In this document: piece by piece, positions 1 through 56,798 of the stretch
Position numbering within the stretch: the first letter of the stretch is position 1
How the letters are laid out: each line of letters begins with the position of its first letter
NCBI GenBank assembly: GCA_041663425.1
Contig: JBAYMS010000006.1
Span: 1 to 56,798, forward strand
From: Candidatus Omnitrophota bacterium
Lineage (GTDB): Bacteria > Omnitrophota > Gorgyraeia > 2-01-FULL-45-10
Length of the DNA: 56,798 nucleotides
Reading direction: 5' to 3'
Position numbers and translations under genes: made by a program
Notes under the pieces: model-generated
What the model was told of the DNA's origin: nothing
The model's input: only the letters and a program-made list of their open reading frames with translations
Database searches by the model: none

Positions 1-49
1 ATATGATGATAACGGCAATCTAATATCGCAAAAAGAAGTTGCTAATTAA
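1..49 (+). CDS. 3-prime end of an ORF truncated by the window edge (frame 2, ...YDDNGNLISQKEVAN, stop 47-49)
   Basis: Open frame from the window edge to TAA at 47-49, followed by a hairpin terminator. The tail resembles the C-terminus (HYDTNGKLVSEEEIYY) of the protein at 1663-2316. Confidence 0.3.
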   Translation, partial: YDDNGNLISQKEVAN

Positions 50-67
50 TATATAGATTAAACCGAT

Positions 68-105
68 CCGGCGATCCTGTAAATACAGCGGTCGCCGGTT
101 TTTTT
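68..105 (+). terminator. Rho-independent terminator
   Basis: CCGGCGA (68-74) pairs with TCGCCGG (92-98). Inner CTGT/ACAG pairing, then a 7-T run (99-105). Confidence 0.75.
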
Positions 106-111
106 ATGGAT

Positions 112-139
112 TTGATTATTAAAAGATATATGCTATAGT
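112..139 (+). promoter_or_regulatory. Candidate sigma-70 promoter (TTGATT-N16-TATAGT), predicts a leaderless or near-leaderless transcript
   Basis: -35 at 112-117 and -10 at 134-139. The ATG at 146 is only 6 nt after the -10 hexamer, and there is no Shine-Dalgarno. Confidence 0.4.
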
Positions 140-145
140 AATTTT

Positions 146-1603
146 ATGATAATAAAGTCAGATAAAGACATTATAAAAAGTTATCTAGAGGATAGCTCTA
201 ACCTTTTGGGCGGTTATGCCGATAAAGTAATAATACCTGAGAATATCGGCGAACTTGTCTCTTGTATCAAAGAAGCAAATTCAAAGAAAATCCCTGTGAC
301 TATATCCGGAGGCGGCACTGCCACGACAGGCTCACGGATACCTTTTGGCGGTATTGTTGTATCCATGGAAAAATTTAATAAAATATTGAAAATCTCTGAA
401 GAAACGATGTCAGCAACTGTTGAAGCTGGTGTTCTGGTGGAAGATCTGAAGGGCGCCGTTGAGAAGCGGGGGCTGTTTTATACCTCGCATCCCACTGAAA
501 GAATGGCAGAAGTGGGCGGCACCGTGTCGACGAACGCTTCCGGATCCAGGTCGTTCCGGTATGGGCCGACGCGCAGATATATCAAGCGTTTAAAAATGGT
601 ATTGGCTGACGGAGATATGCTTGAAGTCAGGAGGGGTCAGACGTTTATTACGAAAGCCGCGCCAAAGATAAAACTCTCCAGCGGCCGTGAAATATCTATA
701 CCCATCCCGGATTATAGAATACCTAATGTTAAAAGCTCATCCGGATATTTTGCCAAAGACGGGATGGACCTTATAGACCTTTTTATCGGACAGGAGGGGA
801 CGCTGTCGGTTATTGTTGAAGTAGAAATGGGGCTGGTCAAAAAGCCGTCTTCTATCCTGAGTTGTTTTGTATTTTTCAGAAGCGAAGAAGATTCGTGGGG
901 CTTTGCGGATGAGTTAAAGAGAACGCCAGGGCTCAATGTGCTGTCGGTAGAATATTTTGATCATAGCGCTGTCGGGTTTTTAGCAGCAAAAAATAAAAAT
1001 GTTCCGGAAGGCGCAGCCGCTGCGATATTTTTTGAACAAGATTCAAGCGGCAAGGATGGAGATGATCTTGTTGGCGTGTGGGTTGATATGATAAGCAGGC
1101 ACAATGCTTCAATAGACACTACATGGGTCGCTATGAATGAAAAAGATGCCGAGCTTTTTACGCAGTCACGGTATACGATCCCGGAATCAGTAAACGATAT
1201 TGTGCGGCAGCGGAAATATAGAAAATTCAGCACCGATATAGCCGTTCCTTACGATAAATTTAATGAAATGCTCCATTTTTACATCGAAACATTTAAAAAA
1301 GAGGATCTCCAGACCGTAATGTTCGGGCATATAGGCGAAAACCATCTGCATGTTAATATCCTGCCCCGATCCGACGAGGAAGAGGTGAAGGCGAAAGAGC
1401 TCTCTTTGTTATTTATCAGAAAAAGCGTTGCGCTGGGAGGCACTGTATCTGCCGAACATGGCATAGGCAAGCTTAAACATGCCTATCTGGAGGAGCTATA
1501 CGGTAAAAAAGGCATCCTCGAAATGATAAAGATAAAAAAAGCGTTTGACCCTAATTGCATACTGGGCGTCGGCAATGTATTCCCGAAAGAAATTCTTATT
1601 TAA
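146..1603 (+). CDS. FAD-linked oxidase (GlcD / D-lactate dehydrogenase family)
   Basis: 485 aa. N-terminal FAD_binding_4-like region (IPVTISGGGTATTG). C-terminal FAD-oxidase_C signature (GGTVSAEHGIGKLK). Confidence 0.8.
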   Translation: MIIKSDKDIIKSYLEDSSNLLGGYADKVIIPENIGELVSCIKEANSKKIPVTISGGGTATTGSRIPFGGIVVSMEKFNKILKISEETMSATVEAGVLVEDLKGAVEKRGLFYTSHPTERMAEVGGTVSTNASGSRSFRYGPTRRYIKRLKMVLADGDMLEVRRGQTFITKAAPKIKLSSGREISIPIPDYRIPNVKSSSGYFAKDGMDLIDLFIGQEGTLSVIVEVEMGLVKKPSSILSCFVFFRSEEDSWGFADELKRTPGLNVLSVEYFDHSAVGFLAAKNKNVPEGAAAAIFFEQDSSGKDGDDLVGVWVDMISRHNASIDTTWVAMNEKDAELFTQSRYTIPESVNDIVRQRKYRKFSTDIAVPYDKFNEMLHFYIETFKKEDLQTVMFGHIGENHLHVNILPRSDEEEVKAKELSLLFIRKSVALGGTVSAEHGIGKLKHAYLEELYGKKGILEMIKIKKAFDPNCILGVGNVFPKEILI

Positions 1604-1662
1604 ATTTTCATTATTTAAGGGTATAATTTAGTTACTATAAAGAATATTAAAGGGGGTGCAAT

Positions 1663-2316
1663 ATGGATATCCGCAAATTCACACATCCAGGCATATTTTT
1701 AGTTATATTAACTATTGTTGCAGGCGAAGCCTATTGCCAGGACGATAGCACCCGCGATATATTAAAACAGGGATTGCTCGGCGCTGGCACGGGCGCGATA
1801 GCGGCAGGTGCCACCGGTGGTAAAGCCGGTCAAGGTGCTCTTATAGGCGCCGGCACTAACGTTATAGGCGGCGCACTTCTGGATATGCTTACCACGCCAT
1901 CGTCTTCGTCCAGGCGTTCAGCTCAATCTTCTCAGCAATATTACGATGATCAGGGCGAAGAATATTACGAAGAGCCGGCTCAGGAGTCCTCTACTCAGAA
2001 AGTTCTGAAGCAGGGGTTGCTCGGTGCGGGCACTGGCGCGATCGCTGCCGGTGCATCAGGCGGAAATGCCGGGACTGGCGCTTTGATAGGAGCGGGCACA
2101 AACGTTGTAGGCGGCGCTCTTCTCGACGCTCTTACTCAGCCTTCTCAGCCGAAAAGGGTTTACCGCAAGAAACCGGTTCAGCAGTATCAGGCTCCGGTTC
2201 AGCAGAATATCCAGGTTCAGGAGGAGCAGGTGGGGGTTGAGGGCGGCAAGAAGAAGATCGTGAAGCATTACGATACGAACGGTAAGCTGGTTTCCGAAGA
2301 AGAAATATATTACTAG
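1663..2316 (+). CDS. Secreted glycine-zipper repeat protein with internal duplication
   Basis: Strong RBS (AAGGGGG). N-terminal signal-like hydrophobic segment. Two 46-aa Gly/Ala-rich glycine-zipper units, then a Q/E/Y-rich tail. Confidence 0.75.
   Translation: MDIRKFTHPGIFLVILTIVAGEAYCQDDSTRDILKQGLLGAGTGAIAAGATGGKAGQGALIGAGTNVIGGALLDMLTTPSSSSRRSAQSSQQYYDDQGEEYYEEPAQESSTQKVLKQGLLGAGTGAIAAGASGGNAGTGALIGAGTNVVGGALLDALTQPSQPKRVYRKKPVQQYQAPVQQNIQVQEEQVGVEGGKKKIVKHYDTNGKLVSEEEIYY
1762..2142 (+). repeat. Intragenic tandem duplication, period 243 nt (copies 1762-1899 and 2005-2142)
   Basis: The two copies are LKQGLLGAGTGAIAAGATGGKAGQGALIGAGTNVIGGALLDMLTTP and LKQGLLGAGTGAIAAGASGGNAGTGALIGAGTNVVGGALLDALTQP. 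They are nearly identical at protein level but diverge at synonymous sites. Confidence 0.9.
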
Positions 2317-2329
2317 AACACAATAAAAA

Positions 2330-2367
2330 CCTCCTTCCATCTGAAAATCCGGACGGAGGTTTTTTTT
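2330..2367 (+). terminator. Rho-independent terminator
   Basis: CCTCCTTCC (2330-2338) pairs with GGACGGAGG (2351-2359) with one mismatch, followed by T8 (2360-2367). Confidence 0.85.
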
Positions 2368-2420
2368 ATGCTCCAGTTTCGCCCAGCATAATTTTAAGTT
2401 AAGCTGAGGGATTGGTTATT

Positions 2421-2981
2421 ATGAATATGAAGATGAAAAAAGAATTTAAACTTATCCAGATAGCCGTGCTGGCCGTGGCAGTTCTGCTGTATTCCGGACT
2501 GAAATTCCTGAATGTTGCGGGCAAGGCAGCGCCGGCCCAAAAAGAAAAATCCTCTATTGCCCGCGTAATTGATGGCGATACTTTAAAGCTCTCCGACGGC
2601 AGGCGGGTCCGCCTGGTAGGTGTGGACACTCCCGAACTGCATTATAGCGATAAGCTGGTCAGGGATTCCCGGAGAACTCGCCGCGATATCAAAGAAGTGC
2701 AGGCTATGGGGCAAAAATCCGCAGCCTTTACAAAGCAGTTGTGTGAAGGGAAAACGGTGAGGATAGTGTCGGATGTCAGGAAGACGGATAAATACGGGAG
2801 GCTTCTTGCGTATCTTTATCTTGAGGACGGGACATTCGTGAACGCGAAGATTCTTGAGGAAGGCTATGGCCAGGTGATGACTATTCCTCCAAACGTGAAA
2901 TATGCCGATTATTTTCTGAAATTGGAACGTCGGGCGAGAGAAGATCGGAAAGGGTTGTGGGCTCTTACCGATAATATGTGA
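2421..2981 (+). CDS. Membrane-anchored thermonuclease (staphylococcal nuclease / SNase fold)
   Basis: SNase motifs (VIDGDTLKL, VRLVGVDTPE, YGRLLAYLY, LLEEGYG) after an N-terminal TM helix. The ORF track starts at TTG 2412; ATG 2421 follows a GAGGG RBS. Confidence 0.85.
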   Translation: MNMKMKKEFKLIQIAVLAVAVLLYSGLKFLNVAGKAAPAQKEKSSIARVIDGDTLKLSDGRRVRLVGVDTPELHYSDKLVRDSRRTRRDIKEVQAMGQKSAAFTKQLCEGKTVRIVSDVRKTDKYGRLLAYLYLEDGTFVNAKILEEGYGQVMTIPPNVKYADYFLKLERRAREDRKGLWALTDNM

Positions 2982-2983
2982 AG

Positions 2984-3012
2984 TTGAAGTTGTAGGATGG
3001 TTGGTATATAAT
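2984..3012 (+). promoter_or_regulatory. Candidate sigma-70 promoter (TTGAAG-N17-TATAAT)
   Basis: -35 at 2984-2989 and -10 at 3007-3012, 14 nt upstream of ATG 3027. Confidence 0.4.
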
Positions 3013-3026
3013 AATATTATAATACT

Positions 3027-3953
3027 ATGGATAAAATTAAATACAATAAAGATATAGGCCTTGTTACTCCTGTTATGATAGCCGGCTGGCCGGGAATGGG
3101 CAGCGTAGCTCTTGGCGTAGTCGATTATCTGCAGAAGAAATTAAACGCTGTGAAGTTTGCCGAAATTGAAGTCGACCCTCTAGCCGTTATGGATTCCGTT
3201 ACAGTCACGCGCGGAGTCGCTGCGTTTGGCCCGACCCCGAAAAATTTATTTTTCTACACGAAAAAACCGGATATCATAATATTTAAAGGCGAGGCCCAGC
3301 TGGCCGGACAGGAAGGCATATTGTTGCTGGAAAAAGTTTTGGACGTGGCTGAGAAGTTTAACGTGAAGAGGGTCTATACTGGCGCGGCGTTCCCGCTTCC
3401 GGTAAGTCATAAAGAGACGCCATTGGTTTATTCTGCCGTCAATCATAAGAATATGAAAGAGCCATTTATGAAGTCTGGCCTGAATCCAATGGATAGCGGA
3501 CATATATCAGGATTAAATGGGCTCGTCCTCGGATTCGCAGGCAAGAGGAATATGGAAGCTGCATGTCTTTTGGCTACTATGCCGCAATATGCTATAAGCC
3601 TGCCCAACCCGAAGGCTTCTTTAGCGATAATAGAAATTTTGCAGAAAATTGTCGGATTTAAAGTAAGTCTTGCCGAGCTGAATGAGCATATTAAAGATAT
3701 GGATGAGAAGATGGCTATAATAGAAGAGAAGGTGAAGGACGTCATGGCCATTGAGACAAAAGAACCGGAGCCCCACACTTCTCAGAATAAAAAAATAGTG
3801 CCGCCGTATGTTATGGATAGGATCGAGAAGCTTTTTAATGAGGCCGCAGGCGATAAAGCCAAGGCCATATTGCTTAAAAGCGAGCTTGATAGGTGGGATC
3901 TTTATAAAATATACGAGGACAGATTTCTGGACTTATTCAGCGAAAATCAGTAA
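3027..3953 (+). CDS. PAC2-family (proteasome assembly chaperone 2-like) protein, tentative
   Basis: 308 aa. The N-terminal pattern MIAGWPGMGSVALGVVDYL is typical of PAC2 family proteins. Charged coiled C-terminus. Confidence 0.5.
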   Translation: MDKIKYNKDIGLVTPVMIAGWPGMGSVALGVVDYLQKKLNAVKFAEIEVDPLAVMDSVTVTRGVAAFGPTPKNLFFYTKKPDIIIFKGEAQLAGQEGILLLEKVLDVAEKFNVKRVYTGAAFPLPVSHKETPLVYSAVNHKNMKEPFMKSGLNPMDSGHISGLNGLVLGFAGKRNMEAACLLATMPQYAISLPNPKASLAIIEILQKIVGFKVSLAELNEHIKDMDEKMAIIEEKVKDVMAIETKEPEPHTSQNKKIVPPYVMDRIEKLFNEAAGDKAKAILLKSELDRWDLYKIYEDRFLDLFSENQ

Positions 3954-3972
3954 AAATTAGGATACGCAGTCT

Positions 3973-5175
3973 ATGATCAAGAAGACTATTTTAGTGACGG
4001 CCATCCTTATCGCATTAATAATTGCCTCGGTTTTTGTTTACAGATATCAGATTCTTCAATATACCGCTGAAACGTTGATCAGGAAATACCTGCCGGATTA
4101 CGTTAAGATAGATACTATAAAGTTTGATTTTGCTAAAGGGGATGCCGTCCTCAGTGGTTTCAAGATATTGAACCCGCCCCAATTTTCAAAAGAATATCTT
4201 ATAGAAATAGAAAAGATATCCTGCAGCTATAAACTTCGCGGGAAAAATATTACCGATGGTATTATGATATCCAGTCCGGTGCTTACCAATGCAGTGCTGA
4301 ATATTGAGAGGCTTGGAGACGGACGTCTTAATCTTGCTGAAGCCCAGGTTATGCTAAGTAAGAAACCTTCGGCCGCAGCTGGCGATGCCACGCAGGGTAA
4401 AAAAGATATGGCTGTTTCATCGGCGGCAGTTCCTCCGCCTGAAAATAAAGGTTTGGCTTCGGTGGTTACGCTGCCCGAAAAATTTATAATAAAAAATGCG
4501 AAACTCATATTTGTAGATAGGCTGGTCCGGCCGACCCCGGTTATAATTACATTTGAAAATATCAATACAGATCTTACGCTTAAGCTGGATGAATATTACA
4601 CAAAAGTCCTGGCAGTTTATTCTGTTGGTGAGGGGTGCGTTAACGGCGACTCGGGGCAGATAGTAAATTGGTCGGTGGGTCTTGATCCCACTGCTGCGCG
4701 CTTTACTATGTCTAACAGGTTTACTGTGACCGGGGTGCAGATACCGACTTTTGAACCGTATTATGACAAATACTCGCCTTTTGTGTTCAAAGAGGGCAGG
4801 TTTTCCGGACTTCTTATTTTTGATTTTGACGATGGCATGATCGGCTCATCCGATGAGCTGAGATTGTCCGACCTGCGATTTTTTGTAAAACAGGGCTATG
4901 AGAACGCTCAGTTCTGGCAGACCACTGTGCCTGACCTTGTGAAATACTTTACTTCACCTTACGGAGAGATAGTGTTTGATTTTAAAATAAAAGGGGATAT
5001 GGAAAATCCTCAATTCTTTTTAGGGCCTAAGTCCAAAGAAGCGCTTATCGCTATGGCGGTAGATAAGATATCGGATGCCTTGCAGAAGAGCGGTTCTGCC
5101 GGGGATGGACAGAAAAGCGACATCGACAAAGCCAAGGACTACATAGACATGTTTAAAGGATTTCTAAAAAAGTAA
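3973..5175 (+). CDS. N-terminally anchored hypothetical protein (AsmA/DUF748-like, tentative)
   Basis: 400 aa with a single N-terminal TM helix and a beta-rich remainder. No catalytic motif recognised. Confidence 0.5.
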   Translation: MIKKTILVTAILIALIIASVFVYRYQILQYTAETLIRKYLPDYVKIDTIKFDFAKGDAVLSGFKILNPPQFSKEYLIEIEKISCSYKLRGKNITDGIMISSPVLTNAVLNIERLGDGRLNLAEAQVMLSKKPSAAAGDATQGKKDMAVSSAAVPPPENKGLASVVTLPEKFIIKNAKLIFVDRLVRPTPVIITFENINTDLTLKLDEYYTKVLAVYSVGEGCVNGDSGQIVNWSVGLDPTAARFTMSNRFTVTGVQIPTFEPYYDKYSPFVFKEGRFSGLLIFDFDDGMIGSSDELRLSDLRFFVKQGYENAQFWQTTVPDLVKYFTSPYGEIVFDFKIKGDMENPQFFLGPKSKEALIAMAVDKISDALQKSGSAGDGQKSDIDKAKDYIDMFKGFLKK

Positions 5176-5183
5176 AAATATAA

Positions 5184-6413
5184 GTGGAAAATCTTTCAAA
5201 GAATTTTACATGGCTGGCTGCCGCGAATATCGTGAGCAGCCTTTTTGGTGCGGGCCTTTTTATATATCTGGCCAGGGTGCTGGAACCGGACGCGTTCGGA
5301 TATTTCTCTTATGCTCTTACCATAACATTCTTTCTTGCAAATTTTGTAGATATGGGTTTGTCGACTTATGGTATAAGGGAGGTCGCCAAAAATAAAGGCC
5401 GTGTTTCCGATTATGCGTCGGAAATAGTATCGTTCCGGTTTCTTGTGGCGAGCCTGCTATTTTTTCTTCTGCTGATCGTTACGATTCTTTCGACACAGTC
5501 ATTCATACTTAAGGCAACGATAATAGCGTCTTCTATGATGCTGCTTACTTTTGCTCTGGCTACCGAATGGGCATTCCAGGGGGTAGAGAAGATGCACATG
5601 GTTTTTATCTCTTTCGGCGTAACTTCTCTCTTGCAGGTCGTGCTGACGCTGCTGTTTGTAAAGGGTCCATCAGATCTTCTCAAGGCGCCCTTAGTATATT
5701 TTATCGCTACCGTTCCAATGCTTGTCATATATCTGAAAATATTGCGCTGTAAGGTGCTTCTGAAGGGTGAAGACCTGAAAAAGATGTTCTCGTATTTGTC
5801 GAGCGCGCTGGTCATATGGTCTATTTCGATATTTGCCCAGGTATACAATGGCCTGGATATTTTTATACTGGGATTATTCCGGCCGATACAGGAGGTCGGA
5901 TATTTTACTATTGCCCGCAGAGTGATCGGTGCTTTTATCTTATTCATGGTCTTTCTGACAAACGCTGTTTTGCCGAGGCTTTCTTATGCTTTCTGTAACG
6001 ACGCAGAGCTTTTTAAGACAACGACGCATAAGTTTGTAAAATTTGCCGCGCTCTTTACTGTTTTTGTGCTGCTGCCATCAATATTTCTGTGTGAAAAAAT
6101 CGTAATACTTGCCGTCGGAAATGAATATCTGCCGGCGGTTGTGCCGCTTAATATCATGATAGTAGGACTTGTGTTTGTTTTGTTCAACCTGCCTTATTCT
6201 ACCGGCCTGATAGCGTGCGGCATGGAGAAAGATGTGATGATACAAACTGCGGCAAGCGCGGTCTTAAGTTTACTAATAAACTTTATTATTATTCCCAAAT
6301 ATGGTATTATTGGTGCGTCGATATCATTTACTATCGTCGAAATTTTTGCATTCGCGTGGATCTTCTGGATATATGAGAAGAAGATGCTGCATGCTAGTAA
6401 GTTAAAAAAATAA
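5184..6413 (+). CDS. Polysaccharide flippase (Wzx / MOP superfamily)
   Basis: 409 aa, about 12 predicted TM helices, typical Wzx-like N-terminus. GTG start. Confidence 0.7.
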   Translation: MENLSKNFTWLAAANIVSSLFGAGLFIYLARVLEPDAFGYFSYALTITFFLANFVDMGLSTYGIREVAKNKGRVSDYASEIVSFRFLVASLLFFLLLIVTILSTQSFILKATIIASSMMLLTFALATEWAFQGVEKMHMVFISFGVTSLLQVVLTLLFVKGPSDLLKAPLVYFIATVPMLVIYLKILRCKVLLKGEDLKKMFSYLSSALVIWSISIFAQVYNGLDIFILGLFRPIQEVGYFTIARRVIGAFILFMVFLTNAVLPRLSYAFCNDAELFKTTTHKFVKFAALFTVFVLLPSIFLCEKIVILAVGNEYLPAVVPLNIMIVGLVFVLFNLPYSTGLIACGMEKDVMIQTAASAVLSLLINFIIIPKYGIIGASISFTIVEIFAFAWIFWIYEKKMLHASKLKK

Positions 6414-6424
6414 GGGAGGGTAAC

Positions 6425-6595
6425 ATGGTAGAGAGAAGCGAATTTAAAGGTAAGCCGGTACTCATATTAAAAAGAGACGAGAACGATAAGTATCCGTTTG
6501 CTTTTGGTATAAGCAAGGCTAAGATGATGCTGGAAAACATTGAAGAGATCAAAAGATTTGTAGAAGAGAACGACAAGGCGATCGCAGACCAGTAA
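6425..6595 (+). CDS. Small ORF (56 aa) missing from the ORF track: MVERSEFKGKPVLILKRDENDKYPFAFGISKAKMMLENIEEIKRFVEENDKAIADQ
   Basis: Strong RBS GGGAGGG (6413-6419) 5 nt before ATG 6425. TAA at 6593-6595, followed by a strong terminator hairpin at 6611-6664. Confidence 0.55.
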   Translation: MVERSEFKGKPVLILKRDENDKYPFAFGISKAKMMLENIEEIKRFVEENDKAIADQ

Positions 6596-6601
6596 TAGTC
6601 T

Positions 6602-6964
6602 ATGGTTTTTAAAAAAGACGAGCCCATGATAAAAAAAGATTTTATCGGCAGGCTCGTCTTTTTTATCGGATGGCTTCTTTCTCCGCTTACTTTCTGGAAT
6701 GACGCCTTCGTAAATATCCCTATTTCATACATAGCGGCCGCGTTTCTTTTCCGTTTTATCCACACAGATTTTCTCTTTATTGTGCTTATATGCTACTGGC
6801 TGAGCAATATTCTTGGGTTGGTGCTTATGGTCATAGCCGGCAAGAGTATATTTGCCAGCGGTAGAGGTGTTTTGAAGGAAATAGTTATTCTTGTAGCAAC
6901 GATGTTGATTTATTCTACTGTATTACTTGGTCTGGAGAAGGTCGGGATATTGAAGCCGTTTTAG
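6602..6964 (+). CDS. Small multi-pass membrane protein (unknown family)
   Basis: 120-aa stop-free ORF with 3-4 hydrophobic helices. There is no RBS, and both possible ATG starts (6602, 6626) lie inside the 6611-6664 hairpin, so the coding status is uncertain. Confidence 0.45.
   Translation: MVFKKDEPMIKKDFIGRLVFFIGWLLSPLTFWNDAFVNIPISYIAAAFLFRFIHTDFLFIVLICYWLSNILGLVLMVIAGKSIFASGRGVLKEIVILVATMLIYSTVLLGLEKVGILKPF
6611..6664. terminator. Bidirectional rho-independent terminator (14-bp outer stem, 7-bp inner stem)
   Basis: AAAAAAGACGAGCC (6611-6624) pairs perfectly with GGCTCGTCTTTTTT (6651-6664). Inner stem is GATAAAA (6628-6634) with TTTTATC (6640-6646). The flanking A-run and T-run give terminator geometry on both strands. 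Confidence 0.7.
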
Positions 6965-8271
6965 CCGACCTTTTTTCTTAAAGAGGCGGGAAGTATTTTT
7001 AATGCCTGCCTGTATTTCGCCACAGTTCTTCGTTTTATAATAATGCCTTCCTTGTTTAGTGCCGTCTCGATCTCGCAGTCTTTTAATGGGTTGGAAAGAT
7101 CTTCGTGCTTTACGAACTCTGCTATCCTGTTTTTTACTGAAGCTTTGGAAGTAAATTCTCCGGTTTCATTTTTTATTCCGTGGCTTAAAAGACTGTTGAT
7201 GGATACGACTTTATCGTTTAGTTGTATGTATTTGTTTGATATCGCGCGGCTTACTGTGGACGGATGAAAATTGAGAGCCTTGGCTACGTCATTTAAAGTA
7301 AGCGTTTTTGGAGGTTCTTTTTTGCATAATGCATCTTTCTGGAAATCCAATATATATTTTGCGACCTTGCATATCGTGTCTTCACGCCGTCTCAGATTAT
7401 CGAGTAAACCTTTGGCGAGGTCTATATTTTCTTTAAGAAATTTTCTTGTTTCGTCATCCTTAACTATATTCATTTCGTTCTCATAGGGATTGTAAATTTT
7501 AAGACGGGGAGTGCAGTCTCTGTTAAGTTCCAGCAATACGCTGGATCTGCCTACTTTTGCCACCAATTCCGGGGTTATGGCCTGGGAAGTTTTACTCAAT
7601 ATCGTACTGGCCGGCCTTGGATTGAGCTTCCTTATATATGATATGGCTTCACGCACCTTATCGGTGCTTGCGCCCAAAGAATTTGCTATCTTATCAACGT
7701 CGTTTCTGGCTACATCAGTAAGGAAGCCTGCCGCTATGGCGTGTTCCAGGGAGTTTTCCTTACCCATTCTCTCTAATTGGAGCATAAGGCACTCTCGTAT
7801 GTCTCTGGCGCCTATTCCCGCCGGTTCCATCTTCTGGATGATCGATACGCATTCTTCCACATCTTCGGGATCAACGGATAGGTCCGCTGCGACCGTTTCT
7901 GACTCTACTGATATATAGCCATTTTCATCCATTTCGAATATCAGATATTCAGCTATCTTAAGGGTATCTTTTTCAAGTCCGTATATTTTAAGCTGCGATA
8001 TCAGGTTGAAGCGGGGGTTTTCAGGTTGAGCGGTGCCGCCAATAGAGCTTTCCATGTCGCTGTCAACTTTGATGCCGGCAGACTTTCTATATTTTTCGGA
8101 TTTTTTTTCATCGATCAATTTTTGAAGGAATGGGTTCTTGGTCAGAATAGATTCAATATATTCAGACAGGTCTTTAGAAGACATACCCAAAAGGTTTATG
8201 GATTGCCTCATCTGGGGGGTGAGGACCATTTTTTGGAGAAATCTATGTTGGTGATTAAATCTGTGTCTCAT
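6961..8271 (-). CDS. rpoN: RNA polymerase sigma-54 factor
   Basis: 436 aa. Glutamine/leucine-rich N-terminal region I (LVLTPQMRQSINLL), core-binding domain, C-terminal HTH and RpoN box (RRTVAKYRQAL). Confidence 0.95.
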   Translation of the reverse strand: MRHRFNHQHRFLQKMVLTPQMRQSINLLGMSSKDLSEYIESILTKNPFLQKLIDEKKSEKYRKSAGIKVDSDMESSIGGTAQPENPRFNLISQLKIYGLEKDTLKIAEYLIFEMDENGYISVESETVAADLSVDPEDVEECVSIIQKMEPAGIGARDIRECLMLQLERMGKENSLEHAIAAGFLTDVARNDVDKIANSLGASTDKVREAISYIRKLNPRPASTILSKTSQAITPELVAKVGRSSVLLELNRDCTPRLKIYNPYENEMNIVKDDETRKFLKENIDLAKGLLDNLRRREDTICKVAKYILDFQKDALCKKEPPKTLTLNDVAKALNFHPSTVSRAISNKYIQLNDKVVSINSLLSHGIKNETGEFTSKASVKNRIAEFVKHEDLSNPLKDCEIETALNKEGIIIKRRTVAKYRQALKILPASLRKKVG

Positions 8272-8345
8272 AGTATTTTATAGAAGTCTTAACAATTTAG
8301 CATTAAATTAACAAAAAGGCAACTTTTTATTTTATATTCTTAACG

Positions 8346-8380
8346 TATACACTTTGTGCATCAAATTATACACTTTTTGC
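8346..8380 (+). promoter_or_regulatory. Two phased 14-nt direct repeats, candidate enhancer (UAS) for a sigma-54 activator
   Basis: TATACACTTTGTGC (8346-8359) and TATACACTTTTTGC (8367-8380), 21 bp apart, lying 33-67 bp upstream of the -24 element. Confidence 0.4.
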
Positions 8381-8412
8381 GTGTAGGTTGATCATGTCAG
8401 GCTGAAAATAAC

Positions 8413-8428
8413 TGGCACAGATATTGCT
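8413..8428 (+). promoter_or_regulatory. Sigma-54 promoter (-24/-12): TGGCAC-agata-TTGCT
   Basis: Exact match to the TGGCAC-N5-TTGCW consensus, 85 nt upstream of ATG 8513. Predicted TSS near 8439. Confidence 0.8.
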
Positions 8429-8512
8429 TATACAAGATGGTGTATATATGTCATAGACAGACATGGTTTTTATAATAACTAATAACAAACACTATACCAG
8501 GAGGATGTTGTA

Positions 8513-9505
8513 ATGGATGGACGACTGACAATCACAGAAGTTGCGAAATATGTTGGCGTAACGCCGAGAACCATCATGAGGTGGGAAAAGGGCGGCAAGA
8601 TAAAGCGTTCAAGACGCGATTGGCGCGGATGGAGGTTTTATCTTAAGGAAGATGTCGAAGACATCAGGAAGTTCTACGAAAGTACATATGAATACAATGA
8701 AGGAGATAAGGTGATCATGAATATGACTAAAGAGACTCTGGTTTCAGTGATCCTGGCGGCTTTTTTGGCCTTACCTATATTATGCGGCACAAGCTATGCC
8801 CAGACACCTGCTGCCAAGGCAAAAAGCGTTAATGAGACGCAATCAACGGTGGATATCAACCTTAACACATTGCCTGCTGTAAAGGCGCCTGAGTTTACAC
8901 CTGTGGAAGCGATGAAGTATACTCTCGGGCCTGATGATGTTATTGAAGTCGAGGTGAGAAGGCATCCTGAGTTTAGCGGGCAATATCCTGTCAATTCGGA
9001 AGGTAGAATAGAATATAAGTTTATAGGGGATATGATTGTTTCCGGTCTTACCAAAGCCCAACTGCAGGAAAAATTGGTAGCGACGCTGTCTGAATATATC
9101 ATAGAGCCCGACGTTAACGTTAGAATAGTTTCGTATTTAAGTAAAGTTTTCTATGTTGTTGGGGAAGTTAATAATCCCGGCAAATTTTATATGAAAGGTA
9201 ACAGTATTACGGTGCGCGAAGCATTGGTGCAGGCCGGTCTTCCGGTAACCGGTTCGGCGGCTATGAGAAAATGCCGTCTGGTAACACCTGACGCTAAGGG
9301 CCGAAGCAACTATAAATATATAAATGCGTATGCTCTGTTGTATGGGGGCGATCTAAGGCAGAATGTAGAAATGAAACCGGGCGACGTCCTTTACGTGCCT
9401 TCTACTGTAATATCCAAGATAATTCGCGTTGTAAGTCCTGTGACTAATGCTGTAAGTTCCGCTGCCGGTTCAGCTGCCGCTGGTGCAAGCGTAGTGGCGC
9501 TGTAA
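8513..9505 (+). CDS. MerR-type HTH fused in frame to a polysaccharide export protein (Wza / Poly_export + SLBB)
   Basis: - aa 4-55 form a MerR-like HTH (LTITEVAKYVGVTPRTIMRWEKGGKI...WRGWRFYLKEDVEDIRKF).
- aa 69-97 form a signal peptide (MNMTKETLVSVILAAFLALPILCGTSYAQ).
- Poly_export/SLBB motifs follow (GPDDVIEVEV, GRIEYKFIGDMIVSGLT, VVGEVNNPG).
- Strong RBS AGGAGG before 8513. Internal GTG 8711 / ATG 8717 follow AGGAG (8701-8705). Confidence 0.8.
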   Translation: MDGRLTITEVAKYVGVTPRTIMRWEKGGKIKRSRRDWRGWRFYLKEDVEDIRKFYESTYEYNEGDKVIMNMTKETLVSVILAAFLALPILCGTSYAQTPAAKAKSVNETQSTVDINLNTLPAVKAPEFTPVEAMKYTLGPDDVIEVEVRRHPEFSGQYPVNSEGRIEYKFIGDMIVSGLTKAQLQEKLVATLSEYIIEPDVNVRIVSYLSKVFYVVGEVNNPGKFYMKGNSITVREALVQAGLPVTGSAAMRKCRLVTPDAKGRSNYKYINAYALLYGGDLRQNVEMKPGDVLYVPSTVISKIIRVVSPVTNAVSSAAGSAAAGASVVAL

Positions 9506-9531
9506 GTTCTAACTATTAAGGAGAACATTAG

Positions 9532-10851
9532 ATGGAAGAAAAATCGATGAAACAATTGAACCCGGTAGATTATCTTAAAGTTTTATTCAGGCGTAAATGG
9601 CTGATAATCATCCCGGTGTTTATAGGAATGGTCGGAGGAATAATGATGGGCAATATATTGCCCAAGATGTACAGGTCATCCACTCTGATACTTGTCGAAG
9701 AGGGCAAAGTTTTAAATCCTCTGATGCAGGGTATCGCGGTTTCGACGAGCGTGGCTCAGCGTCTAAATATGCTACGTGAGCAGATTTTGGGATGGGATAG
9801 AATGATGCAGCTGATAAAAAATCTGCAGCTGGATAAAGACATAAAGAGCCAGCCTGATTTTGAAGCCTTAGTTAAAAAACTAAGAGCTAATATAGGTGTG
9901 AGTTTGAGGCATCAGAATCTCGTTACCATATCTTATGAAGGTAAAAATCCTGCTGAAGCGCAGAAGATAGTTAAAACTATAACCGATATTTTTATTGCTG
10001 AGAACGTGAGACAGCAGAGTAAAGAGGCGGAAAGCGCTATCGATTTCATGAATGACCAGGTTGAATTATTTCAGAAGAAATTGAAGCAGGCAGAGATAGC
10101 CAGCATGAATGATCAGATTAAAAAACTCATGGTAGATTCCACTGAAAAGCATCCGATGGTTGTAGAACTTAAAAAGAAGATGGCGTCTGCGCAGAAAGAG
10201 CTTGATCAGGGTAATTATACTGTAGATGAAGCTGCGTTAGCGGATCCGGGACAGGATAGCGCTACGGTGAAGGCTCAGATAACCAAGCTTAAAGAGGAGC
10301 TTGCAAATCAGACTGTAGATTCTACAGATACTACTCCCGGGGTGAACAGGTCTAAGTTGGCAGGAGTGTCCAATGATAAGCTGTATAAGCTTCTTCTTCT
10401 GGATAAACTTGATAAGTCTGCAGCCAGGGATGAGGGTGTTACTCAGAAGATCTATAATGAGCTTTTGTCCAGGCTTGAGACGGCAAAAATAACCCAAAGG
10501 CTCGAAGCCTCGAGAGAGGGAACGCGCTACACGATACTGGATCCTGCGAGATTACCGCTGAAGCCGGCAAAGCCTAATAAAATGATGGTACTGTTAACAG
10601 GTATCTTTATTGGAGCTGTGGTGGGTGTGGGTTTTGTATTTCTTGCGGAGCTTTTTGACCACTCGTTCCTTGGCATAGACGAAGCCAAGGCGTTTTTGGA
10701 TCTTCCTGTTTTCGGTGCTGTGTCGAAGATAATTACGCTGGAAGACCTGAATATTCAGAAGATGAGAAATGCCAAATTTACGATCGTGTCGGCGGTTACC
10801 GGCGTTGTTCTTCTTGTTGTGGTGATATTTAACGTTTTCTTAGGAAATTAA
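9532..10851 (+). CDS. Polysaccharide chain-length determinant (Wzz/GumC-like, PEP-CTERM-locus type)
   Basis: 439 aa. Wzz N-terminal motif plus TM1 (YLKVLFRRKWLIIIPVFIGMVGG), long coiled-coil periplasmic region, C-terminal TM pair. Confidence 0.85.
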   Translation: MEEKSMKQLNPVDYLKVLFRRKWLIIIPVFIGMVGGIMMGNILPKMYRSSTLILVEEGKVLNPLMQGIAVSTSVAQRLNMLREQILGWDRMMQLIKNLQLDKDIKSQPDFEALVKKLRANIGVSLRHQNLVTISYEGKNPAEAQKIVKTITDIFIAENVRQQSKEAESAIDFMNDQVELFQKKLKQAEIASMNDQIKKLMVDSTEKHPMVVELKKKMASAQKELDQGNYTVDEAALADPGQDSATVKAQITKLKEELANQTVDSTDTTPGVNRSKLAGVSNDKLYKLLLLDKLDKSAARDEGVTQKIYNELLSRLETAKITQRLEASREGTRYTILDPARLPLKPAKPNKMMVLLTGIFIGAVVGVGFVFLAELFDHSFLGIDEAKAFLDLPVFGAVSKIITLEDLNIQKMRNAKFTIVSAVTGVVLLVVVIFNVFLGN

Positions 10852-10906
10852 CCCTTTGACAAACTCAGGGTTAATCCTGAGTAAAGCCGAAGGATAGAGG
10901 CGACAA

Positions 10907-11788
10907 ATGTACGAAAAATATTACGGATTTAATGATAAGCCGTTTAACCTGACGCCCGACTCCAAATTCTTTTTCGCGAGCGCTAAGCATGAGGAGGCGT
11001 TAAATTGCCTTCTGTTGGCCATAAGCGAGAGGAATGGGTTCGTTGTGATCACTGGTGAGATAGGCTCGGGAAAGACCACAGTATGCAGGACTCTGCTGAA
11101 CAAGCTTGATCCTACAACAAAAGTGGCTTTGGTCCTGAATACACACCTTGGCAAGAAAGAGCTTCTTACTACTATATTGGAAGATCTGGGTATAGAGTAT
11201 AGCTCGACGTCAAAGACGCATCTTATCTCGGCGCTTAATAAGTATCTTATTAAGCAAGCGTCGAACGACACAAACGTAGTGCTGATAATAGACGAAGCGC
11301 AGAATCTCACTCCGTCTGTAATAGAAGAAATAAGGATGCTTTCCAACCTCGAAACTGAAAGAGAGAAATTGATCCAGATAGTCCTGATGGGTCAGCCTGA
11401 GCTGAGAAAGAAACTGGCTATGCCTAAATTGGAACAATTCAGGCAAAGGGTAGTTTTTCATTATCATCTGGATCCTCTTACGCATGTTGAGACTAAGGAT
11501 TATATAAAACACCGCCTGAAAAAGGCAGGAAATGAATTTGCAAATATATTTACCGAAGATGCTATAGACGAGGTTTATGTTTATTCGAAAGGCGTGCCGC
11601 GTCTTATAAACCTCATCTGCCACAATGCGCTTATAAGCGGTCTGGTGCATGAAGCCAGGCAGATAGATGGCGCAATAGTTCTGGAAGCTATAAAAGAATC
11701 TGTTCTCGCATATACGCAAGACACAGTACATGAAGTGCATGACGAACCTAAGGGGGCCCCAATATGGGACGAATTACTGAAGCATTAA
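10907..11788 (+). CDS. ExeA-like AAA ATPase (PEP-CTERM-locus putative secretion ATPase type)
   Basis: Walker A VITGEIGSGKTT, Walker B VVLIIDEAQNL. The N-terminus YYGFNDKPFNLTPDSKFFF is typical of ExeA/GspA-like proteins. Confidence 0.8.
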   Translation: MYEKYYGFNDKPFNLTPDSKFFFASAKHEEALNCLLLAISERNGFVVITGEIGSGKTTVCRTLLNKLDPTTKVALVLNTHLGKKELLTTILEDLGIEYSSTSKTHLISALNKYLIKQASNDTNVVLIIDEAQNLTPSVIEEIRMLSNLETEREKLIQIVLMGQPELRKKLAMPKLEQFRQRVVFHYHLDPLTHVETKDYIKHRLKKAGNEFANIFTEDAIDEVYVYSKGVPRLINLICHNALISGLVHEARQIDGAIVLEAIKESVLAYTQDTVHEVHDEPKGAPIWDELLKH

Positions 11789-12603
11789 AAAAAGTAGCTG
11801 ATGAACGAGTTTCGCGAATACAGAAAAAAGCGGAAGTGCAATATGTCGTAAAGCGGGTCGAAAATACAAAGATCGAGCCGCATATCGTTGCTTTCCACGA
11901 TTCCGCATCTCCTGTCGGCGAACAATATAAAATAATACGGACAAATCTGCAATCTCTGAAGCTAAAAGGGGATTATAAGACTTTTCTTATGACGAGCTCT
12001 CTTAATGGAGAAGGCAAGACCGTAACATCTGTGAATCTTGCGCTTACTATGGCGCACGATCTTAACGGCAAGTCTATCCTTCTTATAGACGCCGATATGC
12101 GTAAAGGTAAGGTCGCTAAGTATCTGGGTCTGAACAATAAACCCGGATTGTCTGAGATATTGACCGGTGAGGTTGAAGTAGAAGCCACATTTGTCAGTCC
12201 CAACATACCGAATTTTACGGTGATACCTTCAGGCAAGGTGCCTAAAAATCCTGCTGAGCTATTAGCGTCAAAAAAAATGTCAACCTTCCTGGCGTCTGTA
12301 AAGGCGAGGTTTGATTATATATTTATCGATTCACCGCCCGTTATGCCTCTTACCGATCCATGCATACTTGGCGCAATGGCCGACGGAGTTATAATGGTCG
12401 TGCAGGCTGGCAGGACGCAGCGCGATATGGTTAGAACTGTAGAAAACCGCCTACAGCAGGCTCATGCGAAGCTGCTGGGCTTCATAATAACTAACGTCGA
12501 ATATCATTTGCCGCATTATCTTTACAGATATGTAAATGAATACGACGGTTACAAAGCGTATTATCAAACAGAGACTAAAGTCCAAGAAACAGTGGGGGTA
12601 TAG
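11764..12603 (+). CDS. BY-type protein tyrosine autokinase (CpsD/CapB/EpsG-like, cytoplasmic)
   Basis: Walker A SSLNGEGKTVTS, Walker A-prime LLIDADMRKG, Walker B FIDSPP. C-terminal Tyr cluster YHLPHYLYRYVNEYDGYKAYY. Overlaps the upstream gene by 25 nt. Confidence 0.88.
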   Translation: MGRITEALKKVADERVSRIQKKAEVQYVVKRVENTKIEPHIVAFHDSASPVGEQYKIIRTNLQSLKLKGDYKTFLMTSSLNGEGKTVTSVNLALTMAHDLNGKSILLIDADMRKGKVAKYLGLNNKPGLSEILTGEVEVEATFVSPNIPNFTVIPSGKVPKNPAELLASKKMSTFLASVKARFDYIFIDSPPVMPLTDPCILGAMADGVIMVVQAGRTQRDMVRTVENRLQQAHAKLLGFIITNVEYHLPHYLYRYVNEYDGYKAYYQTETKVQETVGV

Positions 12604-12605
12604 CA

Positions 12606-13568
12606 ATGAAATTTTTGATCACAGGCGGCGCTGGTTTTATCGGTTCACATATAACGGAGCGCTTGCTTAAAGAAGGTCATTTTGTCCGGGTGCTTGATAA
12701 CTTTTCGAGCGGTAAAGAAACGAATCTTTATTTTACCAGCACGTTAGGTCCAGACCGCTTTGAATTAATAAAAGGCGATATCTGTGATTACGACACATGT
12801 TTAAAGGCTTGCAGCGGCATGAATTATGTCCTGCATCAGGCTGCTCTTCGAAGCGTTCCAAAATCGATGAACATGCCTCATGAGTATAATGCTGTAAACA
12901 TAGACGGAACAGTGAATGTTCTACAGGCAGCGCTGAAATCCGGAATTAAAAGGGTGGTCCTTGCTTCATCCAGTTCGATCTATGGAAATGCTGTTACATT
13001 TCCGCAGGTAGAAACTGACGCATCTCTTTTAATATCGCCATACGCATTGACCAAATTGGCCGCAGAATATTACAGCAGGGTTTTCAGCGAAAATTACGGA
13101 CTGGAGACTGTGAACCTTCGTTATTTTAATGTCTTCGGACCGAGACAATCGCTCGATGATGAATATGCGGTAGTTATACCAAAATTCATAGATTGCATAT
13201 TGGATGACCGCAAACCGCCGATACATGGGACCGGTAAGCAATCCCGCGACTTCACTTACATAGATAACGTAGTCAACGCGAACATACTGTCCGCGACAAC
13301 GCCGGGCATAAAATGTGAAGTATTTAACGTGGCTTGCGGAACGGATAATTCCATACTTGAGCTGGTCGAGATACTTAACAAAATAACCGGAAAATCGATA
13401 AAGCCGGTTTTTGAACCCAGCCGTCAGGGCGATGTGCCGCGCACGCTTGCAGACATATCGAAGATAAAAGCGAAACTAGGCTACGAACCTAAAATAAATT
13501 TTGAAGAAGGCCTGCGAAAGACGGTTGACTGGTTTTCTATGAAAATGGAAGCTACGGCCCGTAGATAA
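12606..13568 (+). CDS. NAD-dependent nucleotide-sugar epimerase (WbpP/TviC-like SDR)
   Basis: GGAGFIGSH Rossmann motif, YxxxK (YALTKLAAE), LDNFSSG pattern. Confidence 0.85.
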   Translation: MKFLITGGAGFIGSHITERLLKEGHFVRVLDNFSSGKETNLYFTSTLGPDRFELIKGDICDYDTCLKACSGMNYVLHQAALRSVPKSMNMPHEYNAVNIDGTVNVLQAALKSGIKRVVLASSSSIYGNAVTFPQVETDASLLISPYALTKLAAEYYSRVFSENYGLETVNLRYFNVFGPRQSLDDEYAVVIPKFIDCILDDRKPPIHGTGKQSRDFTYIDNVVNANILSATTPGIKCEVFNVACGTDNSILELVEILNKITGKSIKPVFEPSRQGDVPRTLADISKIKAKLGYEPKINFEEGLRKTVDWFSMKMEATARR

Positions 13569-13576
13569 TATTAAAA

Positions 13577-14494
13577 ATGTTATATAAGACGAGAGAGTCC
13601 TTAAATAGGAAGTGGTTTGACTACAGCTGCAGAGGTATTTTATCGACGCCGCCGATACAAACAAAGAAATCCGGGGCAATTATCCTGAGCATGGTAGCGC
13701 ATCGGGATGTGCTGATGTATCTTATCGCTGTTAAATCTATTTATAAGTATATAAATGCGGGGGAGATAGTTGTTCTGAACGATGGAACGATTACGGATAG
13801 GGACATAGCCCTGCTGAAATATCATTTTTCTTCTTTAGTCGTTCACGATCTCGCTGATGTGAATACTGGAAGGTGTCCAAAGGGTGGAACGTGGGAGAGG
13901 CTTTTTCTTATAAGCGAGTATGCGAAGCAATATTACGTGGTGCAGATCGATTCTGACACTATTACTACTTCCGACGTGTCGGAAGTAGCTGAGTGTCTGG
14001 AAAATAACCGCAGTTTTACGCTGGGCACGGAAGTCGGACAAAGTTTTCAGCCTATACGGAAAATATCCGAAAGAATGAAGGCGGAGGACGGTTTGCATGT
14101 TCAGGTGATGTCTGAGAAGAATTTTGATAAGCTGAAGAACAATGAACGTCTTATGTATGCCCGAGGATGTTCCGGTTTTGCCGGTTTTGCTAAGGGTTCG
14201 TTCTCATGGAATGATGTTGAAAGCTTCTCGCAGCAAATGGACGATATTCTGGGCAGTAAATGGACTGAGTGGGGGAGCGAACAAGTAACGTCTAATTATA
14301 TTGTGGCGAATTCGCAGCATGCTGAAGTGCTGCCGTATTCTAAGTATGCCAGTTATTATCCTCATCTTAACGTTAATTATGACAACAGTTCATTTTTGCA
14401 TTTTATCGGCAAGAATCGATTTAAGAATAATTTATATATTAAAAAAGCACAGGTTGCTATCAAGAATAATATAGGGAGATCGAGTAATGGGTGA
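13577..14494 (+). CDS. Hypothetical protein, possible GT-A-like transferase (DSD motif)
   Basis: 305-aa ORF with a VVQIDSDT DxD-like motif. No confident family assignment. Confidence 0.4.
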   Translation: MLYKTRESLNRKWFDYSCRGILSTPPIQTKKSGAIILSMVAHRDVLMYLIAVKSIYKYINAGEIVVLNDGTITDRDIALLKYHFSSLVVHDLADVNTGRCPKGGTWERLFLISEYAKQYYVVQIDSDTITTSDVSEVAECLENNRSFTLGTEVGQSFQPIRKISERMKAEDGLHVQVMSEKNFDKLKNNERLMYARGCSGFAGFAKGSFSWNDVESFSQQMDDILGSKWTEWGSEQVTSNYIVANSQHAEVLPYSKYASYYPHLNVNYDNSSFLHFIGKNRFKNNLYIKKAQVAIKNNIGRSSNG

Positions 14495-15272
14495 AATGAT
14501 CAAAGAACTTATCCAGTATCGCGAGCTTTTGATGGCTCTGAGCTGGCGCAATATAACAATACGATATAAGCAGACTATAATGGGATTTATGTGGGCATTA
14601 TTTATGCCGGCGCTTATAGTCTTATCGGGCGTTGTGGTGCAGCAGGCTATGTCCGTAATTTCGGGTAAGCCTCTTCAGTTTACGCAGATAGCTTCCGTAG
14701 CTGTAAAGTCGCTGCCATGGGCATTCTTTGTAGGAACGCTGAAGATGGCTGTTAACAGCCTGGTCGGCAACATGAACCTGGTTACCAAGATATACTTTCC
14801 AAGGGAAATGTTTCCATTCTCGGCGGTAATTTCTCAGCTTTATGATTTTGCCATAGCTGGAATTGTGCTTGCGGTGATCCTGTTTTTTGCCGGTGTAGGC
14901 GCAAGCATCTACATTCTTTGGCTTCCTGTTTTATTATTATTTCTCGTCCTGTTTACCACAGGATTGAGTTTGGTCCTGGCGAGCAGCAACCTCTTCTTCA
15001 GGGATGTAAAATATATAGTCGATGTGATCCTGACGTTCGGAATATTTTTTACCCCGGTTTTTTACAGTGCAAGTATGTTTGGGAAATGGAAAACCCTCCT
15101 ATTATTAAATCCTATGGGAGCAATCCTGGAAGGCATAAATGATGTAGTGATTTTACATCAGGCTCCGGATCCGGCGTGGATTTTATATGCCGCCGTATGG
15201 TCTGTGGGCGGTTTTTTTCTTGCCTGGTGGATATTCCATAAGACCGAACCGGCATTCGCCGAAAACATATAA
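14487..15272 (+). CDS. wzm: ABC-2 type polysaccharide export permease (Wzm/TagG/KpsM-like)
   Basis: 261 aa, six TM helices. The N-terminus YRELLMALSWRNITIRYKQTIMGFMWA is typical of ABC-2 polysaccharide exporters. Confidence 0.85.
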   Translation: MGEMIKELIQYRELLMALSWRNITIRYKQTIMGFMWALFMPALIVLSGVVVQQAMSVISGKPLQFTQIASVAVKSLPWAFFVGTLKMAVNSLVGNMNLVTKIYFPREMFPFSAVISQLYDFAIAGIVLAVILFFAGVGASIYILWLPVLLLFLVLFTTGLSLVLASSNLFFRDVKYIVDVILTFGIFFTPVFYSASMFGKWKTLLLLNPMGAILEGINDVVILHQAPDPAWILYAAVWSVGGFFLAWWIFHKTEPAFAENI

Positions 15273-15287
15273 TCTAAAGGACATTCA

Positions 15288-16532
15288 ATGAACGCGATAG
15301 AATTTAAAAACGTTTCGAAGAAATTTAAAAAAGGTGAGCAGTTTGACTCTCTCCGTGATTTTATACCGAGCCTGATAAAAGGGATGTTCGGAAAAAAAGA
15401 CGCGGAGCTTCACGGTAAAGAGTTCTGGGCCGTGAAAGATGTAAGTTTTGAGCTGAAAAAAGGCGAAACATTAGGCATTATCGGTCCTAACGGAGCAGGA
15501 AAAAGCACCATACTGAAAATGCTGAGCAGAATATTGAAGCCTACTATGGGCGAGCTTAAAATAAATGGAAAGCTGAGCGCGCTTCTTGAAGCGGGCGCAG
15601 GGTTTCACCCTGATCTTACGGGCAGAGAAAACGTTTATCTGTCTGGTGCTATTATCGGCATGAAAAAGAAGGATATAGATAAGAAATTTGATTCAATTGT
15701 GGCCTTCTCTGAACTGGGAGATTTCATTGATACGCCAGTAAAGAGATATTCTTCGGGTATGCATGTGAGGCTTGGTTTTGCGGTAGCTGCCCATATGGAT
15801 CCGGAGATTCTGTTAATCGACGAAGTTCTTGCGGTAGGCGATATGACTTTTCAGTCTAAATGCATTGAGAAAGTTCGCAATCTTGTTGATAAAGGTGTAA
15901 CGATCATATTCATATCGCACGACCTAAGTGCAGTGTCTGGCATCTGCAAGAAAACGATTGTTTTGTGCAGCGGACAGATTCATTTTGCCGGTGATACAAA
16001 AAAAGCCATTTTTGAATACAAAGAGGCTATCAATAGTAAAAGGGGCAAGCCCAAGAGTTTTAATGATGATAACGCTATGTCTATTAACACAGATAAGCCT
16101 GTGGAAATAGAAAATGTGCTTTTTTTTGATAAATCCGGACATAGCAGGCAAGAGTTTGCAACTGGAGAAACAGTGGTAGTCAGGATGGAATTTAATGCTA
16201 AGCGAACGATAAAAAATCCTGTTTTTGGTATAGCCATAACAAGGTCGGACGGTGTGTATGTGTATGGACCAAATACACATATCGACGAATATGTAGTTGA
16301 TGAAATTTCGGGCAGAGGGATGGTTGAGCTTGAGTATAGCCCGATAAATTTATTAGCTGGAGATTATTTTGTTTCAGCCGGAATATTTACCAAGGGTGGT
16401 TTGGCAGCGTATGATTTTCATGATAAAAAGTATATTTTTTCTATAGATGGTAGCAGGGATGAACAGGGTATAATATTTTTAAAACATGAATGGAGATTGC
16501 ATGAAAAAAATGTTATACAGAATCAGCTGTAA
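15288..16532 (+). CDS. wzt: ABC polysaccharide export ATP-binding protein with C-terminal carbohydrate-binding domain (Wzt/TagH-like)
   Basis: Walker A GPNGAGKST, signature YSSGM, Walker B LLIDEVLAVGD. A roughly 150-aa beta-rich C-terminal extension looks like Wzt_C. Confidence 0.9.
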   Translation: MNAIEFKNVSKKFKKGEQFDSLRDFIPSLIKGMFGKKDAELHGKEFWAVKDVSFELKKGETLGIIGPNGAGKSTILKMLSRILKPTMGELKINGKLSALLEAGAGFHPDLTGRENVYLSGAIIGMKKKDIDKKFDSIVAFSELGDFIDTPVKRYSSGMHVRLGFAVAAHMDPEILLIDEVLAVGDMTFQSKCIEKVRNLVDKGVTIIFISHDLSAVSGICKKTIVLCSGQIHFAGDTKKAIFEYKEAINSKRGKPKSFNDDNAMSINTDKPVEIENVLFFDKSGHSRQEFATGETVVVRMEFNAKRTIKNPVFGIAITRSDGVYVYGPNTHIDEYVVDEISGRGMVELEYSPINLLAGDYFVSAGIFTKGGLAAYDFHDKKYIFSIDGSRDEQGIIFLKHEWRLHEKNVIQNQL

Positions 16533-17193
16533 AATAATCTCCGGGTGCAGGCGAGCTAACGCTTGGTTAAACAAAGGGAGCACCATTAAAAACATTAACC
16601 CCGGCGACATGGAGGCGATGCGCAGCGTTAAAGCATTGGGTGATAATGTTAAAGTAGGGCGGTGGACTTACGTTGGTGATAGATCGCGAGCCATTTTGCT
16701 TACAAGCGATAGAAGAGTGGAGATAGGAAAATTTTGCTCTATCGCTGAAGATGTACTTATTTTTGCCGGAGGAGAGCACGGGCATCGTGTTAAAGTCAGC
16801 ACTTATCCATTTAAAGCAAAGCTTATGGGCGCAAACCCGAATCCCGACGATATATCTAATGGGCCGGTTATTATTGGAAATGATGTATGGATAGGGAGTA
16901 GGGCAATAATTCTTTCCGGTGTTACCATTAGCAATGGGGCCGTGATTGGTGCGGGGGCTGTAGTAAGATGCGATGTGCCACCATATGCTATTGTGGCAGG
17001 GGTGCCAGGGAAAATAGTTGGTTATCGATTTTCCGAGGATATTATTGAGAAACTACTTGCTATTGCATGGTGGGAATGGAGCGATGATGAAATTGCAAAA
17101 AAAATAGATGTTTTTTATGGTACTGTGCAGAATTTTGTCGATAAGTATTATTTAAAAAATAACAAAGAAATTGTCAGCACCAATATACGATGA
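16501..17193 (+). CDS. Hexapeptide-repeat (LbH) acetyltransferase
   Basis: Left-handed beta-helix repeats (IGNDVWIGSRAIILSGVTISNGAVIGAGAVV). ATG 16501 follows GGAGA; the ORF track extends to 16486. Confidence 0.85.
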   Translation: MKKMLYRISCKIISGCRRANAWLNKGSTIKNINPGDMEAMRSVKALGDNVKVGRWTYVGDRSRAILLTSDRRVEIGKFCSIAEDVLIFAGGEHGHRVKVSTYPFKAKLMGANPNPDDISNGPVIIGNDVWIGSRAIILSGVTISNGAVIGAGAVVRCDVPPYAIVAGVPGKIVGYRFSEDIIEKLLAIAWWEWSDDEIAKKIDVFYGTVQNFVDKYYLKNNKEIVSTNIR

Positions 17194-18203
17194 AAAATAG
17201 CGTATTAGATATAAGTTGTAAGCAATCTTCTCCAGAACCCGCTAATCCTAAAGTTTCTATTATAATTCTTAATTGGAATGGAGCTGAAGATACTATTGAA
17301 TGTTTGAATTCGGTAGAGGGCTTAAGCTACCCGAATTACGATATTATAGTTGTCGATAATGGGTCTGTAGATGGATCGCGGGACCTTATAAAAAAAACAT
17401 GTCCACGCGTAACTGTTTTATCTTTAGGGGTTAATCTAGGTTACGCTGGTGGTAATAATGCGGGAATTAAATATGCTATGGATCATGGAGCTGACTATGT
17501 GCTCATTCTTAATAATGATACCGTCATAGATTCTTGCATAATTAATGAATTCATAAAAAGTTCTGAAAAGCATAAAACTGCCGGGATATTTGGCGCTAAA
17601 ATATACTACTATAATGATCCTGCGTGTATTTGGTTTGGCCGCGCAAAATGGAACGAAGATATATCCGATTTTAATTCTATTGATGATGGAAAAACCGATG
17701 CATGCCCTGAGGTTAACGATGTGCATGAGACAGACTATGTGTGTGGATGCGCGATGTTTATACGTGCAAGCCTTATTAAAAAGATAGGTTTGTTTGATGA
17801 GTCTTTTTTCTTATGCTGGGAAGAAACTGATTTTTGTGAGCGCGCTAAGAGAGCCGGATTGAAATGTTTATTTGTGCCAACTGCAAAAGTGTGGCATAAG
17901 ATAGCTGTTTCTTTCAAAGGCGAATCATCCCCTCAAAAAATATATTTCAATACACGAAACAAATTATTGTGGGCAAAAAGAAATTTATCGTTAAGGAAAA
18001 GATGGGCAGTATATCGTAGCGCTTTAAAAGAGCTGCTTCCGTCCTCATTCGAAAAAAATAACTTTTCATTTATTAAAAATATTTATTGGGATATATTAAG
18101 GATTAAAAAGAATCGCAACAGTCCTATTTTTAAAGCAAGGATATCGGGTATCAAAGATTTCGTATTCCGACGGTATGGCAATAAGGTGCAGGTAAAAATA
18201 TGA
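17190..18203 (+). CDS. Glycosyltransferase family 2
   Basis: VSIIILNWNG...VVDNGSVDGS...ILNNDT GT-A motifs. ATGA overlap with the upstream stop. Confidence 0.85.
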   Translation: MKNSVLDISCKQSSPEPANPKVSIIILNWNGAEDTIECLNSVEGLSYPNYDIIVVDNGSVDGSRDLIKKTCPRVTVLSLGVNLGYAGGNNAGIKYAMDHGADYVLILNNDTVIDSCIINEFIKSSEKHKTAGIFGAKIYYYNDPACIWFGRAKWNEDISDFNSIDDGKTDACPEVNDVHETDYVCGCAMFIRASLIKKIGLFDESFFLCWEETDFCERAKRAGLKCLFVPTAKVWHKIAVSFKGESSPQKIYFNTRNKLLWAKRNLSLRKRWAVYRSALKELLPSSFEKNNFSFIKNIYWDILRIKKNRNSPIFKARISGIKDFVFRRYGNKVQVKI

Positions 18204-20632
18204 AAATTCTGTTAATTTCTGACTTCTTTCCGGATCCGCGGATACCTGGCGGTGCGTCTACGAGGGTGTATCATCTTGTCCGCGAGCTCGCCAAAGAGCA
18301 TAAGATAACATTGCTGACTACCAAATGGCCGGGTGTTTCTATCGATACGGATGTTGTAAAGGATATCTGCGAACGAATTATTTTTTATGAGTTTGCCGAA
18401 AAACCCGCATGCAAAAAATCAGTTTTAGATATTTTTGGTCATAAAAACAGAGAGCGGTTAAGTGAATTAAAGCATGTTCTTTTTGAAGAACCCCACATGG
18501 TTCAGGGTGTGAGAAGGCACGATCTGTCTTTTGAACGTGCATTGAGTAGCATACCGATAGAAGAATACGATCTTATACAGGTCGAGGATTCTTATATAGC
18601 GTATAGGCTTTTTGGCATCAAAAAGAAATATCCTCATATTCCTGTGGTCATAGATCTTCATAATGTAAATGCGCTTATGGAAAGACGCAACTATGAACAT
18701 GCCAAAGGGTGGCGCTGGAGGCTATATTCGTATCTGGAATGGCGCAAGATGATCCGTTATGAGGCAAAAGTATTCCGGACTTTTGATGTTTGCCTTACCT
18801 GCTCTGATGAAGATGCGAAGATAGGGCGGTCGATGGCGCCTAAGGGCAGATTTATTACTATACCAAATGGTGTTGACACCGATGTTTTTAAAAACAGGGG
18901 TAGCTCTGTCGAACCGCACTCTATGTTCTTTTTGGGAAGCAATTGGCCTCCAAATGTCGATGGCTTGTTATATTTTAATAAATATATATATCCTAATATT
19001 AAGCAAAGAATGCCCGATGTGAAATTTTATATCATAGGCAATTTTAAAGGCAATAAAGAGGTTGAATCAATCCAGGGCAATGGAACGATCCTGACAGGAT
19101 ACGTTAAAGATGTCCGCGACTGGATGGAGAAAAGCGCTGTGTCGATAGTGCCGCTTCGTATGGGCGGAGGCACGCGCTTAAAGATACTCGAGGCTTTGTC
19201 TATGGGTAAGGCAATAGTGTCCACATCCATGGGTGCTGAGGGGATAGAAGCTGTGAACGGGGAGAGCATTATCCTGGCTGATGAACCCCAAAAATTCGCT
19301 GATGCTGTTGTGAGATTGCTGGAGAATGATATTGAGCGCCGGAAGCTGGAACGGGGCGGCAGGAAATTGGCCGAAGAGAAATATGACTGGAAGGTTGTAG
19401 GGCGCATGCTTAATCAGGCTTATTCTGTCCTGCGTCACGATGCCAAAAAGGTCCTATATGTTCTCGACATTTTCCCCGCTATATCTGAAACGTTTATATT
19501 GAATGAAATGCTGGAGCTGGAGAGAAAAGGTTTTGAAATCACAATATTCGCTAGAAAAAAAGAGGATTCAACCCCTCACAAACTTATAGAAAACTTGAAG
19601 GCGAAAGTGATTTACTTGCCGGATGCGCATGGTATTAATGCCAGAGATCTGATCTTTTCTCATGCCAGAATGCTGGCCCGCAAGCCTTTAATTTATTTAA
19701 AGACCGCTATGTTTGCGATGAAGCGAAGAGACAAAGGATTGTTCTGGTTTTTTAATGTTTCATGTTTATATGCCGATATGGCCTTAAAGTATGATTTCTC
19801 GCACATACACTCTCACTTTGCTTCGATGGCATCGTGTTATGCAATGTTTATTTCAAAGCTAACCAATAGGCCTTTTGCTTTCACCATCCATGGTTGGTAC
19901 GATCTTTATGAGGCGCCGCCTGCTGATATGGCCGACAGGGCTGACGCTGCCATGAAAGTTATTACTATTTCCGAATACAATAAAAAATATTTAGTCGAAA
20001 AATTTTGTATACCTGCTGAAAAAATCGCGGTAGTGCATTGCGGAGTGGATCTCGATTTTTTTGCTGCCATACAGCGTAATGTAAAATCAGAAAAAATAAT
20101 TCTTTCCGTTGCCCGTCTTCATCCCGTGAAACGACTGGATACTCTGGTGAAAGCTTGCGGACGGCTGAGTAGGGGAATGAGCGATTTTAAATGTGTTATA
20201 GTGGGTGATGGAGAAGAACGTAAGAAGCTTGAGAGTCTGATCGTCGGTCTGGGGCTCAGCGATCGTATCCATCTAGTCGGGACGAAACGCCTGGAAGAGG
20301 TGAGGGAGCTTTATCGTAGTACGGCCGTATATGTATTGCCGTCCGAACATGAAACTATGGGCGTTACGACTATGGAAGCTATGGCCTCGGGTGTTCCGGT
20401 CGTTTCTACAAAAATATATGGGATACCTGAACTTGTCGATGATGGAGTTAACGGGTTATTGATAAAACCCGGTGACGATGAGAGCCTGGCGCGTTATTTG
20501 AAAGAGCTGATTGAAAATGATTCCAAAAGCATGCAGTTCGGTAAAAATGGTAGAAGTAAGATAGAAAAAGAATTTAACTTAAAATACGAAGTGGATAAAC
20601 TTGTCAGGATATGGTCAGATGGAAAAAATTAG
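18200..20632 (+). CDS. Bimodular glycosyltransferase (two GT-B / GT4 modules in one 810-aa protein)
   Basis: Module 1 covers aa 1-410 (MKILLISDFFPD..., EX7E-like GGTRLKILEALSMG). Module 2 covers aa 415-810 (KKVLYVLDIFP..., ETMGVTTMEAMASGVPVV). Confidence 0.8.
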   Translation: MKILLISDFFPDPRIPGGASTRVYHLVRELAKEHKITLLTTKWPGVSIDTDVVKDICERIIFYEFAEKPACKKSVLDIFGHKNRERLSELKHVLFEEPHMVQGVRRHDLSFERALSSIPIEEYDLIQVEDSYIAYRLFGIKKKYPHIPVVIDLHNVNALMERRNYEHAKGWRWRLYSYLEWRKMIRYEAKVFRTFDVCLTCSDEDAKIGRSMAPKGRFITIPNGVDTDVFKNRGSSVEPHSMFFLGSNWPPNVDGLLYFNKYIYPNIKQRMPDVKFYIIGNFKGNKEVESIQGNGTILTGYVKDVRDWMEKSAVSIVPLRMGGGTRLKILEALSMGKAIVSTSMGAEGIEAVNGESIILADEPQKFADAVVRLLENDIERRKLERGGRKLAEEKYDWKVVGRMLNQAYSVLRHDAKKVLYVLDIFPAISETFILNEMLELERKGFEITIFARKKEDSTPHKLIENLKAKVIYLPDAHGINARDLIFSHARMLARKPLIYLKTAMFAMKRRDKGLFWFFNVSCLYADMALKYDFSHIHSHFASMASCYAMFISKLTNRPFAFTIHGWYDLYEAPPADMADRADAAMKVITISEYNKKYLVEKFCIPAEKIAVVHCGVDLDFFAAIQRNVKSEKIILSVARLHPVKRLDTLVKACGRLSRGMSDFKCVIVGDGEERKKLESLIVGLGLSDRIHLVGTKRLEEVRELYRSTAVYVLPSEHETMGVTTMEAMASGVPVVSTKIYGIPELVDDGVNGLLIKPGDDESLARYLKELIENDSKSMQFGKNGRSKIEKEFNLKYEVDKLVRIWSDGKN

Positions 20633-21527
20633 CGTTATAATCCCGGCATATAATTCAGCAAAGTATCTGGCGGAAGCGCTCGATTCTGTTTCTGCGCAGA
20701 CGTATCCTGTTTTTGAAACCATAGTGGTTGATGATGGTTCTACGGACAATACGGCTGATATTATTAAAAAATATCCCGTTGTCTGCGTTTCGCAGAAGAA
20801 CAAAGGGCCGGCGGCAGCCAGGAACGCAGGCCTCAAGATCGCCAAGGGTGATTATATTGCTTTTCTTGATAGTGATGATATGTGGTCTTCCGACAAGACG
20901 GAAAAGCAGATGAGACTTTTTAACGATCCGTCCTGTGTTATGGTCTACTCCGACATGAGCCATAGTAAAGATGGCGTGCTTATTTATAAGTCTTATCTTA
21001 AAGAGAAGAGGTATGGCTATGTGGGGTCAGGCAGGGTTTACGAAGATCTCTTAAAAGAGAATTTTATTTTTACACCTACAGTTATTGTTAAAAAAGATGT
21101 ATTCCGAAAAGTAGGTTATTTTGACGAGAACTACAAAGTTTGTGAGGATTATAAGATGTGGCTTGGTATTGCCCGGGCTAATAGCATAGGCTTCCTGGAT
21201 GAACCGCTTGTCATGAGAAGAAGGCATGGCGGGAATATTACGGGCGATAAATTTTTATATATATCATCGGGAATAAAACTTTTTAATGAGCTGCTGGAGA
21301 GCGGTAATGCATGCACAAAGAGAGTGGTAGTAAGTGAATTAAATAAAAGATTTTTCGATATGGGATACTATTATTGGTCTGAAAAAGATATGGGGATGGC
21401 AAGGGAGAATTTTCTGAAGGCTATGAGATACCCGAAAAATTGCGTCAAATCATTCCTTTACGTCATAGCGAGTTTTTTGCCGCTTTCAATACTTGATACG
21501 GCGAGAGGGCTGAAAAAATGTCTTTAG
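20619..21527 (+). CDS. Glycosyltransferase family 2
   Basis: ISVIIPAYNSAKYL...VVDDGSTDNT...FLDSDDMW. The ORF track starts at TTG 20601; ATG 20619 is preferred. Confidence 0.85.
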   Translation: MEKISVIIPAYNSAKYLAEALDSVSAQTYPVFETIVVDDGSTDNTADIIKKYPVVCVSQKNKGPAAARNAGLKIAKGDYIAFLDSDDMWSSDKTEKQMRLFNDPSCVMVYSDMSHSKDGVLIYKSYLKEKRYGYVGSGRVYEDLLKENFIFTPTVIVKKDVFRKVGYFDENYKVCEDYKMWLGIARANSIGFLDEPLVMRRRHGGNITGDKFLYISSGIKLFNELLESGNACTKRVVVSELNKRFFDMGYYYWSEKDMGMARENFLKAMRYPKNCVKSFLYVIASFLPLSILDTARGLKKCL

Positions 21528-22351
21528 TAAGCGTTGTGATACCTACTTATAATTCATCACAGTTTATCGCTGAGGCCATAGACTCAGTATTGTGTCAGAC
21601 ATATCCTGAGATCGAGGTAGTCGTAGTCGATGACGGTTCGTCTGATGATACGATTAGTGTGCTCGATGCGTATGCGAAAAATAATCAGAATAAAATAAGG
21701 TATTTTTCTCAAAAGAATTCAGGACCTGCCGCTGCGAGAAATAAAGGGATAGGGGAAGCGAAGGGTGAGTTCATAGCGTTCCTTGACAGTGATGATATGT
21801 GGTTTCCGGAAAAGATCGCTAAGCAGATGAAGAAATTTACCGAAGATCCGGAGCTCGGTCTTGTGCACACGTCCAGGGTTAAACTAAATCCGGATGGTTC
21901 TGTCGAGCCGTCCAAAACTCAAAAAAATCATGAGGGATGGGTCTTTGAAAACCTTTTGATGAGAAATTTTATCTGCACGTCATCTGTTTTGGTCAAAAAG
22001 GAATCTCTGTTAAGCGCAGGCCTATTTGATGAGAGCAGCAATATAAGCGAAGATTATGATCTCTGGCTCAGGCTTTCTCAAAAATACAGGTGCGGGTATG
22101 TGGGCGAAGCTTTGGTTGAATACAGGTTGATCCCAAAAAGCCATTCACGCCTTGACCTGAATATTTCACGCGACAGAGAGCTTGCAGCATTCTTTAAATC
22201 GCTTAAAAATTACACCGGTGACCGCGATGCTCTTACTAAGAAAAAGTTGCAGGACCTTGCATTTAGAATGACAGATACGTTTTTCTATAATAAAAACTAT
22301 AAACAGGCTGCGCTTTCTATGTTCGAGGCGCTAAAGGCGTCGTTTTTATGA
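21518..22351 (+). CDS. Glycosyltransferase family 2 (tandem paralog of 20619-21527)
   Basis: VSVVIPTYNSSQFI...VVDDGSSDDT...FLDSDDMW. Collinear with the preceding gene. Confidence 0.85.
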   Translation: MSLVSVVIPTYNSSQFIAEAIDSVLCQTYPEIEVVVVDDGSSDDTISVLDAYAKNNQNKIRYFSQKNSGPAAARNKGIGEAKGEFIAFLDSDDMWFPEKIAKQMKKFTEDPELGLVHTSRVKLNPDGSVEPSKTQKNHEGWVFENLLMRNFICTSSVLVKKESLLSAGLFDESSNISEDYDLWLRLSQKYRCGYVGEALVEYRLIPKSHSRLDLNISRDRELAAFFKSLKNYTGDRDALTKKKLQDLAFRMTDTFFYNKNYKQAALSMFEALKASFL

Positions 22352-23628
22352 GAATTCTCTTATTCGGACTAATTACGGTATTTGCTATTTTTGGCAGTTT
22401 TAGGAAGCCGAAGATAGGGTTGTTTTATTTTCTCTTCTTATTGTTTTGGCGGGATGGGTATCTTCTTGAGTATCTTCCTCAAATATATCAGGAATGGCAT
22501 ATTCCGTTAATCATGGGATGGGTGGTGCTTTTGTCATGGCTTGCATATATCGTTCCAAGCGGTGGAAAAGTCTGTGTTCCTAGGGAGATCGTGATTTTGG
22601 CGGTACTTGCGCTAGTAATATTTTTCTCAAGATATATGATCCCTGGATTGCAGAACGCGATCTATGTATTTGATGAATATATACGAATGTTAATTCTTGT
22701 GTTTCTGATCGTGAATATCATTAAGACAGAAGCTGATATAAAGCAAATTTCCTTTTTGGTTATGATCCTTACCCTCCTCCTAGTATTATATGCTTATTAC
22801 AGATATAAAACAGAGTGGCTTGAGATAGCGGTGCCCAGCGTTTATTATGTTGATAGGAATTTCTTTGCGGAATCTATTGTAGCGGTTATACCCATAGCAT
22901 TCGCATTCTACGAAACCGTTGTAGAAAAGTTTAAAAAATACGCATTTCTTCTAATGACTGTAGCACTTGCAGGCGGAGTCATCCTGACATATTCTCGTGG
23001 TGGATTGCTGGCACTGATCATAGTTTTGTTTTTTATTTTCTTAAGTTCAAAAAAGAAGATGCATATAATTGCGATAGGGCTTGTCTCTCTGGCGCTTTTA
23101 CTGCCGCATATAGGTCAAAAGTATATAGATCGTGTAGATACGGTAAAGGAGTTCGAGCAGGACAACTCCGCTATGCAGAGGATAACAACGTGGACGGCAA
23201 GCATAGAGATGATAAAAAAGAATCCTGTTTTTGGCGTGGGTGCCGGAAACTTTAACGATACTTTTATCAATTATGTTCCGGAGGAGTATTTAAAATATGC
23301 CGGTGAACGTCGAAGTATCCACAACATGTTCCTGCAGATATTTTGTGAAACCGGATTTGTGGGTGGCGGTTTATTTATACTAGTTATTATCAGTTCATTT
23401 ATAAGTTTGTATTTGATAAATAGAAAGAATAAAAGGCTGTCTCCGGAGCGGCGGCTGGATTTGACTATTCCGAATTCTTTTGGTATAAGCCTTATTGGTT
23501 TTTGCGGGGCAGGTTTTTTCTTACCGGGAGCTTACTATAGCTACATATATATAATTTTTGCTCTTATTATGGCCGCCAAGAATATTTATTCAAAAGCCAT
23601 AAGTGAAGCGGAGCTGGCAAATGGATAA
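22348..23628 (+). CDS. O-antigen polymerase/ligase-like membrane protein (Wzy_C family)
   Basis: 426 aa, about 10-12 TM helices. A periplasmic loop carries a Wzy_C-like pattern (SRGGLLALIIV ... VFGVGAGNF ... HNMFLQI). Confidence 0.75.
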   Translation: MRILLFGLITVFAIFGSFRKPKIGLFYFLFLLFWRDGYLLEYLPQIYQEWHIPLIMGWVVLLSWLAYIVPSGGKVCVPREIVILAVLALVIFFSRYMIPGLQNAIYVFDEYIRMLILVFLIVNIIKTEADIKQISFLVMILTLLLVLYAYYRYKTEWLEIAVPSVYYVDRNFFAESIVAVIPIAFAFYETVVEKFKKYAFLLMTVALAGGVILTYSRGGLLALIIVLFFIFLSSKKKMHIIAIGLVSLALLLPHIGQKYIDRVDTVKEFEQDNSAMQRITTWTASIEMIKKNPVFGVGAGNFNDTFINYVPEEYLKYAGERRSIHNMFLQIFCETGFVGGGLFILVIISSFISLYLINRKNKRLSPERRLDLTIPNSFGISLIGFCGAGFFLPGAYYSYIYIIFALIMAAKNIYSKAISEAELANG

Positions 23629-24736
23629 TAGCCGGAAAATCAAAGTAATGCATGTTATGTTGAGCCTTGAATTTGGCGGAGCGGAGAAGGTGGCTGTAAA
23701 TCTCATCAATTCGCTTCAGGGCGACAGATTTGAATTTTCGGTATGCGTGCTGGATAGGATGGGTAAGCTTCAGGAGCAATTAAACAGCGAGGTTAAAGTC
23801 AGATGTTTGGAGCGGAGAAAAGGCATTGATTTTACGCTCCCGATCCGATTTAGGAATATCATAAAAGAATTTTCTCCTGAAATCATACATTTTCACAACG
23901 TCACCCCATTTTTTTACGGCACTATAGGGGCAAGATTGGCCGGTGTGAAAAATATCGTGCTCACACAGCATGGCTCTATGGGTAAAAGCAAGCGCATGGG
24001 GTTTGCATTGCAAGTCCTATCTCGATTCGCATCTAAGGCGGTGGCGGTATCGCAAAATACACGTGATTATTTAATGCAGCTATATAAAATAGATCCGGCT
24101 AAGATCGTAACGATCGAGAACGGTGTGGACGAGAGGGTAAATGCAAAAAATCAGGCCAAAAGATCTGAGATGCGTTCTCGTTTAGGCATAAAAAACGAAT
24201 TTGTCATAGGAAGCGTGGCACGCTTGTCTCCGGAAAAAGATCATGCGACTTTATTCCGCGCTTTTGCCGAAGTGGATAAGCGAATTAAGCAGGTAAAACT
24301 TGTCGTAGTTGGTGATGGCAGCTTAAAAGAAGAGTTGATGAACCTGTCGAGAGAGCTTGGTATTGAGAAAGATGTAATTTTTGCAGGCGCTCAGAGCGAC
24401 ATCCCATCATTTCTAAATACTTTCGATTTGTTCGTTATGTCGTCTTATCGCGAGGGGATGCCGCTTACGATACTTGAAGCTATGGCTGTGGAATTGCCGG
24501 TCGTGGCGACTGACGTGGGCGATATACGCAAGATGCTGAAAGACGGAGAGACTGGACTTTTAGTGCCTCCAAGAGACCCTATGGCGATCGCTGACGCCGT
24601 GATAAAGATCTTAAGTGATGAGAAGATGCGGGATGAAATGGGTAAGGGCGGAAGAAGGCGCATGGAAGAGAAGTTTGGCCTTAATGTCATGTCGGAAAAA
24701 TACGCAGAACTATATACGGAGCTGGTGAAGAAATGA
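23621..24736 (+). CDS. Glycosyltransferase family 4 (GT-B)
   Basis: IKVMHVMLSLEFGGAEKV N-terminus and an EGMPLTILEAMAVELPVVATDVG EX7E region. ATG 23621 follows GGAG; the ORF track starts at GTG 23603. Confidence 0.85.
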   Translation: MDNSRKIKVMHVMLSLEFGGAEKVAVNLINSLQGDRFEFSVCVLDRMGKLQEQLNSEVKVRCLERRKGIDFTLPIRFRNIIKEFSPEIIHFHNVTPFFYGTIGARLAGVKNIVLTQHGSMGKSKRMGFALQVLSRFASKAVAVSQNTRDYLMQLYKIDPAKIVTIENGVDERVNAKNQAKRSEMRSRLGIKNEFVIGSVARLSPEKDHATLFRAFAEVDKRIKQVKLVVVGDGSLKEELMNLSRELGIEKDVIFAGAQSDIPSFLNTFDLFVMSSYREGMPLTILEAMAVELPVVATDVGDIRKMLKDGETGLLVPPRDPMAIADAVIKILSDEKMRDEMGKGGRRRMEEKFGLNVMSEKYAELYTELVKK

Positions 24737-27042
24737 AAGTACTTGTATACACAACTTTATTTCCAAATAGCAAGATGCCGAACCATGGTGTTTTTGTTAA
24801 GGCGAGGATTTTGCAGCTGGCAAAACTCTGCGATATAAGGGTCGTGGCGCCGGTGCCATATTTTCCGCATATAAATATAAGTAAGAAATGGTATGCGTTT
24901 AGTCAGGTTCCTGCGGAGGAAGTAATTGATGGACTGAAAGTTTATCATCCGCGTTATTTTATAACGCCCAAAATATTCAGATCTCTTTACGGGGTTTTTA
25001 TGTTTATAAGCACAATCAATTTCGTAAAAAAAATTAAAAAGGATTTCAATTTCGATCTTATAGATGCTCATTTTGTATATCCGGACGGTCTTGCCGCGGT
25101 TATGACCGGCAAATGTCTCGGAACGAAAGTGATGGTTACGGCTAGAGGGACAGATATAAATTGGTATACCAAGTTCAGGATGATACGACCTCTTGTCAGA
25201 TATGTTCTTAAAAACGCTGCACACATTGTTTCGGTGAGTTCATACCTTAAGCAAATAATGCTTGGTCTTGGGATAGATGAAGATAAAATATCGGTTATTC
25301 CAAACGGTGTGGATACGAAAAAATTATTTCCTATTCCGAGAGAGCAGGCCAGGGCGTTGCTGGGCCTTCCTACAGATAAAAAGATAATATTATCGCTGGG
25401 GCTTTTGATTGAGAGAAAAGGATTTCACTATTTAATAGATGCATTAAATTTATTAAGGGAGAAGGACGCCGTGCTTTATGTTATAGGCGAGGGTGAGTGG
25501 CGGGATAAGCTGACTGGCCTTATTAAAAAACTGCATCTGGAAAACAGAGTTAATCTTGTCGGAGAAAAAACGCATAGTGAACTTTATAAATGGTATTCTG
25601 CGGCGGATCTTTTCTGTCTTACAAGTTTACGCGAGGGACGGCCTAATGTAGTTCTGGAATCACTTGCGTGCGGAACGCCGGTATTGAGCATGGATAAGTG
25701 GGGGTTGTCTGAGATAGTGACGAGCGGCGCAGGCGCTTTGATCGATTCATATGAGCCGCACTTTATCGCGCAAAAAATAGACGAATTACTGAAAAAGCAA
25801 TGGAACCGGAATGCTATTGCTGCCACCATTTCGAGTTTAGATTGGGAAAAGACGTCCAAAGATGTTGCGGGGTTATTTAATAAAATTATATCAAAACAAG
25901 ACGTTTTGTTTTTCTCTTCAGATGACTGGAATAGCGGACTTAAAACCAGCAAGTATCATCTGGCTACGAGGCTGGCGAGAGACAACAGGGTATTTTTTAT
26001 AAACTCAATCGGATTGAGGACACCTTCAGTTTCAGCGAGCGATACAAAACGAATTTTTAAAAAACTGGCAGGATTTTTTAGAGGTGTTACAAAGGTGGGG
26101 GAAAATCTTTTTGTTTATACGCCCATAGCTATACCTTTTCAGGGGATTGGCGGTGTCAGGTTTTTAAATAATTTCATAATAACCCTGCAAATTAAATGCA
26201 TAATGGCGAAATTTGGGGTTAAGCGTCCAGACATATGGACGTTCCTTCCGAATTCACTGGGAGTGGTGAATAAGATCCCCAAGCGTAAACTTATATATTA
26301 CTGCGTAGATGAAATGAGCGCTTTTAAAGGAGTCCCCTCGGGTGTAATAAGTAAGCTGGATGAGGCGCTGACAAAAAAAGCGGATGCGGTATTTGCTGTA
26401 TCAAAGACACTATACGAGAAGAAACTCGCTTTAAATAAGAACGCATTTTACTCGCCTCACGGTGTTGATTTTGAGCTATTCAATAAGGCGATTACAGAGC
26501 AAACGGTCGATAAACCAAAAGACATATCCGATATAACCGGGCCGATCATAGGTTTCTACGGACTAATATCATCCGATTGGATTGACTATGATCTTGTGAA
26601 ATTCATTGCCGATAAAAAACCTGATTGGTCATTTGTTTTTGTGGGGAAAATAGACGTACTTAAAGATGCTCCTCCGAAAGCAAAAAATATACACTATTTA
26701 CCGGTGAAGCCATACGAGGAGCTGTATAAATATAGCCGTTTCTTCGATGTGGCAATGCTGCCATTTAATTTAAACGAGCTTACTATGAATTCGCACCCAT
26801 TGAAAATACTGGAATATTTGTCTGCGGGCAAACCCGTGGTTTCTATAGCTATTCCGGAGGCTGTAAAATACGAAAACGTTATTGAAATAGCGAAAGATCG
26901 TGAAGATTTTTTGACGAAGATAGAAAAATGTCTAAAAAATAATATTAAAACCATGGTCGATGATAGGGTTAATTTTGCATCGCTCAATTCGTGGGAGAAG
27001 AGGTTCAGTGAAATACAGAAAACTATTAATAATCATAATTAG
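24733..27042 (+). CDS. Bimodular glycosyltransferase (GT4 module plus a second GT-B-like module)
   Basis: aa 1-385 form a GT4 module (REGRPNVVLESLACGTPVL). aa 390-769 form a second GT-B-like module that starts VLFFSSDDWNSGLKTSKYHLA. Confidence 0.75.
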   Translation: MKVLVYTTLFPNSKMPNHGVFVKARILQLAKLCDIRVVAPVPYFPHINISKKWYAFSQVPAEEVIDGLKVYHPRYFITPKIFRSLYGVFMFISTINFVKKIKKDFNFDLIDAHFVYPDGLAAVMTGKCLGTKVMVTARGTDINWYTKFRMIRPLVRYVLKNAAHIVSVSSYLKQIMLGLGIDEDKISVIPNGVDTKKLFPIPREQARALLGLPTDKKIILSLGLLIERKGFHYLIDALNLLREKDAVLYVIGEGEWRDKLTGLIKKLHLENRVNLVGEKTHSELYKWYSAADLFCLTSLREGRPNVVLESLACGTPVLSMDKWGLSEIVTSGAGALIDSYEPHFIAQKIDELLKKQWNRNAIAATISSLDWEKTSKDVAGLFNKIISKQDVLFFSSDDWNSGLKTSKYHLATRLARDNRVFFINSIGLRTPSVSASDTKRIFKKLAGFFRGVTKVGENLFVYTPIAIPFQGIGGVRFLNNFIITLQIKCIMAKFGVKRPDIWTFLPNSLGVVNKIPKRKLIYYCVDEMSAFKGVPSGVISKLDEALTKKADAVFAVSKTLYEKKLALNKNAFYSPHGVDFELFNKAITEQTVDKPKDISDITGPIIGFYGLISSDWIDYDLVKFIADKKPDWSFVFVGKIDVLKDAPPKAKNIHYLPVKPYEELYKYSRFFDVAMLPFNLNELTMNSHPLKILEYLSAGKPVVSIAIPEAVKYENVIEIAKDREDFLTKIEKCLKNNIKTMVDDRVNFASLNSWEKRFSEIQKTINNHN

Positions 27043-29452
27043 TATCATCGTTTGCTGTCTGTTATTTGTTAAGATGAGCGGCACAGCTGCTTTTGAGAAG
27101 GCCGGAGTTCTAATGGATAAAGTAGCTCGGCGCAGCGGCACGATCCAGAAAATAAACAGCAGTGTTGAAAAAATAACGCATGCATTTGATGAGAAACCAG
27201 TGGCAGTTAATATCGATTTGGATGCGGCAAAAGATGGCCCTATCTATGGGGATCCTGAAGGCCTGTCCCGGGTTGAGAGGCTTGAAAAAAAACTTGCCAA
27301 TATGAAAATAAGAGAAGACCATCCTCGGATTTTCATTACGCCCGAAGACGTGGAAAAGTATAGGGAGCGGCTGAAAGATAAAAGATTCCGGCTGAATGCT
27401 TTTGAAGATGTCTTGGGGTTGGCCGAGAAGGGCGAGATAGTAAATCTGGCATTTGTGTATTTGATGCTTGAGAAAGACAATCCGGATGCTGCTGGCAGAT
27501 GCGCGCGTCAAGTTATTCAAATGCTCATGGAAAAAGATCCTCTCGCGGGAGATTCGCGTTTCATAGCGCAGGAAGTTGGCAAAATGGCTCTTGCTTTTGA
27601 CTGGGTATATAATGCTATGAGTGATGATCAGCGCAAATATGTTGTCAAAAAACTCTCTAAAGCAGCAGGTATTAAAAAACGAGCGGATGCTATCAGGGGC
27701 GGTCTTAAAGAGTCTGGCGAAACTTTTCATCGTGAGGAGTGGATGTTTGATTCATATCGTGTCTGGCCGGAGATAGCATTGGCTCATCATGATCCAGACG
27801 CTGAATTTATATACAAGGCCAGATGGAATTATGATTGGTATTGGGGCGACGCAGCCAGAATGTATGCATACGCAGCTGATGGAACGCCTTTTGAAGGTTA
27901 TTATAACGGTGCGGATGGCGTAGACTGGTTCCTGGCTTTAAGGTCCGCCACTGGCATAAATCTGATAGATGGTGAGTTTGGCTGGTGTAAAAATGCTGCA
28001 AATTATATTCTGTACCGTATTGATTTCGACAGGGGCAGAGAAATATTTCATCATGGTGTGTGTTATGCCGCAGCGGGTTGTGTTTCCTATAAAAATACCC
28101 CATTAGCGTGGAAAGTGAAGGCATTCTTTGGCAGGACGCTGCCGCTTGCTCAGGATAATCCTTATATTAGATGGCTTGTAGAACGTGAATTCAATGTGTC
28201 CAGCTGGATGCTTACCATGGCAGGCTATGGCGAGATAAGTGAATTACGTCCAATAGCAAAATTTCTTTTTTATGATTTAGGTGAGAATCAAAAAGATGCT
28301 GCGGCGGCTCCTGAGAAGCTTCCTCTGGGAATATTATTCCCAGGCGGAAATGAGGCTTATATGAGAACTGGCTGGGCCGGTAAGCCTGTTTGTGTTGGTT
28401 TCCGATCTTCGCCTGCGTATACAAAGACAAGTCACGGGGATTTCGATATAAATACCTTCGTTATATATAAGGACGGTGTCTTGTCTACAGATTCAGGAGT
28501 ATATGATGGATATGGCGGGCAGCAAAATTATTTTTCTTACCAAAAAACCACAGTAGCACACAATGATCTGCTTGTCTTGGATCCATCCATGAAGGATGGG
28601 CCTAGAAAATTCGGCAGATCTGATCCTGGAGGAATTGATGAAGTATTCACCAGGGCTTTCGGCGCTCCGACCAAATTTGGACAAACTGACACATTCCTGC
28701 ACAATCCTTATGCCGACTGGTCGGATTTGGCGGCATTTAAAACTACCCCATACTATGATTATGTTGTAGGCGATGCTCATAAGGCCTACCGCGATAGGCT
28801 CGATAAATATTATCGGACGCTTGTATTTGTAAGAAAAGAGAATAAGGCATATCTTGTGATATATGATAAAGTAAAACTGAAGAAACAAAATTTTCAGATG
28901 AAGTGGCTGATGCATTTTGTTTCAGAGCCTAAGATTTCAGGACAAAAAATTAAAGAAGAAGTGCCCGGCCATATAGAATGGTATAGAGGAAATTTCCTTA
29001 AAGCGAAAAATGTTTTTAATACTTCAGAGCTATTTTTAAAAGTGCTGAAGGCTGACGATTTCCTTATCCGAAAGATAGGTGGTAGCGGATATGAATACTG
29101 GGTTGATGGATCTAAACCGAGAAATATTCCTGTGCCTGCCAAAGAATTAACGCGGGTCGAGGAACAAATTGGCGGTAAATGGCAGGAATCCGGCACCTGG
29201 CGTATTGAACTTGTTCCGCAGGATAAGAAACTGGAGCGCGATCTTATAAATGTTATTTATATTGGCGACGCTGACGAACCCTTTAATCCTGACAATGTAG
29301 TTCTTAGGGAGGACGCTTCGAGTTATACTATAGAGATAACAGATGTGGCTGTTCCTACCAACATCACTTTCCTGAAAGGGGAAGAGCCTATGGGCAGTAT
29401 TGTGATCAAGGATAAAATTAGTGAAAATTTCCCAGAAATAAAAAAGAGGTAG
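27008..29452 (+). CDS. Membrane-anchored heparinase II/III-like polysaccharide lyase
   Basis: N-terminal TM helix (LLIIIISIIVCCLLFV), alpha/alpha-toroid-like N-domain, and a heparinase II/III-like signature HGDFDINTFVIYKDGVLSTDSGVYD...TVAHNDLLV. GTG 27008 follows GAGAAGAGG; the ORF track starts at 26960. Confidence 0.7.
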   Translation: MKYRKLLIIIISIIVCCLLFVKMSGTAAFEKAGVLMDKVARRSGTIQKINSSVEKITHAFDEKPVAVNIDLDAAKDGPIYGDPEGLSRVERLEKKLANMKIREDHPRIFITPEDVEKYRERLKDKRFRLNAFEDVLGLAEKGEIVNLAFVYLMLEKDNPDAAGRCARQVIQMLMEKDPLAGDSRFIAQEVGKMALAFDWVYNAMSDDQRKYVVKKLSKAAGIKKRADAIRGGLKESGETFHREEWMFDSYRVWPEIALAHHDPDAEFIYKARWNYDWYWGDAARMYAYAADGTPFEGYYNGADGVDWFLALRSATGINLIDGEFGWCKNAANYILYRIDFDRGREIFHHGVCYAAAGCVSYKNTPLAWKVKAFFGRTLPLAQDNPYIRWLVEREFNVSSWMLTMAGYGEISELRPIAKFLFYDLGENQKDAAAAPEKLPLGILFPGGNEAYMRTGWAGKPVCVGFRSSPAYTKTSHGDFDINTFVIYKDGVLSTDSGVYDGYGGQQNYFSYQKTTVAHNDLLVLDPSMKDGPRKFGRSDPGGIDEVFTRAFGAPTKFGQTDTFLHNPYADWSDLAAFKTTPYYDYVVGDAHKAYRDRLDKYYRTLVFVRKENKAYLVIYDKVKLKKQNFQMKWLMHFVSEPKISGQKIKEEVPGHIEWYRGNFLKAKNVFNTSELFLKVLKADDFLIRKIGGSGYEYWVDGSKPRNIPVPAKELTRVEEQIGGKWQESGTWRIELVPQDKKLERDLINVIYIGDADEPFNPDNVVLREDASSYTIEITDVAVPTNITFLKGEEPMGSIVIKDKISENFPEIKKR

Positions 29453-29455
29453 GGT

Positions 29456-30250
29456 ATGAGTCTATTACGAAAGATCGGACAGCTGTTCGGCAGATTCACC
29501 ACGCATGACGGCCTGATAGTGCTGATGTATCATCGTGTGAATAGTAAATTACCTAAAGGTCCGCTGGTAGTCACTCCTAAAGAGTTTGCGTCTCAGATGC
29601 TTTTCTTAAGCATCTATAGGAACAAATTTCAGGTTGTGGGTATAGATGAAGCGCTGCGTTTTCTTCGCGGCGAAGTTAAACAGGATAAGTCTGCAAAGAC
29701 AAAGATCCTGATAACGTTTGACGATGGATACAGGGATAATTATATTAACGCTCTTCCGACATTGACTAGGCATCGTTTTCCGGCCATCGTATTTCTGACA
29801 ACGGACTATATAAATACCGATAATAAGAGGCCGCGGTATGCTAAAGTTCCATGGAAAAGAGATTATCTGAATATGACAGAGATAAGAGATATGATAGGGA
29901 AAGGTATTGCGTTCGGCGCGCATACCAGGACCCATCCGCATCTGGACCAGATAAGTTCAGAGGATGCCAAGAATGAAATAATCGGCTCGCGTGATGCTTT
30001 AAAGAATATTTTTGGCAGTAAGGATATTGCCTTCTGCTATCCATACGGTCATTATAATGAACAGGTAAAAAATATTGTAAGGGAAACCGGGCTGTCCTGT
30101 GCTTTTTCAGTTAATCCTGGTATCAACTACAGGGGGCAGGACTTGTTCGAGATAAAGCGCATAGGGGTTTTGGGTGAAGATAATTTTTCATCATTCAAAT
30201 TTAAATTAACGGATAAATATGAGAATACTAGCGTATCACTCAATAAATAA
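29456..30250 (+). CDS. Polysaccharide deacetylase (CE4 / NodB homology domain)
   Basis: ILITFDDGYRDNY, FGAHTRTHPHL and CYPYGHYN motifs. Confidence 0.9.
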   Translation: MSLLRKIGQLFGRFTTHDGLIVLMYHRVNSKLPKGPLVVTPKEFASQMLFLSIYRNKFQVVGIDEALRFLRGEVKQDKSAKTKILITFDDGYRDNYINALPTLTRHRFPAIVFLTTDYINTDNKRPRYAKVPWKRDYLNMTEIRDMIGKGIAFGAHTRTHPHLDQISSEDAKNEIIGSRDALKNIFGSKDIAFCYPYGHYNEQVKNIVRETGLSCAFSVNPGINYRGQDLFEIKRIGVLGEDNFSSFKFKLTDKYENTSVSLNK

Positions 30251-30899
30251 TAGCGTCCGGGAGGCCGGCGCACAGCTGTATTGCGTATCTGAAGATGCTT
30301 TCAGAGGGCAGCTGGAATATTTGCGCGGTAAAGATGTCGTTATTACTTTTGACGACGGCGACATTACCAGCTATACTAAAGCGTATCCTATCTTAAAGGA
30401 ATTCAATGTGCTGGCATATTTCTTTATAATAGGTGAATGGGTGGGTGCACCCGGATACATGAATTGGGATCAGATAAGCGAACTCAAACACGGCGGTATG
30501 ATCATAGGGTCGCACGGGATGTCTCATCGTGTGCTTACTACGCTGAATGATGAAGATCTTGGATATGAATTTGGCAGTTCGAAGAAACTTCTTGAAGACA
30601 AACTGAAAACGCCTATAGAAACTATCTCTATACCGCGCGGCCTGTGCAATAAAAAGGTTATTAATAAGATCAGGGAATATGGTTATGTTAAAGTATTTAC
30701 TTCGGATCCTGATGACTCCGGAGATTTTTTGTGCGGCCGGATAGCCGTCCGGGCAGATTGGGACATGAAACATTTTATGCATGCTGTAGATAATGGGCCA
30801 TCTCTTAAAGATAAGACTATGTCCTTTATAAAAAAGTCATCCAGAGCAATCCTCGGTGACAAGGGCTATGATCTATTGAGATCGAGGATACTTAAATGA
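30219..30899 (+). CDS. Polysaccharide deacetylase (CE4), second copy
   Basis: VVITFDDGDITSY and IGSHGMSHRVL motifs. Overlaps the upstream gene by 32 nt. Confidence 0.85.
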   Translation: MRILAYHSINNSVREAGAQLYCVSEDAFRGQLEYLRGKDVVITFDDGDITSYTKAYPILKEFNVLAYFFIIGEWVGAPGYMNWDQISELKHGGMIIGSHGMSHRVLTTLNDEDLGYEFGSSKKLLEDKLKTPIETISIPRGLCNKKVINKIREYGYVKVFTSDPDDSGDFLCGRIAVRADWDMKHFMHAVDNGPSLKDKTMSFIKKSSRAILGDKGYDLLRSRILK

Positions 30900-32044
30900 C
30901 TTTTATATTCTGGATATCAGCTGTAGCTTTATTTTATACGTATCTGGGATACCCTTTATTTTTAGCGCTGCATGCAAAGCTTTCCGCAGATAAAGTGAAA
31001 AAAGATATGGCGCACAAACCGAATATCTCCGTAATAATTTCCGCATACAATGAAGAGGATCATATAGAGCAGAAGATAGAGAATCTGCTGCGGTCTGACT
31101 ATCCTCCGGAAAAATTTGAAATCCTGGTAGGATCTGACGGCTCGAACGATAAGACGGCTGAGATATTGTCGCATCTTTCAAAAAATAAGGTTAAGGTATT
31201 TGTATTTCCTGATAGAAGGGGGAAGCCCAGCGTTCTCAATGACCTGGTCGGGAAAGCTGGCGGCGATGTCCTTGTATTCTGTGATGCCCGCCAGTTATTT
31301 GATAAAAATGCTATATCCCAACTGGCCGCGAATTTTGCTGACGATAAAGTCGGGTGCGTCAGCGGAGAACTGGTATTTGAAAAAAGCGATTCAGATAACG
31401 GTGTTTCGGAGGGGGTAGGTTTTTACTGGAATTATGAAAAGATGATGAGAAAGAGCGAAAGTGCCGTGCATTCAATGATAGGCGCTACCGGTGCTATTTA
31501 TGCTATAAGAAGAAAACTATATACACCGCTCCCCAAAGACACGATCCTGGATGATGTGGCTACACCTTTGGCGATAGTCAGGCAAGGTTATCGCTCTGTA
31601 TGGGACGAAGAGGCCAGAGCTTATGATAAGCCTGCATTTACACCCGAAGAAGAATACAGGAGAAAGGTGAGGACTCTGGCTGGCAATTATCAGGCTTTTT
31701 CATTATTCAGGGATCTGCTCGTGCCCTGCAAAAGTCCGGTAGCTATATATTTTATATCTCATAAATTATTACGAGTGCTTGCGCCATTTTTTATGATATC
31801 GTTGTTTGTGAGCAATCTTTTTATATCGGGTCAATATCCTTACTCATTCTTTTTTATATGTCAGATAATATTTTATGTGCTTGCCATTTTGGGCAGCTTC
31901 ACTTATGAAACCAAAAGAAAACGTCTTATTGCAAAGATAGCGTCTACGGCTTACATGTTCTGTCTTTTAAATTTTACGGCCATAGCCGGCCTCCACAGAT
32001 TTATTACCGGAAAACAGAATATAGCATGGGAGAAATCAAAGTGA
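30896..32044 (+). CDS. Integral-membrane family 2 glycosyltransferase (synthase-like)
   Basis: N-terminal TM helix, GT-A core (ISVIISAYNEE...GSDGSNDKT...FCDARQ...GATGAIYAIRR) and 3-4 C-terminal TM helices. ATGA overlap with the upstream gene. Confidence 0.85.
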   Translation: MTFIFWISAVALFYTYLGYPLFLALHAKLSADKVKKDMAHKPNISVIISAYNEEDHIEQKIENLLRSDYPPEKFEILVGSDGSNDKTAEILSHLSKNKVKVFVFPDRRGKPSVLNDLVGKAGGDVLVFCDARQLFDKNAISQLAANFADDKVGCVSGELVFEKSDSDNGVSEGVGFYWNYEKMMRKSESAVHSMIGATGAIYAIRRKLYTPLPKDTILDDVATPLAIVRQGYRSVWDEEARAYDKPAFTPEEEYRRKVRTLAGNYQAFSLFRDLLVPCKSPVAIYFISHKLLRVLAPFFMISLFVSNLFISGQYPYSFFFICQIIFYVLAILGSFTYETKRKRLIAKIASTAYMFCLLNFTAIAGLHRFITGKQNIAWEKSK

Positions 32045-32874
32045 ATATAAAAAGAATGATACAGATTGCGTCTTGTTCGGTGCTTTTGGTGATCGCATAC
32101 ATTCCCACCATACTATGGATGGCTGACAGATGGTTCGCGAAGGAATCATATTACGGCCACGGTATCCTGATCCCTATAGTCTCTTTGGTGATAGTGTGGC
32201 AGAGGTGGGAGATGCTCAAAAAAATAAAGCAGGTAAGCGCGATGTCAGGTCTATGGATAGTCGCCGCATGCTTAGTGATCAACATAGTATGTGCGTCGCT
32301 CAAGATCTATTTTGTTTCAGGCTTCTCTCTCGTAATCGCTATCTACGGAATGATACTATTCTTCTTTGGCAAGGAGATGGTGCGCAATCTGACTTTCCCG
32401 ATATTTTTTCTTCTTGCGATGATACCGCTTCCGCTGGTTATCATAGGCAATCTGACCGTAAAACTTAAGCTATTCGCGGCTCAGGCTGCTACTTTTGTGC
32501 TTAATAAAGTAGGCTTTCCCTGTGTTAGAGACGGTAGTGTTATAGTGATGCCGCATTCACACACGATAGTGGAAGCGCCCTGCAGCGGGCTGCGTTCGCT
32601 GATATCTCTACTGACGCTCGGACTGTTATTTTCTTATATAGTGAAAACAACTTTTGTTAAAAAAGCAGTCATATTCGTATCTTCGGCCCCAATTGCTATA
32701 GTGTCAAATATTGTAAGGATAGTTCTGCTGGCCGCTGTGAATGACCTGTATGGCGAAAAGGTTGCGATGGGGTTTTTCCATGACTTCACCGGGTTCTTAG
32801 TTTTTGCGATAGCTTTTGCCGGATTGTATACTGTATCAAATCTTCTGGAGCCTAAAAAGAATGCCTATCAATAA
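32026..32874 (+). CDS. Exosortase (EpsH/Xrt family transpeptidase)
   Basis: 282 aa, polytopic. The conserved Cys (EAPCSGLRSLISLL), Asn/Arg (SNIVRIVLLA) and His (FFHDFTGF) motifs are all present. Confidence 0.92.
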   Translation: MGEIKVNIKRMIQIASCSVLLVIAYIPTILWMADRWFAKESYYGHGILIPIVSLVIVWQRWEMLKKIKQVSAMSGLWIVAACLVINIVCASLKIYFVSGFSLVIAIYGMILFFFGKEMVRNLTFPIFFLLAMIPLPLVIIGNLTVKLKLFAAQAATFVLNKVGFPCVRDGSVIVMPHSHTIVEAPCSGLRSLISLLTLGLLFSYIVKTTFVKKAVIFVSSAPIAIVSNIVRIVLLAAVNDLYGEKVAMGFFHDFTGFLVFAIAFAGLYTVSNLLEPKKNAYQ

Positions 32875-33496
32875 AAATACAATCGGATTTTCGGCGATCG
32901 TTATATTGTTGGCCGTAACGAGTTTTTTCTCGCTTAATCTTTATCTGCGTGAAAAGGTTGCGCATGATAAACTGAATATCTCTGCCTTTCCGCAGAACGT
33001 GCTTGGCTGGCAGGGGAGAGACCTTCTCATAACTGAGAAAGAATACTCTATCCTGGAAACCAGAAACCTGATATCGCGTGAGTATAAAAATGCGGCTGGC
33101 GAAAGATTGTTTTTGTTCATAATCTATTCCGAGACCAATAGAGCCGTATTTCATCCGCCCGAAGTATGCCTTATTGGAAGCGGTATAGAGATAGTGGATA
33201 AAAAAACAGAAAAAGTAAAAGTTAACAAACAGACTTTTGCTGTTAATAAATTATATATTGAAAAGAAAAACTCTCTTAAAGAATTGGTCCTCTACTGCTA
33301 CAGGGCAGGGGGGATGTATACCGATAATTTTTTTCTTCAACAGGCTTATCTTGCGCTTCACCAGATATTTGGTAAACAAATTCCCGGAGCGACTATACGC
33401 GTATCTATGTCTTTAAAAGGCAGCGAAGAGGCTACTCTGCCTAGCGTAGAAGAATTTCTCTCCGAGACCATCATCATATTAAATAAGCTCTCTTAG
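32861..33496 (+). CDS. EpsI-family exosortase-associated protein
   Basis: N-terminal anchor plus the FHPPEVCLIGSG motif typical of EpsI. ATG 32861 overlaps the exosortase stop by 14 nt; the ORF track starts at 32816. Confidence 0.8.
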   Translation: MPINKNTIGFSAIVILLAVTSFFSLNLYLREKVAHDKLNISAFPQNVLGWQGRDLLITEKEYSILETRNLISREYKNAAGERLFLFIIYSETNRAVFHPPEVCLIGSGIEIVDKKTEKVKVNKQTFAVNKLYIEKKNSLKELVLYCYRAGGMYTDNFFLQQAYLALHQIFGKQIPGATIRVSMSLKGSEEATLPSVEEFLSETIIILNKLS

Positions 33497-33560
33497 ACTG
33501 TCCGCTAACCTCAACACCTATCTTAAGTAATGTCCACTTTTCTCCAATCGACTATCAATG

Positions 33561-33590
33561 ACTGTCATAGTTTGTCATAGATGAACATAG
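33561..33590 (+). repeat. Three tandem 10-bp repeats (actgtcatag / tttgtcatag / atgaacatag)
   Basis: Helical-phase (10 bp) repeats of a TGTCATAG-like core, 89-118 bp upstream of the second sigma-54 promoter. Confidence 0.6.
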
Positions 33591-33678
33591 TCTACAACAA
33601 ATATTATTTCATAACTCCTTTATTATCATACAGTTATAATCTGTATTTTTAGCATTAAAATTTCTGCAAATACCCGTT

Positions 33679-33694
33679 TGGCACGCTTATTGCT
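33679..33694 (+). promoter_or_regulatory. Sigma-54 promoter (-24/-12): TGGCAC-gctta-TTGCT
   Basis: Exact TGGCAC-N5-TTGC match. It shares the extended TTGCTTAT with the promoter at 8413. Predicted TSS near 33705, 3 nt before ATG 33708. Confidence 0.8.
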
Positions 33695-33707
33695 TATCTA
33701 AGTAGTA

Positions 33708-34565
33708 ATGAAAAATTTTATAGACACACTAAAACTTATCGTAAAGCAAATACGGAAAGACTTTGATGTCTACATGGTTATTCGTAGATACAATAAGTCT
33801 CCGCGCAACACTCATTACATGATGGTTTTTGCTTTTGTTGTCCTATCGTTATTTTCACTAGTGAGTATTTGCTATGCGCAAGCACAGGGGAAAATCCCAT
33901 TCGTTGTGCCGGAGCCTACCACTACAGTGATTGTATCTACCGGTATTGTAGGTTGGATAGTCCGATTTGCACGTAAACGGTTCCAGGAATTTAAAAGAGT
34001 TCTGGATATAATAGTTGCTTCTTTAGGCGTAGTAATGCTGTCGCCGGTTATCGGGTTTACAGCTCTTTTTATTAAGCTCGTATCTCCTGGTCCGGCATTT
34101 TTTAAGCAGGAGAGAGTAGGATTGGAAGGTAGGTTGTTCTATATATATAAACTTCGCACTATGAGGATAGATGCGGAAAAAGATACGGGCCCTATGTGGG
34201 CACGTGAGAATGACCCCAGGCTCATAAAATATGGCAGTGTTATACGTAAGCTGCATCTTGACGAATTGCCGCAGCTATACAATGTTGTCAGGGGCGATAT
34301 GAGCATAGTAGGTCCAAGACCGGAAAGGCCTGTGTTTGTTGAAAAGCTTTGCGAAGAGATACTTGACTATAAAAAACGTATTCAGGTAAGGCCAGGCATA
34401 ACCGGCCTTGCTCAGGTTCGTCATAAATACGATGAGACGATAGCCGATGTAAGAAAAAAAGTTAAATATGACCTTCTCTATATAAGAGAGATGTGTTTTT
34501 TGGTTGACCTAAGAATACTTGCGCGGACAGTGATAGTATCAGCGAGAGGAAAAGGGGCGCACTAA
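33708..34565 (+). CDS. Priming sugar transferase (bacterial sugar transferase / WbaP-PglC family) with an unusual N-terminal extension
   Basis: Catalytic domain from about aa 93 (KRVLDIIVASLGVVMLSPV...SPGPAFFKQERVG...IYKLRTM...DELPQLYNVVRGDMSIVGPRPE). aa 38-91 carry a signal-peptide-like helix followed by a VPEP-TM-RKR motif. Confidence 0.88.
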   Translation: MKNFIDTLKLIVKQIRKDFDVYMVIRRYNKSPRNTHYMMVFAFVVLSLFSLVSICYAQAQGKIPFVVPEPTTTVIVSTGIVGWIVRFARKRFQEFKRVLDIIVASLGVVMLSPVIGFTALFIKLVSPGPAFFKQERVGLEGRLFYIYKLRTMRIDAEKDTGPMWARENDPRLIKYGSVIRKLHLDELPQLYNVVRGDMSIVGPRPERPVFVEKLCEEILDYKKRIQVRPGITGLAQVRHKYDETIADVRKKVKYDLLYIREMCFLVDLRILARTVIVSARGKGAH

Positions 34566-34566
34566 A

Positions 34567-35307
34567 ATGAAAAAAAATTTGCTTGCGGCAGTTTGCTTTA
34601 TTATTCTTGCAGTGTTCGCAGTTTTTAGTCCAGCGAATGCTCTTGCGGCACTAACCGTAAACGGATATCTGGACGACTGGGATGTTACGCCCGGTGCGTA
34701 TGGAGCTTCTGACTGGAATCCTTCCCCTGGCGTACAATATGCGGTAGAAGATCAATATAAAGATTATCTTGTCCCAGGATACGGCGGCCAGAAATTTGAT
34801 GCTGAAGCCATATATTTTCAGAGAAGTGGAGGCAAGGTATATATTGCGATAGTTACAGGGCATCCTTCCACCGGTTGGGCAAGTGAGACGCCGGGTGATA
34901 TATATTTCAAACTGGCAGATGGGACGGTGTATGGCCTTAAGACAACCGGAGTTGATGCCGGAATGTTTTATATGAACCCTTCATGGAACAAGACTCCTTT
35001 GTGGGGAGGGACTATCATGACAACTATGATAGATGGCACGGGGACAGAGATCGGATTGACCGATTTTATATACGAGCATACCTATTACGGCACCGGATTA
35101 GCAAACGATCACTGGGTCATGGAAATAGCTATACCAGAATGGTATTTTGGGGATGCTGCTAATGGGGAGGGCGCTATACGCTGGACGGAAACGTGTGGAA
35201 ACGATTATATAGACCTGGCAGTTACACATACACCGGAACCGGCGACCATGTCGCTTTTAGGTTTAGGTTTGTTCGGACTTCTTGGTTTGAAACGCAGGAG
35301 TAAATAA
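34567..35307 (+). CDS. PEP-CTERM sorting-domain protein 1
   Basis: Signal peptide and C-terminal TPEPATMSLLGLGLFGLLGLKRRSK (35230-35304). N-terminal VNGYLDDWD pattern. Confidence 0.92.
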   Translation: MKKNLLAAVCFIILAVFAVFSPANALAALTVNGYLDDWDVTPGAYGASDWNPSPGVQYAVEDQYKDYLVPGYGGQKFDAEAIYFQRSGGKVYIAIVTGHPSTGWASETPGDIYFKLADGTVYGLKTTGVDAGMFYMNPSWNKTPLWGGTIMTTMIDGTGTEIGLTDFIYEHTYYGTGLANDHWVMEIAIPEWYFGDAANGEGAIRWTETCGNDYIDLAVTHTPEPATMSLLGLGLFGLLGLKRRSK

Positions 35308-35993
35308 TGAAAAAGATCACTTGTTTATTTTTATTGGCACTGGTTTTGTTTTCCTCTGCTAATGCACAAGCGTGCACTACTTACGCTCCGAAGTTATGGC
35401 TGAGCACCGATCCGAATAATTTTGCAGCAGGTGGTGTGGGGTATGTGGATTCTGCCTCTGGATGGCAAAATGAAAGTTACTGCACAAAAAATATGCCGTT
35501 CACAATGTATTTGTATAATGACGGCAACGCTTATGCTTACGATGTAGGATTGATAGTTGCTGTGCATAAAGGTGAAACCAGCGGAAGCATAACTATCGCT
35601 GACGCATACGGCAAAGAACAGACGTTTGATTATTCTGATTTCACGCTCACCAATCCATATAAAGGTGAAGACCACGATATAGATGGTGTTTATGCAGTTT
35701 TGAAGCCAAGTAAATATACATATTTATCGACAGATAGCACCGGCAATGAAGATATAACGAGTAAGGCTAAGAGCTGGACAACATTCACTGTCAAGAGCTC
35801 GTCGTTTTCGGAAGTTCATTTTGACGCTGTCGGTAAGTATGGATGTAAAAGTTACTACACCTCTCCTGCAAATGATGTTGATTGGTGTCAGGATGCAGGT
35901 CCTACGACTCCTGAGCCCGCTACGATGTCTTTAGTTGGATTGGGGTTGTGTGGATTGTTGAAGCTGAGAAATAGAAAAAAACGCAGTATTTAA
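35307..35993 (+). CDS. PEP-CTERM sorting-domain protein 2
   Basis: Signal peptide and C-terminal TPEPATMSLVGLGLCGLLKLRNRKKRSI (35907-35990). TAATG overlap with the preceding gene. Confidence 0.92.
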   Translation: MKKITCLFLLALVLFSSANAQACTTYAPKLWLSTDPNNFAAGGVGYVDSASGWQNESYCTKNMPFTMYLYNDGNAYAYDVGLIVAVHKGETSGSITIADAYGKEQTFDYSDFTLTNPYKGEDHDIDGVYAVLKPSKYTYLSTDSTGNEDITSKAKSWTTFTVKSSSFSEVHFDAVGKYGCKSYYTSPANDVDWCQDAGPTTPEPATMSLVGLGLCGLLKLRNRKKRSI

Positions 35994-36041
35994 ATTTTAG
36001 TTGTAATTTTAAAATTAAAAGAATGGAAGGAGGTGAAATAA

Positions 36042-36689
36042 TTGAAGAAGATAATCGTGTTAGTAGCTGCAGTGCTGATTATGTCAGCTGGCAGTGCGTT
36101 TGCAGTTCCTGTAATCGATGGAAGCATGGGTGTCGGAGAATGGACATCAGGATTGCTTATAAGCGCAGCGGATGTTAATGAATCTGGGATTCCAGATGCA
36201 TATGATATCAGCAGCCTAAAGATTCTATCGGCACGAAGCGGAGGAGCAAGCGATGGGTTGTATATGATGTGGGAGCTTTATGGAACCCCGACATTTGTAA
36301 CGTTGGATCCCATAAAAAAGATGCCCGTAGTATACTTAACCGCTTTAGACATGAACCAGGATGGGGATTACGAGGATGCGGATGATAGAATAATAGAATA
36401 CCGCGCAACTGGTTTGGTCATTACTGACGGAACCGGTGCAGTAGTTTCTGGATCAGCGTTTGCTGCCATGGGTTCGGTCGTAGAGTTCTATATTCCAACC
36501 GGGATGGTATCTAGCACACCAGACACTAGCTTTGCTGGTTTTATATTGCTAGATAATGGTGGTAACCCAGAGGATGATCAGCTTCCGGATGACGGAACAT
36601 TTAAAACGCCGGAACCTGGAAGCGTAGCGCTTCTTGGAATAGGCTTGATCGGGTTAGTCGGCAAGCTTAGAAGGAAGTTCACGGCATAG
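36042..36689 (+). CDS. PEP-CTERM sorting-domain protein 3
   Basis: TTG start 8 nt after AGGAGG. Signal peptide and C-terminal TPEPGSVALLGIGLIGLVGKLRRKFTA (36606-36686). N-terminal IDGSMGVGEW pattern. Confidence 0.9.
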   Translation: MKKIIVLVAAVLIMSAGSAFAVPVIDGSMGVGEWTSGLLISAADVNESGIPDAYDISSLKILSARSGGASDGLYMMWELYGTPTFVTLDPIKKMPVVYLTALDMNQDGDYEDADDRIIEYRATGLVITDGTGAVVSGSAFAAMGSVVEFYIPTGMVSSTPDTSFAGFILLDNGGNPEDDQLPDDGTFKTPEPGSVALLGIGLIGLVGKLRRKFTA

Positions 36690-36840
36690 TCTTTACCGTA
36701 TTTATACGGTAGAGGCTTTGCTTGAACCAGTAAGCATGCTTATGTGGGGCGAGCATAAAGCCTAAAGTTTTATGCTCCCTCACCGTAATTATTATATTTT
36801 ATTAAACTCGGGAGATGGATGGAGTGTAATGTTTTTGAAA

Positions 36841-36877
36841 GGGGTAAGTATAGCTTCGAGATATTTACCCCTTTTTT
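36841..36877 (+). terminator. Rho-independent terminator
   Basis: GGGGTAA (36841-36847) pairs with TTACCCC (36865-36871), followed by T6. Confidence 0.8.
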
Positions 36878-36916
36878 CTTTACAAACAGTTAATTCACTA
36901 TATAATATTAGGACAT

Positions 36917-37771
36917 ATGAAATATAATATTAAGACAAATTGGGTCAAAACTTTTGAACTGATCTTGCAAAATCGGATCGTTTTAGCCCCTTTTATAATT
37001 ATAGGACTTATAGAGTGCTTGGTTCTTGAGCTTGCCTATTTTTCTGCCAGGGCACCGCTTTCCGGATTATTCGGTCCTATCATAAAAAAATTCTTCGGTG
37101 AAGCGTATCTTCATTATCCTGCAAGTATTTCAATTCTTCCGAAGTTATTTTATTATGGCCAGACTTTTGTTTATGTATTCATCAGCGTATTCCTTGCCGC
37201 TGTAGCCGTCCAAATATTTGTAAATATTCGCGCAGGCCTTCCGGTGATAGTGAAAGCTATAGTGAAAAATACGGCCAAAAGATATCTCACTTTTGTCGGT
37301 TATGGCCTGATATATGTGACATTAATGGCGGTTTTGGAAAAAGCGGAGAGCGTTGTTTTCTTTAAAGGCATGAGATTTATATCGCGTCACATGTTTAAAA
37401 TATCTCCCGGGCTCTATTCGGCAGGGACGGTAAGCCTGTTATTCGTTACATTTGTTTTTATTCAGACTCTTTTCATATCAACGATACCTCTTATTATTCT
37501 TGATAAAAAATCACTTCTTAAAGCTATTGCAGGCAGTGTGGTGAAGAGCGTTATGAATTTCATAAAAGTATTTTGTCTGATACTTGTTCCGCTGTCTTTT
37601 TATCTTCCGTCTCTTATAATGAGTTCATTTCTGTCTCCCATAATGGACAAGACGTTTCCGGAAGTAGGATTCTATATAACACTTCTTACTATAGTTACGG
37701 CGGTATTTGTCGATTGCTTTATATTGATGGTCATGACCCAATTTTTGCTGGATACAAAAAAGGCTAAATGA
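36917..37771 (+). CDS. Polytopic membrane protein, unknown family
   Basis: 284 aa, about 6 TM helices, stop-free ORF whose end forms an ATGA overlap with the start of the downstream gene. Confidence 0.6.
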   Translation: MKYNIKTNWVKTFELILQNRIVLAPFIIIGLIECLVLELAYFSARAPLSGLFGPIIKKFFGEAYLHYPASISILPKLFYYGQTFVYVFISVFLAAVAVQIFVNIRAGLPVIVKAIVKNTAKRYLTFVGYGLIYVTLMAVLEKAESVVFFKGMRFISRHMFKISPGLYSAGTVSLLFVTFVFIQTLFISTIPLIILDKKSLLKAIAGSVVKSVMNFIKVFCLILVPLSFYLPSLIMSSFLSPIMDKTFPEVGFYITLLTIVTAVFVDCFILMVMTQFLLDTKKAK

Positions 37772-38622
37772 AAAAGATAATAGTAGCTTTAACGGTAATT
37801 CTTATAGCGGTATATGCGACCCTGGCATTTTTAGGTTCGGGTGGTGAGTATGCCTCAGAAAAGCTCCTCTATAAGATAATGAAGGGTGCGTCAGCCATCT
37901 CGCTAAATCCGGATGCTGCTCCGCCGGCTCAGCTTGCCGCCGTAGAGCGTGACCTCAAAACACTGATCAGTAAATATCCGGGCACAAGATCTGCCAAGAT
38001 CGCGCATATAGCCTTGATGGAATTTTACGTTGCTAATAAAAAATATAGTGAAGCTGCTGCCTTCGCAGCAACAATAGAAAAGACCTATGCCGCCGATGCC
38101 GAACTGCTGAGCACTGCCCAATTTTTACTCGGGACAGCTTACGAGAAGCAGGGGAGCTGGAGTAAGGCTTTGGCTGAATTTAAAATACTGGAAGAAAAAT
38201 ATCCACATACGCAGCTTGGAATGCAGATCCCTATATATATAGGAAAGTATTATGAGGCCAAGGGGAAGGATGCTGAGGCCAGGAGCGCTTATAAAGAAGC
38301 GGTTAATTTTTATAGCAATATGGAAAAAGAGTATTCAAATAAAGTTTTGGGGTATACCGCATCTGTCTTATTGATCCAGTCGTATCTGAACATGAATGAT
38401 TATGAAGCCGCTGGAAATATGGTGGACAAAACGCTGCACAAGTATGCGTCCAGGCTGTCATTTATGCAGCTTTTACCATATGTTGAAAATATATACATAA
38501 AAAAATTGAATCAGCCTGAAAAAGCAATCGAGCTCTATAAATATGTTATGGATAAAATAAAAGATCCTCGGATGATAAAGTTGCTTAACAAAAAAATCGA
38601 GGAAATAAAGGCTAAAAAGTAA
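37768..38622 (+). CDS. Membrane-anchored TPR-repeat protein
   Basis: N-terminal TM helix followed by TPR-like helical repeats (AQFLLGTAYEKQGSWSKALAEFKILEEKYP...). Confidence 0.7.
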   Translation: MKKIIVALTVILIAVYATLAFLGSGGEYASEKLLYKIMKGASAISLNPDAAPPAQLAAVERDLKTLISKYPGTRSAKIAHIALMEFYVANKKYSEAAAFAATIEKTYAADAELLSTAQFLLGTAYEKQGSWSKALAEFKILEEKYPHTQLGMQIPIYIGKYYEAKGKDAEARSAYKEAVNFYSNMEKEYSNKVLGYTASVLLIQSYLNMNDYEAAGNMVDKTLHKYASRLSFMQLLPYVENIYIKKLNQPEKAIELYKYVMDKIKDPRMIKLLNKKIEEIKAKK

Positions 38623-38675
38623 AAACATTAGTATTTAAAAAAGTTAGATAAAGGATTTGGCAAAAACATAATAAT

Positions 38676-38990
38676 ATGATAACATTAGACAAGCAAGATA
38701 AAGGTGTGAGGACTCGCAAGATTAGGGGTCGGGCGACGAAGTATAAGAAATTAGCGACAATGGGCGAGATCAGCAAAGGAATAATAAATGAATTATATAG
38801 CCCCATCGACGCAACCAATCGCTTCATAAACCTGGCTTTACAGTCAATAGGTGAAAATCCTCAGGGTAGGCAGTTTCTTCTGGAATCTAAAGAAGGAATA
38901 AGAAAAACATCGCTTCTTCTGAATAAGCTGAATAATTACGCAAAGAAGATGGAAGAAGAAATACGTAAGATGCCCGATACCAGCAAATAA
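38676..38990 (+). CDS. Stand-alone degenerate HisKA (DHp)-like protein lacking the phospho-acceptor His and any ATPase domain
   Basis: KLATMGEISKGIINELYSPIDATNRFINLAL aligns by eye to the kinase H-box pattern kLAslGelaagiAHEirNPL, with His replaced by Asn. The protein is only 104 aa. Confidence 0.55.
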   Translation: MITLDKQDKGVRTRKIRGRATKYKKLATMGEISKGIINELYSPIDATNRFINLALQSIGENPQGRQFLLESKEGIRKTSLLLNKLNNYAKKMEEEIRKMPDTSK

Positions 38991-39021
38991 GAATTTCAAC
39001 TTTATTTACCTGTGAGCGTAT

Positions 39022-40413
39022 ATGATAAAAACCGATATGACAAAATACCGGATCCTTGTTTTAAATAGCGATAAGTTGCTGCAGAAGTCTCTTTATGAGC
39101 TGCTGTCGCGTTCAGGCTATACAGTAGATATAACCGATTCAATAGACGAGTCTATCGCCTGTTTGGAAGAAAAATCCTACCACCTTGTGCTTACCGATAT
39201 CGACACCAATGAAGGTGTCGAGCTATTGAAGATAATAAAGGGCCAGTCATATCCTGCGGAAGTTCTTGTTTTGACGTCCTACGGCAATATTGATAATGCG
39301 CTGGATAGTGTGGAGATGGGCGCGTTTGATTATCTTGTAAAACCCGTCGAAGATGCAAAGGTTTTCTCTGCGATAGAAAAGGCTCTTGCAAACAAGGCGC
39401 CGGCAGAAGGCGAGCCGGTTATTCAGAAAATAAATCCTAAGGAAGAAACTTTCTACGGCCTTGTAGGTACGATGAAAGACATATATTCACTCATAGAAAG
39501 AATCTCAAATTCAAAAGCCACCATACTCCTGCGGGGCGAGAGCGGGACGGGTAAAAGGGTTATAGCTCGCGCAATACATCAGGCAGATAAGAAGCGCAGG
39601 GATAAGCCATTTATAGAAATGTCATGCGGTGCTCTTCCTCGAGAGATCATTGAAAGTGAGTTATTTGGTCATACGAAAGGCTCTTTCACTGGAGCTATAA
39701 ATGACCGTAAGGGCAGGTTTGAGCTTGCGCATGGCGGCACCATACTTCTTGATGATATAGATTCTTTCTCGCTCGACCTCCAAGTGAAGTTGTTAAGGGT
39801 GCTGCAGCAAAAAGAATTTGAAAGGGTGGGGGATCATAAAACGATGAAGGTAGATGTCCGTATAATCGCATCTACTAACCAGGACCTGGAGAAGATAGTC
39901 GCTGAAAAAAAGTTCAGGGAAGACCTTTATTATCGTCTCAATGTCATATCTATAAATATACCTCCCCTGAGAAAAAGGAAGCAGGATCTTGTGCTTTTGG
40001 TTAACCATTTTATAAATCTTTATGCTAAGGAAAATCATAAAAAGATGGATGGCGTATCCCAGGATGCTTTATCTTTGCTGACAAGCTATGATTGGCCGGG
40101 AAATATCCGAGAGCTCGAGAATATTATCGAGAGAGCGATAATACTCGATATAGATAACGTCATTAAGATGGACGACCTGCCGGAAATTATTACAAAGGCA
40201 GCAAGGCCTGCGGAGCCTGTTTTTGATGCTCAGAACCTGCAGGACACGTCCTCTCTCAGGGATGCGCTTAAAGACCCCGAGAAGGTTTATATATTAAAGA
40301 TACTAGAGGAAGTAGGCTGGAATAAAAAGAAAGCCGCCATAAAACTGGGCGTTAACAGAACGACTCTTTATAATAAATTACGTAAGTATAATCTTGTTCA
40401 GAATCAAAAATAA
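39022..40413 (+). CDS. Sigma-54-dependent transcriptional activator (receiver + AAA+ + Fis-type HTH; PrsR-like position in a PEP-CTERM locus)
   Basis: Walker A GESGTGK, GAFTGA-type loop GSFTGA, Walker B ILLDDI, WPGNIRELEN, C-terminal HTH NKKKAAIKLGVNRTTLYNKLRKY. The N-terminal receiver keeps Asp (LVLTDID), Thr and Lys, but reads LNSD where DD is expected. Confidence 0.93.
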   Translation: MIKTDMTKYRILVLNSDKLLQKSLYELLSRSGYTVDITDSIDESIACLEEKSYHLVLTDIDTNEGVELLKIIKGQSYPAEVLVLTSYGNIDNALDSVEMGAFDYLVKPVEDAKVFSAIEKALANKAPAEGEPVIQKINPKEETFYGLVGTMKDIYSLIERISNSKATILLRGESGTGKRVIARAIHQADKKRRDKPFIEMSCGALPREIIESELFGHTKGSFTGAINDRKGRFELAHGGTILLDDIDSFSLDLQVKLLRVLQQKEFERVGDHKTMKVDVRIIASTNQDLEKIVAEKKFREDLYYRLNVISINIPPLRKRKQDLVLLVNHFINLYAKENHKKMDGVSQDALSLLTSYDWPGNIRELENIIERAIILDIDNVIKMDDLPEIITKAARPAEPVFDAQNLQDTSSLRDALKDPEKVYILKILEEVGWNKKKAAIKLGVNRTTLYNKLRKYNLVQNQK

Positions 40414-40430
40414 AAGGCCTAATTTAATTA

Positions 40431-41477
40431 ATGTTATATAAGGATCTGAATCTTGCAGATCTAGTGAGCCTTGAAGATTGGCAGAAAATTCAGGATCAAT
40501 TCTCTGAGGCGCTGGAAGTAACGCTACGAACCGTATCCCCGGAAGGAAAATATCTCTCCGAAACGAGCCGGTCTAACCGGCTTTGCACTGAAATCCTTTC
40601 TAAAATAAATAATGAGCAGGAAAATTGCGGCAATTGCCTGATAGGCAAAGATGATACGCTGACAGCGCTTGATATAAAAAAGACAACAAGCTTTAAATGT
40701 TCGCTGGGGCTTGATGTTTTTGTTGTCCCGATAACGGCTGTTGGTAATAAAATCGTCGCTTATATAATATTGGGGCCTATAATCCTTAAGTCGCGAAAAT
40801 CAATATCCGAATATACTGAAGACGCGCAGAAAATTGGCATTAAATTAGAAGAGCTTATGGATGCTCTGATAGAGATCAATGTATTTTCCTACAATAAGAT
40901 CCAGACCATAATAAACCTCATCAAAGATACAACTTCATACATGGCTCAGACCGGGTATCATAAGAAACGGCTTGGAGAAATAGCGCCTGAAGTTGTGGAG
41001 CTGGATCCTATATTCTCCAGATATTATGAAGAAAAGATATTGAGTAGCCTTCTTGATTCCTGCACGCTTGCCTTAGGCGCGGATTCCGGTTCTGTCATGA
41101 CTATAGATAAGACCAACAGACTGCATATAAAAGTTGCCTCAAAACTCGATAAAAACATAGTGAAGCAGACGACCATGAGGATGGGGGAAGGCATAGCCGG
41201 CATAGCTGCTCAGACAGCCCAGGCTATAATCCTGCCAAAAGACGAAGATAAGAATAATCTGTCGCAAAAAATGAAAAGACGGGATATCCAATCTTCGATG
41301 ATCGTACCGTTTACTAAAGGGGATGCTCATGAGGTTTATGGGGTAATAAACCTTAATATAGCCAGAAAAGATGTGGATTTCTCCGAAAAGGATATATCTC
41401 TGGTAAAGGAGCTAGTTCATATGGCATCGATAGCGCTTTTCCCGCTGCATAAACAGATCGCTCCGGCCAAGCCCTAA
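40431..41477 (+). CDS. PocR-like sensory domain plus GAF domain protein
   Basis: N-terminal DWQKIQDQFSEALEVTLRTVSPEGKYLSE...C...C resembles a PocR sensor. The C-terminal GAF-like region reads LGADSGSVMTID...MGEGIAGIAAQTAQAIILP. No output domain. Confidence 0.65.
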   Translation: MLYKDLNLADLVSLEDWQKIQDQFSEALEVTLRTVSPEGKYLSETSRSNRLCTEILSKINNEQENCGNCLIGKDDTLTALDIKKTTSFKCSLGLDVFVVPITAVGNKIVAYIILGPIILKSRKSISEYTEDAQKIGIKLEELMDALIEINVFSYNKIQTIINLIKDTTSYMAQTGYHKKRLGEIAPEVVELDPIFSRYYEEKILSSLLDSCTLALGADSGSVMTIDKTNRLHIKVASKLDKNIVKQTTMRMGEGIAGIAAQTAQAIILPKDEDKNNLSQKMKRRDIQSSMIVPFTKGDAHEVYGVINLNIARKDVDFSEKDISLVKELVHMASIALFPLHKQIAPAKP

Positions 41478-41780
41478 AATTTATACTTAAAAAAACGCCT
41501 GCCAAAAAGTAATCAATATTAAGAATATTCCTGTAGCAATAAAAGATAATTAGTGGGTGCCAAGCCTTTATAAACAACTGCCATATATACCATACAAAAC
41601 CCTCCAAGTCAATGTCCTATAATATATCTTATGTTAACTAGGTATATGGGTGAATATTGATATAACTTATTGAATGCCAATGATTTGTATAAATATACAC
41701 ACTTCCTGTGGATAATCTTTATTTCTGCGTTACCTATTTGTTATAGACTTGTATATCTTATAATAAATTCATACCTGCCC

Positions 41781-41808
41781 TTGCATTTACTGATTCTTAT
41801 GATATAAT
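41781..41808 (+). promoter_or_regulatory. Candidate sigma-70 promoter with extended -10 (TTGCAT-N16-TGaTATAAT)
   Basis: -35 at 41781-41786 and -10 at 41803-41808 preceded by TG. It lies 30 nt upstream of the glgC ATG. Confidence 0.55.
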
Positions 41809-41838
41809 TATCTACATACTAACGAAAGGTTTGAAATC

Positions 41839-43092
41839 ATGAAAAGAGTTATAGCTTTAATTTTAGGCGGCGGCCAAGGTAAACGTCTTTTTCCATTAAC
41901 AATGTACAGGTCTAAACCAGCAGTTCCAATAGGCGGCAAATATCGCCTTATTGACATTCCTATAAGTAATTGCCTGCATTCAGGCCTTAAAAACATCTAT
42001 GTTTTAACGCAGTTTAATTCCGAGTCTCTTAATAACCACATTAATAACACCTATCGTTTTGATTACTTTTCAAGGGCATTTGTCCGCATATTGGCTGCTG
42101 AACAGACGGTAGATAATACAAACTGGTTTCAAGGCACGGCTGATGCGGTCAGGCGCAATCTGCTTCATCTCGAGCTTAAAGGCGATGAGGAAATATTAAT
42201 ACTCTCAGGTGATCATCTTTACGATATGGATTATCGCGAATTAGTTAACTATCACAGAGAGAAAAAAGCTGACTTTACAGTTTCTGCGATACCTGTTTTA
42301 GAAAAAGAAGTCCGTGAATTCGGTATTCTCAGAATGTCCGGTGATGGCAGAATTTTGAGTTTCAAAGAGAAGCCAAAGACTAAGCCTGAATTGAAAGGTT
42401 ATAAATTTGCCTCCCCCAAAGCCTTCTTCAACCAGTCTGCCGCAAGCAGCTATTATCTTGCATCCATGGGTGTTTATGTATTTAATGCGGGAGCTTTAAT
42501 GAAGGCGCTTGCCGGAAATGATACTGATTTTGGTAAGGAGGTTATCCCCCATTCTATAAAAACTTTAAAAGGGGTCGGGTATATATTTAATGGCTATTGG
42601 AAAGATGTTGGAACTATAAGGTCTTTCTATGATGTAAACATGGGCATAGCAACCTCTAAAGCACAATTCTCGTTTTTCTATAATGGATCAGTCTTTACCA
42701 GGCCTCGGTTTCTGCCTTCCGCAAGAATATTTAGCTCCAGGATCGATAACTCGCTTATAAGTGAAGGATCTGTTATCCAAGATGCATCTGTGAGTAACTC
42801 TATGGTCGGGTTGAGGTCTATTATAGGAAAAGGCTGCCGTGTTTCCCGTGCGGTGCTCATGGGCGCTGATTACTTTGAAAGCCCGGAATCTAAAGATCTT
42901 TTACCTATAGGAATCGGAGACGGAACTGTTGTAGACAAGGCTATAGTAGACAAAAACGCACGCATAGGTAAAAATGTTACGATAAGAAACTCCAAAGGAC
43001 TGAAGAATTTTGATGGTGAAAATTACTTTATAAGAGATGGAATAGTGATAATACCAAAGAATGCCAGAATAAAGTCCGGAACTACTATATAA
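41839..43092 (+). CDS. glgC: Glucose-1-phosphate adenylyltransferase
   Basis: LGGGQGKRLFPLT, SKPAVPIGGKYRLIDIPISNC, ILSGDHLY, and a C-terminal LbH domain. Confidence 0.93.
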   Translation: MKRVIALILGGGQGKRLFPLTMYRSKPAVPIGGKYRLIDIPISNCLHSGLKNIYVLTQFNSESLNNHINNTYRFDYFSRAFVRILAAEQTVDNTNWFQGTADAVRRNLLHLELKGDEEILILSGDHLYDMDYRELVNYHREKKADFTVSAIPVLEKEVREFGILRMSGDGRILSFKEKPKTKPELKGYKFASPKAFFNQSAASSYYLASMGVYVFNAGALMKALAGNDTDFGKEVIPHSIKTLKGVGYIFNGYWKDVGTIRSFYDVNMGIATSKAQFSFFYNGSVFTRPRFLPSARIFSSRIDNSLISEGSVIQDASVSNSMVGLRSIIGKGCRVSRAVLMGADYFESPESKDLLPIGIGDGTVVDKAIVDKNARIGKNVTIRNSKGLKNFDGENYFIRDGIVIIPKNARIKSGTTI

Positions 43093-44005
43093 TGGTTTGT
43101 TTGCAGTAAATCCCCTGATGGGTGCCTCGTTTTTTTAAGGTATCACCTATAAGGTTTATGGTTTCTATCTTATTTAATGCCCAGATAGGAGCTATGTGGT
43201 TTGATTTATCCCCCTCCCCCGTTAGCCTTTGTATGATTATATTAGGTGAAATATTTTCCAGGAAGTCGCATGCCAGTGCAACGTACTGAGCCTGTGACAT
43301 TACTTTTACATCCCCTTTTTTATATAGTTTTTCAATCGGACTTCCCTTGAGTATATGAAGAAGGTGGATTTTTACGGCGTTAACCTTAAGATTGCTGAGT
43401 GTTTGCGCTGTTTCGATCATATCCTTTTTTGTTTCGCCGGGAAGCCCGAGTATTACATGTGCGCATACGGGGATGTCGAATTCTCTTGATAGTTCCAAAG
43501 CCGCAAGAAAATCCTCAAAAGTATGGCCTCTGTTTATGCTCTCAAGCGTTTTGTTATGTATAGACTGCAGCCCGAACTCCAGCCAGACCTCATATTTATT
43601 TTTATATGAAGATATTAGTTTGATTTTATCCTTATCTACGGCATCGGGGCGTGTTCCTATTGTCAGGCCTACGATTTCATTGAAGTCTTTTATCTGGTCG
43701 TAAGTCTTTTTTAGCGTGTCTACCGGAGCGTATGTGCTTGTGAACGCCTGGAAATAAGCGATAAACTTGTCGGCCGATTTCATCTTTTTTAAATATGTGA
43801 TACGCGAGGCAAGTTGTGTTTTTATATCTTCGGCAGGCTTTGTATATGAAGATCTTGAGCCGTTGTCGTTACAGTAGAGACAGCCATTGTAGCCTTTGGT
43901 GCCGTCGCGATTAGGGCATGAAAATCCACCGTCCAGTCCTATGCGGTAAACTTTACCGCCGTACTTATCTTTAAGATACGAACTGTAGTCATTGTAAAGT
44001 TTCAT
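43085..44005 (-). CDS. TIGR01212-family radical SAM protein
   Basis: N-terminal [21 protein letters not shown] cluster typical of the TIGR01212/YhcC family. ATGA overlap with the mnmG stop. The 3-prime end overlaps the glgC end by 8 nt (convergent). Confidence 0.88.
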
Positions 44006-45813
44006 GATTTTTTCGGCTTCTTCGCTTTTCTCCGTTCATTTTCAATATAAACCATGAGGATAGATATTGCCGCCGGTGTTACGCCGGAAATTCTTGCAGC
44101 TTGTCCTAGATTTACCGGTTTTATTTTTTTAAGTTTTTCGCGTATTTCTGAAGACAGACCGTCTACTTTTATATAATCAAGCTTTTCCGGGATTTTTACT
44201 TTTTCTATTTTATCCAGCCGGGCGATCTCTCTTAACTGTCTTCTTATATAACCTTCGTATTTTATTTCTGTCTCGATCGTCCTGATCTCTTCGCAGGAAA
44301 ACGGTCCGGTCGCTTTTTCGTCTGCAACATCTTTGTATGAAGCATCCGGCCTGCGCAGAATTTTTTCAAGACGTGTTTTTTTAAGGCGCGCGATCTCGTT
44401 CTTAATGCGCTCTTTTTTTTCGGTAGTTTTTTTGTAGGCATCATCATTTATCAGGCCGATAGCATGACCTATGTCTGCAAGGCGCAGGTCTGCGTTGTCT
44501 TCCCGAATCAGCAGCCGATATTCAACGCGGGATGTGAACATGCGGTATGGCTCGGAAGTGCCTTTAGTAACCAGGTCATCTATTAATACGCCTATGTAGG
44601 CCTGCGAACGGTTCAGCACTAGCGGTTCTTTACCTTTGATCTTTAAGGATGCGTTTATGCCTGCCATTAGTCCAAGGCTGGCAGCTTCTTCATATCCGGT
44701 CGTTCCGTTTATCTGACCAGCCAGATAAAGGCCCCGCATTATCTTAGTTTCAAGCGTAGGATATAGCTGTGTCGGATCTGCGTAATCATACTCGATGCCA
44801 TAAGCGGGCTTTACTATCTTTGCGTTCTCGAGGCCTTCTATCGAAGCGACCATTTCTTTCTGGACGTCTACCGGCAGACTTGTTGATATGCCGTTTGGGT
44901 AATATTCTGTAGTGCTGCGGCTTTCCGGCTCCAGAAATATATGATGCCTTGTGCGCTCTGGGAATCGATATACTTTGTCCTCGATAGATGGGCAATATCT
45001 TGCACCAGTACCTTTTATTACTCCTGTAAATAGCGGTGACCGATCCAGGTTTGAGCGTATTATTTCATGGGTTTTTTCATTCGTGTAGGTAATATAACAA
45101 GGCATCTGTTCGCGCGTTATTTTATCTGATTGGAATGAAAAAGGTGTAAAATCGGCATCTCCGCGCTGCATTGGAAGTTTATCAAAATTTATGCTAGTAC
45201 CATCTATCCTGGCGCAGGTCCCTGTCTTGAGCCTGCCCAATTTTAAACCTATATTCTTTAAAGAGTCGGACAGCTTTTCTGAAGCCTTCTCCCCTATCCT
45301 CCCCCCTGCATAATGTTCCAGCCCTATATGTATGAGCCCATTTAAGAATGTTCCAGTTGTTACTATTGCAGCCTTAGCAGAGTAAATGTCACCCACAGAT
45401 GTTCTCACCCCTGTTATTGAGCCATTTTTAGTTATCAGATCTTCGGCCATGCCTTCCCTAATATCAAGACCTGCCTGATTTTTCACAACAGACTTCATGT
45501 AGTTGCAATATGCATGCCTATCGACCTGAGCGCGGGAAGAGCGGACCGCAGGCCCTTTTCTGGTGTTTAGCAAACGGAATTGTATGGCTGTGGCGTCGGT
45601 TGCCCTGGCCATCCATCCGCCTAATGCACCTATCTCTTTGACGAGCTGACCTTTTGCAAGCCCGCCTATGGCAGGATTACAGGATAGGGCGCCTATCGTG
45701 TCAGCGCTCATAGTAAGAAGCAGGGTTTTGCAGCCCATCCGGGCAGCAGCCAGGCTTGCTTCGCAGCCTGCGTGGCCTCCCCCGATTACTATAATATCGT
45801 ATTCGTTTTTCAA
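44002..45813 (-). CDS. mnmG: tRNA uridine 5-carboxymethylaminomethyl modification enzyme MnmG (GidA)
   Basis: [18 protein letters not shown] motif and full-length collinearity with GidA. TTG start. Confidence 0.95.
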
Positions 45814-45824
45814 TGTCCCGTTCC

Positions 45825-45853
45825 TTGCATTTTATAAAAAGCTCAGGTATACT
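45825..45853 (+). promoter_or_regulatory. Candidate sigma-70 promoter (TTGCAT-N17-TATACT) divergent from mnmG
   Basis: -35 at 45825-45830 and -10 at 45848-45853. The predicted TSS at 45860-45861 coincides with the first base of a 13-bp closing stem. Confidence 0.5.
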
Positions 45854-45860
45854 TATATAC

Positions 45861-45943
45861 GGATGACAACAGCCTAGAGTGACCCGTTCTCGGGCCTTAG
45901 GTACATGATACCTGCAAAGCGCTGTTGCCATCCTCTTTTTTTT
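45861..45943 (+). ncRNA. Candidate small structured RNA (about 83 nt), family unknown
   Basis: GGATGACAACAGC (45861-45873) pairs with GCTGTTGCCATCC (45921-45933). The stem encloses sub-hairpins (GGTA-catga-TACC; GACCCG-ttct-CGGGCC) and is followed by TCTTTTTTTT (45934-45943). A promoter lies immediately upstream, and no ORF is present. Confidence 0.4.
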
Positions 45944-45976
45944 ATATCAAAAGACGGCAACAGGTTCTATTTTTTT
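45921..45976 (+). terminator. Second terminator-like hairpin sharing one arm with the sRNA closing stem
   Basis: GCTGTTGCC (45921-45929) pairs with GGCAACAG (45956-45963). Inner TCTTTT/AAAAGA pairing, followed by TTCTATTTTTTT (45965-45976). Mutually exclusive with the 45861/45921 stem. Confidence 0.35.
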
Positions 45977-46014
45977 AGAATTTTTGATTATTGGGAGATG
46001 TTTCGGTAAAGGTA

Positions 46015-47169
46015 TTAAAGGCTTATGATCGAATCGAAGGTCCCAAAGGCGTTCTGGACGCGTTCAGAATTTTGCGAATCGAGCACCCACTCACCGTCTA
46101 TTACAAATTTATACTTATATCTTCCCGAGGAAAGGCCGAGGTTTTTCTCCCATTTGCCATCAGACCCTCTGGATAAGCGGCTTTTTTCATCCATCTTCCA
46201 ATGGTTGAAATCACCAACGATATAAATATCTTTTGCTGCAGGTGCATCTACCGCAAATCGGATCTCTCTAGATAGTGATTTGACGCTGTCTATTAACGAA
46301 GGTGCTTCTGCGGAAACCGTATCGGACTGTGCTTCTTCCGAAGAAGTTATTACCATTATTGCTTTTTCAATATCGTCGGACCTCTGTTTTTTCTCTATTT
46401 CCAGCGTATCGTATTTGGTGATCTCTTTGGCCAAGGCGGTATAATCGATCGCGCCGTTTGATTCAGGGTCGAGCTGGAGCACAGAAACGCCTTTTGATGC
46501 AGCTTTTTTAAGCGCCACATTCATTCTTATGATCGTTTCCAGCATTTGTTCTTTGAATAATGATTTTATCTCGTCGAACATAACCTGGGAATATTTTTTT
46601 CTCTTGTCGAATATGGTAGCGACGGCGCTTACTCTGGGCGAGTGGTTGATCTTAACTTTTATAAGTTCCAGCATTCCAAGCAGTTTTGCAACGCCCATAA
46701 GTGAGAATGCGCTCATGTCTATAGGAACTAATACCGTGTTTGCTGCTCTTAAAGCGTTGAAAGTCAAGAAACCTAGAGAAGGCGGGCAATCAATTATAGC
46801 GTAGTCATAATCAAGCTGTTCTGAGGACAGTATGTCGTGAAGTTTTGAGACGGCGTCCTCTTTGTCCTTTAATTCCTGTTCAATAGTGCTGAGTAATATG
46901 CTGGATGGTATAACGTCTAAATTCTTGGATACATTTAATATGCAATCCGCTAAGGAGCGGTTTCTTTCGGTGTTGTCTGTAAGGATATTGTAAATAGATT
47001 TATCAGAGGCTTGGTTCGTAAGACCCAATCCGTATGTGGCATGCGCCTGAGGATCAAGGTCTATGAGAAGTATTTTTTTACCGGAAACTGCAAGAGCGCT
47101 GGATAAGTTTATTGCCGTAGTCGTTTTACCGCAACCACCTTTTTGATTTGCTATAGATATAATCTTCAT
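46015..47169 (-). CDS. ParA/Soj-family ATPase fused to a C-terminal glycogen-binding CBM48 (AMPK-beta GBD-like) domain
   Basis: - Deviant Walker A NQKGGCGKTTTAINL and a ParA-like core over about aa 1-260.
- An acidic linker.
- C-terminal IRFAVDAPAAKDIYIVGDFNHWKMD...GKWEKNLGLSSGRYKYKFVIDGEWVLD matches the AMPK1_CBM/CBM48 pattern.
- ATG 47169 follows GGGAGA; the ORF track starts at TTG 47196. Confidence 0.85.
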   Translation of the reverse strand: MKIISIANQKGGCGKTTTAINLSSALAVSGKKILLIDLDPQAHATYGLGLTNQASDKSIYNILTDNTERNRSLADCILNVSKNLDVIPSSILLSTIEQELKDKEDAVSKLHDILSSEQLDYDYAIIDCPPSLGFLTFNALRAANTVLVPIDMSAFSLMGVAKLLGMLELIKVKINHSPRVSAVATIFDKRKKYSQVMFDEIKSLFKEQMLETIIRMNVALKKAASKGVSVLQLDPESNGAIDYTALAKEITKYDTLEIEKKQRSDDIEKAIMVITSSEEAQSDTVSAEAPSLIDSVKSLSREIRFAVDAPAAKDIYIVGDFNHWKMDEKSRLSRGSDGKWEKNLGLSSGRYKYKFVIDGEWVLDSQNSERVQNAFGTFDSIISL

Positions 47170-47275
47170 AGCTAATCTCCCAAGTTTGTTAAGCAATGCA
47201 ACTTACTAAGTGCCTATATCTCTGATATAGGCCAAGTTTATTCATTTGTAATAATATATAACAAATACATAAATA

Positions 47276-48091
47276 TTACAAATGTTTTTTCGCAAAATTT
47301 ACACCATTTGTAAATATGCTAAGCCCGTCTCCCTCCTCCCTGACCGGTCCGTTATTTTTAATCCTGGTCCAGCAAGGGTTCTGATAAAAAGATATATGTC
47401 TTTCCGGATGCGGCATTAATCCGAATATCCGCCCGGTTTTGTTGCAGATTCCCGCTATGTTTTCTACGGAGCCGTTAGGGTTGTCTGGATAGCCTTTTCT
47501 TTGTCCGTCTTCATCCACGTATTCCAACGCTATCATCCCTTCTGCTTTAAGGGTTTTAAGTATTTTGCTGTCCCGTGGAATGAATTTTCCTTCTCCATGA
47601 GCTACGGGCAGGTGTATGACTTTATCTATCCCCTTCGTCCATATGCATTTATTGGCTGCTGCCTGATTTTTAACACGCTTTAAATATACCCAGCGGTCTT
47701 CAAATTTGTTTGAATCGTTCAGCGTAAGAGTTGCTTCTATAGTTTGGCAATCTCCGGATAAGTTTGGCAGAAGCCCTGCCTTAACCAGTATCTGGAAGCC
47801 GTTGCATATGCCGATTATGAGTTTTCCGTCCGAAATGAATTTTTGTAAACCGTCTTGCAGTTTATAGGTCAGCTCATTTGCAAGGATCTTTCCGCTTGCG
47901 ATGTCATCGCCATATGTGAATCCGCCCGGCAGTGCAAGTATCTGGCAATCGTTCAGCTTCCGCCTGCGGCCGGTAAGCTCGTTTATATGAACAAATTCTG
48001 TTTCTGCGCCGGCAACCTCAAAAGCGAACGCTGTTTCTTTGTCGCAATTTGTTCCGGCTGTTCTCAGGACTATGACTTTTGGTTTTCTCAT
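47276..48091 (-). CDS. purQ: Phosphoribosylformylglycinamidine synthase, glutaminase subunit PurQ
   Basis: Class I amidotransferase triad (GICNGFQ, MPHPER). ATG 48091 forms an ATGA overlap with the purL stop; the ORF track starts at TTG 48115. Confidence 0.9.
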   Translation of the reverse strand: MRKPKVIVLRTAGTNCDKETAFAFEVAGAETEFVHINELTGRRRKLNDCQILALPGGFTYGDDIASGKILANELTYKLQDGLQKFISDGKLIIGICNGFQILVKAGLLPNLSGDCQTIEATLTLNDSNKFEDRWVYLKRVKNQAAANKCIWTKGIDKVIHLPVAHGEGKFIPRDSKILKTLKAEGMIALEYVDEDGQRKGYPDNPNGSVENIAGICNKTGRIFGLMPHPERHISFYQNPCWTRIKNNGPVREEGDGLSIFTNGVNFAKKHL

Positions 48092-50976
48092 AATTGTGCG
48101 AACGGCTTTTGCCAAGCCGCCTTAAGTTTAGATATCTCTGTTTTTATTATAACTTTATCATCGGTGCCGGATATTTTAAATGTGCTGTTATTTGTTGCGC
48201 AGCCCAATTTCCATATAGGGGCACCTTTCATTGACTGAGCAAATGTTTTTTCATCCGCAACCTCTACGACAAAACGTGTATTTGATTCAGAAAATAAAAG
48301 AGTTTCATTTTTTAATATTTTCTGAGCGTCAGGTTTTTTGTATTCGTTTAAATTTATGTCCATACCCAAGCCGCCGGCGAATGCCATCTCCGCCAAAGTT
48401 ACGGCCAAGCCGCCCTCTGAGCAATCGTGGCAGGATGCTACACATCCTTTAGCTATGGATCTTGTGAGAGCTTGCAGGACCTTTTTGCTGTAAACAGGAT
48501 CTAGCATCGGAACGCTGTTGCCGAGAAAGCCTTTTGTCTTGTAGTATTGCGATCCGCCCAGCTCGTCTTTGGTCAGGCCGACTAAATAGATTGAGCTGCC
48601 AGGTTTTTTCAGATCCATCGAAACGGCTTTCGTTATATCATCCATGACCGCTATGCATGATATAAGCAGCGTCGGAGGTATCGAAATAGTTTTTTTGCCG
48701 GTGGAGTACTCATTGTTCAGGCTGTCTTTGCCGGATATGAAAGGCACGCCGTATGCTTTTGCAATATCATAGCAGGCCTGTGATGCCCTTACCAGAGAGC
48801 CTAATCTGTCCGGCTTATTTGTATTGCCCCAGCAGAAATTGTCGAGAATCGCAGCTTTGGTCATATCTCCGCCGACCGAAACTATCTGGCGTAAGGATTC
48901 GTCTATTACGCTTGCGGCCATCCAGTATGGATCGATCTTGCCGTAATCAGGATTTATTCCGCATGATAGTATTATGCCTTTTCTTGAGCTTAGGATCGGC
49001 CTGGTTATGCTGGCATCCCCCGGTCCGCACCCTACGCCCTGCAGAGGTTTTAAGACGCTGCCGCCCTGGACTTCGTGGTCGTACTGACGGATTATCCATT
49101 CTTTGCTGGCTATGTTGGGATTTGATAAAAGGGTGAGCAAATCTCCGGTTAGATCTTTTGCCGTTGATGGTTTAGGTTCGGCAAATTTTTGTTTCTTCCA
49201 TATAGCTTTTCGGCTTATATCGGGTCCGCCGTTATGTATGAAGTCCATGTCCATATCGCATACGGATTCGCCATTAAAGAATAGTTTCAGGTGTCCGTTC
49301 CCTGTAAATTTACCTATGACGGTAGCTTCAACATTTTCGCTTTCAAATATTGCTGTCAGTTCATCTACTTTTTCGGGAGATACGGAAAGCACCATACGTT
49401 CCTGCGCTTCCGATATCCATATTTCATCGTAATTAAGGCCTTTGTATTTTAATGGGACTTTTTCGAGGTAGACTTCTGCTCCAAGCTCCTCACCCATCTC
49501 CCCTACTGCGCTTGACAGGCCGCCCGCGCCGCAATCTGTCAGAGCGCTGTAAAGCCCGAGATCGCGTGCTTTCAACAGAGTGTCTGCGACCTTTTTTTCC
49601 TGGATAGGATTGCCTATCTGGACTGCTGAACCTGATGTGCCTTTTGATTCATGCGTCAGCTCACCGGATGAGAATGTTGCACCGTGTATGCCGTCCCTGC
49701 CTGTTCTCCCGCCTACTACGACTACGAGATCGCCTTTGCATACTTTTTTAAAGGATTTATTTTTCGGCATTATGCCCACATTGCCGCAGAATACGAGAGG
49801 GTTGCCGACAAAATTTTCATCAAATAATACAGCACCATTTGTGGTCGGGATGCCCATTCTGTTGCCGTAATCACGCACTCCGGAAACCACACCTTTCATT
49901 ATCCTTTTGGGGTGGAGGGCGCCCTTAGGTAGTTTTTTATAAGGATAATCGGGGTAGCCGAAACAGAAAACGTCGGTATTGATTATGGGTTTTGCGCCTA
50001 AGCCGGTTCCCATGGGATCGCGGATGACACCTCCTATGCCGGTGCCTGCGCCGCCGTAAGGTTCCAGCGCTGAGGGGTGGTTGTGTGTCTCGACTTTAAA
50101 GCATATGTTGTTTTCTTCGTCGAAGCGTATAATGCCTGAATTGTCATGGAAGACAGAAACGCACCATGGTCTATTTAATTCTTTCGTTACTTTCATTATC
50201 GTGGATTTAAGGAGATTGTCTATTGTTGTGACTTTTGCGCCTTTACCCTTGCCGCCTTCCTCCCTATATTCTATTTTTCCTCTGAATGTCTTATGCTTGC
50301 AGTGTTCAGACCATGTCTGCGCTATGGTTTCAAGTTCGCAGTCGGTCGGATTACGGCCAAGTTTTTTAAAATAGCGCTGTATGGTCTTCATCTCTTCGAT
50401 GGATAAAAATAGCTGACCGTTTTTAGACATGACCTGCAGTTTTTTATCGTCGGCGTTAAGGATCTCTACGTATCGGACTTTGAACTGATAAACAGGTGTC
50501 TGGTGAATATGGCTGGAAGTTTTTGTAACAACGTGCTGGATTACTTTATTGTATAAAATCTTTTCGGCAATAGAGTGGATATCGCTGTAAGATAAATCGC
50601 CGCGGATCAGATATTTTTTGGCCGTCTTTAAGGACTTGATTCCTTTTATGCCGAGATCATCGATAGCTTTTTTTGCGCTGTCTTCAACAGGATCCATAAC
50701 TCCGGGGTTGTATGCGATCTCAACCACCTTGTAATTCTTTTCGTTAAAAACATTTCCGTCATATTTATATTCCTGCGTAACCGGATCGATGAGCAGGCCT
50801 TCGCATATTTTTTTTATATCGCGTTCATCAATGTCTCCATCGATAAGATAAACCTGAACGGTTTTGACTTCTTTTACCTTATTTTTGAATCCAATATCTG
50901 AAATATCTTTTCTTGCCGATTCGCCGAGCGTATCGCAGAAACCTGCCTTTTCCCGGACTTCAACTCTCCACAGCAT
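48088..50976 (-). CDS. purL: Phosphoribosylformylglycinamidine synthase PurL with two N-terminal PurS-like modules (PurS-PurS-PurL fusion)
   Basis: AIR-synthase-like duplicated PurL core (SEHCKHKTF, ETHNHPSALEPYGGAGTGIGGVIRD). It is preceded by about 220 aa containing two PurS-like units. ATG 50976 overlaps the guaA stop (TAATG); the ORF track extends to 51102. Confidence 0.88.
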   Translation of the reverse strand: MLWRVEVREKAGFCDTLGESARKDISDIGFKNKVKEVKTVQVYLIDGDIDERDIKKICEGLLIDPVTQEYKYDGNVFNEKNYKVVEIAYNPGVMDPVEDSAKKAIDDLGIKGIKSLKTAKKYLIRGDLSYSDIHSIAEKILYNKVIQHVVTKTSSHIHQTPVYQFKVRYVEILNADDKKLQVMSKNGQLFLSIEEMKTIQRYFKKLGRNPTDCELETIAQTWSEHCKHKTFRGKIEYREEGGKGKGAKVTTIDNLLKSTIMKVTKELNRPWCVSVFHDNSGIIRFDEENNICFKVETHNHPSALEPYGGAGTGIGGVIRDPMGTGLGAKPIINTDVFCFGYPDYPYKKLPKGALHPKRIMKGVVSGVRDYGNRMGIPTTNGAVLFDENFVGNPLVFCGNVGIMPKNKSFKKVCKGDLVVVVGGRTGRDGIHGATFSSGELTHESKGTSGSAVQIGNPIQEKKVADTLLKARDLGLYSALTDCGAGGLSSAVGEMGEELGAEVYLEKVPLKYKGLNYDEIWISEAQERMVLSVSPEKVDELTAIFESENVEATVIGKFTGNGHLKLFFNGESVCDMDMDFIHNGGPDISRKAIWKKQKFAEPKPSTAKDLTGDLLTLLSNPNIASKEWIIRQYDHEVQGGSVLKPLQGVGCGPGDASITRPILSSRKGIILSCGINPDYGKIDPYWMAASVIDESLRQIVSVGGDMTKAAILDNFCWGNTNKPDRLGSLVRASQACYDIAKAYGVPFISGKDSLNNEYSTGKKTISIPPTLLISCIAVMDDITKAVSMDLKKPGSSIYLVGLTKDELGGSQYYKTKGFLGNSVPMLDPVYSKKVLQALTRSIAKGCVASCHDCSEGGLAVTLAEMAFAGGLGMDINLNEYKKPDAQKILKNETLLFSESNTRFVVEVADEKTFAQSMKGAPIWKLGCATNNSTFKISGTDDKVIIKTEISKLKAAWQKPFAQL

Positions 50977-52517
50977 TATTCCCACTCTATCGTTGAGGGC
51001 GGCTTTGAACTTATGTCGTAAGCTACCCTGTTTACGCCTTTCACTTCGTTTATGATTCTGTTGGAAATTTTTCCAAGTACATCGTATGGTATCTTGGCCC
51101 AATCTGCGGTCATTCCATCGACGCTTGTTACGGCGCGGATCGCTACCACGCTTTCATATGTGCGCTCGTCTCCCATAACGCCAACCGATTTTATCGGCAG
51201 CAGGACTGCGAATGCCTGCCATATCTGGTCATATAGCCCTTCTTTCCTTAAAACCTGAATAAATCTGTCGTCAACCTCTCTTAATATGTCGCAGCGTTCT
51301 TTTGTGATGTCGCCGATTATGCGGACAGCTAAGCCTGGTCCCGGGAATGGATGTCTTCCGAGGACCTCGGCGGGTATCCGGAGCTCCTTACCAACTTTCC
51401 TTACCTCATCTTTAAAAAGATATTTCAACGGCTCAATGAGTTTCAGATTCATCTTTTTAGGTAATCCGCCCACATTATGGTGTGTTTTTATGGTAGCGCT
51501 TGGGCCGCCGAATGCTGAGCGCGATTCAATGAGGTCGGGATAAAGCGTTCCCTGGGCCAGGAATTTAACACCGCCTATCTTTTTAGCTTCGCGATCGAAA
51601 ACTTTTATGAATGTCCTGCCGATTATTTTCCGTTTCTTTTCCGGATCAGCAACCCCTCGTAGCGCTACGAGGAATTCTTCAGAAGCATCCACTACTTTCA
51701 GGTTCAGCTTAAAATGTTTTTGGAATACCTCGCGGACGAGACGCGCTTCATTTTTTCTTAGTAGACCATTGTCAACGAATATGCAGGCGAGTCTGTGTCC
51801 TATGGCTTTATTTATAAGAATGGCGGCTACGGAAGAATCGACCCCTCCGGATAGTCCAAGTATCACTTTATCTTTGCCGGCAGTTGTGCGTATCTCGTCT
51901 ATGGTTTCTTTGACAAAAGATTTCATGGACCAGTTGCATTTGGCCGAGCATATGTCTTTTACGAAATTTTTCAGCACTTCTTTACCGTATTCGGTATGGG
52001 CTACTTCAGGATGGAACTGAACGCCGAATAAATTTTTATCAAAATTTCCAAAGGCTGCCACTGAAGTATTTTTCGACATTCCTATCCGTTTAAAATTGCG
52101 CGGCATTGTCTTTACCTTGTCGCCATGGCTCATCCAGGTGATGCTATTTTTGGGGATCTTCGTAAATAATAAGCGGTGATTAGCTACCGTGAAAGTGGCG
52201 CGTCCGTATTCTCTCGAAGGCGCTCTGTCAACCTTTCCTCCCAGAGTCTTTGCCATAAGCTGCATTCCGTAACATATACCTAAGACAGGTATCCCCAGAG
52301 AAAAAAGTCTGGGGTCGCAGGTTGGCGCACCTTTAGCATATACGCTTGCCGGTCCGCCAGACAGAATAATGCCTTTGGTTTCAGATAAATTTATCGACTC
52401 TATGGATATTGTCGGAGGCACTATTTCGCAGAATACGCTAAGCTCGCGTATTTTCCTTGCAATAAGCTGATTGTATTGCGAACCGAAGTCTAATATTAGT
52501 ATTTTTTCTTGTGCCAT
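50976..52517 (-). CDS. guaA: GMP synthase (glutamine-hydrolysing)
   Basis: GATase domain (GICYGMQ, HPE), ATP-PPase P-loop GLSGGVDSS, and the canonical C-terminus PPSTIEWE. Confidence 0.97.
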
Positions 52518-52518
52518 T

Positions 52519-53925
52519 TTATTTAATAGTTAGCCCTGCGCAGCGGGTTTTCTCAAGAGCTTTTTTTGAAGGCGGTTTACATATCTTAGTCGGATAGTCC
52601 CCGTTAAAACATGCTGTGCAGAACTCTTCCTTCGGCAGCATCATCGAATCAAGCATGCCGTCAAGGCTCAGGTATTCGAGGGAATCTACGCCTATAAAAT
52701 CCCGTATCTCTTTTATCGTATGGTTAGAGGCTATCAGTTCTTTCTTTGTCGGGAAGTCTATACCGTAAAAGCACGGCGAGATAAGCGGCGGGCAGCTTAC
52801 TCTCATGTGTATCTCTTTTACTCCTGCCTGGCGAAGTGCCCGGACTCTTCCACGCGAAGTTGTGCCCCGCACAATAGAATCCTCAACTATTATTACTCTC
52901 TTATCTTTTAATACATCCCGGATCGGATTGAGTTTAACTTTCACTTTAAAATCCCTGATGAGCTGGCTTGGCTGGATGAAGGTTCTCCCTATGTAGTGAT
53001 TGCGGACAAAACCCATCTCGAGAGGTATTTTTGACTCCTCCGCATAACCGAGCGCGGCATAAGTGCCGGAGTCGGGTATGGGCATTACCATGTCGGCGTC
53101 TACCGGATGCTCTTTTGCTAGTGTCCGTCCCAGATTTTTCCGTGTCAGATAAACGCTTTTAGTGAAGATGTTGCTATCCGGCCTCGAGAAGTAAATATAT
53201 TCAAATATACAGAAGGCGTGTTTTTTCTGCTGCTGCGGTTTCAGTGATGTAATGCCGCTTTTATCTATTATTACGATCTCTCCCGGCTCAACATCGCGTA
53301 GGTATGTTGCCTGCAATATATCCAGTGCGCAGGTTTCGCTGGCGACAATATATGTGTCGCCGAGCTTGCCTATGCAAAGCGGACGGAAGCCGTGAGGATC
53401 CCTCATGGCATATATGGCATCGTTTATCATAATGACAAACGAATAGGCACCTTCCATGCGCTGGGCGATAGGCATTATTTTGGATCTGTAATTATTCTGA
53501 TGGTCGCGCACAAGGAAATGGACAATCAGCTCTGAGTCCATCGTTGTTTGAAGTATGGAGCCGTTGTCCTCGAGTTCATTTCTTAACTCGACGGAGTTTG
53601 TGAGATTGCCGTTATGAGCTACGGCTATGAAACCTTTTTTGTGGTTTATGAGCAGCGGCTGTACGTTTTTAACCGTGCTTGAGCCCGTAGTCGAATATCG
53701 GACATGGCCTATAGCCATCGAGCCTTTTAGTTTTTTAAGATCGGCTTCTTTAAAAAGATCACCGACCAGACCCATGCCTTTATGCAGATGAACTTTTTTA
53801 CCATCGAAACTTACTATACCGGCTGACTCCTCGCCTCTATGCTGGAGCGCATATAGCGCCAGATAGGCCATTTGACTGGCGTTTTTATGTCCAGAAATCC
53901 CTACGACTCCACAATACTCTTTCAT
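52519..53925 (-). CDS. purF: Amidophosphoribosyltransferase
   Basis: N-terminal nucleophile Cys ([10 protein letters not shown]), PRTase motif [13 protein letters not shown], and C-terminal Cys residues for an Fe-S cluster. Confidence 0.95.
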
Positions 53926-55511
53926 TTTAATGTCTTTCCTGCTAGTTTTAGGTGATAATCCTGCAATGGTTTTACAGATATTTTTTTATGTTTCATCATG
54001 TTTTCAATACCGTTTACCGACGCCTGTGCGCCCGAGATGGTTGTGATAAGCGGAACGTTATGAAGGATCGCATGTGAACGTATTTTGGTTTCATCCTCCT
54101 TAGTTGCCTTGCCTGACGGAGTATTTATTATGAGAGCGACCTTACCGTCTTTCATGAGGTCCAGTATGTTCGGTCTTGCCTCTAGCAATTTTGGTATAAC
54201 CTCGACATCTATGTCGCTGCTTCTTAAAGCGTCGGCTGTCCCGGGAGTGGCCATTATTTTGAATCCAAGGTCAAAAAGTTTTTTGGCTATAAATATAATA
54301 TTGCGCTTGTCCTGATTTTTTACGCTTATAAAAACATTGCCTGACATCGGAAGGTTCTGTCCTGCCGCGATCTGGCTTTTTGCATAAGCGGCTCCGAATG
54401 TTGTGTCTATGCCCATCACCTCACCGGTCGATTTCATTTCCGGCCCGAGGATCGCATCTACACCTGGAAAGCGGATAAAGGGAAACACGGATTCTTTTAC
54501 GCAGACGTAGTTGATAGTCTTCTCTTTTGTGAAGCCCAGATCTTTTAATTTCTTACCAAGCATTATTTTTGTTGCCAGCTTTGCGAGTGGCGCTCCAATT
54601 GCTTTACTTACAAACGGAACTGTTCTAGATGCGCGCGGGTTTACTTCCAGGATGTAGACTATATTATTTTTTACGGCATACTGGACGTTCATCAGACCTT
54701 TAACCTTAAGCTCCATAGCCATGGCGTATGTATTTTTCCGGATGTTGTCAATTATATCTTTACCTAAAGTATGCGGCGGCATTACCATTGCGCTGTCGCC
54801 GGAGTGTATGCCGGCCTCTTCGATATGCTCAAGTATTCCGCCTATTACACACGTATCGCCGTCTGCTATAGCGTCTACATCGACTTCTATGGCATCTTCT
54901 AAGAATTTGTCTATAAGGATGGGGCGCTCGGGCGATGCCTCTATCGCTCTGGACATATAGTCTGTTAGGCCTTTTTCATCGTAGACGATCTCCATTGCCC
55001 TTCCACCCAGGACAAAGGATGGGCGCACGACAACCGGATAACCTATACGGTTTGCAACCTGTGTTGCCTCGTCGGGCGAAGTGGCTGTCCCGTTGTCAGG
55101 CTGGATCAGTTTCAGTTTTTTGAGCATCTGCTGAAAACGTTTCCGGTCTTCTGCTATATCGATGGAATCAGGGCTTGTTCCCAGGATGTTGAGACCTGCG
55201 TTTGCCAGCGCACCTGAGATATTAAGCGGGGTTTGTCCTCCGAACTGGACTATTGCGCCCATAGGTTTCTCTATGTCTACTATGCTCATGACATCTTCAA
55301 CGGTGAGAGGTTCGAAGTATAATTTATCAGAGGTATCGTAATCGGTCGAAACGGTCTCCGGGTTGCAATTTATCATTATACTTTCCACGCCTTCTTCTCT
55401 TAGCGCAAATGAGGCATGGCAGCAGCAGTAATCGAATTCTATTCCCTGCCCTATCCTGTTGGGGCCTCCACCTAAGATCAAAACTTTCTTTTTTTCCGGA
55501 GAATTGGTCAT
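53922..55511 (-). CDS. carB: Carbamoyl-phosphate synthase large subunit, C-terminal half only (second ATP-grasp plus MGS-like allosteric domain)
   Basis: Collinear with about residues 555-1073 of full-length CarB (VLILGGGPNRIGQGIEFDYCCCHA, NCNPETVSTDYDTSDKLYFEP, EVNPRASRTVPFVSKA, GPEMKSTGEVMG). ATG 55511 is preferred over GTG 55529. ATGA overlap with the purF start. Confidence 0.9.
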   Translation of the reverse strand: MTNSPEKKKVLILGGGPNRIGQGIEFDYCCCHASFALREEGVESIMINCNPETVSTDYDTSDKLYFEPLTVEDVMSIVDIEKPMGAIVQFGGQTPLNISGALANAGLNILGTSPDSIDIAEDRKRFQQMLKKLKLIQPDNGTATSPDEATQVANRIGYPVVVRPSFVLGGRAMEIVYDEKGLTDYMSRAIEASPERPILIDKFLEDAIEVDVDAIADGDTCVIGGILEHIEEAGIHSGDSAMVMPPHTLGKDIIDNIRKNTYAMAMELKVKGLMNVQYAVKNNIVYILEVNPRASRTVPFVSKAIGAPLAKLATKIMLGKKLKDLGFTKEKTINYVCVKESVFPFIRFPGVDAILGPEMKSTGEVMGIDTTFGAAYAKSQIAAGQNLPMSGNVFISVKNQDKRNIIFIAKKLFDLGFKIMATPGTADALRSSDIDVEVIPKLLEARPNILDLMKDGKVALIINTPSGKATKEDETKIRSHAILHNVPLITTISGAQASVNGIENMMKHKKISVKPLQDYHLKLAGKTLK

Positions 55512-55521
55512 TGTTTGCCTT

Positions 55522-55562
55522 AAAAACACGAAAGGCCAGCAGAGACGATCGTCCCTCTGGCC
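55522..55562 (-). terminator. Terminator-like hairpin and U-run inside the carB-half leader (candidate attenuator)
   Basis: Minus strand reads GGCCAGAGGGACG-AT-CGTCTCTGCTGGCC (55562-55534; 13 bp with one bulge and one mismatch), then TTTCGTGTTTTT (55533-55522). It ends 10 nt before ATG 55511. Confidence 0.55.
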
Positions 55563-55675
55563 ACAACTGTTAGGTTGCGTAATATTTTACTTACTTTATG
55601 CTTCAAGCTCCCTGTCGAACTGAACATTAACTTTATCCATATATAAATATATTTGCATATAATTAACTTAAATGT

Positions 55676-55704
55676 ATTGTAACACGGTGCGTGCCTTGTG
55701 TCAA
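55676..55704 (-). promoter_or_regulatory. Consensus sigma-70 promoter (TTGACA-N17-TACAAT)
   Basis: -35 at 55704-55699 and -10 at 55681-55676 on the minus strand, 20 nt downstream of the DUF1846 stop. Predicts a leader of about 158 nt. Confidence 0.65.
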
Positions 55705-55723
55705 GAGCAGATTGTGGCTCAGA

Positions 55724-56798
55724 TCATGTCACAAACAGGTTATTTGATGAGAATTTTCCGTCCGAGGTAAGGTTTACGCCGAGCATCTTCAGGCCCACTT
55801 CATCACCAGGCGTAGGGATGTGGGTCATGTGCATTTCGCAGCCTCGCAGATCGATAAGTTTCTTAAGGGCTATCTCGGCGGTATGGTTTGTCGTCGCGCT
55901 AATGGAAAGAGCTATAAGGGTCTCCTCCAGATCTAAGCTTTCCGGCTCAAGGTTTAATATGCCTTCTTTTAATTTTGATATCTGATTTATTATCTGGGGT
56001 GATAGTAATAATATTTCATCGGGAATATTAGCTAGTGTTTTGACAGCGTTCAGGACAAGGCTCGACGCGGCGTGCATAAGTTTTGAGTTTTTGCCGGTTA
56101 TTACCCTTCCGTCTTTAAGTTCAAGGGCCGCACCGCAATATATACCGGCAAAGCCTTTATTGTTAGCTTCAGCGTCTTCAGCAGTTTTTCGGGCTATCTC
56201 GACTACTCGCCGGTCAGTTGCTTTTACACCCATCTCTTCCATGAGCGCTGCAACCCGTTCCACGGTCTCTTTCTTTTCGATGCCCATAACAAACTCTGTA
56301 TTGTATCTGAAATACCGGCGTATTAATTCCTGTTTCGAGGCCTGCCGGACGGCTTCGTCGTTAACGATACCAAACCCTGCACGATTAACACCCATGTCTG
56401 TGGGGGAATTGTAGACCGGCAGCTTACTGGCTTTTTTATCGAGTATGCGGGTCAGTATTAATTTTAATATCGGAAAACTTTCTACATCCCGGTTATAATT
56501 TATCGCGGTTTCTTTATATTCTGCAAGGTGAAACGGGTCAACAAGGTTAAAGTCGAGGATATCGGCCGTTGCAGCTTCGTAAGCAACATTTACGGGGTGT
56601 TCTAAAGGGATGCTCCATATCGGAAATGTTTCAAATTTAGCATATCCGGCATTTATGCCTCGCTTGTGTTCCTGGTATAGCTGTGAAAGGCAAGTCGACA
56701 GCTTGCCGCTATTGGGTCCGGGCGCAGTTACCACAACTATCGGTTTTTTAGTCTCGATGTAGTCGTTCTTGCCGAATCCTTCATCGCTCACAACCTTA
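55724..56798 (-). CDS. DUF1846 / UPF0371 family protein, N-terminus truncated by the window edge
   Basis: VVTAPGPNSGKLSTCLSQLY, GYAKFETFPIWSIPLEHPVNVAYEAATAD and SPTDMGVN match the UPF0371 family. The frame stays open to position 56798. Confidence 0.85.
   Translation of the reverse strand, partial: KVVSDEGFGKNDYIETKKPIVVVTAPGPNSGKLSTCLSQLYQEHKRGINAGYAKFETFPIWSIPLEHPVNVAYEAATADILDFNLVDPFHLAEYKETAINYNRDVESFPILKLILTRILDKKASKLPVYNSPTDMGVNRAGFGIVNDEAVRQASKQELIRRYFRYNTEFVMGIEKKETVERVAALMEEMGVKATDRRVVEIARKTAEDAEANNKGFAGIYCGAALELKDGRVITGKNSKLMHAASSLVLNAVKTLANIPDEILLLSPQIINQISKLKEGILNLEPESLDLEETLIALSISATTNHTAEIALKKLIDLRGCEMHMTHIPTPGDEVGLKMLGVNLTSDGKFSSNNLFVT

Follow-up and report, generated by a model that had tools for sequence, protein, structure and literature searches.

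Exosortases belong to a sorting system that was defined twenty years ago and are always embedded in polysaccharide loci; the reason for this setting and the chemical fate of the cargo are open questions in the field. By the defining account (Haft et al., 2006, PMC1569441), the signal carried by the cargo, PEP-CTERM, is found near the C-terminus "virtually without exception", in secreted proteins that are otherwise not enzymes. The window analyzed here, a 56,798 nt stretch of contig JBAYMS010000006.1 from Candidatus Omnitrophota bacterium (assembly GCA_041663425.1), raises the question of why an enzyme that primes sugar chains should carry such a signal ahead of its catalytic domain, in a gene that directly follows exosortase-EpsI.

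The locus encodes a PglC-type phosphoglycosyl transferase with a translated N-terminal extension

The ORF at 33708–34565 (forward strand, 285 aa) encodes a small PglC-type phosphoglycosyl transferase (PGT); the window has no other PF02397 gene. Its catalytic unit begins at about aa 86–95. PF02397 (Bac_transf) scored 212 bits against a threshold of 27 and delimited the domain to aa 96–277, while residues 10–182 of the PglC structures 8e37 and 8g1n aligned with aa 95–276 (E 3.6e-34), starting at the PglC re-entrant helix; both agree with the domain start near aa 93 proposed by the first-pass annotation. The re-entrant membrane helix and the monotopic catalytic domain cover aa 95–277 (33990–34538, forward strand), and the catalytic domain carries a PRPERP motif and a D185-E186 dyad, both residues of which are invariant in a set of 106 homologs (59–86% identical). 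Like PglC, the protein contains the minimal unit of a re-entrant helix and a cytoplasmic domain with an Asp-Glu dyad; unlike PglC, whose start corresponds to about aa 86 of the window protein, it adds 85 residues made up of a small-ORF helix, a signal-peptide-like helix, the PEP motif and a true transmembrane span. A kinship of this extra span with the N-terminal helix of WbaP-type enzymes was rejected, because no large PGT model or structure aligns with anything before aa 88–95.

Two families of priming transferases with a PF02397 domain, TIGR03013 (EpsB_2, the XrtA/PEP-CTERM-associated sugar transferase) and TIGR03025 (EPS_sugtrans), align well with the window PGT in their catalytic halves. 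The scores of 251.6 bits for TIGR03013 (cutoff 393.35; profile positions 252–442 of 443) and 283.8 bits for TIGR03025 (cutoff 295.55; profile positions 256–444 of 445) both lie below the curated cutoffs for a full-length match, and because the match starts only at about profile position 252, the window PGT lacks the roughly 250-aa polytopic N-terminal half of these families. TIGR03013 is genetically associated with exosortase systems, but for both families the link to exosortases is one of genomic association only, whereas the window enzyme itself bears a sorting signal.

The reading frame of the window ORF reaches back to 33708 because the PGT is joined in frame to a conserved small ORF of 38 aa upstream, which forms its aa 1–37 (33708–33818, forward strand; MKKxxxxxxxxxxEIRKDIDIYLAIxRYxR...). 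In relatives this small ORF is a separate gene of 38–39 aa (L001 and L089; called at 61 aa in L003) that ends 0–5 nt before the PGT start codon, and the fused form was found in about 10 distinct homologs. The 37 residues gave no Pfam match, and AF2 models a helix at aa 2–28 with pLDDT of about 90 over aa 1–20 and about 75 over aa 21–30. The first-pass annotation had missed the fusion; its coordinates proved right, with M38 at 33819, MMVFAFVVLSLFSLVSICYAQAQG at aa 38–61 and VPEPTTTVIVSTGIVGWIVRFARKR at aa 67–91 (33906–33980).

The gene caller chose M39 (33822), which is later than the first ATG of the ORF, and a strong Shine-Dalgarno sequence is absent 5′ of both 33708 and 33819, as might be expected if translation began further on, close to the catalytic domain, and what looks like a signal were untranslated leader sequence. 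However, the M39 start still includes the entire signal-peptide and PEP segment, and the only other in-frame ATG before aa 152, which is inside the catalytic domain, is M71, itself within the PEP-adjacent extension. The segment is moreover kept at the amino-acid level in more than 100 homologs, and the small ORF upstream of it varies in the manner of coding sequence, with differences highest at the third codon position (61/42/110 over the three positions). The first-pass annotation had itself considered a start downstream of aa 92, but translation runs through the segment in every homolog. The objection of an untranslated extension fails, is refuted by the conservation data, and we regard it as highly improbable.

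A conserved PEP-CTERM-type module follows a signal-peptide-like helix

The N-terminal extension contains a signal-peptide-like hydrophobic helix at aa 38–57 (33819–33878, forward strand), identified by hydropathy, conservation and AF2. Kyte-Doolittle windows above 1.6 begin at aa 35–45, and AF2 places the helix at aa 35–56. It ends in [C/S]-Y-A↓Q in accordance with the -3/-1 rule, with Y56 present in 102, A57 in 105 and a small -3 residue in 103 of the 106 homologs. This family-conserved site of signal-peptidase type, after aa 57, replaces the AQA pointed out at first pass. A lipobox at L-C-Y-A was rejected, as Cys is exchanged for Ser, Ala, Val or Gly in 41 of the 106 homologs and the pattern fits signal peptidase I. 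The helix is followed by a variable polar linker of nine residues (aa 58–66; 33879–33905, forward strand) that is poorly conserved and predicted to be periplasmic; PEP follows the conserved Y-A site by 10 aa in 83/106 homologs (range 8–19), and AF2 pLDDT falls below 50 at aa 56–77, across the linker and the PEP region.

The PEP-CTERM-type module itself occupies aa 67–92 (33906–33983, forward strand) and consists of VPEP, a 15-residue hydrophobic span (TTTVIVSTGIVGWIV) and the basic cluster RFARKRF; RFARKRFQEFKR contains six K/R residues. TIGR02595 (PEP_CTERM) matched aa 67–86 with 16.8 bits, just above its curated cutoff of 16 and thus a narrow pass of the check that the first-pass annotation had proposed. 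PF07589 scored 13.8 bits on the whole protein and 18.9 bits on a 59-aa fragment, below its gathering score of 20.7, so that the HMM scores of the window protein taken by itself are borderline. Conservation of P-E-P and the basic cluster, the second check proposed there, was evident in the homologs: P68 and E69 are invariant (106/106), P70 is kept in 101, RFARKRF is conserved at about 90% or more, and the spacing between PEP and the basic cluster (xFARKRF) is 15 residues in 101 of the 106. At E≤1, PF07589 matched 96/106 of these module homologs (best 4e-6) and TIGR02595 97/106. Of 60 control PGTs without the module, none (0/60) matched PF07589; a precomputed PF07589 match is recorded for 12 among the 120 homologs listed. 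For the alignment of the module alone, an exhaustive profile search replaced a word-indexed search, which had returned a single match, apparently owing to the word-index limit for short hydrophobic queries. Using hhalign, the module profile matched the cargo tails from the same loci with 96.2% probability (E 2.4e-9), in line with the earlier observation that the extension has the same architecture as the C-termini of the downstream cargo. The matches and the conservation in the 106 homologs confirm that a PEP-type module, preceded by a signal-peptide-like helix, lies ahead of the catalytic domain, and that its likeness to PEP-CTERM is real and far from chance. The module is located at aa 67–92 of 285 with the whole PGT domain behind it, not at the extreme C-terminus, and therefore it is not a PEP-CTERM domain in the strict sense.

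The PGT gene lies between exosortase-EpsI and PEP-CTERM cargo genes

Upstream of the PGT, the gene at 32026–32874 (forward strand) encodes an exosortase (PF09721, 212.6 bits; TIGR02602, 161.8 bits against a cutoff of 105.55) that passed the generic model and missed the cutoff of every named subtype (XrtA, 168.5 against 208), and that at 32816–33496 (forward strand) encodes the exosortase-associated protein EpsI (TIGR02914, 76 bits against a cutoff of 42.8; PF11984, 101 bits). Downstream, three cargo genes at 34567–35307, 35307–35993 and 36042–36689 (together 34567–36689, forward strand) each encode a protein that carries a signal peptide and ends in a PEP-TM-basic tail; PF07589 scored 30.7, 28.3 and 26.3 bits on them, all above the gathering score of 20.7, and TIGR02595 matched as well. 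The first-pass annotation had described the PGT as directly following exosortase-EpsI and as the first gene behind a sigma-54 promoter, and both the HMM scores and a conserved -24/-12 element support this. The element, TGGCAC-N5-TTGCTTAT at 33679–33697 (forward strand), is one of two exact matches to the sigma-54 consensus in the window, its TGGCA and TGCTTAT are invariant in an intergenic alignment of five loci, and a sigma-54 activator gene is found at 39022–40413. Invariant columns of the same alignment also delimit GACTGTCATAGTTTGTCAT (33560–33580, forward strand), an element with two TGTCAT repeats about 110 bp 5′ of the -24 box, which by its sequence is a candidate enhancer-binding-protein site. 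An Rfam scan of 33400–34000 found no known RNA, ruling out a riboswitch or leader RNA as the cause of the upstream conservation.

The gene order recurs across related loci. Exosortase-EpsI, PGT and two to three PEP-CTERM cargo genes follow one another in L001, L003, L005 and L008–L012, and exosortase and/or EpsI upstream together with cargo downstream of the PGT were found in L007 (EpsI at the upstream edge), L014, L089 and L092. Cargo genes lie directly downstream in every module-bearing PGT locus examined, and exosortase-EpsI lies directly upstream in most. Among 80 genome loci, PEP-CTERM cargo was present in 9/9 module-bearing PGT loci versus 3/71 others (Fisher p 9e-10), and an exosortase within 7 kb in 5/9 versus 5/71 (p 1e-3); the module-bearing loci L013, L091, L019, L020 and L047 have no exosortase within 7–10 kb. 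PGT cores in the loci were located through a DE-x-PQ anchor. The PGT heads are more similar to the cargo tails of their own locus (identity 0.42) than to those of other loci (0.36; permutation p 7e-4), a modest co-variation that could stem from gene conversion rather than from shared recognition.

Relatives retain PEP with or without a signal peptide

Three forms of the head occur in relatives: a signal peptide and a short linker, as in the window; a full cargo domain ahead of PEP; and an M-P-E-P start without a signal peptide. The second form is exemplified by P0143, a cargo–PGT fusion whose ectodomain is homologous to the window cargo protein encoded at 35307–35993 (E 9e-6), and the region ahead of PEP is therefore treated as periplasmic, cargo-like sequence; across relatives the ectodomains before PEP measure roughly 20–200 aa. 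In L089, the TAA of the small ORF is immediately followed by ATG-CCA-GAA-CCA, so that the PGT begins with M-P-E-P and lacks a signal peptide. A large Planctomycetota-type family has this MPEP start in 102/120 homologs, with P2-E3-P4 invariant in 82 sequences and a PF07589 match in 74 of the 82; P-E is thus invariant over 106 + 82 sequences from two divergent families. That the signal peptide is dispensable in relatives had been missed at first pass. Also found were long ORFs with 4–10 PEP-CTERM units in their interior, with a further signal peptide after each unit.

The PEP head as a putative docking signal for exosortase

The module is present and conserved, resembles PEP-CTERM in HMM and profile comparisons, is syntenic with exosortase and cargo genes and occurs in several architectures. 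We take aa 67–92 to be a genuine PEP-CTERM-type signal kept by selection on the PGT N-terminus, which the exosortase would recognize and which would serve a docking or pseudo-substrate role; we put the probability of this reading at about 0.5. In the predicted topology, the small-ORF helix (aa 1–37) would lie in the cytoplasm, the helix at aa 38–57 would span the membrane from inside to outside, the linker and PEP (aa 58–70) would be exposed in the periplasm, a second span (aa 71–85) would return from outside to inside, and RFARKRF, the re-entrant helix and the catalytic domain would sit at the cytoplasmic face. The distribution of charge (+4 ahead of helix 1 at aa 24–38, net 0 in the loop and +5 behind helix 2) fits this arrangement, and the AF2-modeled secondary structure agrees with it. 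With its PEP exposed to the periplasm, a span of 15 residues through the membrane and its basic residues clustered in the cytoplasm, the signal would in effect be grafted onto the cytoplasmic N-terminus of the PGT, and the signal peptide and linker would merely deliver PEP to the periplasmic side and could be lost. The exosortase of the locus would then bind the PEP head as it binds cargo, and glycans would be primed on polyprenyl phosphate next to the exosortase and in coordination with its processing of the three cargo proteins, whose genes would be co-transcribed with the PGT from the one sigma-54 promoter. A point against docking is that a PGT head in the substrate site of exosortase would compete with cargo, and therefore a simple tether is not obviously advantageous.

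The same features might be expected of a true cleavable substrate, in which exosortase would cut at or near PEP as proposed for cargo, freeing or transferring the N-terminal piece (the remnant of the signal peptide, the linker or, in relatives, an entire cargo domain) and leaving TM-RKR-PGT in the membrane; such a cut would either mature or activate the enzyme or allow cargo and enzyme to come from a single gene. All three PEP-CTERM elements are present and the TIGR02595 cutoff is passed; the full cargo domain ahead of PEP in P0143 would be sensible if released, relatives have ectodomains of the lengths given above, and the ORFs with several internal units suggest that internal sites are processed elsewhere. 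Yet cleavage in the window family would free only about 10 variable residues after the signal peptidase has acted, the M-PEP forms hold nothing releasable although their PEP is invariant, and the span behind PEP (STGxxGW) and RFARKRF are far more conserved than a discarded remnant requires. Docking and cleavage had both been raised as possibilities at first pass; docking is favored over cargo-type cleavage, as far as sequences allow, because PEP survives in M-PEP relatives where nothing lies ahead of it to release, and we consider cleavage unlikely. Still more doubtful is a plain additional membrane anchor with no link to exosortase, a relic of fusion or gene conversion with a neighboring PEP-CTERM tail in which PEP would be an interface helix cap. 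Extra N-terminal helices are common among PGT families, the window protein does not reach the gathering score of Pfam, exosortase is missing from the neighborhood of some loci, and recombination between adjoining PEP-coding segments is conceivable in view of the P0143 fusion; but the invariance of P-E in both families and the fixed spacing exceed what a generic anchor needs, none of the 60 other PGT anchors resembles PEP-CTERM, the coupling of the module with cargo genes is tight and statistically significant, and PEP is kept at the very N-terminus after loss of the signal peptide.

A more speculative form of docking, which we rate as rather improbable, is that the PEP head is a stable partner of exosortase and that a cargo intermediate is resolved onto a lipid-linked sugar from the docked PGT, or that M-PEP forms act as a transpeptidation acceptor or gate. 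The former would make the PGT product the acceptor long sought for the conjugation of PEP-CTERM proteins; in the latter case, the PEP-TM-basic start exposed after Met removal could mimic the leaving-group fragment of cargo, if exosortase cuts just before PEP. Were either true, protein sorting and glycan priming would form one physical machine.

Relation to known sorting systems and implications

The locus shares with the PEP-CTERM/exosortase (EpsH) system (PMC1569441) the tripartite signal of PEP, a hydrophobic span of about 14–15 residues and a basic cluster, an adjoining exosortase and EpsI, several cargo genes, an exopolysaccharide setting, and a sigma-54 activator and a TPR protein nearby. 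It differs in that the window signal has an N-terminal or internal position ahead of a cytoplasmic enzyme of 195 aa, and in that the signal forms the very first residues in relatives without a signal peptide. Neither the sortase nor the T9SS PorU system is known to carry a sorting signal on the glycan-priming enzyme itself. In the sortase/lipid II system and in T9SS, with PorU and the A-LPS linking sugar, an enzyme cleaves a C-terminal signal and joins the cargo to a sugar-containing acceptor (PMC7468200), a parallel of analogy, not homology; exosortase has likewise been proposed to conjugate the new C-terminus to a compound, possibly an amino-acid-modified sugar (PMC7468200). The first-pass annotation was aware of no described internal PEP-CTERM signal in a priming glycosyltransferase, and this held up: the literature that could be searched yielded no description of such a signal heading the enzyme, and a model dedicated to it is absent from NCBIfam.

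The PEP-headed priming glycosyltransferase gives, at the level of sequence, a first hint that exosortase and polysaccharide synthesis are directly and physically linked. It indicates that "C-terminal" sorting signals are usable at N-terminal or internal positions, which affects how such signals are annotated. Hundreds of Omnitrophota- and Planctomycetota-type sequences conserve the head, among them those with exact M-P-E-P starts, and it offers a concrete experimental handle on a conserved arrangement that may tie the priming of sugar chains physically to protein sorting.

A PEP-CTERM-like module precedes the catalytic domain of the priming transferase

PF02397 occurs in a single gene of the 56.8-kb window (33708-34565, + strand), which encodes a small PglC-type priming phosphoglycosyl transferase (PGT) of 285 aa. 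Bac_transf (PF02397) covers aa 96-277 (Pfam, 212 bits), and aa 95 aligns with residue 10 of PglC, a small monotopic transferase of solved structure (8e37, 8g1n); all sequence before ~aa 86 is thus additional to the minimal enzyme. The first-pass annotation had described there a signal peptide followed by a PEP-CTERM-like signal, and on re-reading the window sequence all its residues and coordinates matched: M38-M39 (+ strand, from 33819), the signal-peptide-like segment MMVFAFVVLSLFSLVSICYAQAQG (+ strand, aa 38-61), and the PEP-TM-basic segment VPEPTTTVIVSTGIVGWIVRFARKR (+ strand, aa 67-91, 33906-33980). TIGR02595 (PEP_CTERM) narrowly passed on aa 67-86 (16.8 bits against a curated cutoff of 16), while with PF07589 neither the full-length protein (13.8 bits) nor the fragment (18.9 bits) reached the gathering score of 20.7; by these HMM scores alone the PEP-CTERM assignment would be borderline. 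The AF2 model (mean pLDDT 74.9) contains helices at aa 2-28, 35-56, 70-90 and 92-125, with aa 56-77 unstructured at low confidence.

The protein search returned >100 homologs with 59-87% identity, mostly of 258 aa; the few with a source name are all labelled Candidatus Omnitrophota/Omnitrophica. All listed homologs carry the pattern [C/S]-Y-A-Q, ~10 variable residues, (A/V)-P-E-P-(G/S/T), a hydrophobic span and R-F-A-R-K-R-F-x-E-F-K-R. In the 106-sequence alignment P68 and E69 are invariant, a count which, like others of the 106/106 kind, comes from homologs related by descent and reflects what two clades have conserved, rather than 188 events independent of one another. P70 is retained in 101/106, Y56 and A57 are near-invariant, and 15 residues separate PEP from the basic cluster in 101/106. 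Tested singly at E<=1, 96/106 homologs matched PF07589 (best E 4e-6) and 97/106 matched TIGR02595, whereas PF07589 matched 0/60 control PGTs without the module, taken from the genome scan. The likeness to the C-terminal tails of the secreted cargo proteins also held: when 11 cargo tails from the same loci were made into a profile, it matched the module profile in each column from PEP through the basic cluster (hhalign 96.2%, E 2.4e-9). Conservation thus settles, at the level of sequence, the presence of a module that is borderline on the window protein alone.

A conserved small ORF precedes the module-bearing PGT

A true start downstream of the segment would have left it untranslated, but the gene caller's PGT (P0002, 247 aa), which begins at M39 (33822), spans it entirely. 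Since a start at M38 or M39 deprives the signal-like helix of the basic n-region present in the 258-aa relatives, an earlier start than the one called, at 33708 or M23 (33774), appears more likely. The first 37 residues (33708-33818) correspond to a conserved small ORF of ~38 aa with the pattern MKKxxxxxxxxxxEIRKDIDIYLAIxRYxRxSR, which in every case immediately precedes the Omnitrophota-type PGT. It is a separate gene ending 0-5 nt before the PGT ATG in the related loci L001 (7880-7996), L003 (7810-7995) and L089 (2336-2455), with 38-39 aa in L001 and L089 and called at 61 aa in L003, and is fused in frame with the PGT in the window, L005 and ~10 other homologs. Differences between loci fall 61/42/110 by codon position; this concentration at third positions marks the small ORF as coding. 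It had no Pfam match, AF2 gave a helix (pLDDT ~90 over aa 1-20, ~75 over aa 21-30), and its product may be a small protein that partners the PGT in the cytoplasm.

The PGT lies in a conserved exosortase cassette behind a sigma-54 promoter

As the first-pass annotation had it, the PGT follows an exosortase (32026-32874; PF09721 212.6 bits, TIGR02602 passed) and EpsI (32816-33496). The exosortase scored below the cutoff of every named Xrt subtype (XrtA 168.5 vs 208; XrtD and XrtW ~177 vs 400 or more), and may represent an unnamed subtype specific to the PGT-headed cassette. Downstream of the PGT lie three PEP-CTERM cargo genes (34567-36689; PF07589 26-31 bits), a 284-aa multi-pass membrane protein without a family match (36917-37771), a TPR protein (37768-38622), a 104-aa ORF (38676-38990), a sigma-54 response regulator and a PocR/GAF protein. 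Five related loci (L001, L003, L005, L008 and L089) repeat the order exosortase-EpsI, (small ORF), PGT, 2-3 cargo genes, ~274-293 aa membrane protein and TPR protein, with a sigma-54 regulator further along in 5/5. The family-less multi-pass protein followed by the TPR protein occurs in every related locus, and a ~100-aa ORF without a family match comes next, before the regulator, in most Omnitrophota-type loci (window, L001, L003, L089); by this synteny the three are uncharacterised conserved members of the cassette. Elsewhere the window encodes GT4/GT2 transferases, a Wzy-like protein and deacetylases.

A sigma-54 consensus site (33679-33694) is one of only two exact matches in the window; the second (8413-8428), ahead of an ORF at 8513-9505, possibly heads the polysaccharide operon. 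TGTCAT-N4-TGTCAT repeats (33560-33580) and a CTCAACAC box (33510-33517) lie ~110 bp and ~165 bp upstream of the promoter. All three elements are invariant across five loci, and the locus sigma-54 activator (39022-40413) probably binds at the repeats and box. No Rfam family matched the region (33400-34000). In the window (33694-33710), L005 and L089, the ATG of the small or fused ORF stands just 11-14 nt from the -12 GC, so that their transcript would have almost no leader; the leader of L001 and L003 is longer and contains a GGAAAG/GAGAGGAAAAG ribosome-binding site.

The module occurs in three architectures and accompanies PEP-CTERM cargo

An exhaustive profile search with the module alone over 1.84 billion representative proteins gave 98 matches, which together with the other searches fall into three forms. 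Form A, to which the window PGT belongs, consists of a signal peptide, a ~10-aa linker, the module and the PGT; in form B (e.g. P0139, P0147, P0151, P0199 and loci L010-L012) an ectodomain of ~20-200 aa replaces the linker. The extreme form B protein P0143 (458 aa; L007 8001-9377) carries a full PEP-CTERM cargo domain joined to the PGT at the PEP motif. As its ectodomain is homologous to the second cargo of the window (35307-35993; BLASTP E 9e-6) and its gene lies behind two free cargo genes, we read it as a natural cargo::PGT fusion, which suggests recombination between PEP-coding segments. Form C begins M-P-E-P without a signal peptide; in L089, ATG CCA GAA CCA stands directly 3′ of the small-ORF TAA. 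In a second large form C family, found with a Brocadiia-labelled query, 102 of the 120 homologs listed start with MPEP, and the only named member is from a Planctomycetota MAG. Its 82-member alignment has invariant P2-E3-P4 and PF07589 matches in 74/82. A PEP-CTERM cargo gene again accompanies the PGT of its loci; L092 and L014 have an exosortase-EpsI fusion immediately upstream, and no exosortase was found within 7-10 kb in L091 and L013.

The module profile search also recovered PEP-CTERM polyproteins, each a single ORF encoding 4-10 units in tandem (P0124, P0128, P0129, P0131, P0132 and others), of which we found no description. Each unit comprises a signal-peptide-like segment, a ~200-350 aa domain and PEP-TM-RRRR, followed by the next signal peptide without a stop or Met. 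P0124 (MCA9247495.1, NCBI) is a 2500-aa protein of a Planctomycetales MAG; the P0128 ORF (2036 aa; L090 3705-9815) is present in several independent assemblies, and its units have about one third to one half of residues in common with unit 1. Such proteins imply that internal PEP-CTERM sites are used elsewhere.

In a species-representative genome scan, 9/80 related PGT loci had the strict module and two more had degenerate heads (AEP, PDP). The related sequences are all metagenomic and their labels, those of the MAG submitters, include Omnitrophota, Planctomycetia, Brocadiia, Brocadiaceae and Phycisphaerae besides two doubtful bin labels. A PEP-CTERM cargo gene was present in the locus of 9/9 strict-module PGTs versus 3/71 others (Fisher p 9e-10), and an exosortase within 7 kb of 5/9 versus 5/71 (p 1e-3). 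Since Gemmatimonadota loci (L028, L034, L065, L088) have an exosortase-adjoining PGT that lacks the module, it is lineage-specific, not general to exosortase-linked PGTs. PGT heads resembled own-locus cargo tails (e.g. IPEPGTLLLFGTGLLGMIG vs IPEPGSMLLFGTGLIGLIG in L007, PEPATLTLLGTG vs PEPATLTLLGLG in L013) slightly more than those of other loci, a small effect (identity 0.42 vs 0.36 over 15 residues; permutation p 7e-4).

The PEP-CTERM signal is stated to be C-terminal "virtually without exception" (PMC1569441); the PGT segment is signal-like in its elements but differs in position. The window PGT scores below the cutoffs of TIGR03013, which models the PGT family already known to associate with exosortases, and of TIGR03025, and matches the C-terminal half of each model only. 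NCBIfam release 20 has no model for a PEP module joined to a PGT, and a full-text literature search yielded neither a report of a PGT with a PEP signal nor one of exosortase-PGT docking. As precomputed Pfam annotation places both PF07589 and PF02397 on a minority of PGT homologs, the architecture is visible in databases, though it appears undiscussed.

The PGT head as a putative exosortase docking element

PglC-type re-entrant helices start from the cytoplasm, and the net charge of the PGT is +4 before helix 1, 0 in the PEP-containing loop and +5 after helix 2. We infer from this that PEP faces the periplasm and the basic cluster the cytoplasm, as in PEP-CTERM geometry. PEP, span and basic cluster are constant across the three forms, and what precedes PEP can be as long as an entire cargo domain or as short as a lone Met, so that release of an N-terminal passenger is unlikely to be the conserved job of the module. 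The head may still be truly cleaved, especially in form B, where a signal peptide and ectodomain precede PEP, and a third option is that the module is purely a structural anchor. The most economical reading is a docking or pseudo-substrate role, in which the exosortase would recognise the PGT head the way it recognises cargo tails and thereby retain the priming PGT at its side.

After cleavage, exosortase has been proposed to conjugate the cargo to an unidentified partner molecule that may be a modified sugar (PMC7468200; Haft 2006, PMC1569441). As a long shot, an exosortase-docked PGT would place a lipid-linked sugar exactly at this proposed conjugation step.

Follow-up and report, generated by a model that had tools for sequence, protein, structure and literature searches.

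ATPases of the ParA/MinD family position DNA, carboxysomes, chemoreceptor arrays, flagella and division sites. To our knowledge, this positioning always proceeds through separate adaptor proteins, and the organisation and inheritance of glycogen granules in bacteria is essentially unstudied. A literature search (ParA with CBM48, glycogen granules, nucleoid, MinD) found no paper describing a ParA–CBM48 fusion and no account of a ParA that spaces glycogen granules regularly. The gene described here encodes such a fusion and lies on a contig of an Omnitrophota bacterium (the window, by which we mean the whole stretch of 56,798 nucleotides that was analysed). An earlier note on this DNA had suggested that its product positions or partitions glycogen granules on the nucleoid. 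The gene and its parts are as follows:

46015..47169, minus strand: ParA–CBM48 fusion gene, complete (from the ORF list; 384 aa; stop codon 46015-46017)
47176..47180, minus strand: Shine-Dalgarno-like GGAGA, 6 nt 5′ of the ATG at 47169 (read from the sequence)
46405..47169, minus strand: ParA/Soj-type deviant Walker A ATPase domain, aa 1-255 (AAA_31, 8RAY, Foldseek)
47119..47142, minus strand: deviant Walker A motif KGGCGKTT, aa 10-17 (read from the sequence)
46273..46404, minus strand: linker, aa 256-299, first a helical extension, then a disordered segment (AF2)
46018..46272, minus strand: AMPK-beta-type CBM48 glycogen-binding module, aa 300-384 (PF16561, PF02922)
47212..47232, no strand: perfect 9-bp inverted repeat, GCCTATATC-N3-GATATAGGC, in the intergenic region between purQ and the fusion gene

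The open reading frame begins with the ATG at 47169. An in-frame TTG at 47196, which would add 9 aa, was rejected as the start because the homologues all begin MK(T/I)I. The inverted repeat is a possible operator or RNA hairpin, and no T-run follows it on the coding (minus) strand. The encoded protein is ordered as a ParA/Soj ATPase (aa 1 to about 255), a disordered linker, and an AMPK-beta-type CBM48 (aa about 300 to 384), and both domains pass their Pfam cut-offs.

The ATPase half matches AAA_31 over aa 1-176 (Pfam, E=2e-55), and the fusion also matches CbiA (Pfam, E=8e-20). Among solved structures, the chromosomal ParA of M. xanthus (8RAY) matches the ATPase half (E=1.8e-47; E=5e-48 over aa 2-255), and Soj of T. 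thermophilus and of H. pylori also match. The AF2 model (pLDDT 80) predicts a ParA/MinD α/β fold, and a Foldseek search of the PDB with this model retrieved Soj/ParA with a TM-score of 0.89 and an rmsd of 2.2 Å. The AAA_31 match and the KGGCGKTT motif bear out the earlier note's assignment of the N-terminus to the Soj/ParA ATPases, and structure prediction agrees with that note on both halves, with a Soj/ParA fold followed by a CBM48 β-sandwich. Within the deviant Walker A motif, Lys10 is the signature lysine, Lys15 is the Walker lysine, and Cys13 is specific to the family. Residue conservation was counted over 82 family members from many phyla, all of which share K10, G11, G12, C13, G14, K15, T16, D37, D39, and D127 (82/82). 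The Walker A′ aspartates D37 and D39 (IDLDPQ) align with M. xanthus D58 and D60, and D127 (IIDCPP) aligns with the Walker B aspartate; as aligned, the residues required for ATP-dependent dimerisation and hydrolysis are conserved across the family. R190, within the motif DKRTKYS, is the equivalent of B. subtilis Soj R189 and is present in 81 of the 82 members. Where Soj has R218 (M. xanthus R238), 67/82 members have K or R; the window's sub-clade has A219 there, with a compensating K222, and position 221 is K or R in 81/82. We infer from this pattern of basic residues that the ATPase would bind DNA non-specifically.

In the AF2 model, a helix spans aa 238-280 with declining pLDDT, and values fall below 50 at aa 278-298. 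Across the family, the linker varies in length from 22 to 121 aa, and no motif within it is conserved across phyla. Because the linker is predicted to be disordered and its length and sequence vary widely, it is probably a tether rather than part of an allosteric sensor. The stretch DIEKAIMVIT in the window's linker and EFEKAL in those of relatives resemble the Φ-x-K-x-Φ pattern of ParB. An activator peptide in cis was nevertheless rejected as a family feature, since linker motifs differ from lineage to lineage and conservation does not extend to the basic residue.

The C-terminal half matches AMPK1_CBM (PF16561, aa 312-381, E=6.4e-11, 42.8 bits versus a cut-off of 26.8) and CBM_48 (PF02922, aa 302-361, 26.0 bits versus a cut-off of 22.4), and contains the string VGDFNHW...GRYKYKFVIDGEWVLD; on this profile check, the AMPK-beta/CBM48 assignment made earlier for the C-terminus holds. 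Structures of the AMPK beta1 and beta2 CBMs match the same half with E values of about 4e-7. Of the sugar-contact residues of AMPK beta1 (rat CBM numbering), W100, K126, and W133 align to W324, K354, and W361 of the fusion, and the loop residues L146 and N150 correspond to F375 and D379. All 82 members have W324, W340, Y353, and W361; 72/82 have K or R at position 354, and 81/82 have N or D at position 379. AF2 predicts a β-sandwich for this domain with pLDDT values of 87-93. These features suggest that the CBM48 half binds glycogen or a related α-glucan.

The fusion family is large, multi-phylum, and uncharacterised. At least 120 homologues were listed for the window protein and at least 120 for a Myxococcota member, and 84 genomic loci were collected; both halves lie in a single ORF in 120/120 and 120/120 of the homologues listed and in 84/84 loci. 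The earlier note had raised the danger of an assembly chimera, which is ruled out by the presence of the fusion in every homologue and locus examined, and the fusion is genuine. Nor is it an Omnitrophota oddity: besides Omnitrophota, it occurs in Myxococcota, Desulfobacterota, Planctomycetota, Auribacterota, Margulisiibacteriota, and further groups. At least six groups of phylum rank are thus represented, and one member is encoded on a complete 6.25-Mb Myxococcota chromosome. An exhaustive search with the CBM alone returned mostly multi-repeat CBM48 proteins and said little about the distribution of the fusion. In current annotations, members appear only as ‘AAA family ATPase’ or ‘chromosome partitioning protein’, which misleads inference from the genomes of Omnitrophota and other uncultured phyla.

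The ATPase domains were placed in an NJ tree (100 bootstraps) that sampled four canonical ParAs. The fusion ATPases are monophyletic (100/100) and sister to Soj/ParA, which is itself monophyletic (97/100), and the Myxococcota fusion shares 38% identity with M. xanthus ParA versus 42-47% with fusions from other phyla. The separation of this clade from chromosomal ParA/Soj points to a dedicated ‘orphan’ ParA-like protein that carries a carbohydrate-binding module for its cargo, in line with the comparison to orphan ATPases made earlier.

The gene context of two lineages points independently to α-glucan. In the window, the relevant gene is:

41839..43092, plus strand: glgC, glucose-1-phosphate adenylyltransferase (NCBIfam NF002772 equivalog, 553 bits versus 537)

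The distance from glgC to the fusion is 2.9 kb, so that both the identity of the gene, now confirmed by NCBIfam, and its reported spacing of about 3 kb stand. mnmG (44002-45813) lies directly downstream of the fusion, and glgC is near the fusion in loci L001, L003, L005, and L008 as well. A family-wide functional link through glgC/mnmG adjacency was rejected, as only about seven closely related loci have it; the mnmG and glgC neighbourhood is the synteny of one Omnitrophota sub-clade and no relic of a par locus. The earlier note was therefore right about the mnmG adjacency but not about its meaning as a par neighbourhood, and the proposed glg association applies to glgC in the window's sub-clade but not to the family. 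A motif scan found no GlgA, GlgB, GlgP, GH13, or MalQ signatures near the 84 loci. In the second lineage, a GH57 enzyme is encoded two genes upstream of the fusion, on the same strand, in 24 other loci, and among solved structures a GH57 amylopullulanase is closest to it (E=3e-81; PMC12106739). Glycogen synthesis has been inferred for most Omnitrophota MAGs examined (PMC8542988).

No parB lies at the locus, as had been stated earlier: a tblastn search with Spo0J (E≤1) found no ParB homologue in the 56.8-kb window. No ParB was found within 10 kb of the fusion in any of the 84 loci, and the Omnitrophota literature searched makes no mention of ParB. The parS-like TGTTNCACGTGAAACA has 0 occurrences in the window at up to 3 mismatches, with 0.95 expected by chance. 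Extra ‘ParA’ ORFs at two loci were considered as chromosomal ParAs and rejected, the one at L027 being of the EPS tyrosine-kinase type and those at L083 being ArsA-like.

Most loci carry a candidate partner gene. At 64 of the 84 loci, a gene next to the fusion has a ParB-like ParA-activating peptide at its N-terminus, versus 4.6% of background genes. The peptide, LGRGLxDΦSxΦFLS, has the consensus (K/R)(K/R)LG(R/K)GLx(D/E)Φ(S/A)xΦ(F/Y)LS, and examples are KKLGRGLEDFSHLFLS (L056) and EEIYEHLAQVYLGKK (L019). In Omnitrophota, the partner is anchored in the membrane; in Myxococcota, Desulfobacterota, and further phyla, it is an FlhG/FleN-like pseudo-ATPase (FleN/FlhG E=1e-32). FlhG itself has a helix that activates FlhF. 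The Omnitrophota partner, a small membrane protein, and a Lys-rich protein had no meaningful Pfam or NCBIfam family matches. For comparison of the binding site, the M. xanthus ParA pocket for the ParB N-peptide was defined as V116, L150, L152, L155, L187, L192, Y81, E82, D110, and E117. Seven of these ten positions are kept or conservatively replaced in the fusion (L132, F134, F137, L169, I174, Y60, and E99), and three are changed in the window protein (Q98, L92, and N61). At the positions of M. xanthus V116, D110, and E82, the family has Q, a hydrophobic residue, and N/D, respectively, and these changes match the distinct, extended peptide of the neighbouring gene.

With a ParB-like peptide gene at 64/84 loci, the system is usually not adaptor-free. 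The earlier proposal that a covalently attached CBM takes the place of an adaptor is therefore too simple, since the peptide gene mostly adjoins the fusion and most of the peptide pocket is retained. In the window, neither an adjacent partner nor any ORF with the peptide motif was found. An insensitive word-indexed profile search for a relocated partner returned 10 proteins, none of them on the 710-kb, 732-kb, and 56.8-kb contigs.

The best-supported reading of these features, in which we place roughly even confidence, is nucleoid-based tethering or positioning of glycogen granules. In the proposed mechanism, ATP binding would lead the N-terminal domain to dimerise via the signature lysine, and the dimer would bind nucleoid DNA non-specifically via the Soj R189-equivalent arginine and nearby basic residues. 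The CBM48, on its flexible linker of 22-121 aa, would reach the α-1,4/α-1,6-glucan surface of glycogen particles and contact it through two stacking tryptophans and one basic residue. Numerous weak, reversible links of this kind would hold glycogen granules at the nucleoid and let go on ATP hydrolysis, so that granules would be distributed along the chromosome and passed on together with it, without clumping or displacement. The probable trigger of hydrolysis in most lineages is the neighbouring product with its ParB-like peptide; in the window's lineage, it may be intrinsic, DNA-stimulated, or triggered by a partner encoded elsewhere. The family probably ties sugar-storage granules to the chromosome for their spacing and inheritance. 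More tentatively, and at somewhat less than even confidence, we propose a widespread, dedicated partition or positioning system for polysaccharide granules, made up of a Soj-derived ATPase, a built-in CBM48, and a partner with a borrowed ParB peptide.

Several observations weigh against granule tethering. First, binding cargo in cis gives no obvious cargo-stimulated depletion gradient of the kind used in the standard diffusion-ratchet model. Second, a membrane-anchored or FlhG/FleN-like partner suits a membrane-linked role equally well. Third, the proximity of glgC is limited to one sub-clade. Fourth, the window has no counterpart of the partner gene carried by most family members, which leaves the ATPase cycle of this organism unexplained. 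Fifth, CBM48-like domains can also bind other α-glucans or oligosaccharides, a specificity that cannot be read from sequence. Finally, ultra-small cells have been reported for many Omnitrophota (PMC10066038), and positioning of granules seems less necessary in such cells.

The fusion could instead sense glycogen status, with the CBM48 reporting the amount or state of stored glucan and modulating a ParA-type output elsewhere; the outputs considered were replication initiation (Soj–DnaA), division-site placement (MipZ, PomZ, MinD), and a membrane complex reached via the partner. A sensor would be in keeping with the AMPK-beta type of the CBM, which is a regulatory domain in AMPK, with Soj as the sister group of the fusion ATPase, and with a conserved activating-peptide partner that has no obvious glycogen attachment, but a disordered linker, 22-121 aa long and free of conserved motifs, speaks against any defined allosteric contact of the CBM with the ATPase, and replication or division genes are not conserved beside the fusion in any lineage. 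We consider a sensing role unlikely.

By analogy with BcsQ, the ATPase and a membrane-anchored partner might place or build an envelope complex for the synthesis, export, import, or degradation of α-glucan, with the CBM48 keeping the polymer there and the nucleoid uninvolved. The gene order in 24-36 Omnitrophota loci invites this comparison, as the fusion forms a cluster on one strand with an Alginate_exp-type outer-membrane porin, the GH57 enzyme, and two membrane proteins, one single-pass with the N-terminal peptide and one small. However, the cluster has no conserved synthase or transporter, the GH57 enzyme lacks a signal peptide and its catalytic region is at the very N-terminus, and none of the cluster genes (porin, GH57, membrane proteins) was found in the window. 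The fusion does show weak similarity to the BcsQ family, and the FlhG/FleN-like partner of other phyla comes from a family active at membranes, but Soj/ParA structures are nearer than BcsQ (TM 0.89 versus 0.75), and a Soj-type DNA-binding arginine is found in 81 of 82 members. A role restricted to the envelope thus appears quite unlikely.

That the fusion is the chromosomal ParA (Soj) of Omnitrophota, with ParB and parS elsewhere and the CBM48 as an accessory, is very improbable: its top sequence and structure matches are chromosomal ParAs, mnmG adjoins the gene, and the ParB-peptide pocket is mostly retained, but the fusions form a clade separate from Soj/ParA in 100/100 bootstraps and also occur in Myxococcota, whose model species has an essential canonical ParABS (carried over here to MAGs), there is no ParB within 10 kb in 84 loci and no parS in the window, mnmG is adjacent in one sub-clade only, and the pocket equivalents of V116, D110, and E82 are replaced in a way that matches the neighbour's extended peptide.

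If granule tethering is correct, glycogen would count among the cargoes that ParA proteins actively organise, alongside chromosomes, plasmids, carboxysomes, and chemoreceptor arrays, and the family would represent both a new cargo class (polysaccharide) and a new design, in which cargo is recognised in cis. The partners are examples of the ParB activating peptide being used again on unrelated scaffolds, which bears on the evolution of ParA-partner specificity.

The closest described relatives of the ATPase are the chromosomal ParA/Soj proteins (8RAY; 1WCV from T. thermophilus; 6IUB from H. pylori; B. subtilis Soj), with which the fusion has a common fold (TM 0.89), 37-41% identity, the signature lysine, Walker A′, Walker B, the R189-type arginine, and a mostly kept peptide pocket. 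Unlike them, it has a linker and CBM48, a KGGCGKT motif with an invariant cysteine, a clade of its own, changed equivalents of the pocket residues V116, D110, and E82, no nearby parB/parS, and a presumed cargo of polysaccharide instead of DNA. McdA–McdB (carboxysomes), ParC/PpfA (chemoreceptor arrays), PomZ–PomXY, and MipZ are likewise ParA/MinD-family systems that are not dedicated to DNA segregation, and the fusion resembles such orphan systems in that the nucleoid is probably the matrix and there is mostly a partner with an N-terminal activating peptide. In those systems, however, cargo is recognised only via a partner or adaptor, whereas the cargo module of the fusion is in the ATPase itself, and its partner is membrane-anchored or an FlhG-like pseudo-ATPase rather than an evident cargo-coating protein. 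By Foldseek, the fusion is structurally nearer to Soj than to McdA.

BcsQ, of the cellulose secretion complex, and FlhG/FleN are MinD/ParA-superfamily proteins of polysaccharide or envelope machines. We know of no BcsQ or FlhG fused to a carbohydrate-binding domain. The similarity of the fusion to BcsQ is weak and below family cut-offs, and the likeness to FlhG belongs to the partner found outside Omnitrophota, a FleN/FlhG-like protein with an N-terminal effector peptide. The CBM48 half, in turn, has Pfam matches, tryptophans, a basic residue, and a modelled β-sandwich in common with the AMPK beta CBM (1Z0M, 1Z0N, 4YEF) and with the CBM48 of GlgB and isoamylase. Those modules sit on a kinase scaffold or on GH13, whereas the module of the fusion sits on a P-loop ATPase, at the end of a disordered linker.

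The fusion is a genuine single gene and not the assembly chimera that the earlier note had considered: one ORF matches the ATPase half together with the CBM half in all 84 genomic loci, each with one fusion gene, gathered from database relatives (L-numbers such as L001). In the window its features are:

46015..47169, minus strand, fusion ORF of 384 aa with an ATG start
47176-47180, minus strand, GGAGA ribosome-binding site sequence of the fusion gene

An alternative in-frame TTG start at 47196 is unlikely, because MK(T/I)I opens every homologue. The purQ-fusion spacer holds a perfect 9-bp inverted repeat (GCCTATATC-N3-GATATAGGC, window 47212-47232) about 40 nt upstream of the ATG. An operator and an RNA hairpin are possible roles for it; the coding strand has no T-run after it.

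Statements at the level of domains are solid. Pfam searches confirmed both assignments made earlier, with aa 1-229 matching AAA_31 (E=2e-55) and CbiA, and aa 302-381 matching, above the Pfam cut-offs, AMPK1_CBM (E=6.4e-11; 42.8 bits, cut-off 26.8) and CBM_48 (26.0 bits, cut-off 22.4). Among solved structures, the N-terminal half is nearest to the Myxococcus xanthus chromosomal ParA (8RAY, E=1.8e-47), with further matches to Soj of Thermus and Helicobacter, and the C-terminal 75 aa resemble the carbohydrate-binding modules of AMPK beta1/beta2 (E ~4e-7). An AlphaFold2 model built from an alignment of 120 homologues (mean pLDDT 80) has an N-terminal ParA fold, followed by a long helix (238-280) whose confidence falls along its length, a disordered stretch (278-298) and a confident beta-sandwich (300-383). 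Foldseek ranks Soj/ParA first for this model (TM 0.89, rmsd 2.2 A).

The same architecture is present in 120 of the 120 listed homologues (identity 56-87%), and those named by source are all Candidatus Omnitrophota. With each GTDB species represented by a single genome, a scan gave at least 570 relatives, and nearly all of the best 80 span residues 1-384. The taxonomic survey suggested in the earlier note places the fusion in several phyla besides Omnitrophota, including Myxococcota (among them a complete 6.25-Mb chromosome whose protein is AAA_31 plus AMPK1_CBM by Pfam), Desulfobacterota, Sedimentisphaerales and Pirellulales (Planctomycetota), Auribacterota, Margulisiibacteriota, Eisenbacteria and others. 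NCBI taxon labels look unreliable in some cases, since L006 and L008, which carry the label 'Planctomycetia' or 'delta proteobacterium', cluster inside the Omnitrophota clade; window synteny is present in L008 and absent from L006. The high-GC clades of Myxococcota type and Planctomycetota type stand clearly apart, and the Myxococcota-type clade is large and fused throughout. The nearest non-fusion relatives of this CBM48 subtype (proteins P0121-P0270) are abundant tandem CBM48-like repeat proteins, typically with four copies in ~480 aa; in some the copy number reaches 18, and protein length reaches 6207 aa.

In Desulfobacterota, Bdellovibrionota, Eisenbacteria and other loci, the gene that immediately follows the fusion opens with (K/R)(K/R)-L-G-(R/K)-G-L-x-(D/E)-Φ-(S/A)-x-Φ-(F/Y)-L-S (Φ, hydrophobic), as in 'KKLGRGLEDFSHLFLS' and 'PKLGRGLSDVSRFFLSG'. 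LG(R/K)GL is the N-terminal motif with which ParB binds ParA and activates its ATPase, and its function has been dissected at L11, R13, L15, L18 and I19 of M. xanthus ParB. Partner loci and peptide variants are:

L056:4476-5462, L063:6024-6875, L081:3770-4695, L053:11128-12045, L060:11179-12033 and others, FlhG-like partners
Myxococcota, variant 'PRDLxDVLHYFLP'
Auribacterota, Margulisiibacteriota and Sedimentisphaerales, variant '..ISHFFLS'
Omnitrophota, gene upstream of the fusion, variants 'KDIYEHLAKIYLD' and 'LADIYFS'

The Omnitrophota variants share the Φ-x-x-Φ-[YF]-[LF] half of the motif. In non-Omnitrophota partners the body is a FleN/FlhG-like MinD-family domain whose P-loop has degraded (profile of 12 partners: FleN E=1.2e-32, FlhG E=2e-28), and the ParB activating peptide was apparently transplanted onto a pseudo-ATPase. 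On the fusion side, the peptide pocket of M. xanthus ParA is mostly kept: L150, L152, L155, L187 and L192 correspond to L132, F134, F137, L169 and I174, Y81 to Y60 and E117 to E99. Three positions are consistently changed (V116 to Q98, D110 to a hydrophobic residue, E82 to N or D), a pattern compatible with a modified peptide.

The adaptor-free design put forward in the earlier note is too simple for most of the family. A same-strand neighbor with the motif occurs at 64 of 84 loci; among background genes, 44 of 966 (4.6%) have it. In the window the fusion lies 107 bp from the end of purQ on its upstream side and 200 bp from the start of mnmG on its downstream side. None of the window ORFs bears the motif, and a tblastn search with the partner families was negative; an insensitive, word-indexed search with the Omnitrophota-partner profile returned 10 proteins, none on long contigs of the window sub-clade.

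Functional residues are conserved over 82 family sequences. In the ATPase, K10, G11, G12, C13, G14, K15, T16, D37, D39 and D127 are invariant, and the cysteine of KGGCGKT is a family hallmark. R190, kept in 81 of 82, occupies the position of B. subtilis Soj R189, a DNA-binding arginine. Mutation of M. xanthus ParA R238 abolished DNA binding in the Thanbichler paper; 67 of 82 sequences have K or R at that position, and the window sub-clade has A219 there with K222 just beyond. Within the CBM, W324, W340, Y353 and W361 are invariant, 72 of 82 sequences carry K or R at position 354 (K354 in the window), and 81 of 82 carry N or D at position 379 (D379). HMMER aligns W324, K354 and W361 with AMPK beta1 W100, K126 and W133, which contact the sugar (rat beta1 CBM numbering).

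The most economical mechanism would begin with ATP driving the ATPase into a dimer that binds the nucleoid non-specifically, while the tethered CBM48 binds glycogen. Many such weak links would hold granules on the chromosome, and ATP hydrolysis, which a partner would stimulate if there is one, would renew them so that granules are distributed and co-inherited. We infer both binding activities, to DNA and to glycogen, as well as the result in the cell, and give this nucleoid-based reading an even chance. The diffusion-ratchet model relies on a depletion gradient stimulated by cargo, which binding of cargo in cis does not supply on its own, and the partner is membrane-anchored or FlhG-like, with no obvious attachment to granules. 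The fusion might instead sense glycogen status through its CBM, which we consider unlikely; the linker is low-complexity, varies from 22 to 121 aa and has lineage-specific motifs only, as expected for a flexible tether and not for an allosteric connector.

The gene neighborhood points to alpha-glucan. The window and its closest relatives share the order purF-guaA-purL-purQ-fusion-(small membrane protein, LOG)-mnmG-(radical SAM)-glgC. The glgC that the earlier note placed nearby is a bona fide equivalog, but this synteny, mnmG adjacency included, is restricted to ~7 related loci. A different same-strand cluster surrounds the fusion in a larger Omnitrophota clade (24-36 loci):

L015-L054 and other Omnitrophota loci (e.g., L019:7853-11834, L021:6272-12715), same strand, cluster examples
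Alginate_exp-type porin
GH57 enzyme, 24 loci (PF03065, E=1.6e-65)
~190-aa protein, 36 loci, with N-terminal peptide, Lys-rich stretch, TM helix and beta-rich domain
the fusion itself
small membrane protein, ~108 aa
Lys-rich-tail protein with EF-Tu-domain-2-like barrel, 32 loci
DUF134, often

The nearest solved relative of this GH57 is a GH57 amylopullulanase (E=3e-81; PMC12106739). With glgC in the window sub-clade and GH57 in the larger clade, two independent lineages thus place the fusion beside alpha-glucan enzymes. Glycogen synthesis was inferred for most Omnitrophota MAGs examined (PMC8542988). A motif scan around the 84 loci gave no GlgA, GlgP, GH13 or MalQ signature. In the Myxococcota-type clade the fusion is followed by two unannotated genes, and a PGM/PMM-type mutase lies ~4.4 kb away. 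A BcsQ-like organizer of a membrane alpha-glucan machine seems a poor prospect: BcsQ is among the Foldseek ranks below Soj/ParA (with McdA, ParF, MinD and FleN), and the window holds no gene of the porin-GH57-partner cluster.

Near glgC, an NtrC-type sigma-54 activator and a PocR-GAF sensor protein (39022-40413 and 40431-41477, plus strand) lie immediately upstream, which hints at sigma-54-dependent regulation; rpoN is at 6961-8271 (minus). glgC (end 43092) and the radical-SAM gene (43085-44005, minus) converge with an 8-nt overlap, and GC and AT skew change sign at ~40000-44000, at the plus-to-minus coding switch, which they may simply follow. The TTG-called purL ORF (48088-51102, minus) overlaps guaA by 127 nt, so its true start is probably internal; an N-terminal PurS domain in the L001 and L003 orthologues suggests a PurS-PurL fusion. 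A half-size carbamoyl-phosphate synthase large-subunit-like gene (53922-55529, minus; 535 aa; preATP-grasp, ATP-grasp, MGS) may represent a split or reduced carB; at the matching place L003 carries the gene in full length (1090 aa). A large PEP-CTERM/exosortase-type exopolysaccharide cluster spans ~8500-38600 (plus; scanned outside 22348-32874), with a Wza-like protein, GNVR chain-length protein, AAA_22 ATPase, epimerase, ABC-2/Wzt transporter, many glycosyltransferases, DUF3485 (EpsI-like), sugar transferase and PEP-CTERM protein, and with an AAA_31 tyrosine-kinase-like protein (11764-12603), the second ParA/MinD-superfamily gene of the window. Its ORF at 8513-9505 (plus) oddly pairs an N-terminal MerR-type HTH (aa 6-43) with Wza-like Poly_export and SLBB; the combination recurs in a called L001 gene (20290-21152), whereas in L027 the HTH is an ORF of its own (62 aa), after which comes the export protein.

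That the fusion is a plain chromosomal ParA with an appendage is very improbable. Source annotations go no further than 'AAA family ATPase' or 'chromosome partitioning protein'. In a neighbor-joining tree of ATPase domains (E. coli MinD root, 100 bootstraps), fusion ATPases from all phyla are monophyletic (100/100), as are the four canonical ParA/Soj sampled (97/100), and pairwise identities agree:

fusion vs fusion across phyla, 39-49%
fusion vs canonical ParA, 35-45%
canonical vs canonical ParA, 43-58%
Myxococcota fusion vs M. xanthus ParA, 38%

The fusion is thus, on these sequence comparisons, a dedicated paralogue rather than the chromosomal ParA. The absence of parB remarked on earlier extends to the family: no ParB homologue lies in the window or within 10 kb of the fusion gene at the 84 loci, and the window contains no parS-like site.

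Full-text literature searches found no published ParA-CBM48 fusion or ParA-dependent glycogen positioning, and Omnitrophota genome papers do not mention the fusion. A further finding is that the ParB activating peptide is reused on unrelated partner scaffolds. Compared with known ParA/MinD positioning ATPases, the fusion would bring a new class of cargo and recognition of that cargo in cis.
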